From the IMG/VR virus record IMGVR_UViG_3300026229_000023, positions 1 to 51,220 of that record: a stretch of DNA of 51,220 nucleotides; one strand, written 5' to 3'. This DNA is from a virus (lineage: Duplodnaviria > Caudoviricetes). The stretch's first letter is position 1. Every line of letters begins with the position of its first letter. The position numbers were made by a program, and so were the translations under genes. The notes beneath the pieces were generated by a model, which saw nothing but the letters and a program-made list of their open reading frames with translations, was not told the DNA's origin and searched no databases. Below are positions 1-51,220 of the stretch, piece after piece.

Positions 1-416
1 CTAAATGAAACCGAGCGTCTGCAAGCCGGAGGGAGTTACCTGATAGGTGTCCGGGTGAACCCAGCCGAAGTGCATCAACAGACGCAGCTCGGTCTCGCTA
101 ACCCTTTCACCCTCCAGGTAGGCCATCAGCCTTTCCAAGAAAGGAGATACCATCGGAGCTTCCTTTGCACCTCCCCAACCCAATTGTTGGGGTCGTCGAG
201 TGCAGGAAGATTTCTATCAAATAGTGAGGGCGAAGTCAAGACGCAAACTTGGACCGTAAGTTTGGCGATGAAATTGCCTGATTGGCAGCCGGCTTAGAAG
301 GCTGGCGCACTGTGCATTGCAGTCAACAACTTAGATTGAGTCCAATTCAGGAGGCCTGCGGACTGGCCCCTAGTCCCGCAATGGGCAGACACCGTGAATT
401 CGGGAACCTTTTCCGC

Positions 417-920
417 TCACCAACCACGTAGCTCGCGGAGTCCTGCCCTCACCCACCCCTTGCGTGCGTCCCTCGGACGGGGCTTCGTCTCTGCCGGCGG
501 CTTGCGCGGCTCCAGCGCTTCCTTGATCCGCTCGACCTCTTTCGCGCCGACCTCGGCTAGGCGCCGGGCCTGTTGCTGCTGCTCGCGGGTGACCGCATTG
601 TCCAGACGGATGATTTCCGAAGGCGCAACACCTACCGCCGCCGCAACCTGCCGGACGTATGCACCGGTATCGTTCTCCACCGGCGGCGCCCAGCGCCCGA
701 TGATCTCCTTCACCGTGCGCAGGCCGTGCTTGCGCTGGTAGGTGAGCAGGGTCTTCGCGAGGGCGCGGAACCCCGCCTGCGGGGTCAGGAACACGCAGAA
801 GCGCTGCTCGCGGGCGATAGCCGCAGCGGACCGGTCCTCACCCTGCCACGGCGTGCTGATGCGGTCGATGTTGCCAGGATTGTTGTTGCGTACGCCGCGC
901 GGCGTGCTGGTAGTGCCCAT
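417..920 (-). pseudogene. Phage NNPGNI-family (lysozyme-like/'structural protein P5'-type) protein, probably C-terminally truncated and fused to unrelated sequence
   Basis: PRGVRNNNPGNI...GFRALAKTLLTY...IIGRWAPPVENDTGAY motifs; after DNAV (~590) the sequence becomes a charged, unrelated-looking tail; GGGGGA RBS before ATG 920. Confidence 0.6.
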
Positions 921-941
921 GCGATCCCCCGTTGTCGCTGT

Positions 942-991
942 GGAAGAACCGGCACCGCTCACGCCACCCGGGCGAATGTGAGCGGTGCCGG
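942..991 (-). terminator. Intrinsic terminator-like hairpin after the DUF2190 gene
   Basis: 14-bp perfect inverted repeat CCGGCACCGCTCAC (949-962) / GTGAGCGGTGCCGG (978-991), followed by TTCTTCC on -. Confidence 0.6.
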
Positions 992-1000
992 CCTGTTCGG

Positions 1001-1354
1001 TTACGCGCCTGCTGCGGCGGAGCCCGGCGTCAGCCGGACGAAGACGGTCAGTGCGCCGGCCTCGGCCGGGTAGACGGCGAAGCCGATGTCTGCCACCTGG
1101 TCGGCACCGGCTGCACCAGCGATCGCGTGCCGGGTTTCGGTGTCCCAGTTGACAGCGGTGCCGGCAGTGAACACGGCGGCCGGCAGCTTGGGCAGCTCGA
1201 ACACGCCCTCGACATGCGTAGCGATGATCTCGCCAGCCTTGCCATCGGTAACAGCGACTGCGACCAGCTTGCCTTGTACGACCAGCTCACCACTCTTGAT
1301 GTCAGCTGCCAGGGTCACGTCGAGCACGCGACCGTCCTGATGTGCGTTCTTCAT
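1001..1354 (-). CDS. DUF2190-family capsid decoration/cement protein
   Basis: MKNAHQDGRVLDV...GELVVQGKLVAVA...EGVFELPK pattern; lies directly downstream of a major capsid 3' fragment; GGAG RBS. Confidence 0.8.
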   Translation of the reverse strand: MKNAHQDGRVLDVTLAADIKSGELVVQGKLVAVAVTDGKAGEIIATHVEGVFELPKLPAAVFTAGTAVNWDTETRHAIAGAAGADQVADIGFAVYPAEAGALTVFVRLTPGSAAAGA

Positions 1355-1422
1355 AAAAACTCTCCGGATGCGTGAAGGGTTCAGGAGACCGCCGCTATCG
1401 CGGTGATCTCCATGGCGGGCGA

Positions 1423-1582
1423 TCAGCCCTGAGCGGGTGCTGGGTTACCGGGGTTCTTGTAGATGCCGCGGTAGTCGGCAATGGCCGGTGCCGCATCCAG
1501 GCGCACCTTCCACGCCACGCCGTCGACGGTGAAGCCCTGGTGCTGCTCCAGGTACGGCGTCTGGTTGCCGTCGAGATAGCCG
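1423..1582 (-). pseudogene. 3' fragment of a major capsid protein (ClpP-protease/capsid fusion type)
   Basis: Reads GYLDGNQTPYLEQHQGFTVDGVAWKVRLDAAPAIADYRGIYKNPG...stop; no start codon before an upstream in-frame stop; not in the ORF track. Confidence 0.75.
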
Positions 1583-1684
1583 CATGGTTCGTGCGACCGC
1601 TGGCGATCAGCATCCTTCTGAAGAGAGATATCTCAGATGTCTGACGCCCAATCTCTTCACCACCGCGGAGGGACAGTTCGCATG

Positions 1685-2329
1685 TCATTTCCAACTCTCT
1701 GGATCGACATGGAGGAGGTTCTTCAGTTCCTCCTTGGCGACCTCAAAGCAACGAGCCGCGCCACGCACTTGAATCGTGACCTCCTTAAGCATCGCTTCAT
1801 CGTTCTCTCTCGAACTCTTGCGTTCAAAGTGCTTCGCCACCTCTTTCGCGGTCGAGACGTACCCGAGGCCCTGCCCAAGCGCGTCACAGATTCGAGCGGA
1901 AAACACTGCAAGCCGACCAACATCCTCATTGCACCGAGGCTGACCCGGCCCGCCCGCCAGTCGTACAAGCAGATCTTTGCCGCCAGCAACGCTGTAGACA
2001 TCATCAAGTGCGCCAGGAGCCCCGAGCTCCTCAAAGAGCTTCTTGTAATGCTGGGCGGATTGAACCACCTCGGGAAAGATAAGACGCCCGAGCAGCTGAG
2101 CTTCGCGAACCTTGTGCTGTTCGTCGCTCAGCTTGACCGCCGCCGCCAACTTGACGGACGTTCTTGTTGCCTCCGTGGTCGCTACTGCCAAGCGATAGGT
2201 CACGTACCCCAAAACCCCAGTCACCAAAGCTGCTCCTCCGGCGGCGACAGCAGCCCATGCCTCCCACCAGACAACACAGCCATCAACACCAAGATTCATG
2301 CAGGGGCTAATGCCACTCCAAAGGCTCAT
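1685..2329 (-). CDS. Hypothetical protein with one N-terminal transmembrane helix (moron-like)
   Basis: AAGGAG RBS before ATG; hydrophobic WWEAWAAVAAGGAALVTGVLGYV segment then helical domain. Confidence 0.65.
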   Translation of the reverse strand: MSLWSGISPCMNLGVDGCVVWWEAWAAVAAGGAALVTGVLGYVTYRLAVATTEATRTSVKLAAAVKLSDEQHKVREAQLLGRLIFPEVVQSAQHYKKLFEELGAPGALDDVYSVAGGKDLLVRLAGGPGQPRCNEDVGRLAVFSARICDALGQGLGYVSTAKEVAKHFERKSSRENDEAMLKEVTIQVRGAARCFEVAKEELKNLLHVDPESWK

Positions 2330-2493
2330 CTCGTTCTCCTTTCAATGGTCAGGTCTAGCGGGAAGCTGAAAACAGGGACGTTCCAGCGCGAGAGAATTTA
2401 CTGGGCCAAGCTCCTCACCAGCAACCCTGCGCTCGATCACGAAAGGGCAACTGGCGCCCAGCTTCCGGACGCAAGCGAAGACGGGAGGCACTG

Positions 2494-3249
2494 ATGGCCA
2501 AACTACTTCCGGTGCTGATCGCCTGCGAGTACAGCGACACCGTGGCGTCGGCCTTCCGCGCCTACGGCTTCGAGACGTACTCCTGCGACCTGCGGCCTAC
2601 CGAAGGCGACCCACGCTGGCACATCCAGGGCGACGTGCGAAACCACCTGCAGGCTGACCGCTGGCTGGCGATGGTGGCCCACCCCTACTGCACCTACAAC
2701 ACACTGGCCGGCATCCGCTGGATGTACCACCCAGACGACACCCTGCTGCCGCAGCCTGATCGCCGCAGGCACCCGAAGTATCCGAACCGGATGCGCGACT
2801 TCCCGGAAGGCGCACTGCTGTTCGCCAACTTGATGGCCGCGCCCGTGGAGTTCATAGCCGCTGAAAACTCAAAGCCGCACGGCTTGGCCATGAGCGTGCT
2901 TGGCCGACCCACGCAGACGGTGCAGCCATACGACTTCGGGAGCCCCTTCACCAAGGGCGCCACGCTCTGGCTCAAAAACCTCCCAGCGCTGGTGGCTACC
3001 CACACAATGGCGCAGGTGATCGAGCAGCACGGGGAGATCGTAGCGCGCTGCCATCTCATGCGGCCGGGTCCAGATCGTGAGAAAGAGCGCTCGCGATCAG
3101 ACCCCGCGATCGCTGCGGCGATGGCCGGGCAATGGGGCGAGCATATCCTTTCAACCATGGCATCCAGGCGTCCCTTTGTAGCTTTGCAAGTGGAGCCCAC
3201 TGGACGGTCGCAGTCACGATCATGCTTGACCAGAGGAGGCGCCGCTTGA
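2494..3249 (+). CDS. Small phage DNA cytosine methyltransferase-like protein
   Basis: VLIACEYS...AF...SCDLRPT, AHPYCTY (catalytic-Cys motif), AEN, QPYDFG, RSRS...IAAAMAGQWG; GGAGG RBS. Confidence 0.7.
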   Translation: MAKLLPVLIACEYSDTVASAFRAYGFETYSCDLRPTEGDPRWHIQGDVRNHLQADRWLAMVAHPYCTYNTLAGIRWMYHPDDTLLPQPDRRRHPKYPNRMRDFPEGALLFANLMAAPVEFIAAENSKPHGLAMSVLGRPTQTVQPYDFGSPFTKGATLWLKNLPALVATHTMAQVIEQHGEIVARCHLMRPGPDREKERSRSDPAIAAAMAGQWGEHILSTMASRRPFVALQVEPTGRSQSRSCLTRGGAA

Positions 3250-3461
3250 TCGGAGACGTTCTCCAATTTCAGGATCTCCAAGAACTGTGCAGGCCCGGCG
3301 AGCGCCCGCGGCTCGCGACCGTAGAGGCGTGGGCGCGCACTTGTGGCATCCGCTACAAGTACGACGGTAAGGGCGGCATCTGGACCACCGCAGCAGCAAT
3401 GAACGCCGCTCTCGGCCTGCAGCTGGCATCAAACGAAGCATATGGGACTGACGTAATCTGA
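3246..3461 (+). CDS. Excisionase-like / DUF4224-like small protein
   Basis: TTG start after GAGGAGG, overlapping upstream stop; LQELC...WARTCGIRYKYDGKGGIW; stop overlaps integrase ATG. Confidence 0.65.
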   Translation: MIGDVLQFQDLQELCRPGERPRLATVEAWARTCGIRYKYDGKGGIWTTAAAMNAALGLQLASNEAYGTDVI

Positions 3462-4609
3462 TGGCACCCCGACCGCGAAAGCACAACCCGTCCATACCCC
3501 CGCATATCGACCAAGCGAAGATCCCCAAGGGCGTTTACTGGGATGCGACTGGTCGTGGCCGCTGGTACATCTTCGAAACCGCAACGGGTATTGACGGCCC
3601 CCGGAAAGCTCGCCGAACGGTCGCAGGCCCGCAAGCCAAGCTTTCCGAGCTACACGCACTCATGGAAGCCGGAGAAGGAACCGGAACAGTTGAATGGGTC
3701 TGCACTCAGTACCACGACAGTGCCAAGTTCAAGGGGCTTGCGCCTGGCACACGCGCGGACTACGAGTCGGCGCGCAATGTCCTCCTGACCTACCCCACGA
3801 ACCTGGGCATGCCGTTCGGCAAGCTCCAAGTCAACAAGCTGCGGAACCACAATTTCCAACGCCTTGTTGATCGGATCGAATCGGCAGGAACACCCACTAA
3901 GGCAAACAAGGTGCTGCGCTACTCGCGGCTCGTGTTCCGCTGGGCATTGAATCGGGGCATAGTGAACCACAACCCTGCCCAGGGACTTGAGCAGGCGAAG
4001 GAGCGTAAGCGTCAACGCCTTCCTACCGATGAAGCCTATGCCAAGTTGATAGCGTTCGCGCGCGAACGCTCCATGCGGCCGGCTAGGACAGAGGGTTCAG
4101 TACCGCCATACCTATGGATGATCATGGAGCTGGGCTACCTTTGCAGACTGCGCGGCATTGAGACGCTCACGCTCACCGAAGCGCAAGGCACGCCTGAAGG
4201 CCTGCATACCAATCGCCGGAAGCGCAGTCGTGACAACCTGGTGGTCTGGACACCACGGCTACGAGCAGCTTGGGATGCAGCGACCGTGCGCCGTGAGACC
4301 ATCATTGACCGCCATAGCCTGCCGGTGCAGATGCGGGCCGACCAGCGCTACCTCTTTCTGGCAGAACACGGCGAGCCGCTGCATAAGACCAGCCTAGACA
4401 GCACTTGGCAGCGTTTCATTCAACTCGCTATCGCTACAGGGATCATCCTGCCTGAGGAACGCTTCAGCTTGCACGACCTCAAGCGGAAGGGCGGCACAGA
4501 CACTGCCGGTAACCGCGCAGAACGTCAGGACGCACTAGGCGTCACCGACGCGATGATGAAGGTCTATGACAAGAGCGTGCCGCGGGTGAAGCCTTCCCGG
4601 ACCGATTAA
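3461..4609 (+). CDS. int: Tyrosine recombinase (phage integrase)
   Basis: YLCRLRGIE (catalytic R), FSLHDLKRKG (HxxR), C-terminal VY; N-terminal arm-binding-like region PKGVYW. Confidence 0.9.
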   Translation: MAPRPRKHNPSIPPHIDQAKIPKGVYWDATGRGRWYIFETATGIDGPRKARRTVAGPQAKLSELHALMEAGEGTGTVEWVCTQYHDSAKFKGLAPGTRADYESARNVLLTYPTNLGMPFGKLQVNKLRNHNFQRLVDRIESAGTPTKANKVLRYSRLVFRWALNRGIVNHNPAQGLEQAKERKRQRLPTDEAYAKLIAFARERSMRPARTEGSVPPYLWMIMELGYLCRLRGIETLTLTEAQGTPEGLHTNRRKRSRDNLVVWTPRLRAAWDAATVRRETIIDRHSLPVQMRADQRYLFLAEHGEPLHKTSLDSTWQRFIQLAIATGIILPEERFSLHDLKRKGGTDTAGNRAERQDALGVTDAMMKVYDKSVPRVKPSRTD

Positions 4610-4656
4610 ACACAAACGAAGGGTCGGCTAAAAATACCAAGCCAGCGCTGATGAGA

Positions 4657-5499
4657 TCATACCCGCGCGCGCAACGCCTGAAGACGAGGCGCAAGGTCGA
4701 CTGCCAGACGTTCCAATCCTTCGGCGTTACCGAGATACGGCAAAAATCTATGGTGACGAAGATCGAACGGAACGTCATCTGCGTTTTGAGTGATCAGCAC
4801 AACCTCACGCCCAAACGCGTGCGCGATACCTGCTTCGTAGAAAACGTTCGCATTCTTACCAGTGCAATCGCATATCACGATCGCGGCTTGGTCGATCAGG
4901 TTCACCACATCCTGAATAACAGTCGCGTGGTCCCAGATGTTGTCAGCCCTTCTGCATTCAAGCCCAAGTGCCTGAGCCACCTCCCGAATCTTACGATACG
5001 TGGGTTCCAGAGCCGCTGTGAATGGCATCATGACCGAAACCAGGTTGGGATCAACGGCTTCTGGTGACGCCACGTCAAATGCTGTGGGCAGCCTGCGGGA
5101 TTGCCTCTGGTTTCGCACAATGAACTTGTACAGGTCGAAATCCTTGACCGCCCAGTGAGACCTCGTAAATACATTGAGGCCTATTTGCGCCCCAGAACGC
5201 CTCAAGGTCTCCCCAGCTATAGGAGGAATCGTTGCGTCGAAGCTGTACTCGATATGGATTTCTCTTCCGACCAGCCTTGCAGAGTGAATGTTTCCAACTC
5301 GAGCCGGCGGAAGGACGCCACCGTATGTCTCCTGAGCGAACAGCGCAGGGATGCTTTTTAGCTTATCGAGATCAGGATTACCGTTAGCGTCCGTGAAGGC
5401 GACTTCTACTGCATCCTCGGTATGTTCAAAAAGACGTGACAAGGAAATCTGCGAGCCACCGGCCGGCCATTCAGCCGTTGAGAAGAGAACGCTATACAT
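4657..5499 (-). CDS. Protein with C-terminal nucleoside 2-deoxyribosyltransferase/TIR-like domain; putative defence effector
   Basis: VSVMMPF...RRADNIW...IVICDCTGKNANVFYEAGIAHAFGREVVLITQ...VPFDLRHHRFLPY; start could be GTG 5511. Confidence 0.75.
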   Translation of the reverse strand: MYSVLFSTAEWPAGGSQISLSRLFEHTEDAVEVAFTDANGNPDLDKLKSIPALFAQETYGGVLPPARVGNIHSARLVGREIHIEYSFDATIPPIAGETLRRSGAQIGLNVFTRSHWAVKDFDLYKFIVRNQRQSRRLPTAFDVASPEAVDPNLVSVMMPFTAALEPTYRKIREVAQALGLECRRADNIWDHATVIQDVVNLIDQAAIVICDCTGKNANVFYEAGIAHAFGREVVLITQNADDVPFDLRHHRFLPYLGNAEGLERLAVDLAPRLQALRARV

Positions 5500-5612
5500 T
5501 GAAATCCCCACTACATCAGATTAAAGAATTTTCAATACTTTGAACCAACTGAAGCCTGGGCTACTGGCGACGGAGAGACTTCAACACAATGGTCCAGTTC
5601 TACAGCCTTAGA

Positions 5613-6578
5613 TCAGCTAACTTCCGCCTCCACGAAGTTCGGAAAGTACCGATACGTCATCCTATACCGCTCCACGTCCTTCATCGGCAGCCCAAGCGCA
5701 CAAAGATTATCGTTCGCACATGCATCGATTCTGCGCATCTCAGAAAACGTGAGCGATGGCGGATCGATAAAGTATGAGTCATCACCCGTTCGCGTAAACG
5801 GCAGTTGCTCAAAGGAAGCTGCCTTGAACTTCTCATCATCTTTCTTACTAAGAAGAACGCCACCGACCGTTAGCATCCGCGCGCCATCCGAGTAACGGAA
5901 ATTAAAGATCTGAAGATATGAGAAGGAGGCATCCTCTTGAACTTCCGTGTTGCGATTTCGAATTCCGTCCTCAATAGCAGCGTGTATTACAGCCCGAAAG
6001 ATGTCGCCGACTCTTCCTCCGTGGATGTCCGCCGCGGTCAACCCAGGAGGCAGGTGCTCCTCTCCCAACAAGCTCCTAGTAACATCGAGCATGTCGTTCA
6101 GACCTTCCTCTTCATCGATCAGAGCTTGGAGAGACTTCGCGTCCGCGTTCGCCGTTACCACGATGACAGATCCCGAAGGTGCCTTCTTCGCGACATACTT
6201 GATGTCTGTCAAGCAGGATTTATCTAGCAGACCATCATAATCAAGCCAGACCACAAGGGGGCCTTTGATCGCCATCCGCTGCAGAACAACATTGGAATGA
6301 CCAAATTGCATCTCAATCTGAGAAAATGGAACATTGAGAAGAAATCTGTTTTTGCTATGCTCAGCAGTAGTATTCTCGATACTTATCATGCGCTCAAAAC
6401 CTAACGAGCGATGAAAGAGACTGAAGTCCGCGAAATAAAGAGAACCCATCCCTACGTAGGTGTAGCCACTCACCTCATGAAAGTGGTTTAGCCTCCTAAA
6501 CGCCTCTGCCAACATCTTCCGTTCGATGCTCTTGCCAGGCCGGACGCGGTAGTCAATTTTCTTGTAACTGCCGGCCAT
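5613..6578 (-). CDS. Putative Rossmann-fold 'O-methyltransferase'-like protein
   Basis: IDYRVRPGKSIERKML, YVGMGSLYFADF, MISIE, VVWLDYDG, FRYSDGARMLTVG motifs; start overlaps ATPase stop (TAATG). Confidence 0.7.
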   Translation of the reverse strand: MAGSYKKIDYRVRPGKSIERKMLAEAFRRLNHFHEVSGYTYVGMGSLYFADFSLFHRSLGFERMISIENTTAEHSKNRFLLNVPFSQIEMQFGHSNVVLQRMAIKGPLVVWLDYDGLLDKSCLTDIKYVAKKAPSGSVIVVTANADAKSLQALIDEEEGLNDMLDVTRSLLGEEHLPPGLTAADIHGGRVGDIFRAVIHAAIEDGIRNRNTEVQEDASFSYLQIFNFRYSDGARMLTVGGVLLSKKDDEKFKAASFEQLPFTRTGDDSYFIDPPSLTFSEMRRIDACANDNLCALGLPMKDVERYRMTYRYFPNFVEAEVS

Positions 6579-7906
6579 TAGTCCCGCTCCCTCTCCAAGA
6601 AGTAATCAAAGGCGGCCTCACCCGCCCTCTTAGCACTAGGCACCTGAAAGAAGTCGCGAGCGAATTCAATATCTTCGATGCTCCTATCAAACTGTACTCT
6701 CAGTGTCTTTGGTGAGTAAACGATAGGTTTAGTGGGATATTTGAAGAGCGTAGATTTCTGCAATTTCGATATCTCCACCGGCTTGGCGCGATCAATGACT
6801 TTCTGAAGGAAGTTGTCTTCGGAGTCTTTTTCACCGGCAAGAGCATTCAAGAAATTAATTACTTGACGTAGCGCAGCGGTCATCTCCTGACGAGCCGACT
6901 GATACACTCGCGAATCGGTATCCACGCCGCTCTTGGAAGTATTCCAAGGCAGGGAACTCGCGTCGTCGCTCTCAAAAACAGCATAGCCCCGGAAGCGCGC
7001 AAACTGCTGATGCGCTTTGGGAGTCGAAAACTCTTCTTCTACCGTAGACCAGCCCGTCGTCGGCGACTTGTCTCCAGTAACGATCTGTCGGCCATTGCAT
7101 ATGATTGACCAGCCAGCATCCTCTATGTTTGAGGAGCTTATGCCGGCGTAGAGGGAAAGACGCACCGGCGAAGATTGACCTCGCGACTGATCAGCAGGAT
7201 AAATATACTCAGTGCGGAAGGGCACAAGCTCGTCGCTTTGCAAGAGAGTTGCCGCACGGTGACTCAATGAAAAGGCATTAACCTTTATGTCCAGACCAGC
7301 ATCCATACTGCTCGCATGCGCGTCCTGAATCCCTTTGATCAATGACTTTAGGAATATCGAAGATTCAAACTCCGAAGAGATTACGGAGTGCAGCTCCTCA
7401 ACCCTGATAACTGTCCCGCAGTCTGCGGGAGCATTGACCTGCCCCTCATGGACCTCGTCAAACGCTAGCTTCCAGACCTCATTTCCATCCTTATCCTTAA
7501 GTCGCTTCCATGCATCGACGTCGACAGTTAGCTTAAAAGAAGATTCGGAAGAAACAGACGACACCTCAAACTTCCGACCCATCTTGAAGAGTGCCCTCTT
7601 CATGCCGACGCCAAACTGTCCGATCGAGCCCTCCACATTAGGAGCGCCTGCCGCACGACCAAATCTAAATGCGTACTCGGCAGCAGTACTTACCGCCATA
7701 CCGCCGCAATTGTCAGAAATTGAGAAGGATTCAGCCGAAAGATTGAGCTGGACAGCCAACCCTTTAAAATCCCCATCTTTCCTAACGGAGCGTGCACCAT
7801 CTACTGAGTTATCGACCAAATCCTTTACTGCATCTAATAACGAGATATCTTTCGTGATGATGGAGATAAAAAAATCTTTGGTGGGAGACGCATCAATCTC
7901 TGCCAT
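6578..7906 (-). CDS. MORC-like GHKL ATPase (HATPase_c_3)
   Basis: DLVDNSVD (N box), ISDNCGGM (G1), IGQFGVGMKRA (G2), GTVI; S5-like NGRQI...LPWNTSKSG; no obvious nuclease domain. Confidence 0.85.
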   Translation of the reverse strand: MAEIDASPTKDFFISIITKDISLLDAVKDLVDNSVDGARSVRKDGDFKGLAVQLNLSAESFSISDNCGGMAVSTAAEYAFRFGRAAGAPNVEGSIGQFGVGMKRALFKMGRKFEVSSVSSESSFKLTVDVDAWKRLKDKDGNEVWKLAFDEVHEGQVNAPADCGTVIRVEELHSVISSEFESSIFLKSLIKGIQDAHASSMDAGLDIKVNAFSLSHRAATLLQSDELVPFRTEYIYPADQSRGQSSPVRLSLYAGISSSNIEDAGWSIICNGRQIVTGDKSPTTGWSTVEEEFSTPKAHQQFARFRGYAVFESDDASSLPWNTSKSGVDTDSRVYQSARQEMTAALRQVINFLNALAGEKDSEDNFLQKVIDRAKPVEISKLQKSTLFKYPTKPIVYSPKTLRVQFDRSIEDIEFARDFFQVPSAKRAGEAAFDYFLERERD

Positions 7907-7969
7907 AGTCCGTATCCGTACGAAAGCTGGGACGACAGTTTGGATCTCGATGACTGTTTAGCGCAAGCC

Positions 7970-9076
7970 CTAGTCGCGGAGATGGGTCTTCAGACGCCCC
8001 AACAGAGCTTCGGCAACTCCAGGGCTGACACTGTTCCCGATCTGACGGAACGAGTGCCATTTCGTATCATCGAACTGAAACCAGTCTGGGAACCCCTGAA
8101 GCCGTGCAGCCTCCCTTGGCGTGATCACCCGCGGGACTGAGAAATGTATAGGCCGAACAGCTTGGAAGCTGCCCCGGTCTGAGTTCGTCCCAGCCCTCAG
8201 CGTCGGGCAGAAGCCGTTAGGATTGAGCCTAGGCGCACGAGAAATGGCATCCGTTGCTCCAGGCTTGACCGCCCGAAACCGGCGAACGACCTCAGATTCA
8301 TGCACAGTACCCAGGTTTCCAGATATCCAGCCCTGTGCGATCCGCGCAAGGGCGTTAGCGTCCCCTACACCCTCCGGCACACGGGCCTTCAGCCGTTCCT
8401 TGAACTCACTATTTGTGATCCCCTCGCCGACCTTACGCCAGCCTTGCTCGACAGACTGCCAAGTCGGTCGAACTGCTGGCAGACCGGACAAAGCCTCACG
8501 GACGCTGACGGTGTACTGAAGCGGCGCAAAGAGCTCATCAGCGTCGATGTCCGTCAGCCGTTCGGGATCGTAGCCAACAAAGAACACACGCCTCCGAGAC
8601 GTTGGCACTCCAAAATCGGAAGCCACGACGATTCGTGGTGGAAGCATCCGGTAGCGGCTTGGGACCTGAGCCAAGGCATCCTCAACCTGCTGCTTGTTTC
8701 TAGGACTAAGAATGCCGGGCACGTTCTCAGCTACAAAGAATGCTGGATCAGATTCTCGCACCAGCCTGAAAAAGTGACCGAACAGGCTATTGCGCGGATC
8801 ATCGATCAGGCGCTTTCCGATAGTACTGAAGCCTTGGCATGGAGGTCCGCCGATAAGCCCGGAGATGGACGGCCGTTCGGCGGCATCTAACAGCTCTCGA
8901 CCAGACAGCGTAGCCACATCTCTGTCAGAGTGAAACGTCGTCGGGAAGTTGAGAGCATGCGCCCTCAAGGCGATTCTGTCCCATTCAAAGGCGGCACCTA
9001 TGTGGAAGCCAGCCCTAGCTGCGCCAAGACTCATCCCTCCAACGCCGGCAAACAGATCGACAATTACTGGTTTCAT
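7970..9076 (-). CDS. DNA (cytosine-5) methyltransferase
   Basis: DLFAGVGG (I), GGPPCQGFS (IV), AENVPG (VI), RRRVFF (VIII), ITPREAARLQGFPD (IX), IGNSV (X). Confidence 0.95.
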   Translation of the reverse strand: MKPVIVDLFAGVGGMSLGAARAGFHIGAAFEWDRIALRAHALNFPTTFHSDRDVATLSGRELLDAAERPSISGLIGGPPCQGFSTIGKRLIDDPRNSLFGHFFRLVRESDPAFFVAENVPGILSPRNKQQVEDALAQVPSRYRMLPPRIVVASDFGVPTSRRRVFFVGYDPERLTDIDADELFAPLQYTVSVREALSGLPAVRPTWQSVEQGWRKVGEGITNSEFKERLKARVPEGVGDANALARIAQGWISGNLGTVHESEVVRRFRAVKPGATDAISRAPRLNPNGFCPTLRAGTNSDRGSFQAVRPIHFSVPRVITPREAARLQGFPDWFQFDDTKWHSFRQIGNSVSPGVAEALLGRLKTHLRD

Positions 9077-9224
9077 AGATGAATGCTACCTCGGGAGACT
9101 CTCGCTGTCGATCGAGGCACCAGTGAGCCTTTTTGTTACGTAGCGTTCAACGATTCACCACAAAGAGACCGCCAGCCTTACCGAAAGATCTGCATCAATT
9201 ACGGAGGGAATTCTGGAGGTGATG

Positions 9225-9248
9225 AAAAAAGCGCCACCAGGGCGCTTT
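9225..9248 (-). terminator. Intrinsic terminator downstream of the tRNA-Lys 3' fragment
   Basis: AAAGCGCC-ctggt-GGCGCTTT hairpin with a T run on -. Confidence 0.75.
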
Positions 9249-9260
9249 AAGTCATTGATC
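9248..9260 (-). promoter_or_regulatory. IHF-like binding site flanking the att core
   Basis: GATCAATGACTTA matches WATCAANNNNTTR except at the first base. Confidence 0.5.
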
Positions 9261-9264
9261 GCAT

Positions 9265-9312
9265 TGGTGGGCCGTGAAGGATTCGAACCTTCGACCAAAA
9301 GATTAAAAGTCT
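9265..9312 (-). repeat. att core: 3' half of tRNA-Lys(UUU), from anticodon loop to CCA; not a complete tRNA
   Basis: AGACTTTTAATCTTTTGGTCGAAGGTTCGAATCCTTCACGGCCCACCA; D arm and 5' acceptor strand absent upstream. Confidence 0.9.
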
Positions 9313-9353
9313 GACGAAGAACCATTGCGGCACAAGGCTTTCACCCTGATTTC

Positions 9354-9426
9354 CGCTCCGCAACACCATCTGCAACGGCGCCCTGAAACCCTTGTGTGGA
9401 TTGGCGCCGTTTCTCGTTGCGGAGCG
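9354..9426. repeat. Nested inverted repeats near att (integrase arm-type sites or hairpin)
   Basis: CGCTCCGCAAC (9354-9364) / GTTGCGGAGCG (9416-9426) enclosing AACGGCGCC (9374-9382) / GGCGCCGTT (9403-9411). Confidence 0.6.
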
Positions 9427-9437
9427 CCCCAAAGCTC

Positions 9438-9782
9438 CTACCCAATCCAGCCGAAAGGCGGATCCTGGTCGGCCTTGGCCAGCCGGTTCCCCCGGACCTT
9501 CTCCTGCCATGCCAGGATCTTGGCCACATCCTCCCGCAGCCTGTCCTCGTGCCTGGTCACCCACAGCTCGGCCCCTGCCCGGCCCTGCTCGTAGCTGCTG
9601 CACCAGCGGAACGGCCCGCCGGGGCCATGCCGATGCCGGTCCAGCGAGGCGATCCAGATCCCGTCATTCACCCGCTGGGCCATAGCCACCACCCACACGC
9701 TGTGGCAGGCGATCACGGTCAACGAGTCATTCGGGAGGCTGGCAGACCTGGTCGTCCAGCGGAAATCGGCGGGGAGCTGCAT
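9438..9782 (-). CDS. Hypothetical prophage protein
   Basis: MQLPADFRW... Trp-rich 114 aa ORF at the end of the late region; start uncertain. Confidence 0.6.
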   Translation of the reverse strand: MQLPADFRWTTRSASLPNDSLTVIACHSVWVVAMAQRVNDGIWIASLDRHRHGPGGPFRWCSSYEQGRAGAELWVTRHEDRLREDVAKILAWQEKVRGNRLAKADQDPPFGWIG

Positions 9783-9881
9783 GGCCGGAAGGATACGACC
9801 GGCCGTCGCAGATCCTGCGAACGGGCCGGCCACCTACCTGAACTGTTTGGGCAGAGTCGAGCCAGGCTCGACCCTCGACCC

Positions 9882-11297
9882 TCACCCCCGCTCGGGGAAG
9901 GGATCGTTCGGGACGTCGAAGTTTCCGCCGTACCTCGCGACGTAGCTGGTCACGCGAGTGGCGTAGATTGTGCCGCGGAAGAAGGAATTGATCTTCTGGT
10001 CTGCCCCAATTCCGAGCTGCGAAACGCCTACCGTCGGGAATGTACGCTCGTTCGACCCGGCCCCTACACCGTTCAGGTAGGCCGTAACAATGTTGTCCTT
10101 TCGCTCAATGCAGACGTGTACCTTCTGCCCGACAGGCACGATGTGCTGCGACACCCACACGCCGCCGTTGTAGAAGCCCAACTGACCCGAATCGCCGATG
10201 TAGAGTCCTGTTGACCCGGCGGCAAAGTTGATGACGAACCCCCATGCAGGGTTGTACCCGGCCACAGTAATGAAAGCCTCGATGGTGAAGTCGGTCATAG
10301 CCGACTGACCCGGGAATGGCCCATCCGACCAGACCGACTGGCCGTCAACTGCCAGCGTGATCCCCCCGCCGACCTGAACAACACCGCCTTGCGCGTTCCA
10401 CGTATGGCCCTTTCCATCGTGGAAATCATCTCCAATGCCTTCGAAGTTCATGACGCTTACAACGTTGTCCCAGAACGGATCGACTTCGCCGAACAACACC
10501 CGGACTTTGCCTCTCCAGATTGCCGCTCGGCCCGCAGAGTCACTGACTTGCAGCGATACCGTGTACTCAGCTTCGTAGTTGATGCCAACTACAGCAACCG
10601 TATGGTTCCATTCGAATTCATCGACAAAGAGTGGTTTGTTCTCCCTGTATCGAATGCCATTGCTGGCAATGTTGACAGTGGTGGCACCGACCGGGGCCTG
10701 TCCTTCGACGGTGGAGTCGTACACAGCTCCCTTGCTCGCCGACATGACCCTATTGCCTTCCTGGGCTGATACGACTCCACCATCGGCGTTCCGATACTCA
10801 AGCAAAACTGACGCGCCAGCGTTCCCCTCTGCAGACGCGCCCTGGCGAACCTTGCATTTAGCGAGCGTCCTTTGCCCTGGATACACCGCATATCTAGCCG
10901 TGTTTGAAAGCACCGATTCACCACGATTGCTCGCGTACTCTCCCGACCACGCCCCCACGATCGGGCCAAGCGTAGTTACTGCCCATCCAGCCCCCCCCTC
11001 CCACGCGGCAGGACCACCCTCAAACCCGGGGTTTGTGATTGGTGCTGCCTGCGACTGAAAAGCAGGCCAAGTAAGAACAACCTCGGCAGTGGCCTGGTCC
11101 ACATACAGCTGATGGCCTGGGGGAAGGGTGTCGCCATCAATCTGCCTTACGCGGCAAGCCCCAACGCCATTCTTGATCTGCAGGCGGCTTTCGTATGGCT
11201 CCGATGGGCGCGCGGTATCAAAGGAACCCACGACAAGCAGCGCCAGGTTCTGTCGCCGCTGGTCAATGTCCGGGCGATCGTAGATCCGCGCACTCAT
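9882..11297 (-). CDS. Receptor-binding/tail-fibre protein with carbohydrate-binding-like and C-terminal LamG-like domains
   Basis: ITNPGFEGG...W (CBM-like); DPFWDNVVSVMNFEG...DFTIEAFI...HVCIERK...YLNG...RVTSYVARY (LamG); start overlaps upstream stop. Confidence 0.75.
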   Translation of the reverse strand: MSARIYDRPDIDQRRQNLALLVVGSFDTARPSEPYESRLQIKNGVGACRVRQIDGDTLPPGHQLYVDQATAEVVLTWPAFQSQAAPITNPGFEGGPAAWEGGAGWAVTTLGPIVGAWSGEYASNRGESVLSNTARYAVYPGQRTLAKCKVRQGASAEGNAGASVLLEYRNADGGVVSAQEGNRVMSASKGAVYDSTVEGQAPVGATTVNIASNGIRYRENKPLFVDEFEWNHTVAVVGINYEAEYTVSLQVSDSAGRAAIWRGKVRVLFGEVDPFWDNVVSVMNFEGIGDDFHDGKGHTWNAQGGVVQVGGGITLAVDGQSVWSDGPFPGQSAMTDFTIEAFITVAGYNPAWGFVINFAAGSTGLYIGDSGQLGFYNGGVWVSQHIVPVGQKVHVCIERKDNIVTAYLNGVGAGSNERTFPTVGVSQLGIGADQKINSFFRGTIYATRVTSYVARYGGNFDVPNDPFPERG

Positions 11298-12844
11298 CAG
11301 GACGCCCTCTGCCCGACCAAGTACACACGGATGCCTCGCGCGCCGGCCGTACCAATCTGATCCACATCGAAGGTGATTTCGTCTCCCTTTGCCAGTACCT
11401 CTCCACCGGCCACCAGCACCGGCGGCGTGGCCGCAGTGGTGGTGCTGCGCTCGTTGTTGTCGAAGGTCAGCTTCGTGGACAGGATGCTGGTCCCGTTCCG
11501 GTTGACGTCGACAGTCAGGGGCGTGCCTGATGCCTGCGCGGTGGACAGGGTGGCGTAGATGCCCCCGTTGGCCACCGTGTCCAGCAGCAGGCCGTAGGGC
11601 AGGACAATGCTGTCCTTTCCGTTGCCCGTGGCAATGTCAGTGGCCAGCAGCACCGTGCGGTCGATCAGCTCGAAGCACTGCAGGTCCGGCACCGACGCGA
11701 CCCGCAGCATGTCGCCGGCAGCCACCCAGGCGTCGCCATCCGGGGCGATGTTCGTCGCGCTGATGATGGTCCGCTGCGCCCGGGTCTTGGCCTCGAAACT
11801 GGCCGGCACGTTAAGCTGCCCGCCTCCCCCCTCGATAGCCAATGTTACCTGCCCCGCGCCCACCTGCATCACCGAGAAGAACTGACCTTCCTTCCAGTCG
11901 GCGCTACCCCCGGTGTTGGCTCGGATGGTCAGGGTGATCGGGCCAGCCGAGTTGGCCAGGATCAGCGTGTTGTGCATGTCCCCGCCCAGAGTGACGTTGC
12001 CGGTGACGCTGATGATTCGGGGTGCGACGGTGTAGATCGGCTGCTGACCGATCCAAGGCCGCGCGTAGCCGCGCAGGGTGGTGAAGCCGCGGACGCCGTC
12101 CCCGAGGGGCTGCAGGAACCTGATGGCGGGCGGTGCGCCGCTGACGCTTGGAACGATCAGGAATTCGCCCACGCCGTTGGCGTCGACCGGGCGGGATACC
12201 TTGTAGTTGCCCGAGTTGGCGGCCAGCTCCACCGCCGTGTCGTAGAACAGGGGATCCAGCACATCGGCGCCGCTCAGCGGGAAGTCGGTAACCTCGCCGT
12301 CGCCCTCAAACGTCCAGAACTTCGGCGCGATGCCGACGGACCCGCCTCCATTCTGGATCTGTTCGATCAGCACCAGCACGGTGCGGAAGTTCACGGCATC
12401 GGCGTCGCCCTTGGCATCCCCCACCCTGATGATGCGGCTCCCCTTGGCATCCCAGACGAACTCGCCGCTTTCCGGGTCTTGGACAAGCTGCATCCCGCTG
12501 TCGAGCAGCTGCTGCAGCTGCATCACCCGGTAGTCGAATGCGTCCTCATGGATTTCGGGCAGGAACGCGCCCTGATTGGTGATGTCGGCCGGCTGGTCCA
12601 GTGGCACCGTGCGCAGAATCAGGATGTCCAGGTTCAATACAGGCGCTGCGTTGAACGTGACGGTGCTGGCGTTCGCCCGAAGCCCGGTCACGGTGTACTG
12701 CGACGGCGGCACCAGGTTGTAGACCGGGTGCGTGCCGGTGAACACCTGGATGTGGCTGGACAGGAACGCCCTCGGCCCGTTGAAAGCGGTGGCGACGCCG
12801 TTCCCCACGTAGGTCTTGCGGCGGTCATTGGCGGAGATAGTCAT
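11297..12844 (-). CDS. Tail fibre / fibre adaptor with T7-gp17-like N-terminus
   Basis: YVGNGVATAF...ILRTVPLDQ...NQGAFLPEIHEDAFD...QLQQ, DADAVN. Confidence 0.8.
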   Translation of the reverse strand: MTISANDRRKTYVGNGVATAFNGPRAFLSSHIQVFTGTHPVYNLVPPSQYTVTGLRANASTVTFNAAPVLNLDILILRTVPLDQPADITNQGAFLPEIHEDAFDYRVMQLQQLLDSGMQLVQDPESGEFVWDAKGSRIIRVGDAKGDADAVNFRTVLVLIEQIQNGGGSVGIAPKFWTFEGDGEVTDFPLSGADVLDPLFYDTAVELAANSGNYKVSRPVDANGVGEFLIVPSVSGAPPAIRFLQPLGDGVRGFTTLRGYARPWIGQQPIYTVAPRIISVTGNVTLGGDMHNTLILANSAGPITLTIRANTGGSADWKEGQFFSVMQVGAGQVTLAIEGGGGQLNVPASFEAKTRAQRTIISATNIAPDGDAWVAAGDMLRVASVPDLQCFELIDRTVLLATDIATGNGKDSIVLPYGLLLDTVANGGIYATLSTAQASGTPLTVDVNRNGTSILSTKLTFDNNERSTTTAATPPVLVAGGEVLAKGDEITFDVDQIGTAGARGIRVYLVGQRAS

Positions 12845-12860
12845 GGGTGCATCGGCTCCA

Positions 12861-12889
12861 GAAAGAAGAAGCCCCGCATCTGCGGGGCT
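12861..12889 (-). terminator. Intrinsic terminator
   Basis: AGCCCCGCA-GA-TGCGGGGCT followed by TCTTCTTTC on -. Confidence 0.6.
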
Positions 12890-12901
12890 GGGCGTGGTCG
12901 A

Positions 12902-15900
12902 TTACTGCTCGTCCTTGGGTCGGCGGTACATGAGGTATGCGGCCGCCTCCGCCGGGTTGTCCGGGGTGTACTGGCCGGTGCCGACGTCGTAGAGGTATTC
13001 GCCGGTGGTCAGCATCTGATTGCTGGGGATGCCGGTCAGCGGGCCGGCAGCACGCACGCCTGTCTTGATCAGCTTTTCCGCGTCGGGCTCGTCATCGTCG
13101 GCGATCCAGTCCCGGCCCTCCTTCCATGCCGTCTGCCCGAACTTCGCCAGCGCCACACCGGCGTCCACGATCGGGTTCGGACGCCCCATGCTTGGCTTGC
13201 CCTCGATCGCCGCATCGATGCCGCCAGCTACGTCACGCAGAAGCGGGATGGTCTGGAACGGGAACAGAATCGTTTTGCGCGCGAGCCAGGCGCTCCAGTC
13301 GTCCCAGCCCTTCTCGTCGTCGTCGCCACCGTCCGGGCCACGCATCATCAGCAGCTCGAACACCGCATTGGAAAGCACACCGGCAGACAACCAGGTGCCA
13401 AGCGCACGGGCCGGAGACTGCACACGCCCCAGGTACAGGCCGCGCAGACCTGATTCCTGCAGGCGGTTGTTCATGATGATCATCGGACCGATGAACATGC
13501 GCACCCACTTGTAGCGCGGGTCGCGCTCGGCCGCACTGAGGTCCTTCGGGGCACCAGCCTGCTGGGTCGTACGGATAGCCTTATCTGACAGGCGCACAGC
13601 CTCGTCGATTCCGACGCCCTGCGCCTGAGCCTGCTGATAGCGACCAAGCCAAATGGCACGCTCGGCCAGCGGCACCGTCCAGCGATGCACCTCCATGGCC
13701 ATCTTCATCGCCGCCGCGCGAATGCCGCGCTTCCCCGACAGTTTGCCTAGCACCACCTGATAGGACGAATCCAGCGAGTTGGCGCGTTCTTCCATGAAGG
13801 GCGACAGCGAGTGAATCATCTCGGTCATGCGGGCAGGGTTTCGGTAGTAGGCCGCGAAGCCAGTTGCCATGTACTTCGGATCTACACGTGCAGCCGCCTG
13901 GATCGGCGCCACGACGGTATTGGCGAACACCAGCGGCAGCCGGAAGCCCAGCGCGGCCACCGCCGTATTGGTCAGAACCGCGTCGCCGATCTTCTCGGCC
14001 ATGCTGGATCCCGGCTCGGACACCGACGCGCCGCGCACCGCATTCTTCACGCTCCCATGCAGTGCGTGATACGCCCCCTCCGACAGCCGCTGCTGGATCA
14101 GGTTCTTCAGCTCCTGGTCCTCCAGCACCCGCAGAGCCTGCTTCACGTAGCCGCGGTGCGAAACGTCGGTGATCACGTCATTGAGGTGACGTGACAGCAC
14201 GCGGTGGTAGTCCAGCAGCATCGGCGCCGCGTATTCGGTGCGCTCCTTGGTGTGGCCCTTGCTGGTCATTGCGCGGCTGAAGGTTCCGCCCATGATCTGT
14301 TCCTCCGCCGCCCGCGCCTGCTTGACGCCACCGGCACCCGCCCGGGGGTCGTACACCGCCGGGTAGTACCCGCCGCGCAGGCTGACCATCGAGCCATCGG
14401 CCGCGGTGAAGATCAGCGGCATCGGCTCGACCTGTTCGGGAGCAACGCCCGACAACCGGCGCTGCTGCTCCACGATGTCCGGCCACAGGCTGTTCACCGC
14501 ATCCCAGATGCCCTGCACCATCTGCGCGTCGGCCGGCGTGAGATGGCCGAGCATTTCCGCGATGTTCTGCGGGGTGAACTGGACCACTTCGGCGTTCTTG
14601 CCGATGAACCCGCCGCGCATCAGCTTGTTGCGGTTGCCCGCATTGCCCAGGTTCAAGGCCACCGCCACGATCGTGTTCTTCGACAGCGACCTTCCCAGGC
14701 TCGGCACGTACACCAGGCGGTTGAGGTCCGCCCGCTGCGCCGGCGTCAGGGCCTTCATCGTCTGCTCCAGCATGCCGCCGACGCGGTTGCGCAGCTCAAT
14801 CCGCTGCTGCTGCGCCGCCTCGGCCTGGTTCCAGAGGAAGTCGTGCCACGGCCCGATCTCGCCACCATCCAACCACTCGACGACCGTCTCCGGACGCAGC
14901 ACCCAGTCCATCAAGCCGGTGTAGGTCGCACCTACCTTCTGCATCGCGGTCAGGTCCGCATCGGAAAGCGGCAGCGGCTTGCCCTCGGCGATCGCTCCAC
15001 GGATTGCGCCGGCCAGCTCTGCCTGCGCGCTCTCCCAGTCGCGCTGGTCCTTGTTGCTCAGCAGCTTGTTCTTCAGCTTGGCCAGCCGCGCGATGTTGGT
15101 CACTGCGTCGTGCAGCTCGCGGAACTCGGTAATCGGCAGGTCGGCGTAGTTGGTCACGCTCTCGGCCTCGACCCTGGCCAGCAGCGCATCGCTCACTGCG
15201 GTGAGGTCATCGTCAGCCTGGCGCGCCTCCACCCATTGCCGCAGGCTCTGGCGGCGCGCAACGGCTCTGCCGGACACGTCGCGGAACTCGTAGGTGTCGG
15301 CGATGGTGTCCATGGCCTCCAGGTAGTCGGCGCCGGCCTTGCCCAGCCGCTCGCGAGCCTGCGGGGTCATCTGGCGCCGGATATAGCCGACCTTCGACTC
15401 GACCTCCTGCTGCACAGCGCGGGCTTCGGCGAACAGCACAGCGTTCAGGGCCTGCTGCCGCTTCGCTTGCAGGGCATCGGCAAACTTCCCCTTGGCCGCC
15501 GCCTGCGCCGCGGCGCGAGCAGCCTTTCGCTCAGCAACCAGGTATTCGTTTGGCCGGATCTGGCGCGCGGACTTCTCGGCCAGCACCGCCTGCGCAACGG
15601 CCTTCAGCTCGCGTCGGTTCGGCCGGGGCTCCTTGGCCAAGTCAGCCAGCACACCCAGTTCGCGCTCCAGCAGCTGGATCTTCCGGCTGCCGTGGACAGC
15701 ATCCAGTGCGCGCTGCGGCAGCGTGCCGTCGGTCATCGGCTCGCCGTGCCGGGCCTGCATGCGCGCGTCAGCCTCCGCGCTCACGCCTGCCAGGGTCTGC
15801 CGTACCGTCCACAGGCCCTGCACCAGCTCATCGGCGGAACTGAAGCCCAGCAGGGTGGCCACCTCTTCGGGATGAGTGCCGCCCTTGCGGGCGTAGACCC

Positions 15901-18895
15901 GGCCCATCTTGTCCAGCAGACCGTCACCGTAGGTCGCTGCCAGTACAGCGCGGTCCAGCTTCAGGCCCTGCAGCTGCTCCGGTACCGGCTCGCCGCCGGC
16001 TTCCTTTCGGCCGGTCAGCACGCGGTAGGCACGCACGATCGGCGTGGCCTCGACCTCCGCCTCGACTTCGCCGCGGATGGTGGCCAGCTCGTCCTTCCAC
16101 CAGCTCTCCCGCGCGCGCGCATCGGCTTCCTGCAGCTGCGCCATCAGGTCGGCCTCGGCCTGCTCGCGCGCCGCAGCAACCTGCGCCTGGTAGTCGGCGA
16201 ACTGGCGCTCGGTCATGCCCAGCGCCTGCGCTTCAGCCAGGTCGCGCACGATCGGCTCGAAGCCAACCCGGGCCTGTGCCGCCTCGATCTCTTCCTGGCT
16301 GGCCAGCATGCGGTCGAACACGCCGCGCACGTCGTCAGTCAGCTCCACGTCAAGATTCCGCAGGCTGCGGTAGACGCCGAGAATCCATTGCTTGAACTGG
16401 CTGAACACCGATTGCAGCTCCGGCGTGGGCGCCTTGCCTTCGCCCAGGTACGCCTCGAAGCCGCGGGCGAACTGTTCGTGCTGGTCGACACCGATCTGGT
16501 CCGCCGACTCGACCCCGAACCACTTCAACAGCGCATCGAGGTCGGAGCGCAGCTGGGGGGCGGCATCTTCGGCCGTGGCCACGTCCCGGTACACCTCCAG
16601 GAAGAAGTGCCCGGATTCGTGCAGGAAGGTGGACAAGTCGGCGCCCTTGAACAGGCTGATCTGCATCGCCCGGTCAGGGCCGATCTGGATCTGACCACGC
16701 GACGCGGCTCCCCCCTGGAACAGGATGTCCCCGGCCAGCACCTCGCGCGCAGCAGTATCCGGCAGCGCCACGCTCCAGGTTTGGCGCTGTCCCTCGATCG
16801 GGTCGTCCTGCACGATCTCGCCGCCGGTGCGCTCGGATTCCGTCCGCGCCTGATCCAGCGTCAGGAAGTCACGGGCCTGGCCCTGGTCGTCGGCCAGCAG
16901 CCACTGCCCGGCCCGCTGCACGTAGGAACTGCCTTCGCGCTCGATGGTCTGCTGGCCGCGGCCGTCAGTGGCCACCTGCGGACGTCCGAGCAGGCTGCGC
17001 AGAGCATCCATTCCCCGCTGCATCAGCGTGCGCGGCTGTGCCTCGGCGCCCTCTGCCGGCGCTTCAGCAGCATCGATGCCGGCCGCGTAGCGCTCGTACA
17101 GCGCCACCGGATCCTGTCCGGTGACCTCGCCCAGCCGGCCGAACATGGCGCCCCACAGCTGCGCCTGGCTTTCCGCCTGAGCGGGGGTGTACCGCTCGGT
17201 GCCGACCAGCTGCGCCATGACCGACTGCTGCACCTGCGCGCGGGCATTGGCCGCAGTCGCGTCCGGTGCAGGTGCATCCAGCGGCACACCCAGCTCGCGG
17301 GCCATTGCGTCGATGTCGAGCGCTTCCAGCTCCGCCGGTGACAGGCCGTCGGCCGTGGTACGGGCATTGCGCAGGATCTCGTCGCGGTTCGGCAGCCGCG
17401 GCACCGCAGCCATCCACTCCGCCATCGGAATCACGACCTGGCCAGTGGCCAGCTGCTCGGCCAGCGCCGACTCGCCGCCGACCATGTCCTGCAGCACCTG
17501 CGGTGCGGACTGGAACAGCGTCTGCGCCTGCTCCGCGTCCAGGTACACCCGTGCGTCCTCGCCGGCCACCTGTGCAGTCAGCGCCTTCATGTCCTCCGGC
17601 GAGCGCTCGCCCAGCTTCAGCTCTCCCGCAAGCTCGGTGGCGGCGCGCAGGCGGTCGTTGCTCTGGCCCGACTGCATCACCTGGTCCAGGCGCTCGTTGA
17701 TCCAGCGCACCTGCCCGGACGCGCGCGCGGCGCGGTAGTTGGCGTGCACTTCGACCGCACCGGTGGGAACCTCGGCCAGGCCTTCCATGATGATGTCGCC
17801 CCACTTCAGGCGTTCCTCGGTCAGCAGCTGCGCAGTGGCTTCGCCTGCGGCGCCGCCACCCAGCTGCAGGCCGGCCTCAGCACCGGTGCGCAGGACCGCC
17901 GAGGACGCGCTGCGGCGGGCGTTGTTGATGAAGTGGCCGGCTACACCGGCAGTCAAGGCATCGAAGATGCCGATGGCCACGCCCCGCTTGGCCGCCTTGT
18001 CGCGCGCGGCGGCCATCTTCTGCGGGTCGCGCAGGAACTGGCCAACCGCGTAGGCGTCGGTCGGGTCGACCTTTGCGTCCTGCATGGCGTCGGCGATGCT
18101 GGCGCCGAACTCTGTCAGGCCTGAACCGGTACCGGCCGAGGCAGCGGTCACCACACGGCTACCGCCACCGGTGGCCGCGGTCAGTGCCAGGCCCGGGGCG
18201 CCCATGCCGATCGACTGACCCAAGGTGACGGCAATGGCTCCCAGCGTGTCGGTGCCGCCGCCGGCCAGCTCCCGCACAGCACCGCCGAAACTGCCGGTCT
18301 TGTTCGCGCGGTCGAACGCCTGGAACCCTCGGTCGGTGCTGGCGCTGGTCACGTCTGCGGCCTGTGCACGGCGCTCCTGGTCGGCACGCAGTGCGGCTTC
18401 CTCCGCCGAACGGTCAGTGGTCAGCCGGCCGGTCGACGGGTCCATCACCGCTGGGCCATCGGGCAGCAAGGACAGCGCATTCGCCTTGCCTCGCTGCCAC
18501 CCGCTGACGATGCCGCCGATGACCTGCTCCAGGATGTTCGGCTCGGCGGTGGCACGGGCCTCACCGGTCACCAGCGAATTGGCATAGGTGGCCAGCTTCG
18601 GGGCTTCATCGCTTGCCAGCGCCATCCGGCGCGGATCGCTCAGGAAGTCGCCCACGTGCGGCGATGCCCGGCCGGCGTCGTCGATCTCCTGCCGCCGGGC
18701 GTCCTGCTCGTAGTCTCCAAGGTTAGCCGCCACCACGCCGAAGGGCTGGCCAAGCTGATCCGACAGCTGGTTCGCGCGCGCGGCTTCTTCCGGCTTCTGA
18801 CTGGTGCCGGTGTAGGTGCTGCGCAGCGTCACCTGCCGGTTGCTCTCGATCTCGTCCGACAGTTCGTCGAAGCCTTCCAGCACTTTGTCGATCAC
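12902..18895 (-). CDS. Large internal virion / DNA-ejection protein (1997 aa)
   Basis: Size, Ala-rich helical composition, position before tail fibre; ADLSTFLHESGHFF (HExxH) motif; GTG start overlapping upstream stop. Confidence 0.8.
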   Translation of the reverse strand: MIDKVLEGFDELSDEIESNRQVTLRSTYTGTSQKPEEAARANQLSDQLGQPFGVVAANLGDYEQDARRQEIDDAGRASPHVGDFLSDPRRMALASDEAPKLATYANSLVTGEARATAEPNILEQVIGGIVSGWQRGKANALSLLPDGPAVMDPSTGRLTTDRSAEEAALRADQERRAQAADVTSASTDRGFQAFDRANKTGSFGGAVRELAGGGTDTLGAIAVTLGQSIGMGAPGLALTAATGGGSRVVTAASAGTGSGLTEFGASIADAMQDAKVDPTDAYAVGQFLRDPQKMAAARDKAAKRGVAIGIFDALTAGVAGHFINNARRSASSAVLRTGAEAGLQLGGGAAGEATAQLLTEERLKWGDIIMEGLAEVPTGAVEVHANYRAARASGQVRWINERLDQVMQSGQSNDRLRAATELAGELKLGERSPEDMKALTAQVAGEDARVYLDAEQAQTLFQSAPQVLQDMVGGESALAEQLATGQVVIPMAEWMAAVPRLPNRDEILRNARTTADGLSPAELEALDIDAMARELGVPLDAPAPDATAANARAQVQQSVMAQLVGTERYTPAQAESQAQLWGAMFGRLGEVTGQDPVALYERYAAGIDAAEAPAEGAEAQPRTLMQRGMDALRSLLGRPQVATDGRGQQTIEREGSSYVQRAGQWLLADDQGQARDFLTLDQARTESERTGGEIVQDDPIEGQRQTWSVALPDTAAREVLAGDILFQGGAASRGQIQIGPDRAMQISLFKGADLSTFLHESGHFFLEVYRDVATAEDAAPQLRSDLDALLKWFGVESADQIGVDQHEQFARGFEAYLGEGKAPTPELQSVFSQFKQWILGVYRSLRNLDVELTDDVRGVFDRMLASQEEIEAAQARVGFEPIVRDLAEAQALGMTERQFADYQAQVAAAREQAEADLMAQLQEADARARESWWKDELATIRGEVEAEVEATPIVRAYRVLTGRKEAGGEPVPEQLQGLKLDRAVLAATYGDGLLDKMGRVYARKGGTHPEEVATLLGFSSADELVQGLWTVRQTLAGVSAEADARMQARHGEPMTDGTLPQRALDAVHGSRKIQLLERELGVLADLAKEPRPNRRELKAVAQAVLAEKSARQIRPNEYLVAERKAARAAAQAAAKGKFADALQAKRQQALNAVLFAEARAVQQEVESKVGYIRRQMTPQARERLGKAGADYLEAMDTIADTYEFRDVSGRAVARRQSLRQWVEARQADDDLTAVSDALLARVEAESVTNYADLPITEFRELHDAVTNIARLAKLKNKLLSNKDQRDWESAQAELAGAIRGAIAEGKPLPLSDADLTAMQKVGATYTGLMDWVLRPETVVEWLDGGEIGPWHDFLWNQAEAAQQQRIELRNRVGGMLEQTMKALTPAQRADLNRLVYVPSLGRSLSKNTIVAVALNLGNAGNRNKLMRGGFIGKNAEVVQFTPQNIAEMLGHLTPADAQMVQGIWDAVNSLWPDIVEQQRRLSGVAPEQVEPMPLIFTAADGSMVSLRGGYYPAVYDPRAGAGGVKQARAAEEQIMGGTFSRAMTSKGHTKERTEYAAPMLLDYHRVLSRHLNDVITDVSHRGYVKQALRVLEDQELKNLIQQRLSEGAYHALHGSVKNAVRGASVSEPGSSMAEKIGDAVLTNTAVAALGFRLPLVFANTVVAPIQAAARVDPKYMATGFAAYYRNPARMTEMIHSLSPFMEERANSLDSSYQVVLGKLSGKRGIRAAAMKMAMEVHRWTVPLAERAIWLGRYQQAQAQGVGIDEAVRLSDKAIRTTQQAGAPKDLSAAERDPRYKWVRMFIGPMIIMNNRLQESGLRGLYLGRVQSPARALGTWLSAGVLSNAVFELLMMRGPDGGDDDEKGWDDWSAWLARKTILFPFQTIPLLRDVAGGIDAAIEGKPSMGRPNPIVDAGVALAKFGQTAWKEGRDWIADDDEPDAEKLIKTGVRAAGPLTGIPSNQMLTTGEYLYDVGTGQYTPDNPAEAAAYLMYRRPKDEQ

Positions 18896-21132
18896 TTCTT
18901 GGCTCCTTGGCTCTTGCGGGCGAGGTACTGCGTAACCCAGGCATCGGTCGGCGGCCGGCCGTACTTGTCGGCGTATGCACCCCGGACTGCGTCTCGGTCG
19001 GCCTGGCTGACCTGCAGGTCGAACTGTGCGGCGCTGCTATAGAGGCCCACCTTCACCTTCGGGTTGCTCTTGAACTTGCCGTCCTTCTCCTGGATCGCAC
19101 CGAGCCGGCCGCCCTGCAGGTTCTGGGCGAACTGTTTGGCCGTCGCCGCCAGCAGAACGTCGGCCTGTTCAGGGGTCGGCTTCTTTCCGGTGGACTGCAC
19201 GAACGCCGTCTGTGCGTTCTGGTAGGCGATGGCAAATTCCCCGCGAAGCGCGGCGCGGGACTCGTTGCTCTTCTTGGATCCTTCCCCAGCGGCATCGCCT
19301 TCAGTAGCAATGCCAAGCATCTGGTAGCCGCGATCTCGGCGGTCCGTCTCGTTCATCCAGTCGGCACGCTTCGATGGGTCGTTGGCCTTGGTCTGGTCCT
19401 CGGCCAGCGACTTCAGCGTCTTGCCGCTGAGCTTGTCGGCGTACTGGCCCAGCGGCAGCTTGGCGAACTCGTTGGGACGCAGGGCCTGCATGCGCTGAAT
19501 GCTCTCCAGCGTCGCCGGGTCGTCCTGCACCGTCGCGCCTTCGGCGACGATCTTGCGATAGCGATTTACCGACTCATACAGCGTGGGGTCCTGGCCCATC
19601 AGCGCCAGCTCGGCCGGTGCCAGCACCTGCGACAGCGGCACGCTCGCGCCGGCGGCAGCCACCTTGTCGTAGATCGACATCGCCGCAGCCTTCTTCGCCT
19701 GCTCCAGCCTGTCTTTGCGCTGCGCGTAGATGTCGCGCAGGTAGCCCTCTGCAGCAGCGCGTTGATCCGGCGGCATCGTGCGAGGAATGGCAGCTATGGC
19801 ATCGGCCAGCGTCGAGGGTGCTGCAGTCGCAGCGGCAGCGACCGGCGCTCCCGACGTTGCGCCCTCCCCCGCGGCGGATGCCCAGCGCGCAGAGCGGCCC
19901 ATGACCTGGCGCACGTACAGCGCCGTCTTCGGGTTCTGCGCCGAGCGGCCGCGATTCACCACCGCATCGGCGCCGCCCTCCCCGGCGAAGTGCGCGGCAA
20001 TCGCGAAGGCCCGGCCGCCCTTGGCCAGCCGTTCCTTGTACTCGCGGGCTGCGCGCCGGGCAGACGCCGCGGCGTCCTTGCGGTCGATGCCGCCGGCGCT
20101 GGTGGCGCGGTACTGGAACAGACCCGTGGCCTGGTCGCCATCGTCCAGCACCTCGGGATTGACCACTCCGGGCCGGAACCCAGATTCTTGCTCGGCCAGG
20201 GCGTACAAGTCGGCGCGGCCTGCCGCGTCCAGGCCTTCGGCCTTTGCTGCGTCGTCGATCGCCTTGGCCACCCCGACCGACGGCACACCTCGGGCAGCAG
20301 GCGCAGGCAGCGGCTCGACAGCACCACGTCCATCGGCCAGAGACTGCGCCAGCTCGTAGGCCGCGCGGTCCTTCACCACCGGGTACAGCGTGCGCTCGAC
20401 CTGTGCTCGGTCCTCCGGCGTCATCTGGTCCGCGTAGCGGTGGTAGTAGTCCTCCGCCGCGAACGGGTCACGGGTGGCCATCGCCGCGGCCGTCTGCTTG
20501 CGCACGGAAGAGACGATGCCGCGCTCGCTGGCCTTGATCGCCTCGGCACCCATGCCCTGCGTCTGGTAGGCGGCACTGGCGATGCCGACGGCCTCCTGCA
20601 ACCGCACGTCAGCCAAGCCGAAGTCGCCGGACATGCCGGCGCTGACTGCGTCCTGGCCGATGTTGTCGATCGTGGCCTTGCGTTCGGTAGCCTCGTAGGC
20701 GCTGTACTCGCGATCGGCGTAGTTGTTGAGCCTGCCCTGCACAGAGTCGCGGAACGAGAACGACACCTGGTCGAACCGCTGCTGCTGCTCGGGCGACAGG
20801 CGGCTACGGATGGACGACACACGCTGGTCGAGATCGCCCAGCAGCGCATCGTGCGCCTGCAGTGCGTTCTTGCCCTGGTACTTGGCGATGCCGTCGGCGT
20901 TGGACGGGTTGAAGGTGCTGCCCTCCCAGTCCGACAGCTCGCGTCGTGCCTCCATGACGGCGGTCAGGTCGGCGCGCTGCTTCTGCTGCTGGAACAGATC
21001 GGCGGCCGCCTGGCCAACCGCACCAGCGGTTCGGGTCAGCGGCGACAGGTCGACCTGTGCGGTGTTGCGGACCTGTGGGCCAAGCTCGGCCTGCACCTGC
21101 GGCCCGCTGGTGCGTGGGATTAGGGTCGCCAT
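18892..21132 (-). CDS. Internal virion protein with lytic transglycosylase-like domain
   Basis: LAEQESGFRP...ATGLFQY...AIAAHFAGEG...TALYVRQV resemble SLT motifs I-III. Confidence 0.75.
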   Translation of the reverse strand: MATLIPRTSGPQVQAELGPQVRNTAQVDLSPLTRTAGAVGQAAADLFQQQKQRADLTAVMEARRELSDWEGSTFNPSNADGIAKYQGKNALQAHDALLGDLDQRVSSIRSRLSPEQQQRFDQVSFSFRDSVQGRLNNYADREYSAYEATERKATIDNIGQDAVSAGMSGDFGLADVRLQEAVGIASAAYQTQGMGAEAIKASERGIVSSVRKQTAAAMATRDPFAAEDYYHRYADQMTPEDRAQVERTLYPVVKDRAAYELAQSLADGRGAVEPLPAPAARGVPSVGVAKAIDDAAKAEGLDAAGRADLYALAEQESGFRPGVVNPEVLDDGDQATGLFQYRATSAGGIDRKDAAASARRAAREYKERLAKGGRAFAIAAHFAGEGGADAVVNRGRSAQNPKTALYVRQVMGRSARWASAAGEGATSGAPVAAAATAAPSTLADAIAAIPRTMPPDQRAAAEGYLRDIYAQRKDRLEQAKKAAAMSIYDKVAAAGASVPLSQVLAPAELALMGQDPTLYESVNRYRKIVAEGATVQDDPATLESIQRMQALRPNEFAKLPLGQYADKLSGKTLKSLAEDQTKANDPSKRADWMNETDRRDRGYQMLGIATEGDAAGEGSKKSNESRAALRGEFAIAYQNAQTAFVQSTGKKPTPEQADVLLAATAKQFAQNLQGGRLGAIQEKDGKFKSNPKVKVGLYSSAAQFDLQVSQADRDAVRGAYADKYGRPPTDAWVTQYLARKSQGAKK

Positions 21133-21133
21133 G

Positions 21134-21700
21134 TCACAGCCCCCAGCCGCGCGAAATGCGCGCGTTGTTGCGCATGGTGATGCTGTTGGCCTGGGACGAC
21201 AGGTTCCCAGAACCGGCCGCCCCCGCCCTGCCCATACCGCCGATCCCCATACTGGCTGCGCTGGCGAGCGAGCCCAGGATCGTACCGGTCGCCTGTGCGT
21301 TGCCGCTCCAGCGGGCCAGCTCGCCCTGCGTGCGCTGGTTCTGGGCCTGTGCGTTGAAGCCCCAGGCCTGCCGCGCAGCGTTCATGCGGATCGTCTGCTG
21401 ATCGACCTCACCGAACATGGCGGTTTCGCCCAGGATCTCCGCCGGCGTACCGAGCGTGGGGTCGATGTTGTTGGCGGCGATCGCGGCGCGCTGTTGGCCA
21501 AGCGCAATGCGCGTGCGCCAGGACTGCTGCTCCATCTCGCGGGTGGCCAGGGCGTTGCTGGCGTCGGCGTCCTGCTGCGCCAGCATCGCGTTGTTCTCGG
21601 CGATCTGCGCGTTGGCCTTGCCCTGCTGGTTCTGCACGTTCGCCTGGTAGGCGCCGGTTACGAGCGTGGCGGCAATGAGTGCTACGGCTGGGTTGCAGAT
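21134..21700 (-). CDS. Internal virion protein (T7 gp14-like); apparent start codon is ATC, or GTG at 21637
   Basis: AAGGAG-N8-ATC TGC AAC CCA gives (M)CNPAVALIAATLVTGAYQ; Gln/Ala-rich; typical position. Confidence 0.7.
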   Translation of the reverse strand: MCNPAVALIAATLVTGAYQANVQNQQGKANAQIAENNAMLAQQDADASNALATREMEQQSWRTRIALGQQRAAIAANNIDPTLGTPAEILGETAMFGEVDQQTIRMNAARQAWGFNAQAQNQRTQGELARWSGNAQATGTILGSLASAASMGIGGMGRAGAAGSGNLSSQANSITMRNNARISRGWGL

Positions 21701-21712
21701 GACACTTTCTCC

Positions 21713-22192
21713 TTACTGCCCGGCGCAGGCCTTGGCCTGCCGCAGCTTGATGGTTCGATAGGACGGTGCGCCGTCGGTGCGCCAGTAGCGGTTGGAGCAG
21801 ATGTGCGACACATGGCTCTGGGTCACGCCGAACAGCCGGCCAATCGCCGTGGGGCGCATGCCGGCCTTCCGCAGTTCCTTGATACGGGCCACCTGCTCGG
21901 GCGAGAGCTGCGCGAGGCGGCTGCGACGCACATTGACGGCCTGAGTCACGGCCTCCAGGTGCGCCGGGTTGCAGCAGGCACGGTTGCCGCACAGATGATC
22001 CAGCACCATTCCGTCCGGCACCTGGCCGTGCAGGCGCTGATAGACCAAGCGATGCATGCGCTGCGACCTATCGGCAGCGACACTTGCTCGGGAGTAGCCA
22101 TCACGGTCGAGAGAGCAGTCGTCCCCGCTGCGCTTCAGCGGAATGTGGCACGGGCTGGTGTACCCGTGGTCGTGGTGGCGGAAGCTATGCAC
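21713..22192 (-). CDS. Free-standing HNH endonuclease with C-terminal HTH
   Basis: MHRLVY...VLDHLCGNRACCNPAHLEAVTQAVN; IGRLFGVTQSHVSHI HTH; GTG start with GGAG. Confidence 0.85.
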   Translation of the reverse strand: MHSFRHHDHGYTSPCHIPLKRSGDDCSLDRDGYSRASVAADRSQRMHRLVYQRLHGQVPDGMVLDHLCGNRACCNPAHLEAVTQAVNVRRSRLAQLSPEQVARIKELRKAGMRPTAIGRLFGVTQSHVSHICSNRYWRTDGAPSYRTIKLRQAKACAGQ

Positions 22193-22667
22193 CGTCGGCG
22201 CTCCAGTAGAACGGAAGGAAAGGGGCGCTGTCCGGTCCGACCGGCACCGGCGCGAGGAAGTGGAAGCCCAGCCAATGCAGCCAGCGCTGCGCGGCCTCGT
22301 TGCGCTGATCAACGACGTTGAACAGCATCGAAGGGAACGCGTGCTGCATGCGGGCCAGCGCCGGGCGGGACAGGCGCAGCAGTTCCTTCTGGACCGACAG
22401 CGGGTCAAGGCCTGTCGAGCCAACCATCCAGGGCGTGCCGATGCCACCGAGGATCGAGTAAGGCGTGGCCCCGAACATGCACACCGGCACGCCTCGCACC
22501 ATCGCCGTCCATGCCTCAGCGCTCCCGGCCAGGCCTCGATGCAGGGCCTCGGCCGGCGTGGTGCGGGCGCAGGCCCACAGCTCGACCACGTCCGCAGGCC
22601 GCGCAGCAGCTGCGATCACTTCGATGTGTCCAGCCTCGGCCGGTACCAGTTCTGCGGTGATCTTCAT
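22185..22667 (-). CDS. T7 gp13-like protein (putative GNAT-fold)
   Basis: RPADVVELWA...PVCMFG...PWMVGS...LFNVVDQRNEAAQRWLHWLGF. Confidence 0.7.
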   Translation of the reverse strand: MKITAELVPAEAGHIEVIAAAARPADVVELWACARTTPAEALHRGLAGSAEAWTAMVRGVPVCMFGATPYSILGGIGTPWMVGSTGLDPLSVQKELLRLSRPALARMQHAFPSMLFNVVDQRNEAAQRWLHWLGFHFLAPVPVGPDSAPFLPFYWSADGA

Positions 22668-24310
22668 TCGGACGCCACCACCTGGGGCATCAGCGACAGG
22701 ATCTCCATCGGCAGCGGGTCGTCGCTGACGATGTGGAAATGGCCGCTGTCCACGCCCCACCTGCAGGACATGTTCTTGCGCAGGACGCCGGTGTACGGGG
22801 CCGTGGGCTCGTCGTAGTTCTCGAAATCGCGCTGTGCGATCGGATCCAGCGTGTCCAGCGTGGTACCGACGTAGACGCCACGGGTGTTGCGCACCAGCAG
22901 CGCGACTTCGAAGGCGAGTTTCTTCATGGGGCGCAGCGGGTCGCCTCCGTTGGAGTTGACCTCCAGCGTCTCAATGTGGGCGGTGTACGGGAGGCCGATG
23001 TGCACCACACCTCCGGGACGCTGCAGCTGCACCTTGCCGTCGACCACCTGCAGGTCCTTCTGCACGTTGCCGTCGACCAAGGCCACCACGCCCTTGCCCT
23101 CCAGGTGGCCCATTCCGGCGATAGTCGAACGCTGGTAGATCCAGTCCTGCACAGCAACGCCGCGCAACGCCAGCGGCACCGAGCCGATCGACTCGACCGT
23201 CGCTACCGTGGGCGACACAAAGGCCATAACCCGCACGCGCACGTGTTCGTCGACGATCGCCAGCCGCAGGATGTTGCCCACGTCGCCTGCACCGCTGAAG
23301 ATCGCGGCGCCGGTGGTGGCTGTGATCACTGCGCCCTCGTTCCACCCATCGGTGCTGGTCAGGGTCATGGGCGAGCCGTTCGGGCGCCGGCCGTCGTAGG
23401 TCAGCAGGCTGTCTGCATACTTCCAGTCGAGCGGATCGTCGTACCGGGTTGGGGCCATCTGCTCCACGTACTGGACCCATTCGCCGTTGATGAAGCGGCG
23501 CACCAGCAGGTAGACCTCGGTTTCGATCTCGCCTGGCAGGCAACAGACGTCCAGCACCTCGCCATCGGTTTCATGCGGGTGCCAGCCGGTGACCTCCTGC
23601 TCGGGCATATACGTGCAGCCGATCAGTACACCGTCCGTGCGCGGCATCCACAGGATCGGCCAGGGCGCAGTGCTGTATTCGATGCCACGGAACGTGTAGC
23701 CCTGCACCAGGTGGTCGGCCCAGATGCTGATCTCGTTGCCGCGGAAGCCGTCCTTCTCGAACTGATAGGCCAGATCGCGCACGCGCTGGCCCTGTGCCTG
23801 CAGGAACACCGCCGATTCGCCCAGCACTCGCGCCTGCAGGTCGCCAGTTCCATAGGCCGACTGCGGCTTGATCCCGATCGTGCTGGGCGTCACGACAGCG
23901 TCCTGGCCGCCGGTGACCTTCCACTCGCCGCCGGTCGTCAGCACCAGCAGGCTATCCAGCGGCACCAGGTCGCGGATCGCGTTCACCTGGCGCGCATTGA
24001 TCGTGAACGACACCGCGTCGCTGTCGACGATGGGCGAGCTGCGCCCGAAGTTGGGATAGTCACCGATGTTCGATGCCCATACGGTCTGCGGATCGCCAGG
24101 GCTGCCGGCGAACCACAGGCGATCGCCGAAGAACTCGACCTCACCGGGGTAGCCATAGCGATAGGACCAGGCACCGACTGCCCAGACGTCGGTGCCACCG
24201 ACAGCGCCGGCCGCGTACTGGGTCACCACGATGTTGTTGGTACCGGTCGGCGGCGCCTCATAGAAGTTGATCAGGTCCGCGCCGGGATCGATCGTCCAGC
24301 CCTGTGCCAT
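22664..24310 (-). CDS. Tail tubular/nozzle protein, C-terminal part
   Basis: GYPGEVEFFGDRLWFAG...WASNIGDY...YMPEQEVTGWHPH; ATG overlaps upstream TAA, GGAGG RBS. Confidence 0.8.
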   Translation of the reverse strand: MAQGWTIDPGADLINFYEAPPTGTNNIVVTQYAAGAVGGTDVWAVGAWSYRYGYPGEVEFFGDRLWFAGSPGDPQTVWASNIGDYPNFGRSSPIVDSDAVSFTINARQVNAIRDLVPLDSLLVLTTGGEWKVTGGQDAVVTPSTIGIKPQSAYGTGDLQARVLGESAVFLQAQGQRVRDLAYQFEKDGFRGNEISIWADHLVQGYTFRGIEYSTAPWPILWMPRTDGVLIGCTYMPEQEVTGWHPHETDGEVLDVCCLPGEIETEVYLLVRRFINGEWVQYVEQMAPTRYDDPLDWKYADSLLTYDGRRPNGSPMTLTSTDGWNEGAVITATTGAAIFSGAGDVGNILRLAIVDEHVRVRVMAFVSPTVATVESIGSVPLALRGVAVQDWIYQRSTIAGMGHLEGKGVVALVDGNVQKDLQVVDGKVQLQRPGGVVHIGLPYTAHIETLEVNSNGGDPLRPMKKLAFEVALLVRNTRGVYVGTTLDTLDPIAQRDFENYDEPTAPYTGVLRKNMSCRWGVDSGHFHIVSDDPLPMEILSLMPQVVASE

Positions 24311-25482
24311 TACTGCACCTCCTGCGCGACGTTGCCGCCGCGGCCGATGCCGCCACCACTGGTGCCACCAGTACCGCTGCCACCGGGGTAGTACGGATTC
24401 GATTGCACCGGCACGCCGTCGATCTTGACCTGGTAGTCCAGATAACTGCTGCTTGTGGCGCCTGGGATGGAGAACTGTTTCGTGGTGCCGTCGCCGTTGA
24501 AGGTCCACGGGCCGGCCACCGGCGGCGGCACGTTGCCCACGATACTGTCGGGGATCCGCTCGATCACCGTGGCGGTGACCTCAAAGGGGCTGGTGAACGC
24601 GGTGATCTTCATGATCCCGAACCCGCCGTGCACGTACTCCCATTCGACGCCGACGGCGTAGTCGTTGACGTTGTCGAACTTCACGTCCTGCGGGCCGTCG
24701 AAGGCGCGGCCGCTGTCGTGCACCGGACGAACGCTGCCGCAGACGTAGTACGGCGTTCCTTCCAGGCCGGTCACCACGGGGACGCTCACGCAGCGGTAGA
24801 CCTTCTGGTCGCTCCGGCGGAGGGCGCCCAGCGGCACGTTCTTCTCCGCCGCCACCCAAGGCTTCACCGAGCGCAGTTCCTTTTCCTCGGCATACAGCAG
24901 CGAGCCGACCATCTCCGCAGTGAAGGTCGGGACGTTGGTCGTCACCGTCACCACGCCCTGGGTGCCAGATACGGCCAGCAGCGCGGCCTCGTCGTTGTTG
25001 AAGGGGCGGAACGGTCCACGCCGGTACTCGAAGTCGCGTAGCTCGAATTGGTCGACAGCCAGACGGCGCAGCTCCTTCTGCGGGATCCACGGGTGCACCA
25101 GGAACAGCACGTCGGCCGACTGCGTGTGCCGCACCTTGTAGATGTCCTCACCGGTGTACGGCGTGACCACCTCGACTATCTCCCCCGCCCCGTTGCGCAG
25201 TAGTGCACCGCCCACCCAGAACCGCATGTAGCCGTCGCCCAGCTCGATCGCGTACTTCACCGTTGTCGAGTAGATGAACGGGATAAAGCGGGTGGCACGG
25301 TTGTTGTGCTTCGCACCGCCGCGGTACAGGTAGCCCGGGCGCTTCTCGCCGCCGCCGGTGGGCTTGGTGATCACGTTGCGGCAGGTCTTCAGGCTGATGG
25401 CATAGCGCACCATGTCGACGCGCCCCTGGAGCCCGGGCGACAGCTCGCCGCCGGACATGCTCGGTTGCAGCAGACGTGCCAT
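24310..25482 (-). CDS. Tail tubular/nozzle protein, N-terminal part
   Basis: QPSMSGGELSP...GRVD...GGGEKRPG...IPFIYS...ELGDGYMRF...QSADVLFLVHP. Confidence 0.8.
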   Translation of the reverse strand: MARLLQPSMSGGELSPGLQGRVDMVRYAISLKTCRNVITKPTGGGEKRPGYLYRGGAKHNNRATRFIPFIYSTTVKYAIELGDGYMRFWVGGALLRNGAGEIVEVVTPYTGEDIYKVRHTQSADVLFLVHPWIPQKELRRLAVDQFELRDFEYRRGPFRPFNNDEAALLAVSGTQGVVTVTTNVPTFTAEMVGSLLYAEEKELRSVKPWVAAEKNVPLGALRRSDQKVYRCVSVPVVTGLEGTPYYVCGSVRPVHDSGRAFDGPQDVKFDNVNDYAVGVEWEYVHGGFGIMKITAFTSPFEVTATVIERIPDSIVGNVPPPVAGPWTFNGDGTTKQFSIPGATSSSYLDYQVKIDGVPVQSNPYYPGGSGTGGTSGGGIGRGGNVAQEVQ

Positions 25483-25484
25483 GG

Positions 25485-26126
25485 TCAGGCCCTCGCCATC
25501 TGGGCCATGGACGGCTGATGCCCGTCCTCGTCGGCCTCGTTGAAGTCGTGCGCCGCGGCCTGGCTGAGCGCGAGCTGGTACAGCTGCTTAAGGCCGGATT
25601 TGTTGGAGAACCCATTGGCACCGATGATCGTCGGCGCGCCTTCCTCGGCCAGCTTGCAGGCCAGCGCATCGACGAAGTGCGCCGGGTAGCGTTCCGGGTC
25701 TTCCACGCGCGCGACGTAGATCAGATAGGCATCGGCCCGATCGCACAGCAGCGACGTGCCGTCCGTGCCCATCGCCTGCTCGAACTGGATGCCGTGGCAC
25801 TGGCGGAACTGCGGCGCACACCAGCGCGACAGGCGGCGACCAGCGCGCATGCCCTGATCGTCGGTGATGGCCAGCACGGTGATGCAATCTGACGGGCGCG
25901 AGTAGCGGATCTCCCAACCCGGCATCGGTGCCTCAGCGGCGACCGCCAGGCGCTGGGCCTTCATCGCCCACGGCCACAGCCGGTCGGCCAGCACCAGGTC
26001 GCGCATCGGATCCCACAGGCGCGAGAACACCCGCGCCTCCTTCGAGCGCTCGGTCAGCGAGGTAATCGTGATGTCCTGGGCCAGCTTGCCCAGGGCCAGG
26101 TTGCAGATTTGGACTTGGGAGGTCAT
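25485..26126 (-). CDS. Tail adaptor (tail tubular protein A, T7 gp11-like)
   Basis: ICNLALGKL...WPWA...GW..RY..PSDC...FVDALACKLA. Confidence 0.8.
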   Translation of the reverse strand: MTSQVQICNLALGKLAQDITITSLTERSKEARVFSRLWDPMRDLVLADRLWPWAMKAQRLAVAAEAPMPGWEIRYSRPSDCITVLAITDDQGMRAGRRLSRWCAPQFRQCHGIQFEQAMGTDGTSLLCDRADAYLIYVARVEDPERYPAHFVDALACKLAEEGAPTIIGANGFSNKSGLKQLYQLALSQAAAHDFNEADEDGHQPSMAQMARA

Positions 26127-26137
26127 GGCTCACCCAG

Positions 26138-26166
26138 AAAGAAGAAGGCCGCCCGAAGGCGGCCTT
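26138..26166 (-). terminator. Intrinsic terminator after the capsid genes
   Basis: AAGGCCGCC-TTCG-GGCGGCCTT then CTTCTTT on -. Confidence 0.75.
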
Positions 26167-26184
26167 GTGTTGCAGGTAATGCGA

Positions 26185-26652
26185 TCAGGACGCCGGGGTG
26201 GCCGGCTTGCCGTCTGCGTACACGCGCCAGATGCTCGGGTCGAGCGTCAGATACGCGTTGAAGGCGCCCGCAGTCAGCGGCCCGGTCGCCACCGTGTAGC
26301 GCACACCCAGGTACTGCTTGTAGTCGCCCGCCGGCAGCGGCACGACCGCCAGGACCGCACCGGCAGTCATGTCGGCCAGTGCCAGGGCGCCGGTGGCGTA
26401 GTGCACCCTCGGGTTGGTGGACAGAGCGGGGTTGTCGGCCGACTCCAGGGACGCGACGACGGTGGCAGCGCCTGCCGCTGCTGCAGCCTGGGTGGCGACG
26501 ATCACCAGATAGGTAATCGCCGGAGCGCCCAAGTTTTCGGTGGCATTCGGCGCAAGGCCGGTGCCCTTCAGGTTCATCACGTTGGTCGAGATGGCGGTCG
26601 CGGTGACCGCCTGCGCCGAGGAGAACTCGGCGCGTGCGTCAATGTGGGACAT
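26185..26652 (-). CDS. Capsid cement protein (BPP-1 Bbp16-like)
   Basis: FSSAQAVTATAISTNV...QYLGVRYTVATGPLTAGAFNAYL; follows major capsid gene. Confidence 0.8.
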   Translation of the reverse strand: MSHIDARAEFSSAQAVTATAISTNVMNLKGTGLAPNATENLGAPAITYLVIVATQAAAAAGAATVVASLESADNPALSTNPRVHYATGALALADMTAGAVLAVVPLPAGDYKQYLGVRYTVATGPLTAGAFNAYLTLDPSIWRVYADGKPATPAS

Positions 26653-26711
26653 GGATCTTGCTCCAGTTGTGTGGGTTTACTTTCAGCACCCGCCAAAGCG
26701 GGTTCGGTCAG

Positions 26712-27704
26712 TTACGCGACGGCGCCTTCATCCCAGGCGAGCGCGTCGCTGACGCGGATCGGGATGCCACGGAAGGTGTTCACCGGCTGACCGTTCAGTT
26801 CGGTCTGCTTCAGCGCTAGGATGCGGCGGTTGTTGGCCTGGATGTCCAGCCACTCGTAAATGTCGCGGTTGACGTAGATCACCGTGTTCAAGCTCTCCAG
26901 GCGCTCGATGCGGTGCGTCGCCTTGATCAGCTCGTTGATCAGCACCAGCTCGGTGTTCGGCTCGGGGTCGACCTTCAGATTGCTGACCTTGATGTTCGCC
27001 ACGCGGGCGATGCAACGCGGGTCTTCAACTGCCAGGCCAGCCTGAAGCGCAAACCAGTCGCGGTAGGCCGGGTACTTGCCGCCGTTGCCATCGTCGACCA
27101 GTTCGTCGCCGTAGTCGGTGTGCTGGATGCCGGCCTTGGTGCCCTTGGCGTAGATGCCATACACCGAGTCATCGCCCCAGCCAACGACCCAGATCGAGGT
27201 CAGATTGCTGCCAGTGCCCGACAGCTTGATGATCTGGCGCGACAGGTCGCCGGTGGCGTCGGCGTAGCGCTCCTTCAGGCCCACGAATCCGGCCGACTGG
27301 ATCTTGGAGCCGTTGAAGAACTGCGACTCGAAGCTCTGGCCGATCGCCTCAATGTGGCGGCCGTTCTTCTTCACGCGGAAGTCAGAGACGTTGGTCGACA
27401 GCTCAGCCAGTACCTTGTCGACCTGGCCCAGCGACGCGAACTCGGCGGTGGCTTCGGTGATGTCGGCGGCCTTGCCGGTCGACGGCTTCACGCCCGCGTT
27501 GAGCTTGCGCAGAACGGCCTCGGGCAGCTGCGTTTCCACGCCGATGCGATGGCCGTTCGTGGTGTTGGCTTCAACCCACGGGATGTCCTGGAAGACCGGC
27601 TTGCGCTTGGTCAGGATCTCCGCGATCGGCAGCGGCTTGCCGTCCTGGGTGTAGCGGGTGGAGATGTCGGTGATGTTCGGCACATCACGGGTCAGAGTTG
27701 CCAT
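26712..27704 (-). CDS. Major capsid protein (BPP-1 Bbp17-like)
   Basis: DIPWVEAN...LPEAVLRKLNAGV...TSIWVVGWG...RVANI...FRGIPIRVSDAL. Confidence 0.85.
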   Translation of the reverse strand: MATLTRDVPNITDISTRYTQDGKPLPIAEILTKRKPVFQDIPWVEANTTNGHRIGVETQLPEAVLRKLNAGVKPSTGKAADITEATAEFASLGQVDKVLAELSTNVSDFRVKKNGRHIEAIGQSFESQFFNGSKIQSAGFVGLKERYADATGDLSRQIIKLSGTGSNLTSIWVVGWGDDSVYGIYAKGTKAGIQHTDYGDELVDDGNGGKYPAYRDWFALQAGLAVEDPRCIARVANIKVSNLKVDPEPNTELVLINELIKATHRIERLESLNTVIYVNRDIYEWLDIQANNRRILALKQTELNGQPVNTFRGIPIRVSDALAWDEGAVA

Positions 27705-27724
27705 TGTTCAGTCCTCTGGATACG

Positions 27725-27745
27725 AAAAAGCCGCCAATCGGCGGC
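27725..27745 (-). terminator. Terminator-like hairpin between scaffold and capsid genes
   Basis: GCCGCC-GATT-GGCGGC-TTTTT on -. Confidence 0.5.
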
Positions 27746-27769
27746 CGTGGGATGGGTTGTTGTGGTGGC

Positions 27770-28480
27770 TCAGTCGCGCTGGCGTGCTGCCGGGCGATCG
27801 GCGTACTGGTACATGCGGTCACCGGTGCTTTGCGTACCACTGGTCGTGGTGCCGCCCAGACCGTCCACCTTGCTGTCGCGAAGGAACCCGCCGAAGAAGG
27901 CGAACGCCTTGATCATGGTCGGATGGTTGCCCCAGCCCAGATCGTTGAATGCCTTGGTCAGCTCGGGATCGTTGATGGCCTTCACCGCAGTGGTGGCCAG
28001 GCCGACGGTTTCGTCGTACTTGGCGCCCAACTGCTGCTTGGCATCCGCGCCCCACTGTTCCAGCTGCTGCAGGCGCTGTGCCTCCACGGCTTGCTGCAGT
28101 GCCGCCGCGTCCTGCCCGGCCATCTGGGTATACAGGTCGACGGCCTCCTGGGCCTGTTCCTGCGTCCAACCCTTGGCCTTGAAGAACTCGGTGGCCTGTC
28201 CAAGGCGATCGCCTTCGAGGGTGAACCCCTCCGGCACCTTGAACGCCTCGTACTGCTCCGGTGCGGTTGCGGCGGTGTCACCGTCGGGCTTGCCGGCATT
28301 GCCGCCTTCGCCCTGGGTGTCCTTGCCGGTCGCGCCCTTCGCGTCACCCCCATCCCCCGTACCCTCGGTTGCCGGCTGGCCACTGCCGCCGGTGCCCTGC
28401 TGTTCCGTGGTGCTGGTGGTGGTCTTGCCTTCGCCTTCGCCAGAATTTTGGGTGCTGGTATCGGTGGCGTTGTCACTCAT
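27770..28480 (-). CDS. Capsid scaffolding protein
   Basis: Disordered Thr/Gly N-terminus, APEQYEAFKVPEG, GWGNHPTMIKAF; position before major capsid. Confidence 0.75.
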   Translation of the reverse strand: MSDNATDTSTQNSGEGEGKTTTSTTEQQGTGGSGQPATEGTGDGGDAKGATGKDTQGEGGNAGKPDGDTAATAPEQYEAFKVPEGFTLEGDRLGQATEFFKAKGWTQEQAQEAVDLYTQMAGQDAAALQQAVEAQRLQQLEQWGADAKQQLGAKYDETVGLATTAVKAINDPELTKAFNDLGWGNHPTMIKAFAFFGGFLRDSKVDGLGGTTTSGTQSTGDRMYQYADRPAARQRD

Positions 28481-28829
28481 TGTCGTCTTCCTCAGGTTGC
28501 TGCAGCTGCGCCCGCAGCCGCTTCTCGTCAGTGTTGGCCTCGGCGCGCATCTGTGCCTCGCGCTCCGGGCAGCTATCGCGGATGAGGTGCAGCCACCACT
28601 GGCCAGCTTCCTGCCGGCCGATCCGCTGGGACTGTGTCATCGCATTGGGGTTGAACGCGCTGCCGTCCACGTTCATGTTTTGAAGGAACATCCAGACCGT
28701 CCGCCGAGCGGCCGGATCAGCCAAGACTGCGCGTACGTCCTCGCGGAGCCGGGCGTCCTGCAGGTCCGCGATGAGTTCGGCCGATCGGCGCTGCTCTTCC
28801 TCCCGCGGGTCCATGCCGGGGCGCTTCAT
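28473..28829 (-). CDS. Conserved head-region protein (Bbp19-like)
   Basis: DVRAVL..PAARRTVW...GRQEAG motif between portal and scaffold. Confidence 0.65.
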   Translation of the reverse strand: MKRPGMDPREEEQRRSAELIADLQDARLREDVRAVLADPAARRTVWMFLQNMNVDGSAFNPNAMTQSQRIGRQEAGQWWLHLIRDSCPEREAQMRAEANTDEKRLRAQLQQPEEDDNE

Positions 28830-30538
28830 GCGGCACCCTGCATGGCGTCGATCAGCGCCTGGGCCGCCGAGCCTTCCTCGGGCACCGTGTCGCTGGCGGT
28901 CTTCAGTGCTTGGGTCGCATCCTTCAAAGGCTGCGCGGCCGCCGCGAGCTGCTGCTGACGCTGCTGCTGGGCGCGATCGGCACGAATACTGGCCACCGCA
29001 TCGTCGCTGCGGATGATCGAAGCCGGACCACCGACCGCAGTGGTGTACTCGTCGACTACCTGGTCCGCGTCCAGTTTGTCCATCACCGAGGGATCACCGG
29101 TTGCCTTGGCGACGCCAGCAACGAACTGCACCGTTCGCTCGATCGAGCCGACTGCTGCGGCCTTGGCCGCCTGCGCCAGGATGCTGGTGTACTCGATCTT
29201 CAGCGGCAGGTCCGCCAGCACTTGCGGGGGATCGGGAATGCGGCCGGCGCGTTCCAAAAGGCGAAACACGCGGACGATTACTGGGTCGAGAACTTCATCC
29301 GTGATCGACTCCAGCGTGGGCGCCAGCACGGCCGCCTTCTCTTCCTTGCGGGTGGCGATCTCGGTAGCCGTGCGGTCAGTCTTGTCGCCCAGCGCTTCGA
29401 GCATCAAGAACAGCTGATAGAAGAACGCCCGCTGGATGCGGGACTCGATGGTGGCGATCTCTTCGCGGATCTGCTGCAGTCCCCTGGCGTCAGGGGTGTA
29501 GACCGGCGCAACGGTGGCGTTGGTCGAGTCCTGCGGCAAGTAGACCATGCCGCCCTTCCGTAGGCGGGCGCCGCCGGTGCGCTTCAGCGATTCTGGCCCC
29601 CCGAGCGTGGGATCGGAGAGTTGCTCCATCAGGCGCAGCTTCTCGCCCTCCAGGTACTGCAGCTGCTTGATGTCGCCCAAGCAGTCGACCGCGGGGCTGG
29701 TCGAGTAGACGTCTTCCGCCACCGGATTCCAGCGAGCCACCACGAACGGCGCTTCGTAGTGCCCGCCGATGTCCAGAATCCCGTGATCAGCGGTGCCCAC
29801 ACCGTCGATCCAGACCACTTCACGGTAGGGCCGGAACTGCGGCGCCTGCAGCCCCAGCGGGCCGATACCCGGGCGCTCGTTGGGGTTCGGCTCGATCAGC
29901 GATTCCACGATGAACTCGCGGTCGCCATTGTTGGCCAGGCAGTCCCGAACGGTTCGCGGCAGCCGGTCGGCACCGTAGCGCTGCTCCAGTTGCCGGGCAG
30001 TCTTCGTGTACCGGCGCCACAGCGAGTCGACACGCTGCTGGTCGTCCAGCCCCACCGCATAGGTGCCTGCGGTCAGCGAGTAGAACCGGACCACCTCGCG
30101 CGGGTCTTCCAGAATCAGCATCGGCGCGGTGCCGAACAACCCGTCTTCCGTGTAGACGACCGGCATGGCCTTGTAGAAGTTGCTGCTGGCCAAGGCGTCG
30201 CGGATTCGCTGCGCGACGTCGTCCAGCCACACCCGGACGCCAAACTGCTCAGACAGCGACGGGTCCGGCGTCTTGACCAGGAACCATGGCTGCGCCTTCG
30301 GCGTCATGTGGGACATCATGCCGGCCGACATCGTGCGCAGGACCTCGGTCGCGGTGCTGTTGATCACCTTGGCCCGGTTGCGTTTCCTGGGCTTCGTGTC
30401 GGTCTCGCCGTAAAAGCGACCACGCGTTGGGTCCACGTACTCCGACACCTGACGCCAGTCGGTGTTCCAGTCCGTCTGGTTGTCCTTCATGGCCTTCTTG
30501 CGGCGCCGGCAGTGCGCGCGCAGCTCCATCATGTCCAT
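28826..30538 (-). CDS. Portal (head-tail connector) protein
   Basis: PWF...SNFY...GLFGTA...FVVARW...RTATEIATRKEEK...LAP...IEYTSILAQA. Confidence 0.9.
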   Translation of the reverse strand: MDMMELRAHCRRRKKAMKDNQTDWNTDWRQVSEYVDPTRGRFYGETDTKPRKRNRAKVINSTATEVLRTMSAGMMSHMTPKAQPWFLVKTPDPSLSEQFGVRVWLDDVAQRIRDALASSNFYKAMPVVYTEDGLFGTAPMLILEDPREVVRFYSLTAGTYAVGLDDQQRVDSLWRRYTKTARQLEQRYGADRLPRTVRDCLANNGDREFIVESLIEPNPNERPGIGPLGLQAPQFRPYREVVWIDGVGTADHGILDIGGHYEAPFVVARWNPVAEDVYSTSPAVDCLGDIKQLQYLEGEKLRLMEQLSDPTLGGPESLKRTGGARLRKGGMVYLPQDSTNATVAPVYTPDARGLQQIREEIATIESRIQRAFFYQLFLMLEALGDKTDRTATEIATRKEEKAAVLAPTLESITDEVLDPVIVRVFRLLERAGRIPDPPQVLADLPLKIEYTSILAQAAKAAAVGSIERTVQFVAGVAKATGDPSVMDKLDADQVVDEYTTAVGGPASIIRSDDAVASIRADRAQQQRQQQLAAAAQPLKDATQALKTASDTVPEEGSAAQALIDAMQGAA

Positions 30539-30801
30539 CAGCCTCCCCCCAGCACGGTGTTGCGCGGAGCCGTTCCACCCAGCGCGGTTGTAGTCGGTGC
30601 CAGCGATCGATAGGCCACAGAGGACGCGCCGCTACTGGCGTAGGTGCGGCGCTCGTCTTCGGCTTCCTTGCGAGCGCGGCGCACACGGCCGGTCGGATCA
30701 CCCACGGCGGTCTTGGTGATGCCGATCGGGTCGGCGTACTTGCCGGTCTTGTCGCCGAACAGCAGGCCACCCGGATCGATGATCTGGCGCGAGGTGCACA
30801 T
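30538..30801 (-). CDS. Small virion-associated protein starting Met-Cys
   Basis: MCTSRQIIDPGG...TVLGGG; stop overlaps portal ATG. Confidence 0.6.
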   Translation of the reverse strand: MCTSRQIIDPGGLLFGDKTGKYADPIGITKTAVGDPTGRVRRARKEAEDERRTYASSGASSVAYRSLAPTTTALGGTAPRNTVLGGG

Positions 30802-30805
30802 GGCG

Positions 30806-31009
30806 TCAGGCACCCAGCGCAGTCTTGACCGACGCGGTCGGCATCGCCGAGCTGGTGTCACCAGCCAGGATCGTCGACCTGGCGCCGAAGCGCTGGCGCT
30901 GCCGCTGGCGTTCGCGGTCACGCTCGTTCACTGCGGCATCGTCGATCGACTCGGGCGCTACTTCAGGCGCCGCGGCCACCGGCTTCACCTTCGGGGCGGA
31001 GTTGCACAT
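30806..31009 (-). CDS. Small virion-associated protein (T7 gp6.7-like position, Met-Cys start)
   Basis: MCNSAPKVKP...GARSTILAG...KTALGA; AAGGA RBS. Confidence 0.65.
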   Translation of the reverse strand: MCNSAPKVKPVAAAPEVAPESIDDAAVNERDRERQRQRQRFGARSTILAGDTSSAMPTASVKTALGA

Positions 31010-31019
31010 GGGGATTCCT

Positions 31020-32519
31020 TCAGGACAACGGGTTGTAGGGCTCGCCGGCCTGCTGGTCGGCGTGGTCGCGATGTTCCATCGGCGACCCATCGGGGAAGCG
31101 CGGCCGGGGCATCACGGGGTATGCGAACGACAGCACCAGGGCGTCGGCCCGATTGGGGCTCGGCAGGCCGCGGCGCTTCATGTCCTTCTTCGATTCCATC
31201 TGCAGCTTGCCGTCGAGGCGCGGCACGGTTTCCGGTGCCTGCAGCTCGTCGCGCAGCTGCGGGTCTTCGGGGATGGCGCCGCCTTCCTTCAGCCAGTCGC
31301 GGCAGGCTCTCCACATCTCGGCGCGCTTGTTGAGGCAGCCTTGGTCGCCCGACTCGCCCGAGAACCACACCAGGCGCCAGTCGCGACCCATGGTTCGGCC
31401 TGCGGACACGATGCCGGTGCCGAACCCGCCATCGACGAACACAGCGTCGGCCTGATGCTCGTCCTCCAGCTGGGCCAGGATCGCCGCCACCGCCATGTCG
31501 TTGTCGTTCTTGGCCAGCGTGCGCAGCTGCCGATAGGCCAGGCCCTGCCGCAGGCCGATCACCAGCTCGTCGTCGCCTTCCCACGCCGGGTCCAGCGTGA
31601 GGATCTTCGGCGCCCAGCTGTACTGTTCCGGCCGCAGGTGTCGCCCGTAGGCTGCAGCCACGTCCGCCTCGGCGATGAACTGGCGGGCTGACATCGAGGG
31701 GAACAGGCCACGGATACGCACCTTCACCACGTCGCTGTCTTCGCCGTAATCGCGCACCATGCGCTCGGCCTCGACCAGGTTCACACCCTCAACGGTGCGG
31801 CTGTCGATCTGCTCGGTGTCCCAACTCGCCTTGAACCTGCGGAAGCACTCGCGGAAGCGGCCGGTGTTACGCGTGGTGTTGCCGAAGGCGGCCCAGATGA
31901 TCTCGGTGCCCTGGTCGGTCAGAGCGCCCTCGGCCACTTCCCACACCTTGTCGGCGATGGCGGAAGCCTCGTCGAACACCAGCAGGATGCGCCGGCCTTC
32001 GTTGTGCAGACCCGCGAAGGCCTCGGTGTTGTTCTGCGACCACGGCACCGCATCGATGCGCCAGGTCTTGTCGTGGCCAGGGGCGTTGCTGATCAGCGCC
32101 GTGGCTGTCAGCGTGGCCCAGTCCTTGGTGAGGCTGATTTCGTGCCACTTCGACAGTTCCGCCCAGGTCTTGGTGCGCAGCTGGATGTCGGTATTGGCCG
32201 TGACCACGCCGCGGGTGTCCTCGAACGTGTCGAAGGCCCACTTGATCAGCATCGCCACCAGGGCGGACTTACCGATGCCGTGGCCCGAGCCAACGGCCTG
32301 GCGGATTACCTCGCCAGCGTCAGCGGCACCGGCCTGCAGCCTGTTACCGATCTTCTCCAGCCGCCGGCGCTGCCAAGCGCGCAGCTTCTTCCCTTCCAGC
32401 GGACCGCCCTTCACTCCCCAAGGGAAGTTGAACAGCACATAGCCCAGCGGGTCGTGCTGGAACGAGCCGATCGCCTCGACCAGCTCCTGCTCAGCCGTTG
32501 CGGTCGGCTGCGCGCTCAC
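31020..32519 (-). CDS. terL: Terminase large subunit
   Basis: GSGHGIGKS Walker A, LVFDEAS Walker B, LDPAWEGDD and SPNRADAL nuclease motifs. Confidence 0.92.
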   Translation of the reverse strand: MSAQPTATAEQELVEAIGSFQHDPLGYVLFNFPWGVKGGPLEGKKLRAWQRRRLEKIGNRLQAGAADAGEVIRQAVGSGHGIGKSALVAMLIKWAFDTFEDTRGVVTANTDIQLRTKTWAELSKWHEISLTKDWATLTATALISNAPGHDKTWRIDAVPWSQNNTEAFAGLHNEGRRILLVFDEASAIADKVWEVAEGALTDQGTEIIWAAFGNTTRNTGRFRECFRRFKASWDTEQIDSRTVEGVNLVEAERMVRDYGEDSDVVKVRIRGLFPSMSARQFIAEADVAAAYGRHLRPEQYSWAPKILTLDPAWEGDDELVIGLRQGLAYRQLRTLAKNDNDMAVAAILAQLEDEHQADAVFVDGGFGTGIVSAGRTMGRDWRLVWFSGESGDQGCLNKRAEMWRACRDWLKEGGAIPEDPQLRDELQAPETVPRLDGKLQMESKKDMKRRGLPSPNRADALVLSFAYPVMPRPRFPDGSPMEHRDHADQQAGEPYNPLS

Positions 32520-32946
32520 GGGCGGCCCTCAGCTTGTCGGCCAGGTTGTCCTGCACGCCGTGGTCCAGAGCGACGCGCTCGCCGTACTTCTTCGGCTGCA
32601 GCTTGCCGGCGTACCACTTCCGCGCGTCGATCATCAGCTTGGAGCGCTCAACCATGTCGCCGGTCTGCCGCTCCAGCACCTTGCCCTTGCCGTCCTTCTT
32701 CAGCCGCTCGCCCAGCACCGCCTTGTCGGCAATGTCCAGGATCTCCTCGGCCAGCGTGTCTGCCTGCAGCTCACGCGCACGCGCGTAGTGGTTGCGAAAT
32801 GCCTCGTTCTCAGCCAGCCAACGAATAACTGTGGAACGGTTCGGCATCTTCGCCGTGGAACAGATCGTGCGCAGGCTCTTGCCGTCCACCAGCAGTTCGC
32901 AGATGGCGTCGGCCAGCTGCTGGCTGTACTTGCTCGGGCGTGCCAC
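32491..32946 (-). CDS. terS: Terminase small subunit
   Basis: RPSKYS...ICELLVDGKSLRTIC...YARARE...IDARKWYAGKLQPKKYG. Confidence 0.85.
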   Translation of the reverse strand: MARPSKYSQQLADAICELLVDGKSLRTICSTAKMPNRSTVIRWLAENEAFRNHYARARELQADTLAEEILDIADKAVLGERLKKDGKGKVLERQTGDMVERSKLMIDARKWYAGKLQPKKYGERVALDHGVQDNLADKLRAARERAADRNG

Positions 32947-33246
32947 TTACCTACCCTCACCCTTCTGGGCATCAGCGCCCAGCTTTTCGATGGCACCCAG
33001 CTGCCCGTTGCACTGCTCCAGGCTGGCCACGTTGGCGTTGTAGGCCGACACCACGCTCTCGATGGTGCGCTGGGTTGCGCGCTTCACCGGGCAGCGAGCG
33101 GTCAGCGCCGCCGGCACAGCCACGGTGCGCTCGACGGTGACGTACACGGTCTGCGGGATGTCCGGCTTCTGGACCTTGCTGCAGCTGCCAAACCCGCACA
33201 GCGGCAGGGCCGCGGCCAAGATCACAGCAACGGAATGGCGTCGCAT
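32947..33246 (-). CDS. Outer-membrane spanin (Rz1-like lipoprotein)
   Basis: Signal MRRHSVAVILAAALPLCGFGSC; VPAALTARCP; overlaps end of i-spanin. Confidence 0.7.
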   Translation of the reverse strand: MRRHSVAVILAAALPLCGFGSCSKVQKPDIPQTVYVTVERTVAVPAALTARCPVKRATQRTIESVVSAYNANVASLEQCNGQLGAIEKLGADAQKGEGR

Positions 33247-33656
33247 AGGGTCTGCTCCAACTGCTGCCGGCAACCCGGCTGGTTCTTGGCCGCCTGCAGG
33301 GTCTGCTCGGCCTGGGTGGCGCGGCGCTGGCTCTGGGCTGCGGCAGCCTCGGCCAGGCGTGCGGCCTCCTTGGCTGCTTGCTGCTGGCGGGTGGCCTCGT
33401 CGATCGCTCGCTGGGTCTGGCGGTTGACCTCCTGCAGCAGCTGGCCGCAGGCGTTGGCTGCGCGCAGGCTCTCGTCGGCATCGGCCTGGGCCTTGTCGCG
33501 CGCCTTCTCGGCGGCGGCGATCACGGCCTGGTCCTTCTTGGCCCGGTAGTCCGACCCGAGGCGTGCGCCCATGAGCAGCACGGCACCCACAGCGGAGACC
33601 CACAGGCCAGCGCGGATCAGGCCCACATAGGGGCGGATCGGATCAGGGATCAGCAC
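33222..33656 (-). CDS. Inner-membrane spanin (Rz-like)
   Basis: N-terminal TM, coiled coil, C-terminal Cys residues. Confidence 0.7.
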   Translation of the reverse strand: MLIPDPIRPYVGLIRAGLWVSAVGAVLLMGARLGSDYRAKKDQAVIAAAEKARDKAQADADESLRAANACGQLLQEVNRQTQRAIDEATRQQQAAKEAARLAEAAAAQSQRRATQAEQTLQAAKNQPGCRQQLEQTLCDAIPLL

Positions 33657-33865
33657 GGCGGCTTCCTACGCGACAGCACGCGGACGATGACACCCATCAC
33701 GCCCAGGGCGCGGATGCTCCACTTCGCCGGGCCAGGCAGCTCGTCCATCCAGCCCATAGCCGCAATGGCGTCGTAGATGTCCGGGAACATGGTGACCAGG
33801 CCGAACACCCACACCGAGGCGAGTTTCCAAGCCTTGCGCCAGTTGTCGATCAGCTGCAGCTTCAC
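33650..33865 (-). CDS. Putative holin
   Basis: LIDNWRKAWKLASVW motif, two hydrophobic segments, basic C-terminus. Confidence 0.65.
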   Translation of the reverse strand: MKLQLIDNWRKAWKLASVWVFGLVTMFPDIYDAIAAMGWMDELPGPAKWSIRALGVMGVIVRVLSRRKPPC

Positions 33866-34179
33866 TTCAGCCCCCTGAGCTGCTTCAGCTCGCGGATGTC
33901 CTGCTTGTTCTGCTCAACCTGCACGGCCTGCTTGGCCAGCTCGAGCTTCAGCGCCGGCACGTCCGCCAGCTGGGTATTGATGGTCTGCAGCTGCTGCTGC
34001 ACGGTGGTCATCTGCTGGTTCGTGACCTGCTGCTGGGTGAGCACGGCCTGCATCGAGCCGACCAACCAGATGCCGCCGGCGATCGTGAAGCTGGCGAAGG
34101 CGCCAACGATCCACTTTTCGACCGGCCCCAGGGAGATGCGAATGCGGCCGTCCTGGCTCGGCTGGGCTTCCATCGTCAT
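33862..34179 (-). CDS. Lysis-cassette membrane protein (one TM plus coiled coil)
   Basis: WIVGAFASFTIAGGIWLV TM then Gln-rich coil; translationally coupled at both ends. Confidence 0.6.
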   Translation of the reverse strand: MTMEAQPSQDGRIRISLGPVEKWIVGAFASFTIAGGIWLVGSMQAVLTQQQVTNQQMTTVQQQLQTINTQLADVPALKLELAKQAVQVEQNKQDIRELKQLRGLK

Positions 34180-34667
34180 GCGGCCTCACCCACGGCGCCG
34201 CCGGCCTTCCGGTAGATCTGTCGCAGCTTCTCCAGGCTCTGCTCATGCTGGCCGTAGCCGGCGCCTGGCAGGCTGGCCCATTCCTTGGAGCACAGCGCCA
34301 CGGCGCGGTCGAACTGGCCAGCCTTCACCGCATCGAGCGCGCGGCGGCCGCGGATCAGTTCGATGCACGCCTTGTCTTGGCTCAGCGGACCGAAGTCCGG
34401 AAGCTCCAGCCGCGCCTGCAAGGTCGCCCAAGTCCGTTTCAGGAACTGGTACCGGCCTGCCGCGGTGGAGCTGAGCGTGGAATTCAGCCGCACCAGCTTC
34501 GCCGGATGCTTGCTGAGATCGGTAAACAGGCCGCCGCCTACCAGCACGTCGTACCCGTCCCGCTTCGTGGGCTGCCGGCCGTTGTCGGTGCCTTCGGACC
34601 AGGCCAGCATGTCCAGGAACGCTACGACGTTCTTGCCGCCAGCCTCCTCGGGGGTGATCTGTGCCAT
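34176..34667 (-). CDS. Endolysin, lambda R-like (GH104)
   Basis: AFLDMLAWSEGT...STAAGRYQFL...FGPLSQDK...EWASLPGAGYGQ. Confidence 0.92.
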   Translation of the reverse strand: MAQITPEEAGGKNVVAFLDMLAWSEGTDNGRQPTKRDGYDVLVGGGLFTDLSKHPAKLVRLNSTLSSTAAGRYQFLKRTWATLQARLELPDFGPLSQDKACIELIRGRRALDAVKAGQFDRAVALCSKEWASLPGAGYGQHEQSLEKLRQIYRKAGGAVGEAA

Positions 34668-34751
34668 GGGTGGATCTCCGACGATAGGTGCCCGTCACCG
34701 CAGCCCGGCAAGGCTCGGCGAATTGGTCCGGTGAGGGTGGACGGGCATGGA

Positions 34752-34830
34752 TGGTTGCGGGGGCCGGATTCGAACCGGCGAATCTCCGGGTTATGAGCCC
34801 GGCAGCCTGGACCTCTGGCCTACGCCCGCA
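34752..34830 (-). tRNA. Prophage tRNA-Met (CAU), initiator-like, encoded CCA
   Basis: Cloverleaf: anticodon arm CCGGG-CTCATAA-CCCGG, T arm GCCGG-TTCGAAT-CCGGC, 3' ACCA; one extra C in acceptor stem. Confidence 0.8.
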
Positions 34831-34845
34831 GGAAGCGCAGTCCCG

Positions 34846-34880
34846 GAAACGCAGAAGCCCCGACGCAGGGCCGGGGCTTC
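34846..34880 (-). terminator. tR'-like terminator after the putative late promoter
   Basis: GAAGCCCCG...CGGGGCTTC stem followed by TGCGTTTC on -. Confidence 0.55.
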
Positions 34881-34905
34881 AGGGACAATTCTTGACAGTT
34901 GCAGA

Positions 34906-34935
34906 ATTAGGGCATCTGTCTGTGCAACTTGTCAA
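34906..34935 (-). promoter_or_regulatory. Putative late promoter (pR'-like)
   Basis: TTGACA-N18-CCTAAT, downstream -10-like AAGAAT, then a terminator, all after the Q-like gene. Confidence 0.5.
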
Positions 34936-35105
34936 TCCCCATTGCCGGTGGGGAAAGTCTTCCAAGCCTCACGAACCCCAAGCAGGACATCTTTGTACAG
35001 CTGCCCGAGCTGCTTTCCGTCCATCGGTACAGTGCTCTGGTTGATTGCCGCCACGACAATGTCACGGGCGATTTCTTCCTTTGTGCAAGACATATTCGGC
35101 ACCAT
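34932..35105 (-). CDS. Small hypothetical protein
   Basis: MVPNMSCTKEEIARDIVVAAINQS... right after Q-like stop; start uncertain. Confidence 0.4.
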   Translation of the reverse strand: MVPNMSCTKEEIARDIVVAAINQSTVPMDGKQLGQLYKDVLLGVREAWKTFPTGNGD

Positions 35106-35107
35106 GG

Positions 35108-35641
35108 TTACGCGGCGATCCTGCCGCCCATCCAGTCTACCGCCCGCTGCAGCTCCCGGCGGTACTGCCAGACCGACAGCGTGCCGCCGTACTTCTCCGC
35201 CACCATGCGTGCCTTCACTGCCTGACTGGCCGACACCGTGTACTCGGTGTGCAGCACCAGGGCGCGCAGCGGGTGCTGCCGCATCAACGACGCCAGCGCC
35301 TGCTCGACCCACCGCAGTTCATCGGGGATACCAACATCGACGGCGATCTCGGGGTTGTCGTGCGGCTTGTCGGCATCGTTCGTCGACCGCACCGGGTCTA
35401 CTGCCCATGCCGGCAGCATGCCCATGCCCTCCACGCCGCTGCGGTCGGCCATGAATCGCCGGCGGCTGGATCCGTCTCGGCCCACCAGGTCGCGCAGGGC
35501 CCTTTCCCGGGTGCCTGGCGCCATGTCGCGGGCCTTCTCCAGCACGTGCGTGCTGCGGTCAGCGTAGGTCAGCGCGAAGCGGTTGGCCTGAGCGTGGCCC
35601 CAGGCCCGGAGCTGCTGCACCAGGTAGTCGTCAGTCGCCAT
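35108..35641 (-). CDS. Putative late antiterminator (Q-like)
   Basis: LRAWG N-terminus, C-terminal HTH-like ALVLHTEY...YRRELQRAVDW; position before late promoter. Confidence 0.55.
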   Translation of the reverse strand: MATDDYLVQQLRAWGHAQANRFALTYADRSTHVLEKARDMAPGTRERALRDLVGRDGSSRRRFMADRSGVEGMGMLPAWAVDPVRSTNDADKPHDNPEIAVDVGIPDELRWVEQALASLMRQHPLRALVLHTEYTVSASQAVKARMVAEKYGGTLSVWQYRRELQRAVDWMGGRIAA

Positions 35642-35843
35642 CGCGCATTCCCTTCAGCACGTTCTCGTCGAATCGGAACACCGGCAGAAGGCCGTCGGTG
35701 TCGCAGCCGCCCTGCCGGTCCGGCCGGCGCTGGCAATGCGCTGGGCTGCTGCCGCGCTCGCGCATGGTGCAGACGGCGCACACGCCATGCCGGCGCAGGT
35801 AGGCGTTGTATCGCTTCCGCGTGCGGGCCTCTGGCGTGGTCAA
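35631..35843 (-). CDS. Small Cys-rich hypothetical protein
   Basis: TTG start overlapping rusA stop with GGAGG RBS; CAVC...C...C. Confidence 0.55.
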   Translation of the reverse strand: MTTPEARTRKRYNAYLRRHGVCAVCTMRERGSSPAHCQRRPDRQGGCDTDGLLPVFRFDENVLKGMRDGD

Positions 35844-36301
35844 GCTGCGGCCTCCCCGAACAGGGACGGTGCAGCGGCCAGGTACTCGATGGCCACCTCC
35901 AGTCGCGCGCCCTTCTCGTCCGGCTCCATGCGTTCCAGCAGGGTCCGTCGGATCTGCTTGTCGTCCACCCAGGCGATACCGTTCAGAGCATCGGACAGCA
36001 CCTTTTCGCAGTTGCCGAGGTCGATGCACTGCACCGTGTCGTCCCAGGTGTGCGGGTCCTTCCGTGCGCGCTTCGCCCAGTCCTGCGGCCGGTGCGGGAA
36101 CAGCTTGATGTGCAGCACCACGCGGCCGGTCGAGGGAGCGCGGATGCCAGCCGCCTTGGCCAGGAGCCCGACCGCAGCCTTGTAGTTCTTCGCTTCCTCG
36201 GTCACGTAGGTGATCGCCAGCGGCTTCGGCTTCCTCGGGATAACGCGCACGGCCCAGTAACGGTTCGAGCTGATCGGATATGGGAGGGTGAGGTGGATCA
36301 T
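35840..36301 (-). CDS. rusA: RusA-family Holliday junction resolvase
   Basis: LPYPISSNRYW...DLGNCEKVLSDALNGIAWVDDKQI. Confidence 0.85.
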   Translation of the reverse strand: MIHLTLPYPISSNRYWAVRVIPRKPKPLAITYVTEEAKNYKAAVGLLAKAAGIRAPSTGRVVLHIKLFPHRPQDWAKRARKDPHTWDDTVQCIDLGNCEKVLSDALNGIAWVDDKQIRRTLLERMEPDEKGARLEVAIEYLAAAPSLFGEAAA

Positions 36302-36582
36302 CGTGCGGCCTCCTGCAGCTGCAGCCGGGAAAGGGTGACGTTCAGGGCGGCCAGCTCGTCCATCTTCATGACCAGCCACATGCGCTTTTGGCCGTGGATG
36401 CCGTTGAAGCTGCCCTGATGGCAGTCCTTGCACAGGGCCACAGTCGTGAAGTGCTGGCCCTGGTTGATGTGGTGGGCATCGCTGGGCCCAGGGCGACTGC
36501 ACACGCTGCACGGCAGCAGCTTCACGGCGTCCACGTGCCGCTTCTCGGCCTGGGTGAAGGCCTTGGCGTTCTTCGTCCTCAC
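36298..36582 (-). CDS. Zn-binding HNH-like protein (Ref/DUF968-like)
   Basis: LPCSVC...DAHH...ALCKDCHQG...GIHG. Confidence 0.7.
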   Translation of the reverse strand: MRTKNAKAFTQAEKRHVDAVKLLPCSVCSRPGPSDAHHINQGQHFTTVALCKDCHQGSFNGIHGQKRMWLVMKMDELAALNVTLSRLQLQEAAR

Positions 36583-36629
36583 GCGGCCACCCCGGACGGT
36601 AGAATCCGTGCCAACAACAGGGGGGAGTC

Positions 36630-37226
36630 ATGAAACAGGGACGAACAGACCGGGATTGGGCGGTGGTGGCTGTAATGGCCTTTGCCGCAGGTGCTCTTTT
36701 GGCATGGGCTCTGTTGAGCAAACATCCGCCTCAGCCACGCCCACCGATCAGCATTGACTGGCCTGCATGGGTTCAGGCCGTTGGGAGCGTGGGTGCAATA
36801 CTGGCGGCGATTGGAATAGCCGCTCACGAGCGAAGCGTAGCAAGAGCTGAAGAAGCCAAGAAAGACGACTTGGAAATGAAAAGTCGCCACACCCGCGCGA
36901 ATCGGGCGTTGGAGCGATTTCAGAAGGTGATCGCTGAACAGCTCGATTTCGCCCGAACCCAGCAGACGGGAAATGTTCATCCCGAGATCCATCCACTTCC
37001 CCTGCCCGACGAGGTGAAGGACGTGGAGCGAGACTGTTACTTGATGGGTGAAGCCGGCGGGGATTTCCTGACCGTAACTAACTCCTTCCTGGAAGCGCAG
37101 TCTTTGATTAAGGGAGACATTCTTCTTAGAAAGCACGAATGCGCTTTCATTCAGCATCTGGAAAATGCACAGAACATGAGCAATCAGGCGCTTAAGAAGA
37201 TTCGAGAGCCCCTCTGGGAAAAATAG
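36630..37226 (+). CDS. Membrane-anchored hypothetical protein (moron), opposite to flanking operon
   Basis: GGGGAG RBS; two hydrophobic segments incl. DWPAWVQAVGSVGAILAAIGIA; AT-richer codons. Confidence 0.7.
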   Translation: MKQGRTDRDWAVVAVMAFAAGALLAWALLSKHPPQPRPPISIDWPAWVQAVGSVGAILAAIGIAAHERSVARAEEAKKDDLEMKSRHTRANRALERFQKVIAEQLDFARTQQTGNVHPEIHPLPLPDEVKDVERDCYLMGEAGGDFLTVTNSFLEAQSLIKGDILLRKHECAFIQHLENAQNMSNQALKKIREPLWEK

Positions 37227-37237
37227 ATCGCAGTTCA

Positions 37238-37858
37238 TCACGCCACCCTCCTGTTCCGCCCTGCCATTTCCCAGAACTCGGCGCGCACGTCGTCGAGCAT
37301 CACCTGGGTGTAGTGGTTGCCGATGTACTCGGTCAGGCCGTCGAACAGCTCCTGGAACCGGGCCTGTTCCATCTCGTCGAATGACAGGCTTTCGGCGCGC
37401 TTGACCGGGATGGTGCGGATCTCCGGCAGCACACCGGCCAGCACCTTGCGGGCTCCCGCACCCAGCAGCGCCTCGCAGGCGTCCAGCACCGCAGCAATGA
37501 CCGGCGTGGCGTCCATTTCCACCGTCTCGCAGCACACGCCGGCGTCCAGCTGCAGGCGCTTGATCGCATCGTGCGCGTCCAGCTGCTCCCAGCCTTCGAC
37601 GTTGTCGACCATCAGATGCCCGATCTTGTGGATCAGGCGGTGCTGCCATTCCTCGCGCGGCTGCTTCAGCTCGCCGCGGATCTCCCGGCCCACGCGGAAC
37701 TTGCGATCGCGCAGCAGACGCTGGTCGACGGCATTGGCCGGCAGCAGGGCGCCCACCAGCTCGCCGGTGTTGGGGTCGATCAGCTTGGCCACCACCAGAT
37801 AGATAGGCCTGCGCGCACGCTTGGCGCGAATCTTCTTCGCTGCAGCGGTCAGGGTCAT
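37238..37858 (-). CDS. Hypothetical nin-region protein
   Basis: Coupled to helicase stop; ESLSFDEMEQARFQELF motif resembles DUF1367-type proteins. Confidence 0.65.
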   Translation of the reverse strand: MTLTAAAKKIRAKRARRPIYLVVAKLIDPNTGELVGALLPANAVDQRLLRDRKFRVGREIRGELKQPREEWQHRLIHKIGHLMVDNVEGWEQLDAHDAIKRLQLDAGVCCETVEMDATPVIAAVLDACEALLGAGARKVLAGVLPEIRTIPVKRAESLSFDEMEQARFQELFDGLTEYIGNHYTQVMLDDVRAEFWEMAGRNRRVA

Positions 37859-39291
37859 TCGTCGTCTCCTTGGCTGCGGCGGCGACTGCCGAGGCGCTGC
37901 GCCAACTGCCTCTGCGGCTTTGCCGGTTGCGGGGTCTGCTCGAACTCGAACGCAGGCCCATCCCAATCGACTGCGCGCTGGAATTGGTACTCGTTGCGTA
38001 GCGAAACGACGGTGCCGGTCTGGATGTTCCGGCCCTTGCCCACGATCACCTCGACCAATCCCGGCCGGTCGGTTGGGTTGTAGACGTCGGGGCGGTGGAC
38101 GAACAGGATCACGTCGGCCACTTCTTCGATGCCGCCCGACCCACGGATGTCGGTCACCTTCGGGCGTTCGCCCTTCGCGCCCGCTCGATTGAGCTGCGCC
38201 AGCACCAGCACCGGGCACTTCAGGAACTTGGCCAGGCCTTTGATGTCTCGCAGCGCCTGCCCGCGCTCCAGCGCCTCGTCCTGCTTTCCCGGCAGCGACA
38301 TTTCGTGCAGGTGATCGATCACGACCAGGCGAAGCGGCTTGCGTGCATGGGCACGTTTCGCGCGCGCGACGATCTGCGGCGCAGACAGCTGCGGGTCGTC
38401 GTCCAGGAAGATCGAGGCCCCCATCATGCTGCGGATCGCCTCGGTACTCCGCGACCAGTAGAGGTCGGCGTCTTCCGCAGTGGCGCCCTCGTCCTGACCG
38501 ATGATCCACTGCAGCGGCACTTCTCCCAGCGCAGCCACGTCGCGTGCTGCCACGTCCGTGTCGACCATTTCCATGGAGAACACCGCAACCGGATCACCCC
38601 GCAAGCCGGTGAAGCGCGCCTGCTGGAACGCCAGCAGCGACTTACCGATGTTCGAACGCGCGGCCAGCACGATCACCTGGCCGTCCAGCAGTCCACCGAT
38701 GGCCTTGTTCACGTCAGCCCATGGCGTCGGCATGCCGACACGACGGCCATGCTGGTGCCGCTCAGCCATCTGCGTGGCGAATCGGTTCATCACCTCGCGG
38801 TACGGCCGTAGGCCAGTCGCCCGAACGGGAGCGATCGCGCCCAACCGCGTGGCCAGGTGCGCGGCCAGTTGTTCCGCAGAATGGCCGCGGCGCCCTTGGG
38901 CCGCTGCGAGCGCCTTCTGACAGGTGTCGATGAACTGCCGCATGTGCGAGTGTTCGACGATCACCTCGGCGTAGGACACGACGTTCGACGCGGTGTAAGC
39001 GGTCGATGCCAGTTCCATCGCCATTGCCGCGAGTTGGTCGCCGTCGTCGTCGCCCTGTGCCAGCAACCACTCGCCTACGGTGACGCCGTCCGCAGGCTTG
39101 TTCGCGCCGGCCAGCTCCACGATGGCGGCATAGATGGCGCGATTGTCCGGGGAGTAGAAGTCGTCCACACCGAGCCAATCCTGGACGTTGGCCAGCTCAG
39201 CGTTGTGCAGCATCAAGCCCGCCAGCACCGCCGTTTCGGCGTCGAGGTTGAAGGGGCCGCGCATGGGCTCTTGTTCGCGGAGTGCGTTCAT
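37855..39291 (-). CDS. Replicative DNA helicase (DnaB-like)
   Basis: AETAVLAGLM...DFY; AARSNIGKS; FSMEM; VVIDHL; LAQLNR; DIRGSGGIEEVADVILFVHR. Confidence 0.9.
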   Translation of the reverse strand: MNALREQEPMRGPFNLDAETAVLAGLMLHNAELANVQDWLGVDDFYSPDNRAIYAAIVELAGANKPADGVTVGEWLLAQGDDDGDQLAAMAMELASTAYTASNVVSYAEVIVEHSHMRQFIDTCQKALAAAQGRRGHSAEQLAAHLATRLGAIAPVRATGLRPYREVMNRFATQMAERHQHGRRVGMPTPWADVNKAIGGLLDGQVIVLAARSNIGKSLLAFQQARFTGLRGDPVAVFSMEMVDTDVAARDVAALGEVPLQWIIGQDEGATAEDADLYWSRSTEAIRSMMGASIFLDDDPQLSAPQIVARAKRAHARKPLRLVVIDHLHEMSLPGKQDEALERGQALRDIKGLAKFLKCPVLVLAQLNRAGAKGERPKVTDIRGSGGIEEVADVILFVHRPDVYNPTDRPGLVEVIVGKGRNIQTGTVVSLRNEYQFQRAVDWDGPAFEFEQTPQPAKPQRQLAQRLGSRRRSQGDDE

Positions 39292-40265
39292 CGGCGCAGG
39301 TCCACGTAGTTGCCTTCGATGACTTTGGCGAAGTTCTTCGGGCTGACCAGCCATTCCAGCGTGCAGGTGAAGGCCCGGCCATCACGGCCAGTTCGTTCGC
39401 CCATCAGGAACGGCATGCCGCGCACCGACTCGAAGAAGCTGCGCCACCAGTCCAGGTTCTGCCGCGCCTTGTCGCCCTTCCAGCGGGCCGCCAGCTTTCG
39501 CTCGCGCTCGCCCTCCCACACACGAACCTCGGTCAGTTCCGGGAGGATGTCGTGGTACAGGTCGATGATCTTCAGGTGCGGGCATGGCGGCGTGCCGACC
39601 TTCTTCGGCACCTTGCCCAGCAGGTCCTCGCCCTCCCCTGCATCGCTGCCCTCTTCGCCATCGGCGTCAGCAGCGGCATCGCCGCCGGCTGTCGGCAAAG
39701 CCACGTCAGTGGCTTCATCTTCTTCCTGTTCCTGTTCCTGCTCCTGCTCCTGCTCCTGATTAGGCATAGTCTTCGGCAAAGCCTTCGGGGAAGCCTTACC
39801 GAAAGCCCTGTCGAATGCCTTTGCGAAAGCCTCTCCAAGCCCGTAAACAAAGGCTCTCAGCACTTCGAGTGCTTCCCATTTCAAGGCGCATTCGGGGATC
39901 AGATCGAACTCTGCGGCCCAGCTCAGCACCACGTTGGGCGACTCGGGCCGGTTGTGGTTGATAGCCTTCGGCACCCACACGACGCGGGCTTTGAAGTCGG
40001 CTTTAACCATGCCTTCGCGGAAGGCTTCCCCAAAGGCTTTATCGAAGTCTTCCACTTCCCAATCCAGTTCCTCGGCCATCGCCGCACGACCAGCACGGAA
40101 CAGCCCGGGGATCGGCCCGGTGTGTGGGCCGGTGATCAGGAACAGCCACAGGCCTTGGCCGCAAGGCGGGATGGGCGTCAGGCGGCGGAACTTCTCGTCG
40201 CCCCACGTGCGCACCTCGACCTTGCGATAACGGCCCTTGGCTTGGCGAACGTCTGCCTCAGCCAT
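39288..40265 (-). CDS. Phage replication initiator protein
   Basis: YRKV...WGDEKF...LWLFLIT N-domain, (QE)n linker, C-terminal LEWLV..KNFAKVIEGNY; upstream of helicase. Confidence 0.75.
   Translation of the reverse strand: MAEADVRQAKGRYRKVEVRTWGDEKFRRLTPIPPCGQGLWLFLITGPHTGPIPGLFRAGRAAMAEELDWEVEDFDKAFGEAFREGMVKADFKARVVWVPKAINHNRPESPNVVLSWAAEFDLIPECALKWEALEVLRAFVYGLGEAFAKAFDRAFGKASPKALPKTMPNQEQEQEQEQEQEEDEATDVALPTAGGDAAADADGEEGSDAGEGEDLLGKVPKKVGTPPCPHLKIIDLYHDILPELTEVRVWEGERERKLAARWKGDKARQNLDWWRSFFESVRGMPFLMGERTGRDGRAFTCTLEWLVSPKNFAKVIEGNYVDLRR
39769..39840. repeat. Six degenerate 12-bp tandem repeats inside the initiator gene (candidate origin iterons)
   Basis: GTCTTCGGCAAA GCCTTCGGGGAA GCCTTACCGAAA GCCCTGTCGAAT GCCTTTGCGAAA GCCTCTCCAAGC; related set at 40011-40058. 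Confidence 0.6.
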
Positions 40266-40473
40266 GGCACCGGCCCTCCTGCATGCCCATGCGCTGCTCC
40301 ATGGCACGCACCTGTTCCGGGGAACGGGCCAGAACCGACGCGCGCAGCTCGCTCCACAGGCGCCGCAGCGCCGAACGGTCGCCACAGGAGCGGGCGACCC
40401 TCATAGCAGCCGCCAGCTCGCGGATGCGACGCTCGCGCCGCTCGTCGGCCAAGTTGATCGAGTTGGCGTTCAT
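40258..40473 (-). CDS. Small hypothetical protein
   Basis: Overlaps neighbours in the PR operon; SINLADERRERR...RSPEQV. Confidence 0.55.
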   Translation of the reverse strand: MNANSINLADERRERRIRELAAAMRVARSCGDRSALRRLWSELRASVLARSPEQVRAMEQRMGMQEGRCHG

Positions 40474-40835
40474 GGCCACTTAGCTCCCAGGCTCTTGGCC
40501 AGCGGCTCCATCAGCGCGGCCAGCTTCGAGAACTGGGCCAGCGCCTCGGCGTGCTGTGCTTCGGGGGAGATCAGGTAGCGCTCGATCAGGTAGTGGATCG
40601 GCGTGACATCCTTCGTCTCGGCTATGTAGCGCTCCAGGTCGTCAATCGACAGGCCGCGCGGCTTGCCGCTGCTGTCGCAGCCGGCCAACTTCTCGCTCAG
40701 CTTCGACGGGGCCATGTCGAGCTGACCGGCAATCGCCGTCACACCCGCGCCGGCGTACACCTGGGCCGCGATGTGCTCACGCAACGACCTGTTGCGCGCG
40801 ATGCCGTCGTCGTAGGTAATTGTTAGGCTTTTCAT
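40470..40835 (-). CDS. CII-like transcriptional regulator
   Basis: HTH VTAIAGQLDMAPSKLSEKL; position between cro and replication genes. Confidence 0.6.
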   Translation of the reverse strand: MKSLTITYDDGIARNRSLREHIAAQVYAGAGVTAIAGQLDMAPSKLSEKLAGCDSSGKPRGLSIDDLERYIAETKDVTPIHYLIERYLISPEAQHAEALAQFSKLAALMEPLAKSLGAKWP

Positions 40836-40873
40836 GCAGTTATCCCGTGGGTGGGAATGCCGGGGTCAACGTT

Positions 40874-40906
40874 TTCCCCTGCGTTCCCCTGACTGGTTCT
40901 GAAAAT
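40874..40906 (+). promoter_or_regulatory. PRE-like CII-activated promoter
   Basis: TTCC-N6-TTCC-N13-GAAAAT, same spacing as lambda PRE (TTGC-N6-TTGC-N13-AAGTAT). Confidence 0.5.
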
Positions 40907-40936
40907 GGCCGCATCCCCAAATCGGAGTGCAGCCCT

Positions 40937-41125
40937 GTGGCGAAAACGAATCAGCTGGCCGGAGCCAACGTCCTGACGCTCATGCGAATGGGTGGGAAGT
41001 GGTTCGTGTTGAAGCGGGTCGGCGAGCGGGTCGACGTGCGGCCGGTTGGCCAGGTGGTGCGGCAGCGGCGGCGCCGGAAGGTGCACGGGGTGGTGATCCC
41101 CTTCCCTGCCCGGGCCGGCCTGTGA
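40937..41125 (+). CDS. Small basic hypothetical protein
   Basis: GGAG RBS then GTG; MAKTNQLAG...RRRRKVHGVVIPFPARAGL. Confidence 0.45.
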   Translation: MAKTNQLAGANVLTLMRMGGKWFVLKRVGERVDVRPVGQVVRQRRRRKVHGVVIPFPARAGL

Positions 41126-41197
41126 CCGGCGGGATAGGCGCCCGTCTGCCGGTAGAGTTGGCGGTGCGACCCAACCCAACTACCACCGGAGACAGGC

Positions 41198-41443
41198 ATG
41201 GACGACTTGGAGTACACGACGCGGCTGGGCGGATACATCGCCGCCCACCAGTTACTGATCGTGGACCTGTACAAAAAACTCGACCTCGGACCAGGGCACA
41301 TAGACGCGCTCACCGATCGTTACCGGACGCTGGTGGCGGCGAAGGACGCCTTGGCTGGCCACACATCGGACATGCACTGGGCTGGATTCCAAGCCGCGAT
41401 GGACGAGGTGCGGAAGGCCCTCGCCCAGAAACAGCCGGGATAG
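41198..41443 (+). CDS. Small hypothetical protein
   Basis: GGAGA RBS; protein-like helical composition. Confidence 0.55.
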   Translation: MDDLEYTTRLGGYIAAHQLLIVDLYKKLDLGPGHIDALTDRYRTLVAAKDALAGHTSDMHWAGFQAAMDEVRKALAQKQPG

Positions 41444-41514
41444 CCAGGCGCACGAACAGGTCGGCCACCACCACGGCAGCGAACAGCCGCAGGTTGTGGT
41501 TCGGCATGTCCATA

Positions 41515-41748
41515 TCAGGCGGCGGCCTCGGCTTCCGGGGTCTGCCAGAGATCGGGCCGGAGGGAGTGGCGCTTCACCTCTCCCCCCGTCGCCTTCTCGA
41601 TCTCCACGACCCGTTCGGCCGGGATCGTTGCGCCCTTCTCCCACTGGGAGACGAGGCCCTGCGTAGCCGGCGAGCCCGATGCGGTCAGCAGATCGGCGAA
41701 CGCCGACTGCGACAGCCCCTTTTCTTTGCGGTAGGTGGCGATATCCAT
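41515..41748 (-). CDS. cro: Cro-like HTH repressor
   Basis: YRKEKGLSQSAFADLL...TQGLVSQWE...IEKATGGEV..HSLRPD; divergent from cI; alternative start 41757. Confidence 0.85.
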   Translation of the reverse strand: MDIATYRKEKGLSQSAFADLLTASGSPATQGLVSQWEKGATIPAERVVEIEKATGGEVKRHSLRPDLWQTPEAEAAA

Positions 41749-41756
41749 GGGCGGCA

Positions 41757-41833
41757 TTATTAGCGCCCCTGATGTGAAAGATCAATAGCGCCCCTCATGG
41801 CTTCCTGAACCCGCTCCAATTAGCGTTCCTGAT
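41757..41833. promoter_or_regulatory. OR region: three operators (41759-41773, 41784-41798, 41819-41833) and PR
   Basis: ATTAGCGCCCCTGAT, AATAGCGCCCCTCAT, ATTAGCGTTCCTGAT fit ATTAG-N5-CTAAT; TTGATC-N17-TAATAA on -. Confidence 0.8.
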
Positions 41834-42559
41834 ATGGAAAACAGCCGTAAATCGAAGCCCACACCGGCGGATGTCGCCGCCGCCGCGAAGCTCAAACTGG
41901 AGTGGCAGGCGCGCGCGCGTTCCCTTGGGTTGACCCAGGACCAAGTCGCTGACGAACTGGGCATCACACAGGGAGCCGTGAGCCAGTACCTCAACGGCAA
42001 GATCCCGATGAACTATCGGACGCTGGTGGTCTTCTGCCGCTTGCTGGGCATCAATGACACCGATGTGCGCCGCGACCTACCGGAGCAGCAGCTTCTCGGA
42101 CCGCCTACCGATAGCGGCGACTGGGCAGACATCAAGGGCTACGCACAGGCGATAGGCCTTGGTGGCGGACCGGAGGCGCAGGAGTACGCCGAGACGCACC
42201 GGCTGAAGTTCAGGGCAGAGTCGCTGGCACGCAAACGGCTCCGGCCTGAAGCGTTGGCGGTGATGTACGGCCGCGGCGATAGCATGGAGCCGCGAATCCA
42301 CAGCGGCGATGCGGTGCTGTTCGACATGACAGACACCAGACCCCGCGACGGCCACCTCTACGTAGTGATGGTCGATGGCGGCGGCATGGCCAAGGAATAC
42401 CAGGTCAAGCGCTGTGAGGTGATCGACGATCTGGTGTTCTTCAAGGCCGACAATCCGCGCGGCGATCATAACTGGCGCAAGCCAAAGCGCATGGACAGCC
42501 CGCGCCATCCAATAGAGGTGATCGGACGGGTTCGCTGGATTGGAAGCTGGGAAAACTGA
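41834..42559 (+). CDS. cI: CI-like repressor (HTH plus S24 peptidase)
   Basis: LTQDQVADELGITQGAVSQYLNG HTH; GDSMEP (Ser) and VKR (Lys). Confidence 0.92.
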   Translation: MENSRKSKPTPADVAAAAKLKLEWQARARSLGLTQDQVADELGITQGAVSQYLNGKIPMNYRTLVVFCRLLGINDTDVRRDLPEQQLLGPPTDSGDWADIKGYAQAIGLGGGPEAQEYAETHRLKFRAESLARKRLRPEALAVMYGRGDSMEPRIHSGDAVLFDMTDTRPRDGHLYVVMVDGGGMAKEYQVKRCEVIDDLVFFKADNPRGDHNWRKPKRMDSPRHPIEVIGRVRWIGSWEN

Positions 42560-42565
42560 GCCGAG

Positions 42566-42955
42566 GTGGGTATGGACGTCACGATCAAGGTGATTCTTGG
42601 GATCCTGAGCATGCTCCCGGTGCTCACCACCATTCACTTTCTTCTGGCGAGCCATTTCGCGCCACGCTGGCTCTACCTGTTCACCGAATCCGCAGATGAC
42701 CAGGATGGCAGCCGAGTGAGGGCTCGCGCCGCTTGGGTATACATGCTCGCCACCATGCTTGGATTCGGAGTTCTCATCTACGGCGGAACGTTGAACGTCC
42801 TCTGGTGGATGCCTGGCGACTGGATCTCTGTCGATGAGGACGGCTACGCCACTCACATTCGCCACATCATTGCTGCGGCTCTCGCGTTCTGGCTCGGGAT
42901 CTACATCCCGACAATGATCATGCGATCGGTCGGAGCCAAGGCCAGCCATCGGTAG
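42566..42955 (+). CDS. Three-TM membrane protein co-transcribed with cI
   Basis: Starts 6-12 nt after cI stop; three hydrophobic segments. Confidence 0.65.
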   Translation: MGMDVTIKVILGILSMLPVLTTIHFLLASHFAPRWLYLFTESADDQDGSRVRARAAWVYMLATMLGFGVLIYGGTLNVLWWMPGDWISVDEDGYATHIRHIIAAALAFWLGIYIPTMIMRSVGAKASHR

Positions 42956-42993
42956 TCCAACCTTTACCTACCTTCTGGGTCTCGGTGAGAAAT

Positions 42994-43035
42994 ATAAGCG
43001 CCCCTATTGACATAGAAGATTAGCGCCCCTAATCT
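42994..43035 (+). promoter_or_regulatory. PL promoter with two operators (42994-43008, 43019-43033)
   Basis: TTGACA(43007)-N17-TAATCT; ATAAGCGCCCCTATT and perfect ATTAGCGCCCCTAAT. Confidence 0.85.
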
Positions 43036-43075
43036 CACCCCGTCGGCCCACCCGGGCCATATGACGGGGTTCACC

Positions 43076-43399
43076 ATGGCAGTCCGCACCGCAAACGACC
43101 TGGCCCGCGCCACTCAGCGCAGCCATGACGGCCTCGCACCGGCCGAACCGAACGACGATGCCTTCCAGTTCGCCTGCGACCACGTGGCGGCGGAGCTGGA
43201 GCGCGAGGGCGACGTTGCCCCGCTGGTCGAGAAGCTGAGCCAGGCTCGGCACGTGATGACCCACCTCCTTTCGCAGGAGGTCCCGGCCCACCTGTTGCCC
43301 TACTTCCGCGAGCTGGCTGACCTGGTCCGCGACATGTCCTGCCGCGTGGACGCCTCGATGAAGGATTTCGAGGCCGGGCACCTGGAGGACGCCGCATGA
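43076..43399 (+). CDS. Hypothetical early protein
   Basis: First ORF after PL; GGGG RBS; alternative ATG 43061. Confidence 0.6.
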   Translation: MAVRTANDLARATQRSHDGLAPAEPNDDAFQFACDHVAAELEREGDVAPLVEKLSQARHVMTHLLSQEVPAHLLPYFRELADLVRDMSCRVDASMKDFEAGHLEDAA

Positions 43400-43512
43400 C
43401 CGCCGCCGAACGCGATCAGCGCCACCACGTGGTGGCCACCGTCGTAGCGAATGCCCTGTCGTTCTGCCTGGGCGTGCTGGCCACCGTACTGCTGCAGGCG
43501 GTGCTGTCGTGA
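43396..43512 (+). CDS. 38-aa hydrophobic peptide
   Basis: GGAGG RBS, ATGA and GTGA overlaps; MTAAERDQRHHVVATVVANALSFCLGVLATVLLQAVLS; below ORF-track cutoff. Confidence 0.6.
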   Translation: MTAAERDQRHHVVATVVANALSFCLGVLATVLLQAVLS

Positions 43513-43874
43513 GCCGCGGCGTGGATGTTCTGGCCGTGCTGGACCGCCAGATGCGGGACCGGGCGGACCGCGCCGCACGCTACGGCAAGCAGGCCGACAA
43601 GGCGGCGGCCAAGCACGGCGGTAGGCAGATCACCGCGGACCGCATGGCCGAACACGCACGGATCCTGCTCGCCGAACTGCGCTCAATGCGCGCGCCGCTG
43701 ATCGAATTGCGCTCCACCGCCCGCGCCTCCCTCGAAGCCCGCGACCTGGCCGACCAGATGGTCGCCGACGAACGGCTGACGCGCGCTCTGGCCGCGTGCC
43801 AACCCACCGACACCGATCACAACCGCGAGGACGTGGACGGCCTCTGCGTGGAGGAATCTGACAATGGCGTTTAA
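43509..43874 (+). CDS. Hypothetical protein
   Basis: Translationally coupled ORF in PL operon. Confidence 0.6.
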   Translation: MSRGVDVLAVLDRQMRDRADRAARYGKQADKAAAKHGGRQITADRMAEHARILLAELRSMRAPLIELRSTARASLEARDLADQMVADERLTRALAACQPTDTDHNREDVDGLCVEESDNGV

Positions 43875-44418
43875 CGTTGAGAAGGACTGGACCACCGAGG
43901 CCGGATTGCGCGCGGTGGTGATCATGACCGATCGCGGCCATCGCTGCGGCTACGTCGCGCTTCCCAAGGAACACCGACTCTACGGCATCGATTACAGCAG
44001 CTTCGATTTCGAGATCGAAGTGCATGGCGGCATCACCTTCACCGGCGGTGATGAGGAATATCCGGTCCAACACGACGGGATGTGGTGGGTTGGTTACGAC
44101 TGTGCTCATGCCTGGGACCGTCCAAGCGACGAACACCTTGAACAGCAGCGCCTGAAGTACCCCGACAAGCCATACATGTGGGACGACCGCGCTGACGGCA
44201 TCCACCGCGAACTGCCCTACTGCGAACGCGAGTGCGAGCAGCTGGCAACCCAGCTGGCCAACGCCCCGCAGCCACCGTCTTCCAAGGTTCTTGCGGCTCT
44301 TGAACACGCACGCGAGTGGATCGTTGAGGCGGGCGAACGTAAGCGCATTCCCAACGATGGAACCCTGGCGAGGATCGACGAAGCGATCGCCATCGCCAAG
44401 GCCATGGGGAGCGCCTGA
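43864..44418 (+). CDS. Conserved phage protein of unknown function
   Basis: GHRCGYV, EVHGGITF, WWVGYDCAH motifs; GGAGG RBS. Confidence 0.7.
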   Translation: MAFNVEKDWTTEAGLRAVVIMTDRGHRCGYVALPKEHRLYGIDYSSFDFEIEVHGGITFTGGDEEYPVQHDGMWWVGYDCAHAWDRPSDEHLEQQRLKYPDKPYMWDDRADGIHRELPYCERECEQLATQLANAPQPPSSKVLAALEHAREWIVEAGERKRIPNDGTLARIDEAIAIAKAMGSA

Positions 44419-44537
44419 TGCGCTTTCTGACCGCTCTCGGCTGCCGCAGCTGGCGCGACTTCGCCGCCTGCCTCGCCTGCTACGCCATCACCGCCGCGCT
44501 CGCAGCCGCCATGTGCTGGCCGCTGGCCTGGTCCTGA
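44418..44537 (+). CDS. 39-aa hydrophobic Cys-containing peptide
   Basis: TGATG overlap, GGGAG RBS; MRFLTALGCRSWRDFAACLACYAITAALAAAMCWPLAWS. Confidence 0.5.
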   Translation: MRFLTALGCRSWRDFAACLACYAITAALAAAMCWPLAWS

Positions 44538-44578
44538 CTTCCCGCCGGCGTGGCCGGCTCCTACGAGAGGCACCACCG

Positions 44579-45106
44579 ATGTTCCAACTCGATCAACACG
44601 ATGCGGTGTTCTCGCATCTGAACCTGCGCAAGGAAAAGCACGGCGACGAAGACGCGGCCGCTGCGGACCTGAAGTTCACCCTGACCGCCCAGAACACCAT
44701 CCTTGACACCATCGATCCCAACATCGTGCGGGCGTTCTGGAAGAAGGCCGAGAAGGGCCAGCAGCAGTCGCTGCCGATGGAAGGCAGCACGGACTTGGTG
44801 GCGCTGAACCTGCCGCTGCTGGGCGAGCAGGACATCACCGGCAAGTTCGAAGGCTACGAGCTGAACATCGGCTCCCTGATGGACCACATCGAGGCGGTGT
44901 TCTTCGCCGACGCCAAGGTGAAAAAGATCACTTGGAAGCCGCTCGAAGGCGGCAGCGTGGCCATGAGCTTCACCTGCTCGGTGCTGCTGGACGAAGACGA
45001 AGCGGCCGAGCTGCTGTCGGCTTGGATCCGCGGCGAAGTCCGCCTGACCCTCACGCCGCCCAGCGCGCCCGCGCAGCAACAGGACCTGACCGAGCAGGCC
45101 GCGTAA
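44579..45106 (+). CDS. Conserved hypothetical phage protein
   Basis: GAGG RBS; NLRKEKHGDE...ADL...PLEGGSV motif. Confidence 0.7.
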   Translation: MFQLDQHDAVFSHLNLRKEKHGDEDAAAADLKFTLTAQNTILDTIDPNIVRAFWKKAEKGQQQSLPMEGSTDLVALNLPLLGEQDITGKFEGYELNIGSLMDHIEAVFFADAKVKKITWKPLEGGSVAMSFTCSVLLDEDEAAELLSAWIRGEVRLTLTPPSAPAQQQDLTEQAA

Positions 45107-45196
45107 CGCATTCCCCCGCCCGCCCCCTGCGGGTGCCTGCGCCGGCCAGGCCTTCCACAAAGCCGGCACCTATTCCCACCCGACAAAGGAACTGCC

Positions 45197-46135
45197 ATGT
45201 CCGACGCCCTGATCCCGCTTGAATCCGTAAACGCTGTCGAGGTCTTCACCGGCGGCGGCCTGGACGACTTGCTGGCCCGCATCCGCACCGAAGCCGTGAC
45301 CCTGGTGCCGAACGTCAAGACCGTGGCCGGCCGCAAGGAAATCGCCTCGGTCGCCTACAAGGTGTCGCGCTCGAAGACCGCCATCGATGATGCCGGCAAG
45401 GCGCTGGTGGCCGACCTGAAGAAGCAGACCGGCGACATCGACTCGGCCCGCAAGAAGGCCCGCGACACCCTGGACGCGCTGCGCGATGAAGTGCGCAAGC
45501 CGCTGACCGACTGGGAAGAAGAGCAGGCCCGCATCGAGCGCGAGCGCGCCGAGGCCGAGGAACGCGCCCGTGCTGAAGCCGAAGCGGCCCGCCTGGCTGA
45601 AATCGCCCGCCGGGAAGAAGAGATCCGCGCCCGCGAGGAAGCCGTGCGCGCCGCTGAGGAAGCCGAGCGCCAGCGCGCAGCCGCCGAGCAGGCCGAGCGC
45701 GACCGCGTCGAGCGTGAAGCCCGCCTGCAGGCCGAGGCCGCCGAGAACGCGAAGCGCGAGGCAGCCGCTGCAGTGGAACGCGCCGAACGCGAGGCCCGCG
45801 AAGCCACCGAGCGCGCGGCCCGTGAGGCAGCCGAAGCCGAGCAGCGCGCCAAGGACGCCGCAGCGCGCGCCGAACGCGAGAAGGCCGAAGCAGTTGCCGC
45901 TGCCGAGCGCCGCGCCCAGGAAGAGGCCGACCGCGCCGAGCGTCAGCGCCAGGCCCAGGCCGATGCGCAGCGCCGGGAGGACGAAGCCCGCGCCGCGGAC
46001 GTCGAACACCGCCGCCAGATCAACCGCGCCGCCGTCGCAGCGATGGTCGGCCTGGGCGTGGATGAAGAAATCGCCGCCATCGTCATCACCGCCATCGTGC
46101 AGGGCAAGGTCCCGGCCGTGGCCATCCGCTACTGA
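45197..46135 (+). CDS. Coiled-coil phage protein (Ala/Glu/Arg-rich)
   Basis: GRKEIASVAYKVSRSKTAID...LRDEVRKPLTDWE...HRRQINRAA...IVQGKVPAVAIRY. Confidence 0.8.
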   Translation: MSDALIPLESVNAVEVFTGGGLDDLLARIRTEAVTLVPNVKTVAGRKEIASVAYKVSRSKTAIDDAGKALVADLKKQTGDIDSARKKARDTLDALRDEVRKPLTDWEEEQARIERERAEAEERARAEAEAARLAEIARREEEIRAREEAVRAAEEAERQRAAAEQAERDRVEREARLQAEAAENAKREAAAAVERAEREAREATERAAREAAEAEQRAKDAAARAEREKAEAVAAAERRAQEEADRAERQRQAQADAQRREDEARAADVEHRRQINRAAVAAMVGLGVDEEIAAIVITAIVQGKVPAVAIRY

Positions 46136-46143
46136 GGCACCCA

Positions 46144-46944
46144 ATGAGCAACCTCGTTCTCTCGCAAACCAAGAACCTCGCCACTGCCCTGAACATGGGC
46201 GCCGCCGACGCGCAGGAGCTTGTCGCCGTACTGAAGGCCACAGCCTTCAAGGGCCAGGTCTCCGACGCGCAGATGACCGCGCTGCTGGTGGTGGCGAACC
46301 AGTACGGACTGAACCCGTGGACAAAGGAAATCTACGCCTTCCCGGACAAGAACAACGGGATCGTGCCGGTCGTCGGCGTCGATGGATGGTCGCGCATCAT
46401 CAACTCACACGCGCAGTTTGACGGCATGGACTTTGAGCAGGATGGCGAGAGCTGCACGTGTTCGATCTACCGCAAGGACCGCAGCCGCCCCGTCCGCGTC
46501 ACCGAGTACATGGCCGAATGCCGCCGATCCAATGCCGGGCCGTGGCAGTCCCATCCGCGCCGCATGCTTCGCCACAAGGCGATGATCCAGTGCGCTCGGC
46601 TGGCATTCGGTTTCGTTGGCATCTACGAGCAGGACGAGGCCGAGCGGATCATTGAGGGCGAAGTGATTCGGGCCGAGCGTTCGCCCAACAGTTCGGCTCG
46701 GCATCTGCAGGCCGAGCAGCCGAACACTCCGGAGCGGCAGGCGCTGTACGCCAGCCTGCAGGAGTTCGCCGAGTGCGGCATGGAGGAATACCAGGGTGCA
46801 TGGGGCCGCCTGTCGAAGGAACAGCGCCAGCTGATCGGAAGCGCCGGCCACGAAACCCTGAAGGGCATCGCCGAGCGAGCCAGCGCCACCGACGTGGAGG
46901 CTGGCGACCAGCAGCAGGCGGCCGATGAAGAGGTGCCGCTGTGA
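46144..46944 (+). CDS. bet: Bet-like single-strand annealing protein
   Basis: VANQYGLNPWTKEIYAFP...VVGVDGW...PWQSHPRRMLRHKAMIQCARLAFG. Confidence 0.92.
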   Translation: MSNLVLSQTKNLATALNMGAADAQELVAVLKATAFKGQVSDAQMTALLVVANQYGLNPWTKEIYAFPDKNNGIVPVVGVDGWSRIINSHAQFDGMDFEQDGESCTCSIYRKDRSRPVRVTEYMAECRRSNAGPWQSHPRRMLRHKAMIQCARLAFGFVGIYEQDEAERIIEGEVIRAERSPNSSARHLQAEQPNTPERQALYASLQEFAECGMEEYQGAWGRLSKEQRQLIGSAGHETLKGIAERASATDVEAGDQQQAADEEVPL

Positions 46945-47723
46945 TCGTCATCGGGTGCGACCAGGGCAGCGAGGCGTGGCACCGCGCTCGCGCCGGCATC
47001 ATCACCGCCAGCATGTTCGCCACCGCGCGCTCGCGCGTGGGCGAACTGACCGAACAGCAGCGCACCTATGTGGACGCGGTGCTGTCCGGCCTGGCCGAGA
47101 AGACTGCAATGGAGCGCGCCGGCTACAAGGCCGTGCCGCGCTCGGCCATCATCGAGAAGGCCATCGCCGGCGAGCCCATCGGCGACTTCAGCGAGGCCTC
47201 GAAGAACTACGGGTTCCGGCTGGCCATCGAGCGCATCAGTGGCCAGCCGCTGGACGAAGGGTTCGAGACCTACGCCATGCGCCGTGGCCACGAAATGGAG
47301 CCATTCGCCCGCGCCGAGCATGAGGTGCAGTCCGGCCTGCTGGTGAAGCGCGCCGGGTTCGTCCTGAGCGACTGCGGCAACTACGGCTGCTCGGCCGACG
47401 GCTTTATCGGCGAGGACGGCGGCAGCGAGTACAAGGCGTTCATCAACCCGGAGAAGCTGCGCGCCTTCCACATCGACAACGATGCGAGCGAAGTGTTCGA
47501 GCAGGCCCAGGGCTGCATGTGGCTGACCGACCGCGAGTGGTGGCACATCGGGCTGTACTGCCCGGCCCTGGCCTCGGCGAACCGCCAGCTGTGGTGGCGC
47601 CGCTTCGACCGCGACGAGGCGTTCATCGCCAAGATGCGCGCCGACCTGGAGCAGTTCCGGCAGATGGTCGACGGATTCGAGCAGTCTCTGCGCGCTGGTG
47701 ACCACCACCAGGAGGCAGCTTGA
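46941..47723 (+). CDS. YqaJ/lambda-exonuclease family protein
   Basis: QGSEAWHRARAGIITAS, MRRGHEMEP, CSADG, EYK, QAQGCMW. Confidence 0.9.
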   Translation: MIVIGCDQGSEAWHRARAGIITASMFATARSRVGELTEQQRTYVDAVLSGLAEKTAMERAGYKAVPRSAIIEKAIAGEPIGDFSEASKNYGFRLAIERISGQPLDEGFETYAMRRGHEMEPFARAEHEVQSGLLVKRAGFVLSDCGNYGCSADGFIGEDGGSEYKAFINPEKLRAFHIDNDASEVFEQAQGCMWLTDREWWHIGLYCPALASANRQLWWRRFDRDEAFIAKMRADLEQFRQMVDGFEQSLRAGDHHQEAA

Positions 47724-47938
47724 TGGACGTGACGATCTACCCCAGCCACGCCAAATGCCTGCGCCGTGCCGGCCTTGCCCGCGCCCAGCTGTTCGCGCAG
47801 GTGATCGAGGGCAAGCGCTACACCACGCGGCAGGTGGCCGAGATTCTGGACGTTTCGCGCAGCACGGCCTACGACCGGATCAAGCGCGGTCCCTACCCGC
47901 TCACCTGGGCCAACCTGGTGAAGGCTCGCCTGCCATGA
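47723..47938 (+). CDS. Small HTH protein
   Basis: YTTRQVAEILDVSRSTAYDRIKRG. Confidence 0.65.
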   Translation: MDVTIYPSHAKCLRRAGLARAQLFAQVIEGKRYTTRQVAEILDVSRSTAYDRIKRGPYPLTWANLVKARLP

Positions 47939-48156
47939 AGACCTGCACGAAGTGCGCGGCCCGGCTGCCGCTGCGGTTCTTCCCGCTGGTCAACGGCAAG
48001 GCCACCGCCGCGTGCGCGCCCTGCCGGAACACCGACCGTCGCCTGCACGACCCGCTGAAACCCCTGCGCGCTGATCCGCTGCAGGTCCGCCTCAACAACC
48101 TGACCAACCTGTGGCACGGGCCAGTGCGCCGCGTGCCGCTTCGGAGCCACGCATGA
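47935..48156 (+). CDS. Small Zn-finger protein
   Basis: MKTCTKC...FF...CAPC; ATGA overlap. Confidence 0.6.
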   Translation: MKTCTKCAARLPLRFFPLVNGKATAACAPCRNTDRRLHDPLKPLRADPLQVRLNNLTNLWHGPVRRVPLRSHA

Positions 48157-48686
48157 CCGCATACGCAAACATCGCTGAAGCCGCCTCTGCCCGGACCAGG
48201 TTGTCCGCTGAGCTGGCGAAACATCTGGCCACGTCCAAGGCCACCGAAGCATCCTTGCGCGCTCAGATTGCGGCCGCCGATCAGGCCATCGCAATCTCTG
48301 CCGCTGGCATGGACCTCGAGCAGATCGCGGCAGCTGAAGCTGTGCTTGAGGTGAGGGGGCTGTATCGCCTCGGTGGCGAGGACCGCGCCAGCGTGCTGCG
48401 CGACGCGATCGCTGAAATCTCGACGGGCGACAAAGGAACTGCCTACCGCTCGCTGTGGCACAGCTACTTTGGCACGAAGGACTACGCGCATTGGCACGGC
48501 CAGCGCTGCGACTGCCAGTACGGCCTCGGCCCGGCCCATGGCTCCATCGTGTTCTCCGTCGGGCTGCAGCGAAGCATCCGAGCGCGCGAAATGGAAGTGC
48601 TGACCGATGCCGAGCGTATCTCCTGCGTGTACTACCTGACCAACATCGAAGCCATACAGGCGCGACGGGCGCAGGTGGCCGCATGA
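48153..48686 (+). CDS. Hypothetical protein
   Basis: ATGA overlap, GGAG RBS; YFGTKDY...DCQYGLGPAHGSIVFSVGL. Confidence 0.65.
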   Translation: MTAYANIAEAASARTRLSAELAKHLATSKATEASLRAQIAAADQAIAISAAGMDLEQIAAAEAVLEVRGLYRLGGEDRASVLRDAIAEISTGDKGTAYRSLWHSYFGTKDYAHWHGQRCDCQYGLGPAHGSIVFSVGLQRSIRAREMEVLTDAERISCVYYLTNIEAIQARRAQVAA

Positions 48687-48973
48687 CCCACCACCGCTAC
48701 GACCGCCGCACGCCGAAGCGCACCGAGGGCTTCGCCTGGGGCCGGGCCATCGACAAGGTGATGGGCGGCCACGCCCTCACCTACCGCCTGTTCCGTCGCG
48801 ACCTGCGCGGCGCGCTGCACATCAGCATGCGGCAGTTCTCCCTTACCGATCACCGCCGCTTCATCGCCATGGCGCTGCGCCAGATGCGCAAAGACCTGGC
48901 CGCGAAGGTCGAAGCCATCGGCTATGCCCTGATCGAGGCCGAACAGGCCTCCCAACTGCAGGAGGTTGCATGA
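48683..48973 (+). CDS. Hypothetical protein
   Basis: ATGA overlaps at both ends. Confidence 0.6.
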   Translation: MTHHRYDRRTPKRTEGFAWGRAIDKVMGGHALTYRLFRRDLRGALHISMRQFSLTDHRRFIAMALRQMRKDLAAKVEAIGYALIEAEQASQLQEVA

Positions 48974-49566
48974 ATACCAACAAGACCCTGGCGGACGTGA
49001 AGCCCGGCGGGAGGGTGAGGCTGGGGGATCGGCTCCCGCCGCTGCCGTACCCGAATTACCCGGTTAGCAAGACCGGCTTGCAGAACAACGCCTACACAGC
49101 CTCGCAGATGTGGGACTACGCACGTGCCGCCCTCTCCGCCCAGCCCTCCCCGGGTGGTCAGGATGCGCTGGCTGATGCGTTGGTGCCGGTCGCTGACGAG
49201 TGGTATCGCCTGTGCGAGCGCCGGTTTGCAGTCGACCGGATCAGCATCAGCGGGCAGCTCGCGGAGGCAATCGTGGAAGCAGTCTGCGCCGCTCGCCAGC
49301 CGGTGGGGGAGCCGGTGGGCCGAGTGCGCACTAGGGTCGATGGCGGCTTCATTGCCGAGCTGTTCCCCGGCGCAGTGGATCGCGTGAGCAACTTGGCACC
49401 GCTCTACGCCGCCCCCGCGCAGGGCGTGGACCTGGGTCGATTCCGGCACGCTCTGCTGCGCGCTATCGGATGGTCACGGCGATCTGACGTTACCAGTCAC
49501 CCTGAAGACTTCGTGGTGCTCCGCGAACTTCTGACCCTGATCGACAGCCAGGCGGTGGGCAAATGA
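48970..49566 (+). CDS. Hypothetical mosaic phage protein
   Basis: GGAGG RBS; modular linkers AALSAQPSPGGQ, ARQPVGEPV, PLYAAPAQ. Confidence 0.65.
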   Translation: MNTNKTLADVKPGGRVRLGDRLPPLPYPNYPVSKTGLQNNAYTASQMWDYARAALSAQPSPGGQDALADALVPVADEWYRLCERRFAVDRISISGQLAEAIVEAVCAARQPVGEPVGRVRTRVDGGFIAELFPGAVDRVSNLAPLYAAPAQGVDLGRFRHALLRAIGWSRRSDVTSHPEDFVVLRELLTLIDSQAVGK

Positions 49567-49763
49567 GCCGCGCCCTTGTCGTCTACCGCACCATGCGCTG
49601 CTCGATCCCCGAGGGTGGCGAGGTGGTGCTGCATGTGCCCGAGCATATCGGCGTCGAGTCGCTGGACATGGCGGCCGAGTGCATCGCCCTCCAGATGCGC
49701 ATCTTCAAGCGGCACGCCGAGATGGCCGACCCAGAGCCGCCGCTGGAGCCCGCCCATGGCTGA
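49563..49763 (+). CDS. Small hypothetical protein
   Basis: ATGA overlap with upstream gene. Confidence 0.55.
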   Translation: MSRALVVYRTMRCSIPEGGEVVLHVPEHIGVESLDMAAECIALQMRIFKRHAEMADPEPPLEPAHG

Positions 49764-49905
49764 CCAGCTGCTCACCACTGCACTGACCTGGTCGATTGCT
49801 GGTGCCGGGTTCCTGGCCGGCATCGCCACCCTGTGGGCGATCAGCCGCGCATGCCGCGCCGCGCGCGCAGGGCTGCGCTGGTGCTGGCGGAGGTGCGCAG
49901 CGTGA
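49756..49905 (+). CDS. Small membrane peptide
   Basis: GGAG RBS; MADQLLTTALTWSIAGAGFLAGIATLWAI. Confidence 0.5.
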   Translation: MADQLLTTALTWSIAGAGFLAGIATLWAISRACRAARAGLRWCWRRCAA

Positions 49906-50993
49906 ACTACTACAACGAGTGGGACCCCTATGCCGCGCAGTGGATCCGCAGCCTCATCGATGCCGGGCTGATCCCGCCCGGCCACGTCGACACCAGGAGC
50001 ATCATTGATGTTCAACCATCAGACCTCGCCGGATACCGGCAATGCCACTTCTTCTGCGGCGTTGCCGGTTGGTCCCTTGCAGCTCGACTTGCTGGGTGGC
50101 CCGACGACCGCGAGCTGTGGACCGGCAGCGCCCCGTGCCAGCCGTTCTCCGTCGCGGGCAAAGGCAAAGCCCAGGATGACGATCGGCACCTGTGGCCCCA
50201 CTTCCTTCGCCTCATCCGTGCCCGACGGCCCGCTGTCGTCATGGGAGAACAGGTTGCGGCGGCGGTTGGCAAGAACTGGCTCGACGGAGTGTCTGCTGAC
50301 CTGGAAGGAATCGACTACGCCTGCCGGGCGGTCGTTGTCCCGGCTTGTGCCGTCGACGCGCCCCACCGGCGCGACCGTCTCTGGCTTGTGGCCAACACCG
50401 ACTGCCTCGCTCGCCGACAAGGGCGTGAGATCGACGGAGGGTGCGATCAGGGAGGCAGCAAGGAACCACGGGCCCGACTTGGCTGCGGTGACGGCAGCAG
50501 CCCTGTGGCAGACCCCGGTAGCGGACGACTCGGTGAATCGGAAGGCTGGCAAGTTCAACAGCCGCGGGGAGCCGAAGCTCTCGGCGGAAGTGAAACTTGT
50601 GCAATGGCCGACGCCGACGGCAACGGACGCGAATCGCGGAATGGCACCGCCCAGGCCGCACGATACGGGCGTGCCGCTGAATCAGGCGGTGGCGCTGCAG
50701 AGTGGAGTCGCTCCAGATGGATCACTGGGCACGACGGGAAAGCCCGCCGGATCCCTCAATCCGGAATTCGTCTCTTGGCTCATGGGGTTTTCGGACGCAT
50801 GGCTATTGTGCGCCCCGGATTCGAAGGCCGAACCGAGGACCCGGAAGCGATCCACTGGTACAGCCGCGCGGGTGCGCTCAAAGCGTTCGGCAACGCCATC
50901 GTCCCAGAAGTCGCCGCGGAAGTGATCGGCGCCTACATGGACTGCTACCCGGATCCAGACGAGCAGCTCCGCGCTGCGCTGGCCACGAACTGA
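49902..50993 (+). CDS. Phage DNA cytosine methyltransferase, alpha-like polypeptide
   Basis: YYNEWDP, HFFCGVAGW (I), GSAPCQPFS (IV), GEQV (VI), APHRRDRLW (VIII), LKAFGNAIVP (X); no motif IX in frame. Confidence 0.85.
   Translation: MNYYNEWDPYAAQWIRSLIDAGLIPPGHVDTRSIIDVQPSDLAGYRQCHFFCGVAGWSLAARLAGWPDDRELWTGSAPCQPFSVAGKGKAQDDDRHLWPHFLRLIRARRPAVVMGEQVAAAVGKNWLDGVSADLEGIDYACRAVVVPACAVDAPHRRDRLWLVANTDCLARRQGREIDGGCDQGGSKEPRARLGCGDGSSPVADPGSGRLGESEGWQVQQPRGAEALGGSETCAMADADGNGRESRNGTAQAARYGRAAESGGGAAEWSRSRWITGHDGKARRIPQSGIRLLAHGVFGRMAIVRPGFEGRTEDPEAIHWYSRAGALKAFGNAIVPEVAAEVIGAYMDCYPDPDEQLRAALATN
50005..50925 (+). CDS. Overlapping alternative-frame protein carrying motif IX (beta-like MTase subunit); true start uncertain
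   Basis: Three WPTP/WQTP repeats and LNPEFVSWLMGFSDAW. Confidence 0.65.
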   Translation: MMFNHQTSPDTGNATSSAALPVGPLQLDLLGGPTTASCGPAAPRASRSPSRAKAKPRMTIGTCGPTSFASSVPDGPLSSWENRLRRRLARTGSTECLLTWKESTTPAGRSLSRLVPSTRPTGATVSGLWPTPTASLADKGVRSTEGAIREAARNHGPDLAAVTAAALWQTPVADDSVNRKAGKFNSRGEPKLSAEVKLVQWPTPTATDANRGMAPPRPHDTGVPLNQAVALQSGVAPDGSLGTTGKPAGSLNPEFVSWLMGFSDAWLLCAPDSKAEPRTRKRSTGTAARVRSKRSATPSSQKSPRK

Positions 50994-51004
50994 AGGAGGA
51001 CACC

Positions 51005-51220
51005 ATGGCAGACAGCCCCTACCTGTCGCGGGACGATATCAAGGCCCTGTGCCGCACACCGAGGCGCAAGGGCCAGGCTGAGTTTCTGCGCAACAACGGG
51101 ATCCGACACTATCTGGACGCCCACGGGTGGCCAGTGGTGCTGTGGTCCGCGATCGAGGGCAAGCCGGAGCCGAAGACGCCGCCGGCGACCGACTGGAAAC
51201 CGAACAAGGCAGCAGCGTAA
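51005..51220 (+). CDS. DUF4224-family excisionase-like protein
   Basis: YLSRDDIKALCRTPRRKGQAEFLRNNGIRHYLDAHGWPVV; AGGAGG RBS. Confidence 0.75.
   Translation: MADSPYLSRDDIKALCRTPRRKGQAEFLRNNGIRHYLDAHGWPVVLWSAIEGKPEPKTPPATDWKPNKAAA

Follow-up and report, generated by a model that had tools for sequence, protein, structure and literature searches.

A conserved pair of a MORC-like ATPase and a PF20553 protein travels with interchangeable DNA-marking modules and forms part of a candidate restriction-modification-like cassette in a temperate phage

We analyze a cargo region in a 51,220-nucleotide stretch of DNA from a tailed phage (Duplodnaviria; Caudoviricetes; IMG/VR record IMGVR_UViG_3300026229_000023), referred to as the window. 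Our main reading, to which we assign a probability of roughly 55%, is that the region holds 2 cargo modules: a 3-gene restriction-modification-like cassette (5613-9076) and a separate TIR/NDT-like gene (4657-5499), here called gene 4. The cassette comprises a C5 cytosine methylase, a MORC-like ATPase, and a methyltransferase-fold protein of the family PF20553. The conserved unit is the pair of ATPase and PF20553 protein, which travels with interchangeable DNA-marking modules. We infer a defence role, the discrimination of marks, and the targets of the enzymes from gene content, folds, motifs, linkage, and mobile context.

The interval between the integrase and the att region is most likely a variable cargo hotspot of a temperate podovirus-like phage, holding 2 independent modules. 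The integrase is one boundary of the hotspot and is given as context only. The features of the region are:

3461-4609, plus strand: tyrosine integrase, 382 aa (Phage_int_M 1.9e-7; phrog_1 integrase 9e-33)
4657-5511, minus strand: gene 4 open reading frame, with weak matches to a C-terminal TIR/NDT-like domain
4657-5499, minus strand: probable coding span of gene 4, 280 aa; its ATG at 5499 has a GGGGA ribosome-binding site ahead of it
5613-6578, minus strand: PF20553 (Methyltransf_35) protein with a class-I SAM-methyltransferase fold, 321 aa (PF20553 1.7e-90)
6578-7906, minus strand: GHKL + S5-transducer (MORC-like) ATPase, 442 aa (HATPase_c_3 2.6e-12; phrog_20521 6e-70)
7970-9076, minus strand: C5 cytosine DNA methyltransferase, 368 aa (PF00145 3e-56; TIGR00675 2e-45; PADLOC MTase_II 9e-96)
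9197-9311, minus strand: att region, containing a tRNA-Lys-like 3' piece
9265-9311, minus strand: the tRNA-Lys(UUU)-like 3' piece, 47 nt, from the anticodon loop to the CCA end, read from the sequence

An earlier note on this DNA described 4 intact, co-oriented, AT-richer genes following an integrase, and the description is accurate: 4 intact open reading frames lie on the minus strand within 4657-9076, a segment with a GC content of 0.524 against 0.655 for the remainder of the window. GC is lowest in the ATPase and PF20553 genes (0.50) and reaches 0.58 in the methylase gene. The coupling that had been read between the ATPase gene and the methyltransferase-like gene is also present: the stop of the first overlaps the start of the second as TAATG, with base 6578 common to both, and by this arrangement the PF20553 gene appears to be translationally coupled to the ATPase gene. 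A gap of 113 nt separates the PF20553 gene from gene 4. The proposed tRNA att site held in part; an att piece is present, but it contains only the 47-nt tRNA-Lys-like fragment and no tRNA gene. ARAGORN and Rfam called no tRNA at 9265-9311, and their sole call in the window was a tRNA-Met at approximately 34752-34830; a pairing of the att piece with this tRNA-Met at 34.7 kb was dropped because the sequences are unrelated. A 32-mer from the 47-nt piece occurs once in the window, and the att region is 85-90% identical to 2 direct-repeat copies in a related element (L090). Promoter and terminator scans of the locus performed no better than shuffles or chance.

Conservation of the pair was surveyed in 83 loci (L001-L083) and 2 viral loci; the PF20553 open reading frame was called in 80 of the 83. 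In 78 of these 80 loci, the gene immediately upstream of PF20553 encodes the ATPase, the exceptions being one locus split by IS66 and one contig of 1.1 kb. In the 3 loci where the gene caller missed the PF20553 open reading frame, the ATPase adjoins the match too. The genes overlap by 4 or 1 nt in 41 of the 78 pairs, and their pairwise distances are strongly correlated (r = 0.86; Mantel, 41 cassettes, p = 0.001). For the adjacent C5 methylase, the distance correlation is 0.46 with PF20553 and 0.53 with the ATPase (Mantel, 41 cassettes, p = 0.001 each).

The marking partners of the pair vary. The earlier note had proposed a linked, conserved set of methylase, MORC-like ATPase, and Rossmann protein; the neighborhood survey upholds the linkage but widens its scope: 45/80 loci have a C5 methylase no more than 4 genes from the pair, and the core is the pair itself, which also keeps company with Dnd and DISARM. 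Dnd genes (DndA/B/C/D/E by Pfam) stand beside the pair in 27/80 loci, and in one case, on a Microvirga plasmid, the pair is located inside an annotated DISARM operon. In 8 of the 80 loci, a marking gene is missing from the 4-gene neighborhood; this group includes a 1.1-kb contig as well as 2 loci in which a C5 methylase is found 5 genes off. Partner type clusters on a quick PF20553 tree, with 12 changes against 28.8 in shuffles. Further neighbor clusters of unassigned role are each limited to 5 loci at most. A ResIII helicase cluster was present in 3 of the 80, and there is no recurring nuclease cluster.

This linkage bears on the suggestion that the genes are chance-adjacent cargo, that is, an orphan anti-restriction phage methylase beside genes of other function. 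Two further methylases are encoded in the phage outside the cassette (2494-3249 and 49833-50993), methylases here could serve anti-restriction too, and the methylase gene differs in GC content (0.58) from the pair (0.50). Nonetheless, methylase and pair are neighbors in 45/80 loci, in many phyla and with correlated divergence, and we consider chance adjacency extremely improbable.

More weight falls on the reading that the pair has no part in restriction but assists or regulates DNA marking, perhaps by loading, targeting, or timing the methylase or the Dnd machinery, or as a second methylase. The pair adjoins marking genes of 3 chemistries, PF20553 keeps SAM-type motifs, no nuclease is found, and the DISARM and Dnd clusters in which the pair is embedded have their own logic. 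DISARM is complete without the pair, so that the pair's presence there is as compatible with an accessory role as with a core one; moreover, the absence of nuclease and helicase counts against a restriction role. Yet in 45/80 loci only the pair and one methylase are conserved, the cassette is mobile and sporadic, and its slot holds a defence candidate in the relative L090. In addition, the window methylase aligns along its full length with PDB 3g7u (3e-112), a stand-alone type, and so has no extra domain. C5 methylases of this kind normally work without a helper. We judge an accessory role possible but doubtful, and within our main reading the C5 methylase is probably the marking module of the cassette.

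Both proteins of the pair look catalytically intact, judging from conserved residues. In the ATPase, invariant columns and fold reveal the GHKL ATP-binding motifs and an S5 transducer with a conserved Lys; the ATP-site columns D/E29, N33, D36, D65, G69, G96, G99, G101, and K325 are intact in 35/35 aligned sequences. The C-terminus is a short helical tail. Foldseek matches of the model (pLDDT 91) include Hsp90/TRAP1, ParE, and MORC2 (TMq 0.50), with a DNA-bound MORC2 structure among the top matches and no nuclease domain. Against solved structures, the ATPase profile gave only weak GHKL matches (E ~0.02). The protein scores 36.1 bits with the NCBIfam equivalog for MzaB of the MZA system, through the GHKL domain only; the cut-off is 850, so the protein does not qualify as MzaB.

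The PF20553 protein is a predicted class-I SAM methyltransferase that keeps SAM-type motifs. In its model (pLDDT 83), the fold is of the seven-strand Rossmann type; strand 1 is followed by a glycine-rich loop, and strands 2 and 4 by acidic residues. Across all 79 of 79 sequences, 17 residues never vary, among them G43, G45, D51, D113, D125, D231, and E280, and E68 is kept in 78/79. The structure closest to the model is that of the tRNA methyltransferase Trm1 (3axt; Z 14.1 over 219 aligned residues), and further RNA base methylases (RlmO-, RlmI-, and RsmD-like) come next; these matches are at the fold level only, with 7-13% identity. The fold shared with Trm1-type and other class-I RNA base methyltransferases includes part of the C-terminal domain, but identity does not exceed 13%, and the genomic context of PF20553 is DNA marking and not tRNA. 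The PF20553 profile has no sequence-level match among solved structures. Active-site residues are identical between C5-linked and Dnd-linked members, which argues that PF20553 is not itself the reader of the mark. The best 150 of 2230 representatives measure 263-453 aa, and no longer protein scored as a fused form, which is weak evidence against fusions. Complex prediction for the ATPase and PF20553 protein gave scores of 0.29 and 0.00, both under the mark of 0.32, and speaks neither for nor against binding.

The likeness to RNA enzymes invites another explanation, in which the pair would keep watch over the marking system as a guard or abortive-infection toxin: on alarm, PF20553 would methylate host RNA or another target, and growth would stop. 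Candidate alarms are phage anti-restriction proteins that inhibit the marking system, or the loss of SAM. Guard modules inside restriction-modification loci are known, such as PrrC within a type I system. The nearest structures of PF20553 are tRNA and rRNA base methyltransferases, and its active site is unchanged across marking chemistries. Nevertheless, there is no sign of toxicity, the structural matches are those fold-level ones, and the ATPase resembles DNA-clamping GHKL proteins, as in the DNA-bound MORC2 structure; we hold the guard explanation to be improbable.

We return to the restriction-modification-like cassette and its possible mechanism. The C5 methylase would mark the DNA of the lysogen and the phage's own DNA. 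The ATPase would probably dimerize on ATP in the manner of MORC or MutL and clamp DNA; together with its obligate PF20553 partner, it would act on DNA that lacks the mark. The earlier note had seen no PD-(D/E)xK, HNH, PLD, or Vsr gene, and profile searches of the 4 proteins (Pfam, PADLOC, and NCBIfam) agree; a hidden nuclease fold is likewise absent from both structure models, of the ATPase and of the PF20553 protein. Since there is no classical nuclease, interference may rest on clamping or blocking powered by ATP, on SAM-dependent chemistry by PF20553, or on both. BREX-type interference, too, is not known to involve a classical restriction nuclease. In this manner, ATPase and PF20553 would constitute a portable, mark-agnostic core that is elsewhere plugged into Dnd or DISARM.

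A bolder proposal, which we regard as unlikely, extends this to a universal reader-effector: the pair would serve any DNA mark (5-methylcytosine, phosphorothioate, or DISARM adenine methylation) and, without a nuclease, silence unmarked DNA by clamping or compaction combined with SAM-dependent modification. If true, the pair would represent a bacterial and archaeal forerunner of eukaryotic MORC-type methylation-linked silencing, and a new mode of DNA restriction without cutting.

The cassette resembles several known systems in part. The available text of Iyer et al. 2008 (PMC2292703) describes MORC and paraMORC families in which, as here, a GHKL + S5 ATPase lies beside mostly cytosine DNA methylases on mobile DNA, and it proposes a role in ATP-driven DNA manipulation for self/non-self discrimination. 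In that text, SFII helicases occur in approximately 70% of the operons, the nucleases are of the REase-fold, HNH, HKD, and Vsr types, and the families are predicted, with no member experimentally assayed. In contrast, the window cassette has neither an SFII helicase nor a nuclease, and it has an obligate methyltransferase-fold partner that the available text does not mention. We regard the cassette as a variant of MORC-associated restriction-modification-like systems, where MORC-like is judged by the GHKL + S5 motifs and the fold. Relative to type II restriction-modification, the DNA methyltransferase is present (PF00145, MTase_II), whereas the cognate restriction endonuclease is missing from the profiles of the 4 proteins and from the 2 fold models.

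DISARM and BREX share with the pair the principle of one core that can work with more than one marking enzyme; in DISARM, depending on the class, the methylase modifies adenine or cytosine, according to the accessible part of the Tiamat preprint. However, DrmA/B/C, PglZ, BrxC, and BrxL are unmatched in the 4 proteins, and the cassette has 3 genes against 5 or more. The sole Drm or Dru matches, DrmMII and DruM, are methylase models, and both fall on the C5 methylase. On the Microvirga plasmid, the pair is an insert in the DISARM operon and not a DISARM component. In dnd clusters (the 27/80 loci), the pair occupies the place where a restriction partner, DndFGH or another, would be expected; yet the window has no dnd genes, and neither protein of the pair is related to DndF, DndG, or DndH. 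The words MORC, GHKL, and HATPase are absent from the available text of a Dnd paper (PMC10853773).

That the set matches no named system, as the earlier note had surmised, agrees with PADLOC, NCBIfam, and the literature searched. Neither database supplied a name for the pair, and PADLOC, run on 7 proteins from 3461-12844, returned methylase models, a weak MzaB, a TIR effector, and 2 weak Cas11a matches, both on the integrase. We found no mention of PF20553 or Methyltransf_35 in the literature searched, and the pair is undescribed in the searchable literature, a scope that leaves subscription journals, supplements, and REBASE outside. The available portions of PMC2292703, PMC10853773, PMC11878078, PMC7549136, PMC12839542, PMC8011034, and PMC12137116, and of the preprints 10.64898/2026.09.30.754977, 10.1101/2025.09.30.679545, and 10.64898/2026.05.01.722283, do not describe it.

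The same 3 genes are present on the Pseudomonas filamentous phage PfAC20 and on 2 IMG/VR contigs. Loci with the pair span many phyla plus archaea, and PF20553 comprises 2230 clusters at 50% identity. Occurrence is sporadic: 4/401 sampled genomes of one phylum, a count that includes the central genome of the sample. Cassette DNA had no match in phage records or in E. coli genomes, and the single PF20553 protein yielded no hits in a metagenome scan. Should the cassette prove to be defensive, it would be a very compact form of mark-based immunity, 3.4 kb and 3 genes without a nuclease, whose core is compatible with 3 unrelated DNA marks. It would offer a tractable bacterial model for the action of MORC-type ATPases on methylated and unmethylated DNA, give a role to PF20553, a Pfam family so far named by guess, and account for "incomplete R-M" annotations such as that of the PfAC20 cytosine methylase (available text of PMC11878078).

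Gene 4 is a separate, stand-alone module outside the cassette. The earlier note had put it forward as a possible effector of a single 4-gene system, with the TIR/NDT-like protein acting in abortive infection; linkage has already largely refuted this reading, and we hold it to be very improbable. The gene does share orientation and low GC with the cassette, across a gap of only 113 nt, and the available text of PMC2292703 reports the paraMORC4 family as fused or linked to TIR domains. Furthermore, the protein cluster of the window PF20553 protein (100% identical) and that of a gene-4 homologue (89% identical) give the same length, 19,790 bases, for their longest contig, and the 2 genes may therefore co-occur on another related contig. 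Nevertheless, gene 4 appears in 0/83 loci and 0/2 viral loci with the pair, and the ATPase, PF20553, and C5 methylase appear in 0/80 metagenome gene-4 loci (35 of them at least 8 kb). On plasmids gene 4 is solitary, near AbiE, IS elements, and an integrase. The relative L090 has retained the att piece, the 3' end of the integrase, and a gene 4 of 88% identity, but the slot of the cassette is occupied by PDC-M53A/B, a PADLOC candidate system (B 8e-36).

In terms of its own function, gene 4 would combine a sensor-type N-terminal domain with a TIR/NDT-like domain of the N-glycosidase type, and its product is most likely an abortive-infection-type effector that cleaves NAD+ or nucleotides. The window protein matches PF05014 (NDT) at 0.002, its 18.6 bits falling short of the 28.8-bit cut-off, and the PADLOC TIR effector model at 1e-7; both matches are confined to the C-terminal 90 residues. 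Within the family, a below-cut-off NDT match is found in 16/20 members and the TIR effector match in 20/20 (best 5.5e-11), the latter spanning only ~66 residues. E222, within a strongly conserved stretch, is invariant in 20/20 sequences and is a putative catalytic-type Glu. Atlas neighbors are TIR_2, CAP12-PCTIR_TIR, and NDT clusters, with scores of 0.76-0.83 that serve as leads only. The gene-4 profile has no match among solved structures.

Swarozyc/DUF4062 (accessible part of bioRxiv 10.64898/2026.05.01.722283) and CBASS TIR-like effectors are closest to gene 4 alone; they share a TIR/NDT-like domain, a conserved Glu, an auxiliary domain, and the form of one mobile protein. Relative to Swarozyc as described there, however, the domain order is reversed, with the auxiliary domain N-terminal; DUF4062 is absent (no match in 20/20 members at E <= 0.1), and the TIR effector match is limited to those ~66 residues. 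The gene-4 family, whose members likely act as one-gene effectors, merits separate study: it is large and unnamed, with 1243 matches and homologues of ~280 aa, and the N-terminal domain is found fused to TIR domains elsewhere.

Four intact genes lie on the minus strand of this temperate phage, between its tyrosine integrase and its tail-fibre genes:

3461-4609, plus strand: tyrosine integrase
4657-5499, minus strand: gene 4; its C-terminal 90 residues weakly match NDT (nucleoside deoxyribosyltransferase) at 0.002 (below cut-off) and the PADLOC model for a CBASS-type TIR effector at 1e-7
5613-6578, minus strand: PF20553 ("Methyltransf_35") protein, 1.7e-90
6578-7906, minus strand: GHKL ATPase of the MORC-type Pfam family HATPase_c_3, 2.6e-12 (phrog_20521, 6e-70)
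7970-9076, minus strand: C5 DNA methylase, PF00145, 3e-56
9265-9311: att piece, a 47-nt 3' fragment of a tRNA-Lys-like gene

The GC content of the four genes is 0.524, against 0.655 in the rest of the window, with the ATPase and PF20553 genes at 0.50. An earlier note had described these genes as intact, co-oriented, and richer in AT than the phage, with the ATPase coupled to a methyltransferase-like gene; all of this is borne out, the stop codon of the ATPase overlapping the start codon of the PF20553 gene in a TAATG. That note also placed the genes between the integrase and a tRNA att site. The placement is correct, but the site is the 47-nt fragment and not a tRNA gene.

Pfam, PADLOC, and NCBIfam assign no nuclease family to any of the four cargo proteins, and structure models of the ATPase and the PF20553 protein reveal GHKL+S5 and methyltransferase folds rather than cryptic nucleases; the earlier reading of the locus as lacking a recognisable nuclease thus stands. 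The methylase aligns end to end with the solved stand-alone C5 methylase 3g7u (3e-112), and therefore carries no extra domain. The ATPase model (pLDDT 91) shows a GHKL domain, an S5-type transducer, and, at 333-442, a short tail of helices, and its top structural matches are Hsp90/TRAP1, ParE, and DNA-bound MORC2 (TMq 0.45-0.50). Its ATP-site residues (D/E29, N33, D36, D65, G69, G96, G99, and G101) and the transducer lysine, Lys 325, are retained in 35/35 aligned homologues.

The PF20553 model (pLDDT 83) adopts a class-I SAM-methyltransferase fold. In an exhaustive structural comparison, the best match is Trm1, a tRNA guanine methyltransferase (Z 14.1 over 219 aligned residues), followed by other RNA base methylases and then by generic methyltransferases, and an Atlas structure search concurs. 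Across 79 sequences, 17 residues are identical in all, including G43 and G45 of the glycine-rich loop and the acidic D51 and D113, while E68 and D115 are retained in 78; because of these invariant positions, the protein looks like an active enzyme. Its resemblance to RNA methylases bears on a rival reading, which we consider rather improbable, where the ATPase and PF20553 protein form a guard or toxin module and PF20553 methylates RNA. Among its Atlas neighbours are clusters with Pfam PF28273 (PP_RS20740-like; feature-search score 0.89-0.90) and, by structure, several unnamed phage protein clusters (TM 0.54-0.57), which may be distant relatives.

The ATPase and the PF20553 protein are an obligate, co-evolving unit of two apparently active enzymes, probably translationally coupled. 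We surveyed PF20553 loci in one-genome-per-species contigs, retaining the best 80 of 188 confirmed stretches and adding three annotated records; a simple longest-ORF script called the PF20553 ORF in 80 of these 83 loci. The ATPase gene immediately precedes the PF20553 ORF in 78/80, the exceptions being an IS66-split locus on Sinorhizobium pSymA and a 1.1-kb contig, and it still lies beside the match in the three loci where the caller missed the ORF. The two genes overlap by 4 or 1 nt in 41 of the 78 pairs. Divergence of PF20553 closely tracks that of the ATPase (r = 0.86), and both track that of the adjacent methylase less closely (r = 0.46 for PF20553, 0.53 for the ATPase), all with p = 0.001 in Mantel tests and all inflated by shared ancestry. 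Set beside these figures, the reading of the cassette genes as chance neighbours is highly improbable. In the pSymA locus (L002, about 3300-6915), the IS66 transposase separates the ATPase from a shortened PF20553 ORF of 253 aa, with a C5 methylase at a distance of five genes; it looks like a decayed copy of the pair. Another locus (L073:12440-14170) encodes, besides the usual ATPase, a second and longer GHKL ATPase (576 aa, 2e-27 to the window ATPase) right after a C5 methylase.

Next in conservation around the pair comes a DNA-marking module: 45/80 loci have a C5 methylase within four genes, and 27/80 have Dnd phosphorothioation genes within the same distance, represented by Pfam matches to a DndA-type desulfurase, DndB, DndC, DndD, DndE, and a DndE-ATPase fusion. 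A Microvirga plasmid carries the pair within an annotated DISARM operon, flanked by the MmeI-like methylase and drmA. In 8/80 loci there is no marking gene within four genes; among these are the 1.1-kb contig and two loci whose C5 methylase stands five genes off. No nuclease or helicase cluster recurs near the pair among the 80 loci, a ResIII helicase cluster appearing in 3. The pair thus nearly always adjoins a marking module, on mobile or variable DNA, without a nuclease.

Partner type is clustered on a quick maximum-likelihood PF20553 tree (12 changes, against 28.8 in shuffles), where one clade of 15 members is entirely Dnd-linked and the window falls in a C5-linked one, with a Stenotrophomonas locus as its neighbour. 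Members of the family are of uniform length; the family forms 2230 clusters at 50% identity, and has loci from many bacterial phyla and from archaea. It is widespread but sporadic, found in 4/401 sampled genomes of one phylum (including the centring genome) and in 0/14 control genomes. Phage-borne forms are rare: two IMG/VR contigs and the Pseudomonas filamentous phage PfAC20, all of which carry the methylase, ATPase, and PF20553 genes together. Three cyanobacterial loci form a tight clade of the pair with no DNA-marking gene within four genes; the two from Anabaena (L041, L068) neighbour a GlmS-like amidotransferase with glycosyltransferases or a polysaccharide deacetylase, and the neighbours of the Symploca locus (L043) match no Pfam family. 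In this clade the pair may be solitary or repurposed.

We favour, with a probability of roughly 0.55, a model where the methylase marks self and the ATPase and PF20553 protein act on DNA that lacks the mark, interfering without cutting. The methylase would mark the DNA of lysogen and phage; an ATPase dimer would clamp or scan DNA, as MORC- and MutL-type proteins do, and with PF20553 would then act on unmarked DNA, by blocking or by the SAM-dependent chemistry of PF20553. One core combined with different marks has precedents in the available portions of work on DISARM and Dnd-type systems (PMC10853773; preprint). Three observations are evidence against such a restriction-like model: the PF20553 active site is identical whatever the mark, the pair can occur inside an otherwise complete DISARM operon, and some loci have no nearby marking gene. 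These observations feed rival readings. One, unlikely but to be reckoned with, is that the pair is an accessory of DNA marking. The boldest reading, a universal nuclease-free reader-effector that silences unmarked DNA whatever the marking module beside it, is unlikely.

The nearest described kind, judged from the accessible text of Iyer, Abhiman and Aravind 2008 (PMC2292703), is the MORC and paraMORC ATPases predicted for restriction-modification operons. Those operons and the cassette share a GHKL+S5 ATPase and a link to a cytosine methylase; unlike the operons in that text, the cassette has no helicases or nucleases, and its partner is a methyltransferase-fold protein. Among named systems, PADLOC 2.0 holds no PF20553 model and matches the ATPase only weakly, to MzaB; NCBIfam likewise points to MzaB, at 36 bits against a cut-off of 850. 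For the PfAC20 cassette, the available part of a published PADLOC analysis reports an incomplete R-M system, with the methylase alone detected (PMC11878078). The searchable literature, with subscription journals, supplements, and REBASE outside the search, returned no paper on PF20553 or Methyltransf_35 and no description of the pair. The three-gene cassette is apparently an undescribed member of the MORC-associated, mark-based, defence-like systems, with a putative role in defence.

Gene 4 is an independent one-gene TIR/NDT-like module. Pair-holding loci contain no relative of it (0/83, and 0/2 viral; phmmer, E <= 1e-3), and none of 80 metagenome loci with gene-4 relatives, 35 of them at least 8 kb long, contains the ATPase, PF20553, or a C5 methylase. 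The decisive comparison is with L090, a metagenome contig and the closest of these 80 loci. Its att piece (85-90% identical), gene 4 (88% protein identity), and integrase (3' part only, 90% over 169 residues) follow the order seen in the window; the space from att piece to gene 4 is occupied by two other genes matching the PADLOC candidate defence system PDC-M53A (2e-14) and PDC-M53B (8e-36). With PDC-M53A/B in place of the cassette, the slot is therefore a cargo hotspot with cassette exchange, where gene 4 stays and its neighbour changes. The proposal that all four genes are one system, with the fourth as a possible effector, is thus very unlikely; the linked set of three survives from it, and gene 4 does not belong.

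In L090, block copies 79-95% identical (4428-6290 and 13397-15251, about 9 kb apart) end in the same tRNA-Lys-like piece and flank PDC-M53A/B, gene 4, and the truncated integrase. No intact tRNA occurs in the 16.8 kb analysed, and the blocks look like tandem related integrative elements.

The gene-4 family is large and unnamed, with 1243 matches and 108 plasmid records, and its members occur solitary beside AbiE toxin-antitoxin genes, IS elements, or an integrase. The N-terminal 140 residues recur in fusions with ordinary TIR domains, as on E. coli F plasmids; an annotated 303-aa TIR-domain protein of an IncF plasmid (L086:4001-4912) is 33% identical over residues 5-151. Proteins with this N-terminal domain therefore differ in the TIR-like effector domain that accompanies it. 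In the C-terminal domain of gene 4, a strongly conserved stretch contains an invariant Glu, E222. As described in the available part of a preprint (bioRxiv 10.64898/2026.05.01.722283), Swarozyc has the same general build, a TIR-like and an auxiliary domain in one protein; gene 4 has no DUF4062 match and is therefore not Swarozyc.

The phage is temperate and podovirus-like. Further features of its genome are:

2494-3249, plus strand: further DNA methyltransferase gene (phrog_757, 2e-41)
9882 to about 32,500, minus strand: tail fibre, tail tube, internal virion, giant virion protein, and large terminase genes
12902-18895, minus strand: 1997-aa protein (phrog_9880 over residues 718-1995, E = 0)
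21713-22447, minus strand: HNH endonuclease gene, inside the virion module
34752-34830, minus strand: phage-encoded tRNA-Met (CAT), between structural and replication modules
37855-39354: DnaB-like helicase
49833-50993, plus strand: further DNA methyltransferase gene, C5 type (phrog_363, 1e-74)

IMG/VR classes the whole record, which is the window (51,220 bases, CheckV completeness 100), as a provirus. Integrase, cargo, att region (9197-9311), and tail-fibre genes (9882-12844) are nevertheless contiguous mid-record, in circular-phage order and not split at att, and the att piece occurs just once in the window. The record could represent a phage form that is tandem or not integrated, or have wrongly called ends. 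The tRNA-Met is unrelated to the att piece. The two further methylases, which bring the phage total to three, have GC content normal for the phage. The HNH gene is the sole nuclease-family match seen in the window and is by position unrelated to the cassette. The 1997-aa protein, whose neighbours are an internal virion protein and a 746-aa protein of endolysin type, is itself probably a giant protein of the ejection or internal-virion kind, given these neighbours and its phrog_9880 match.
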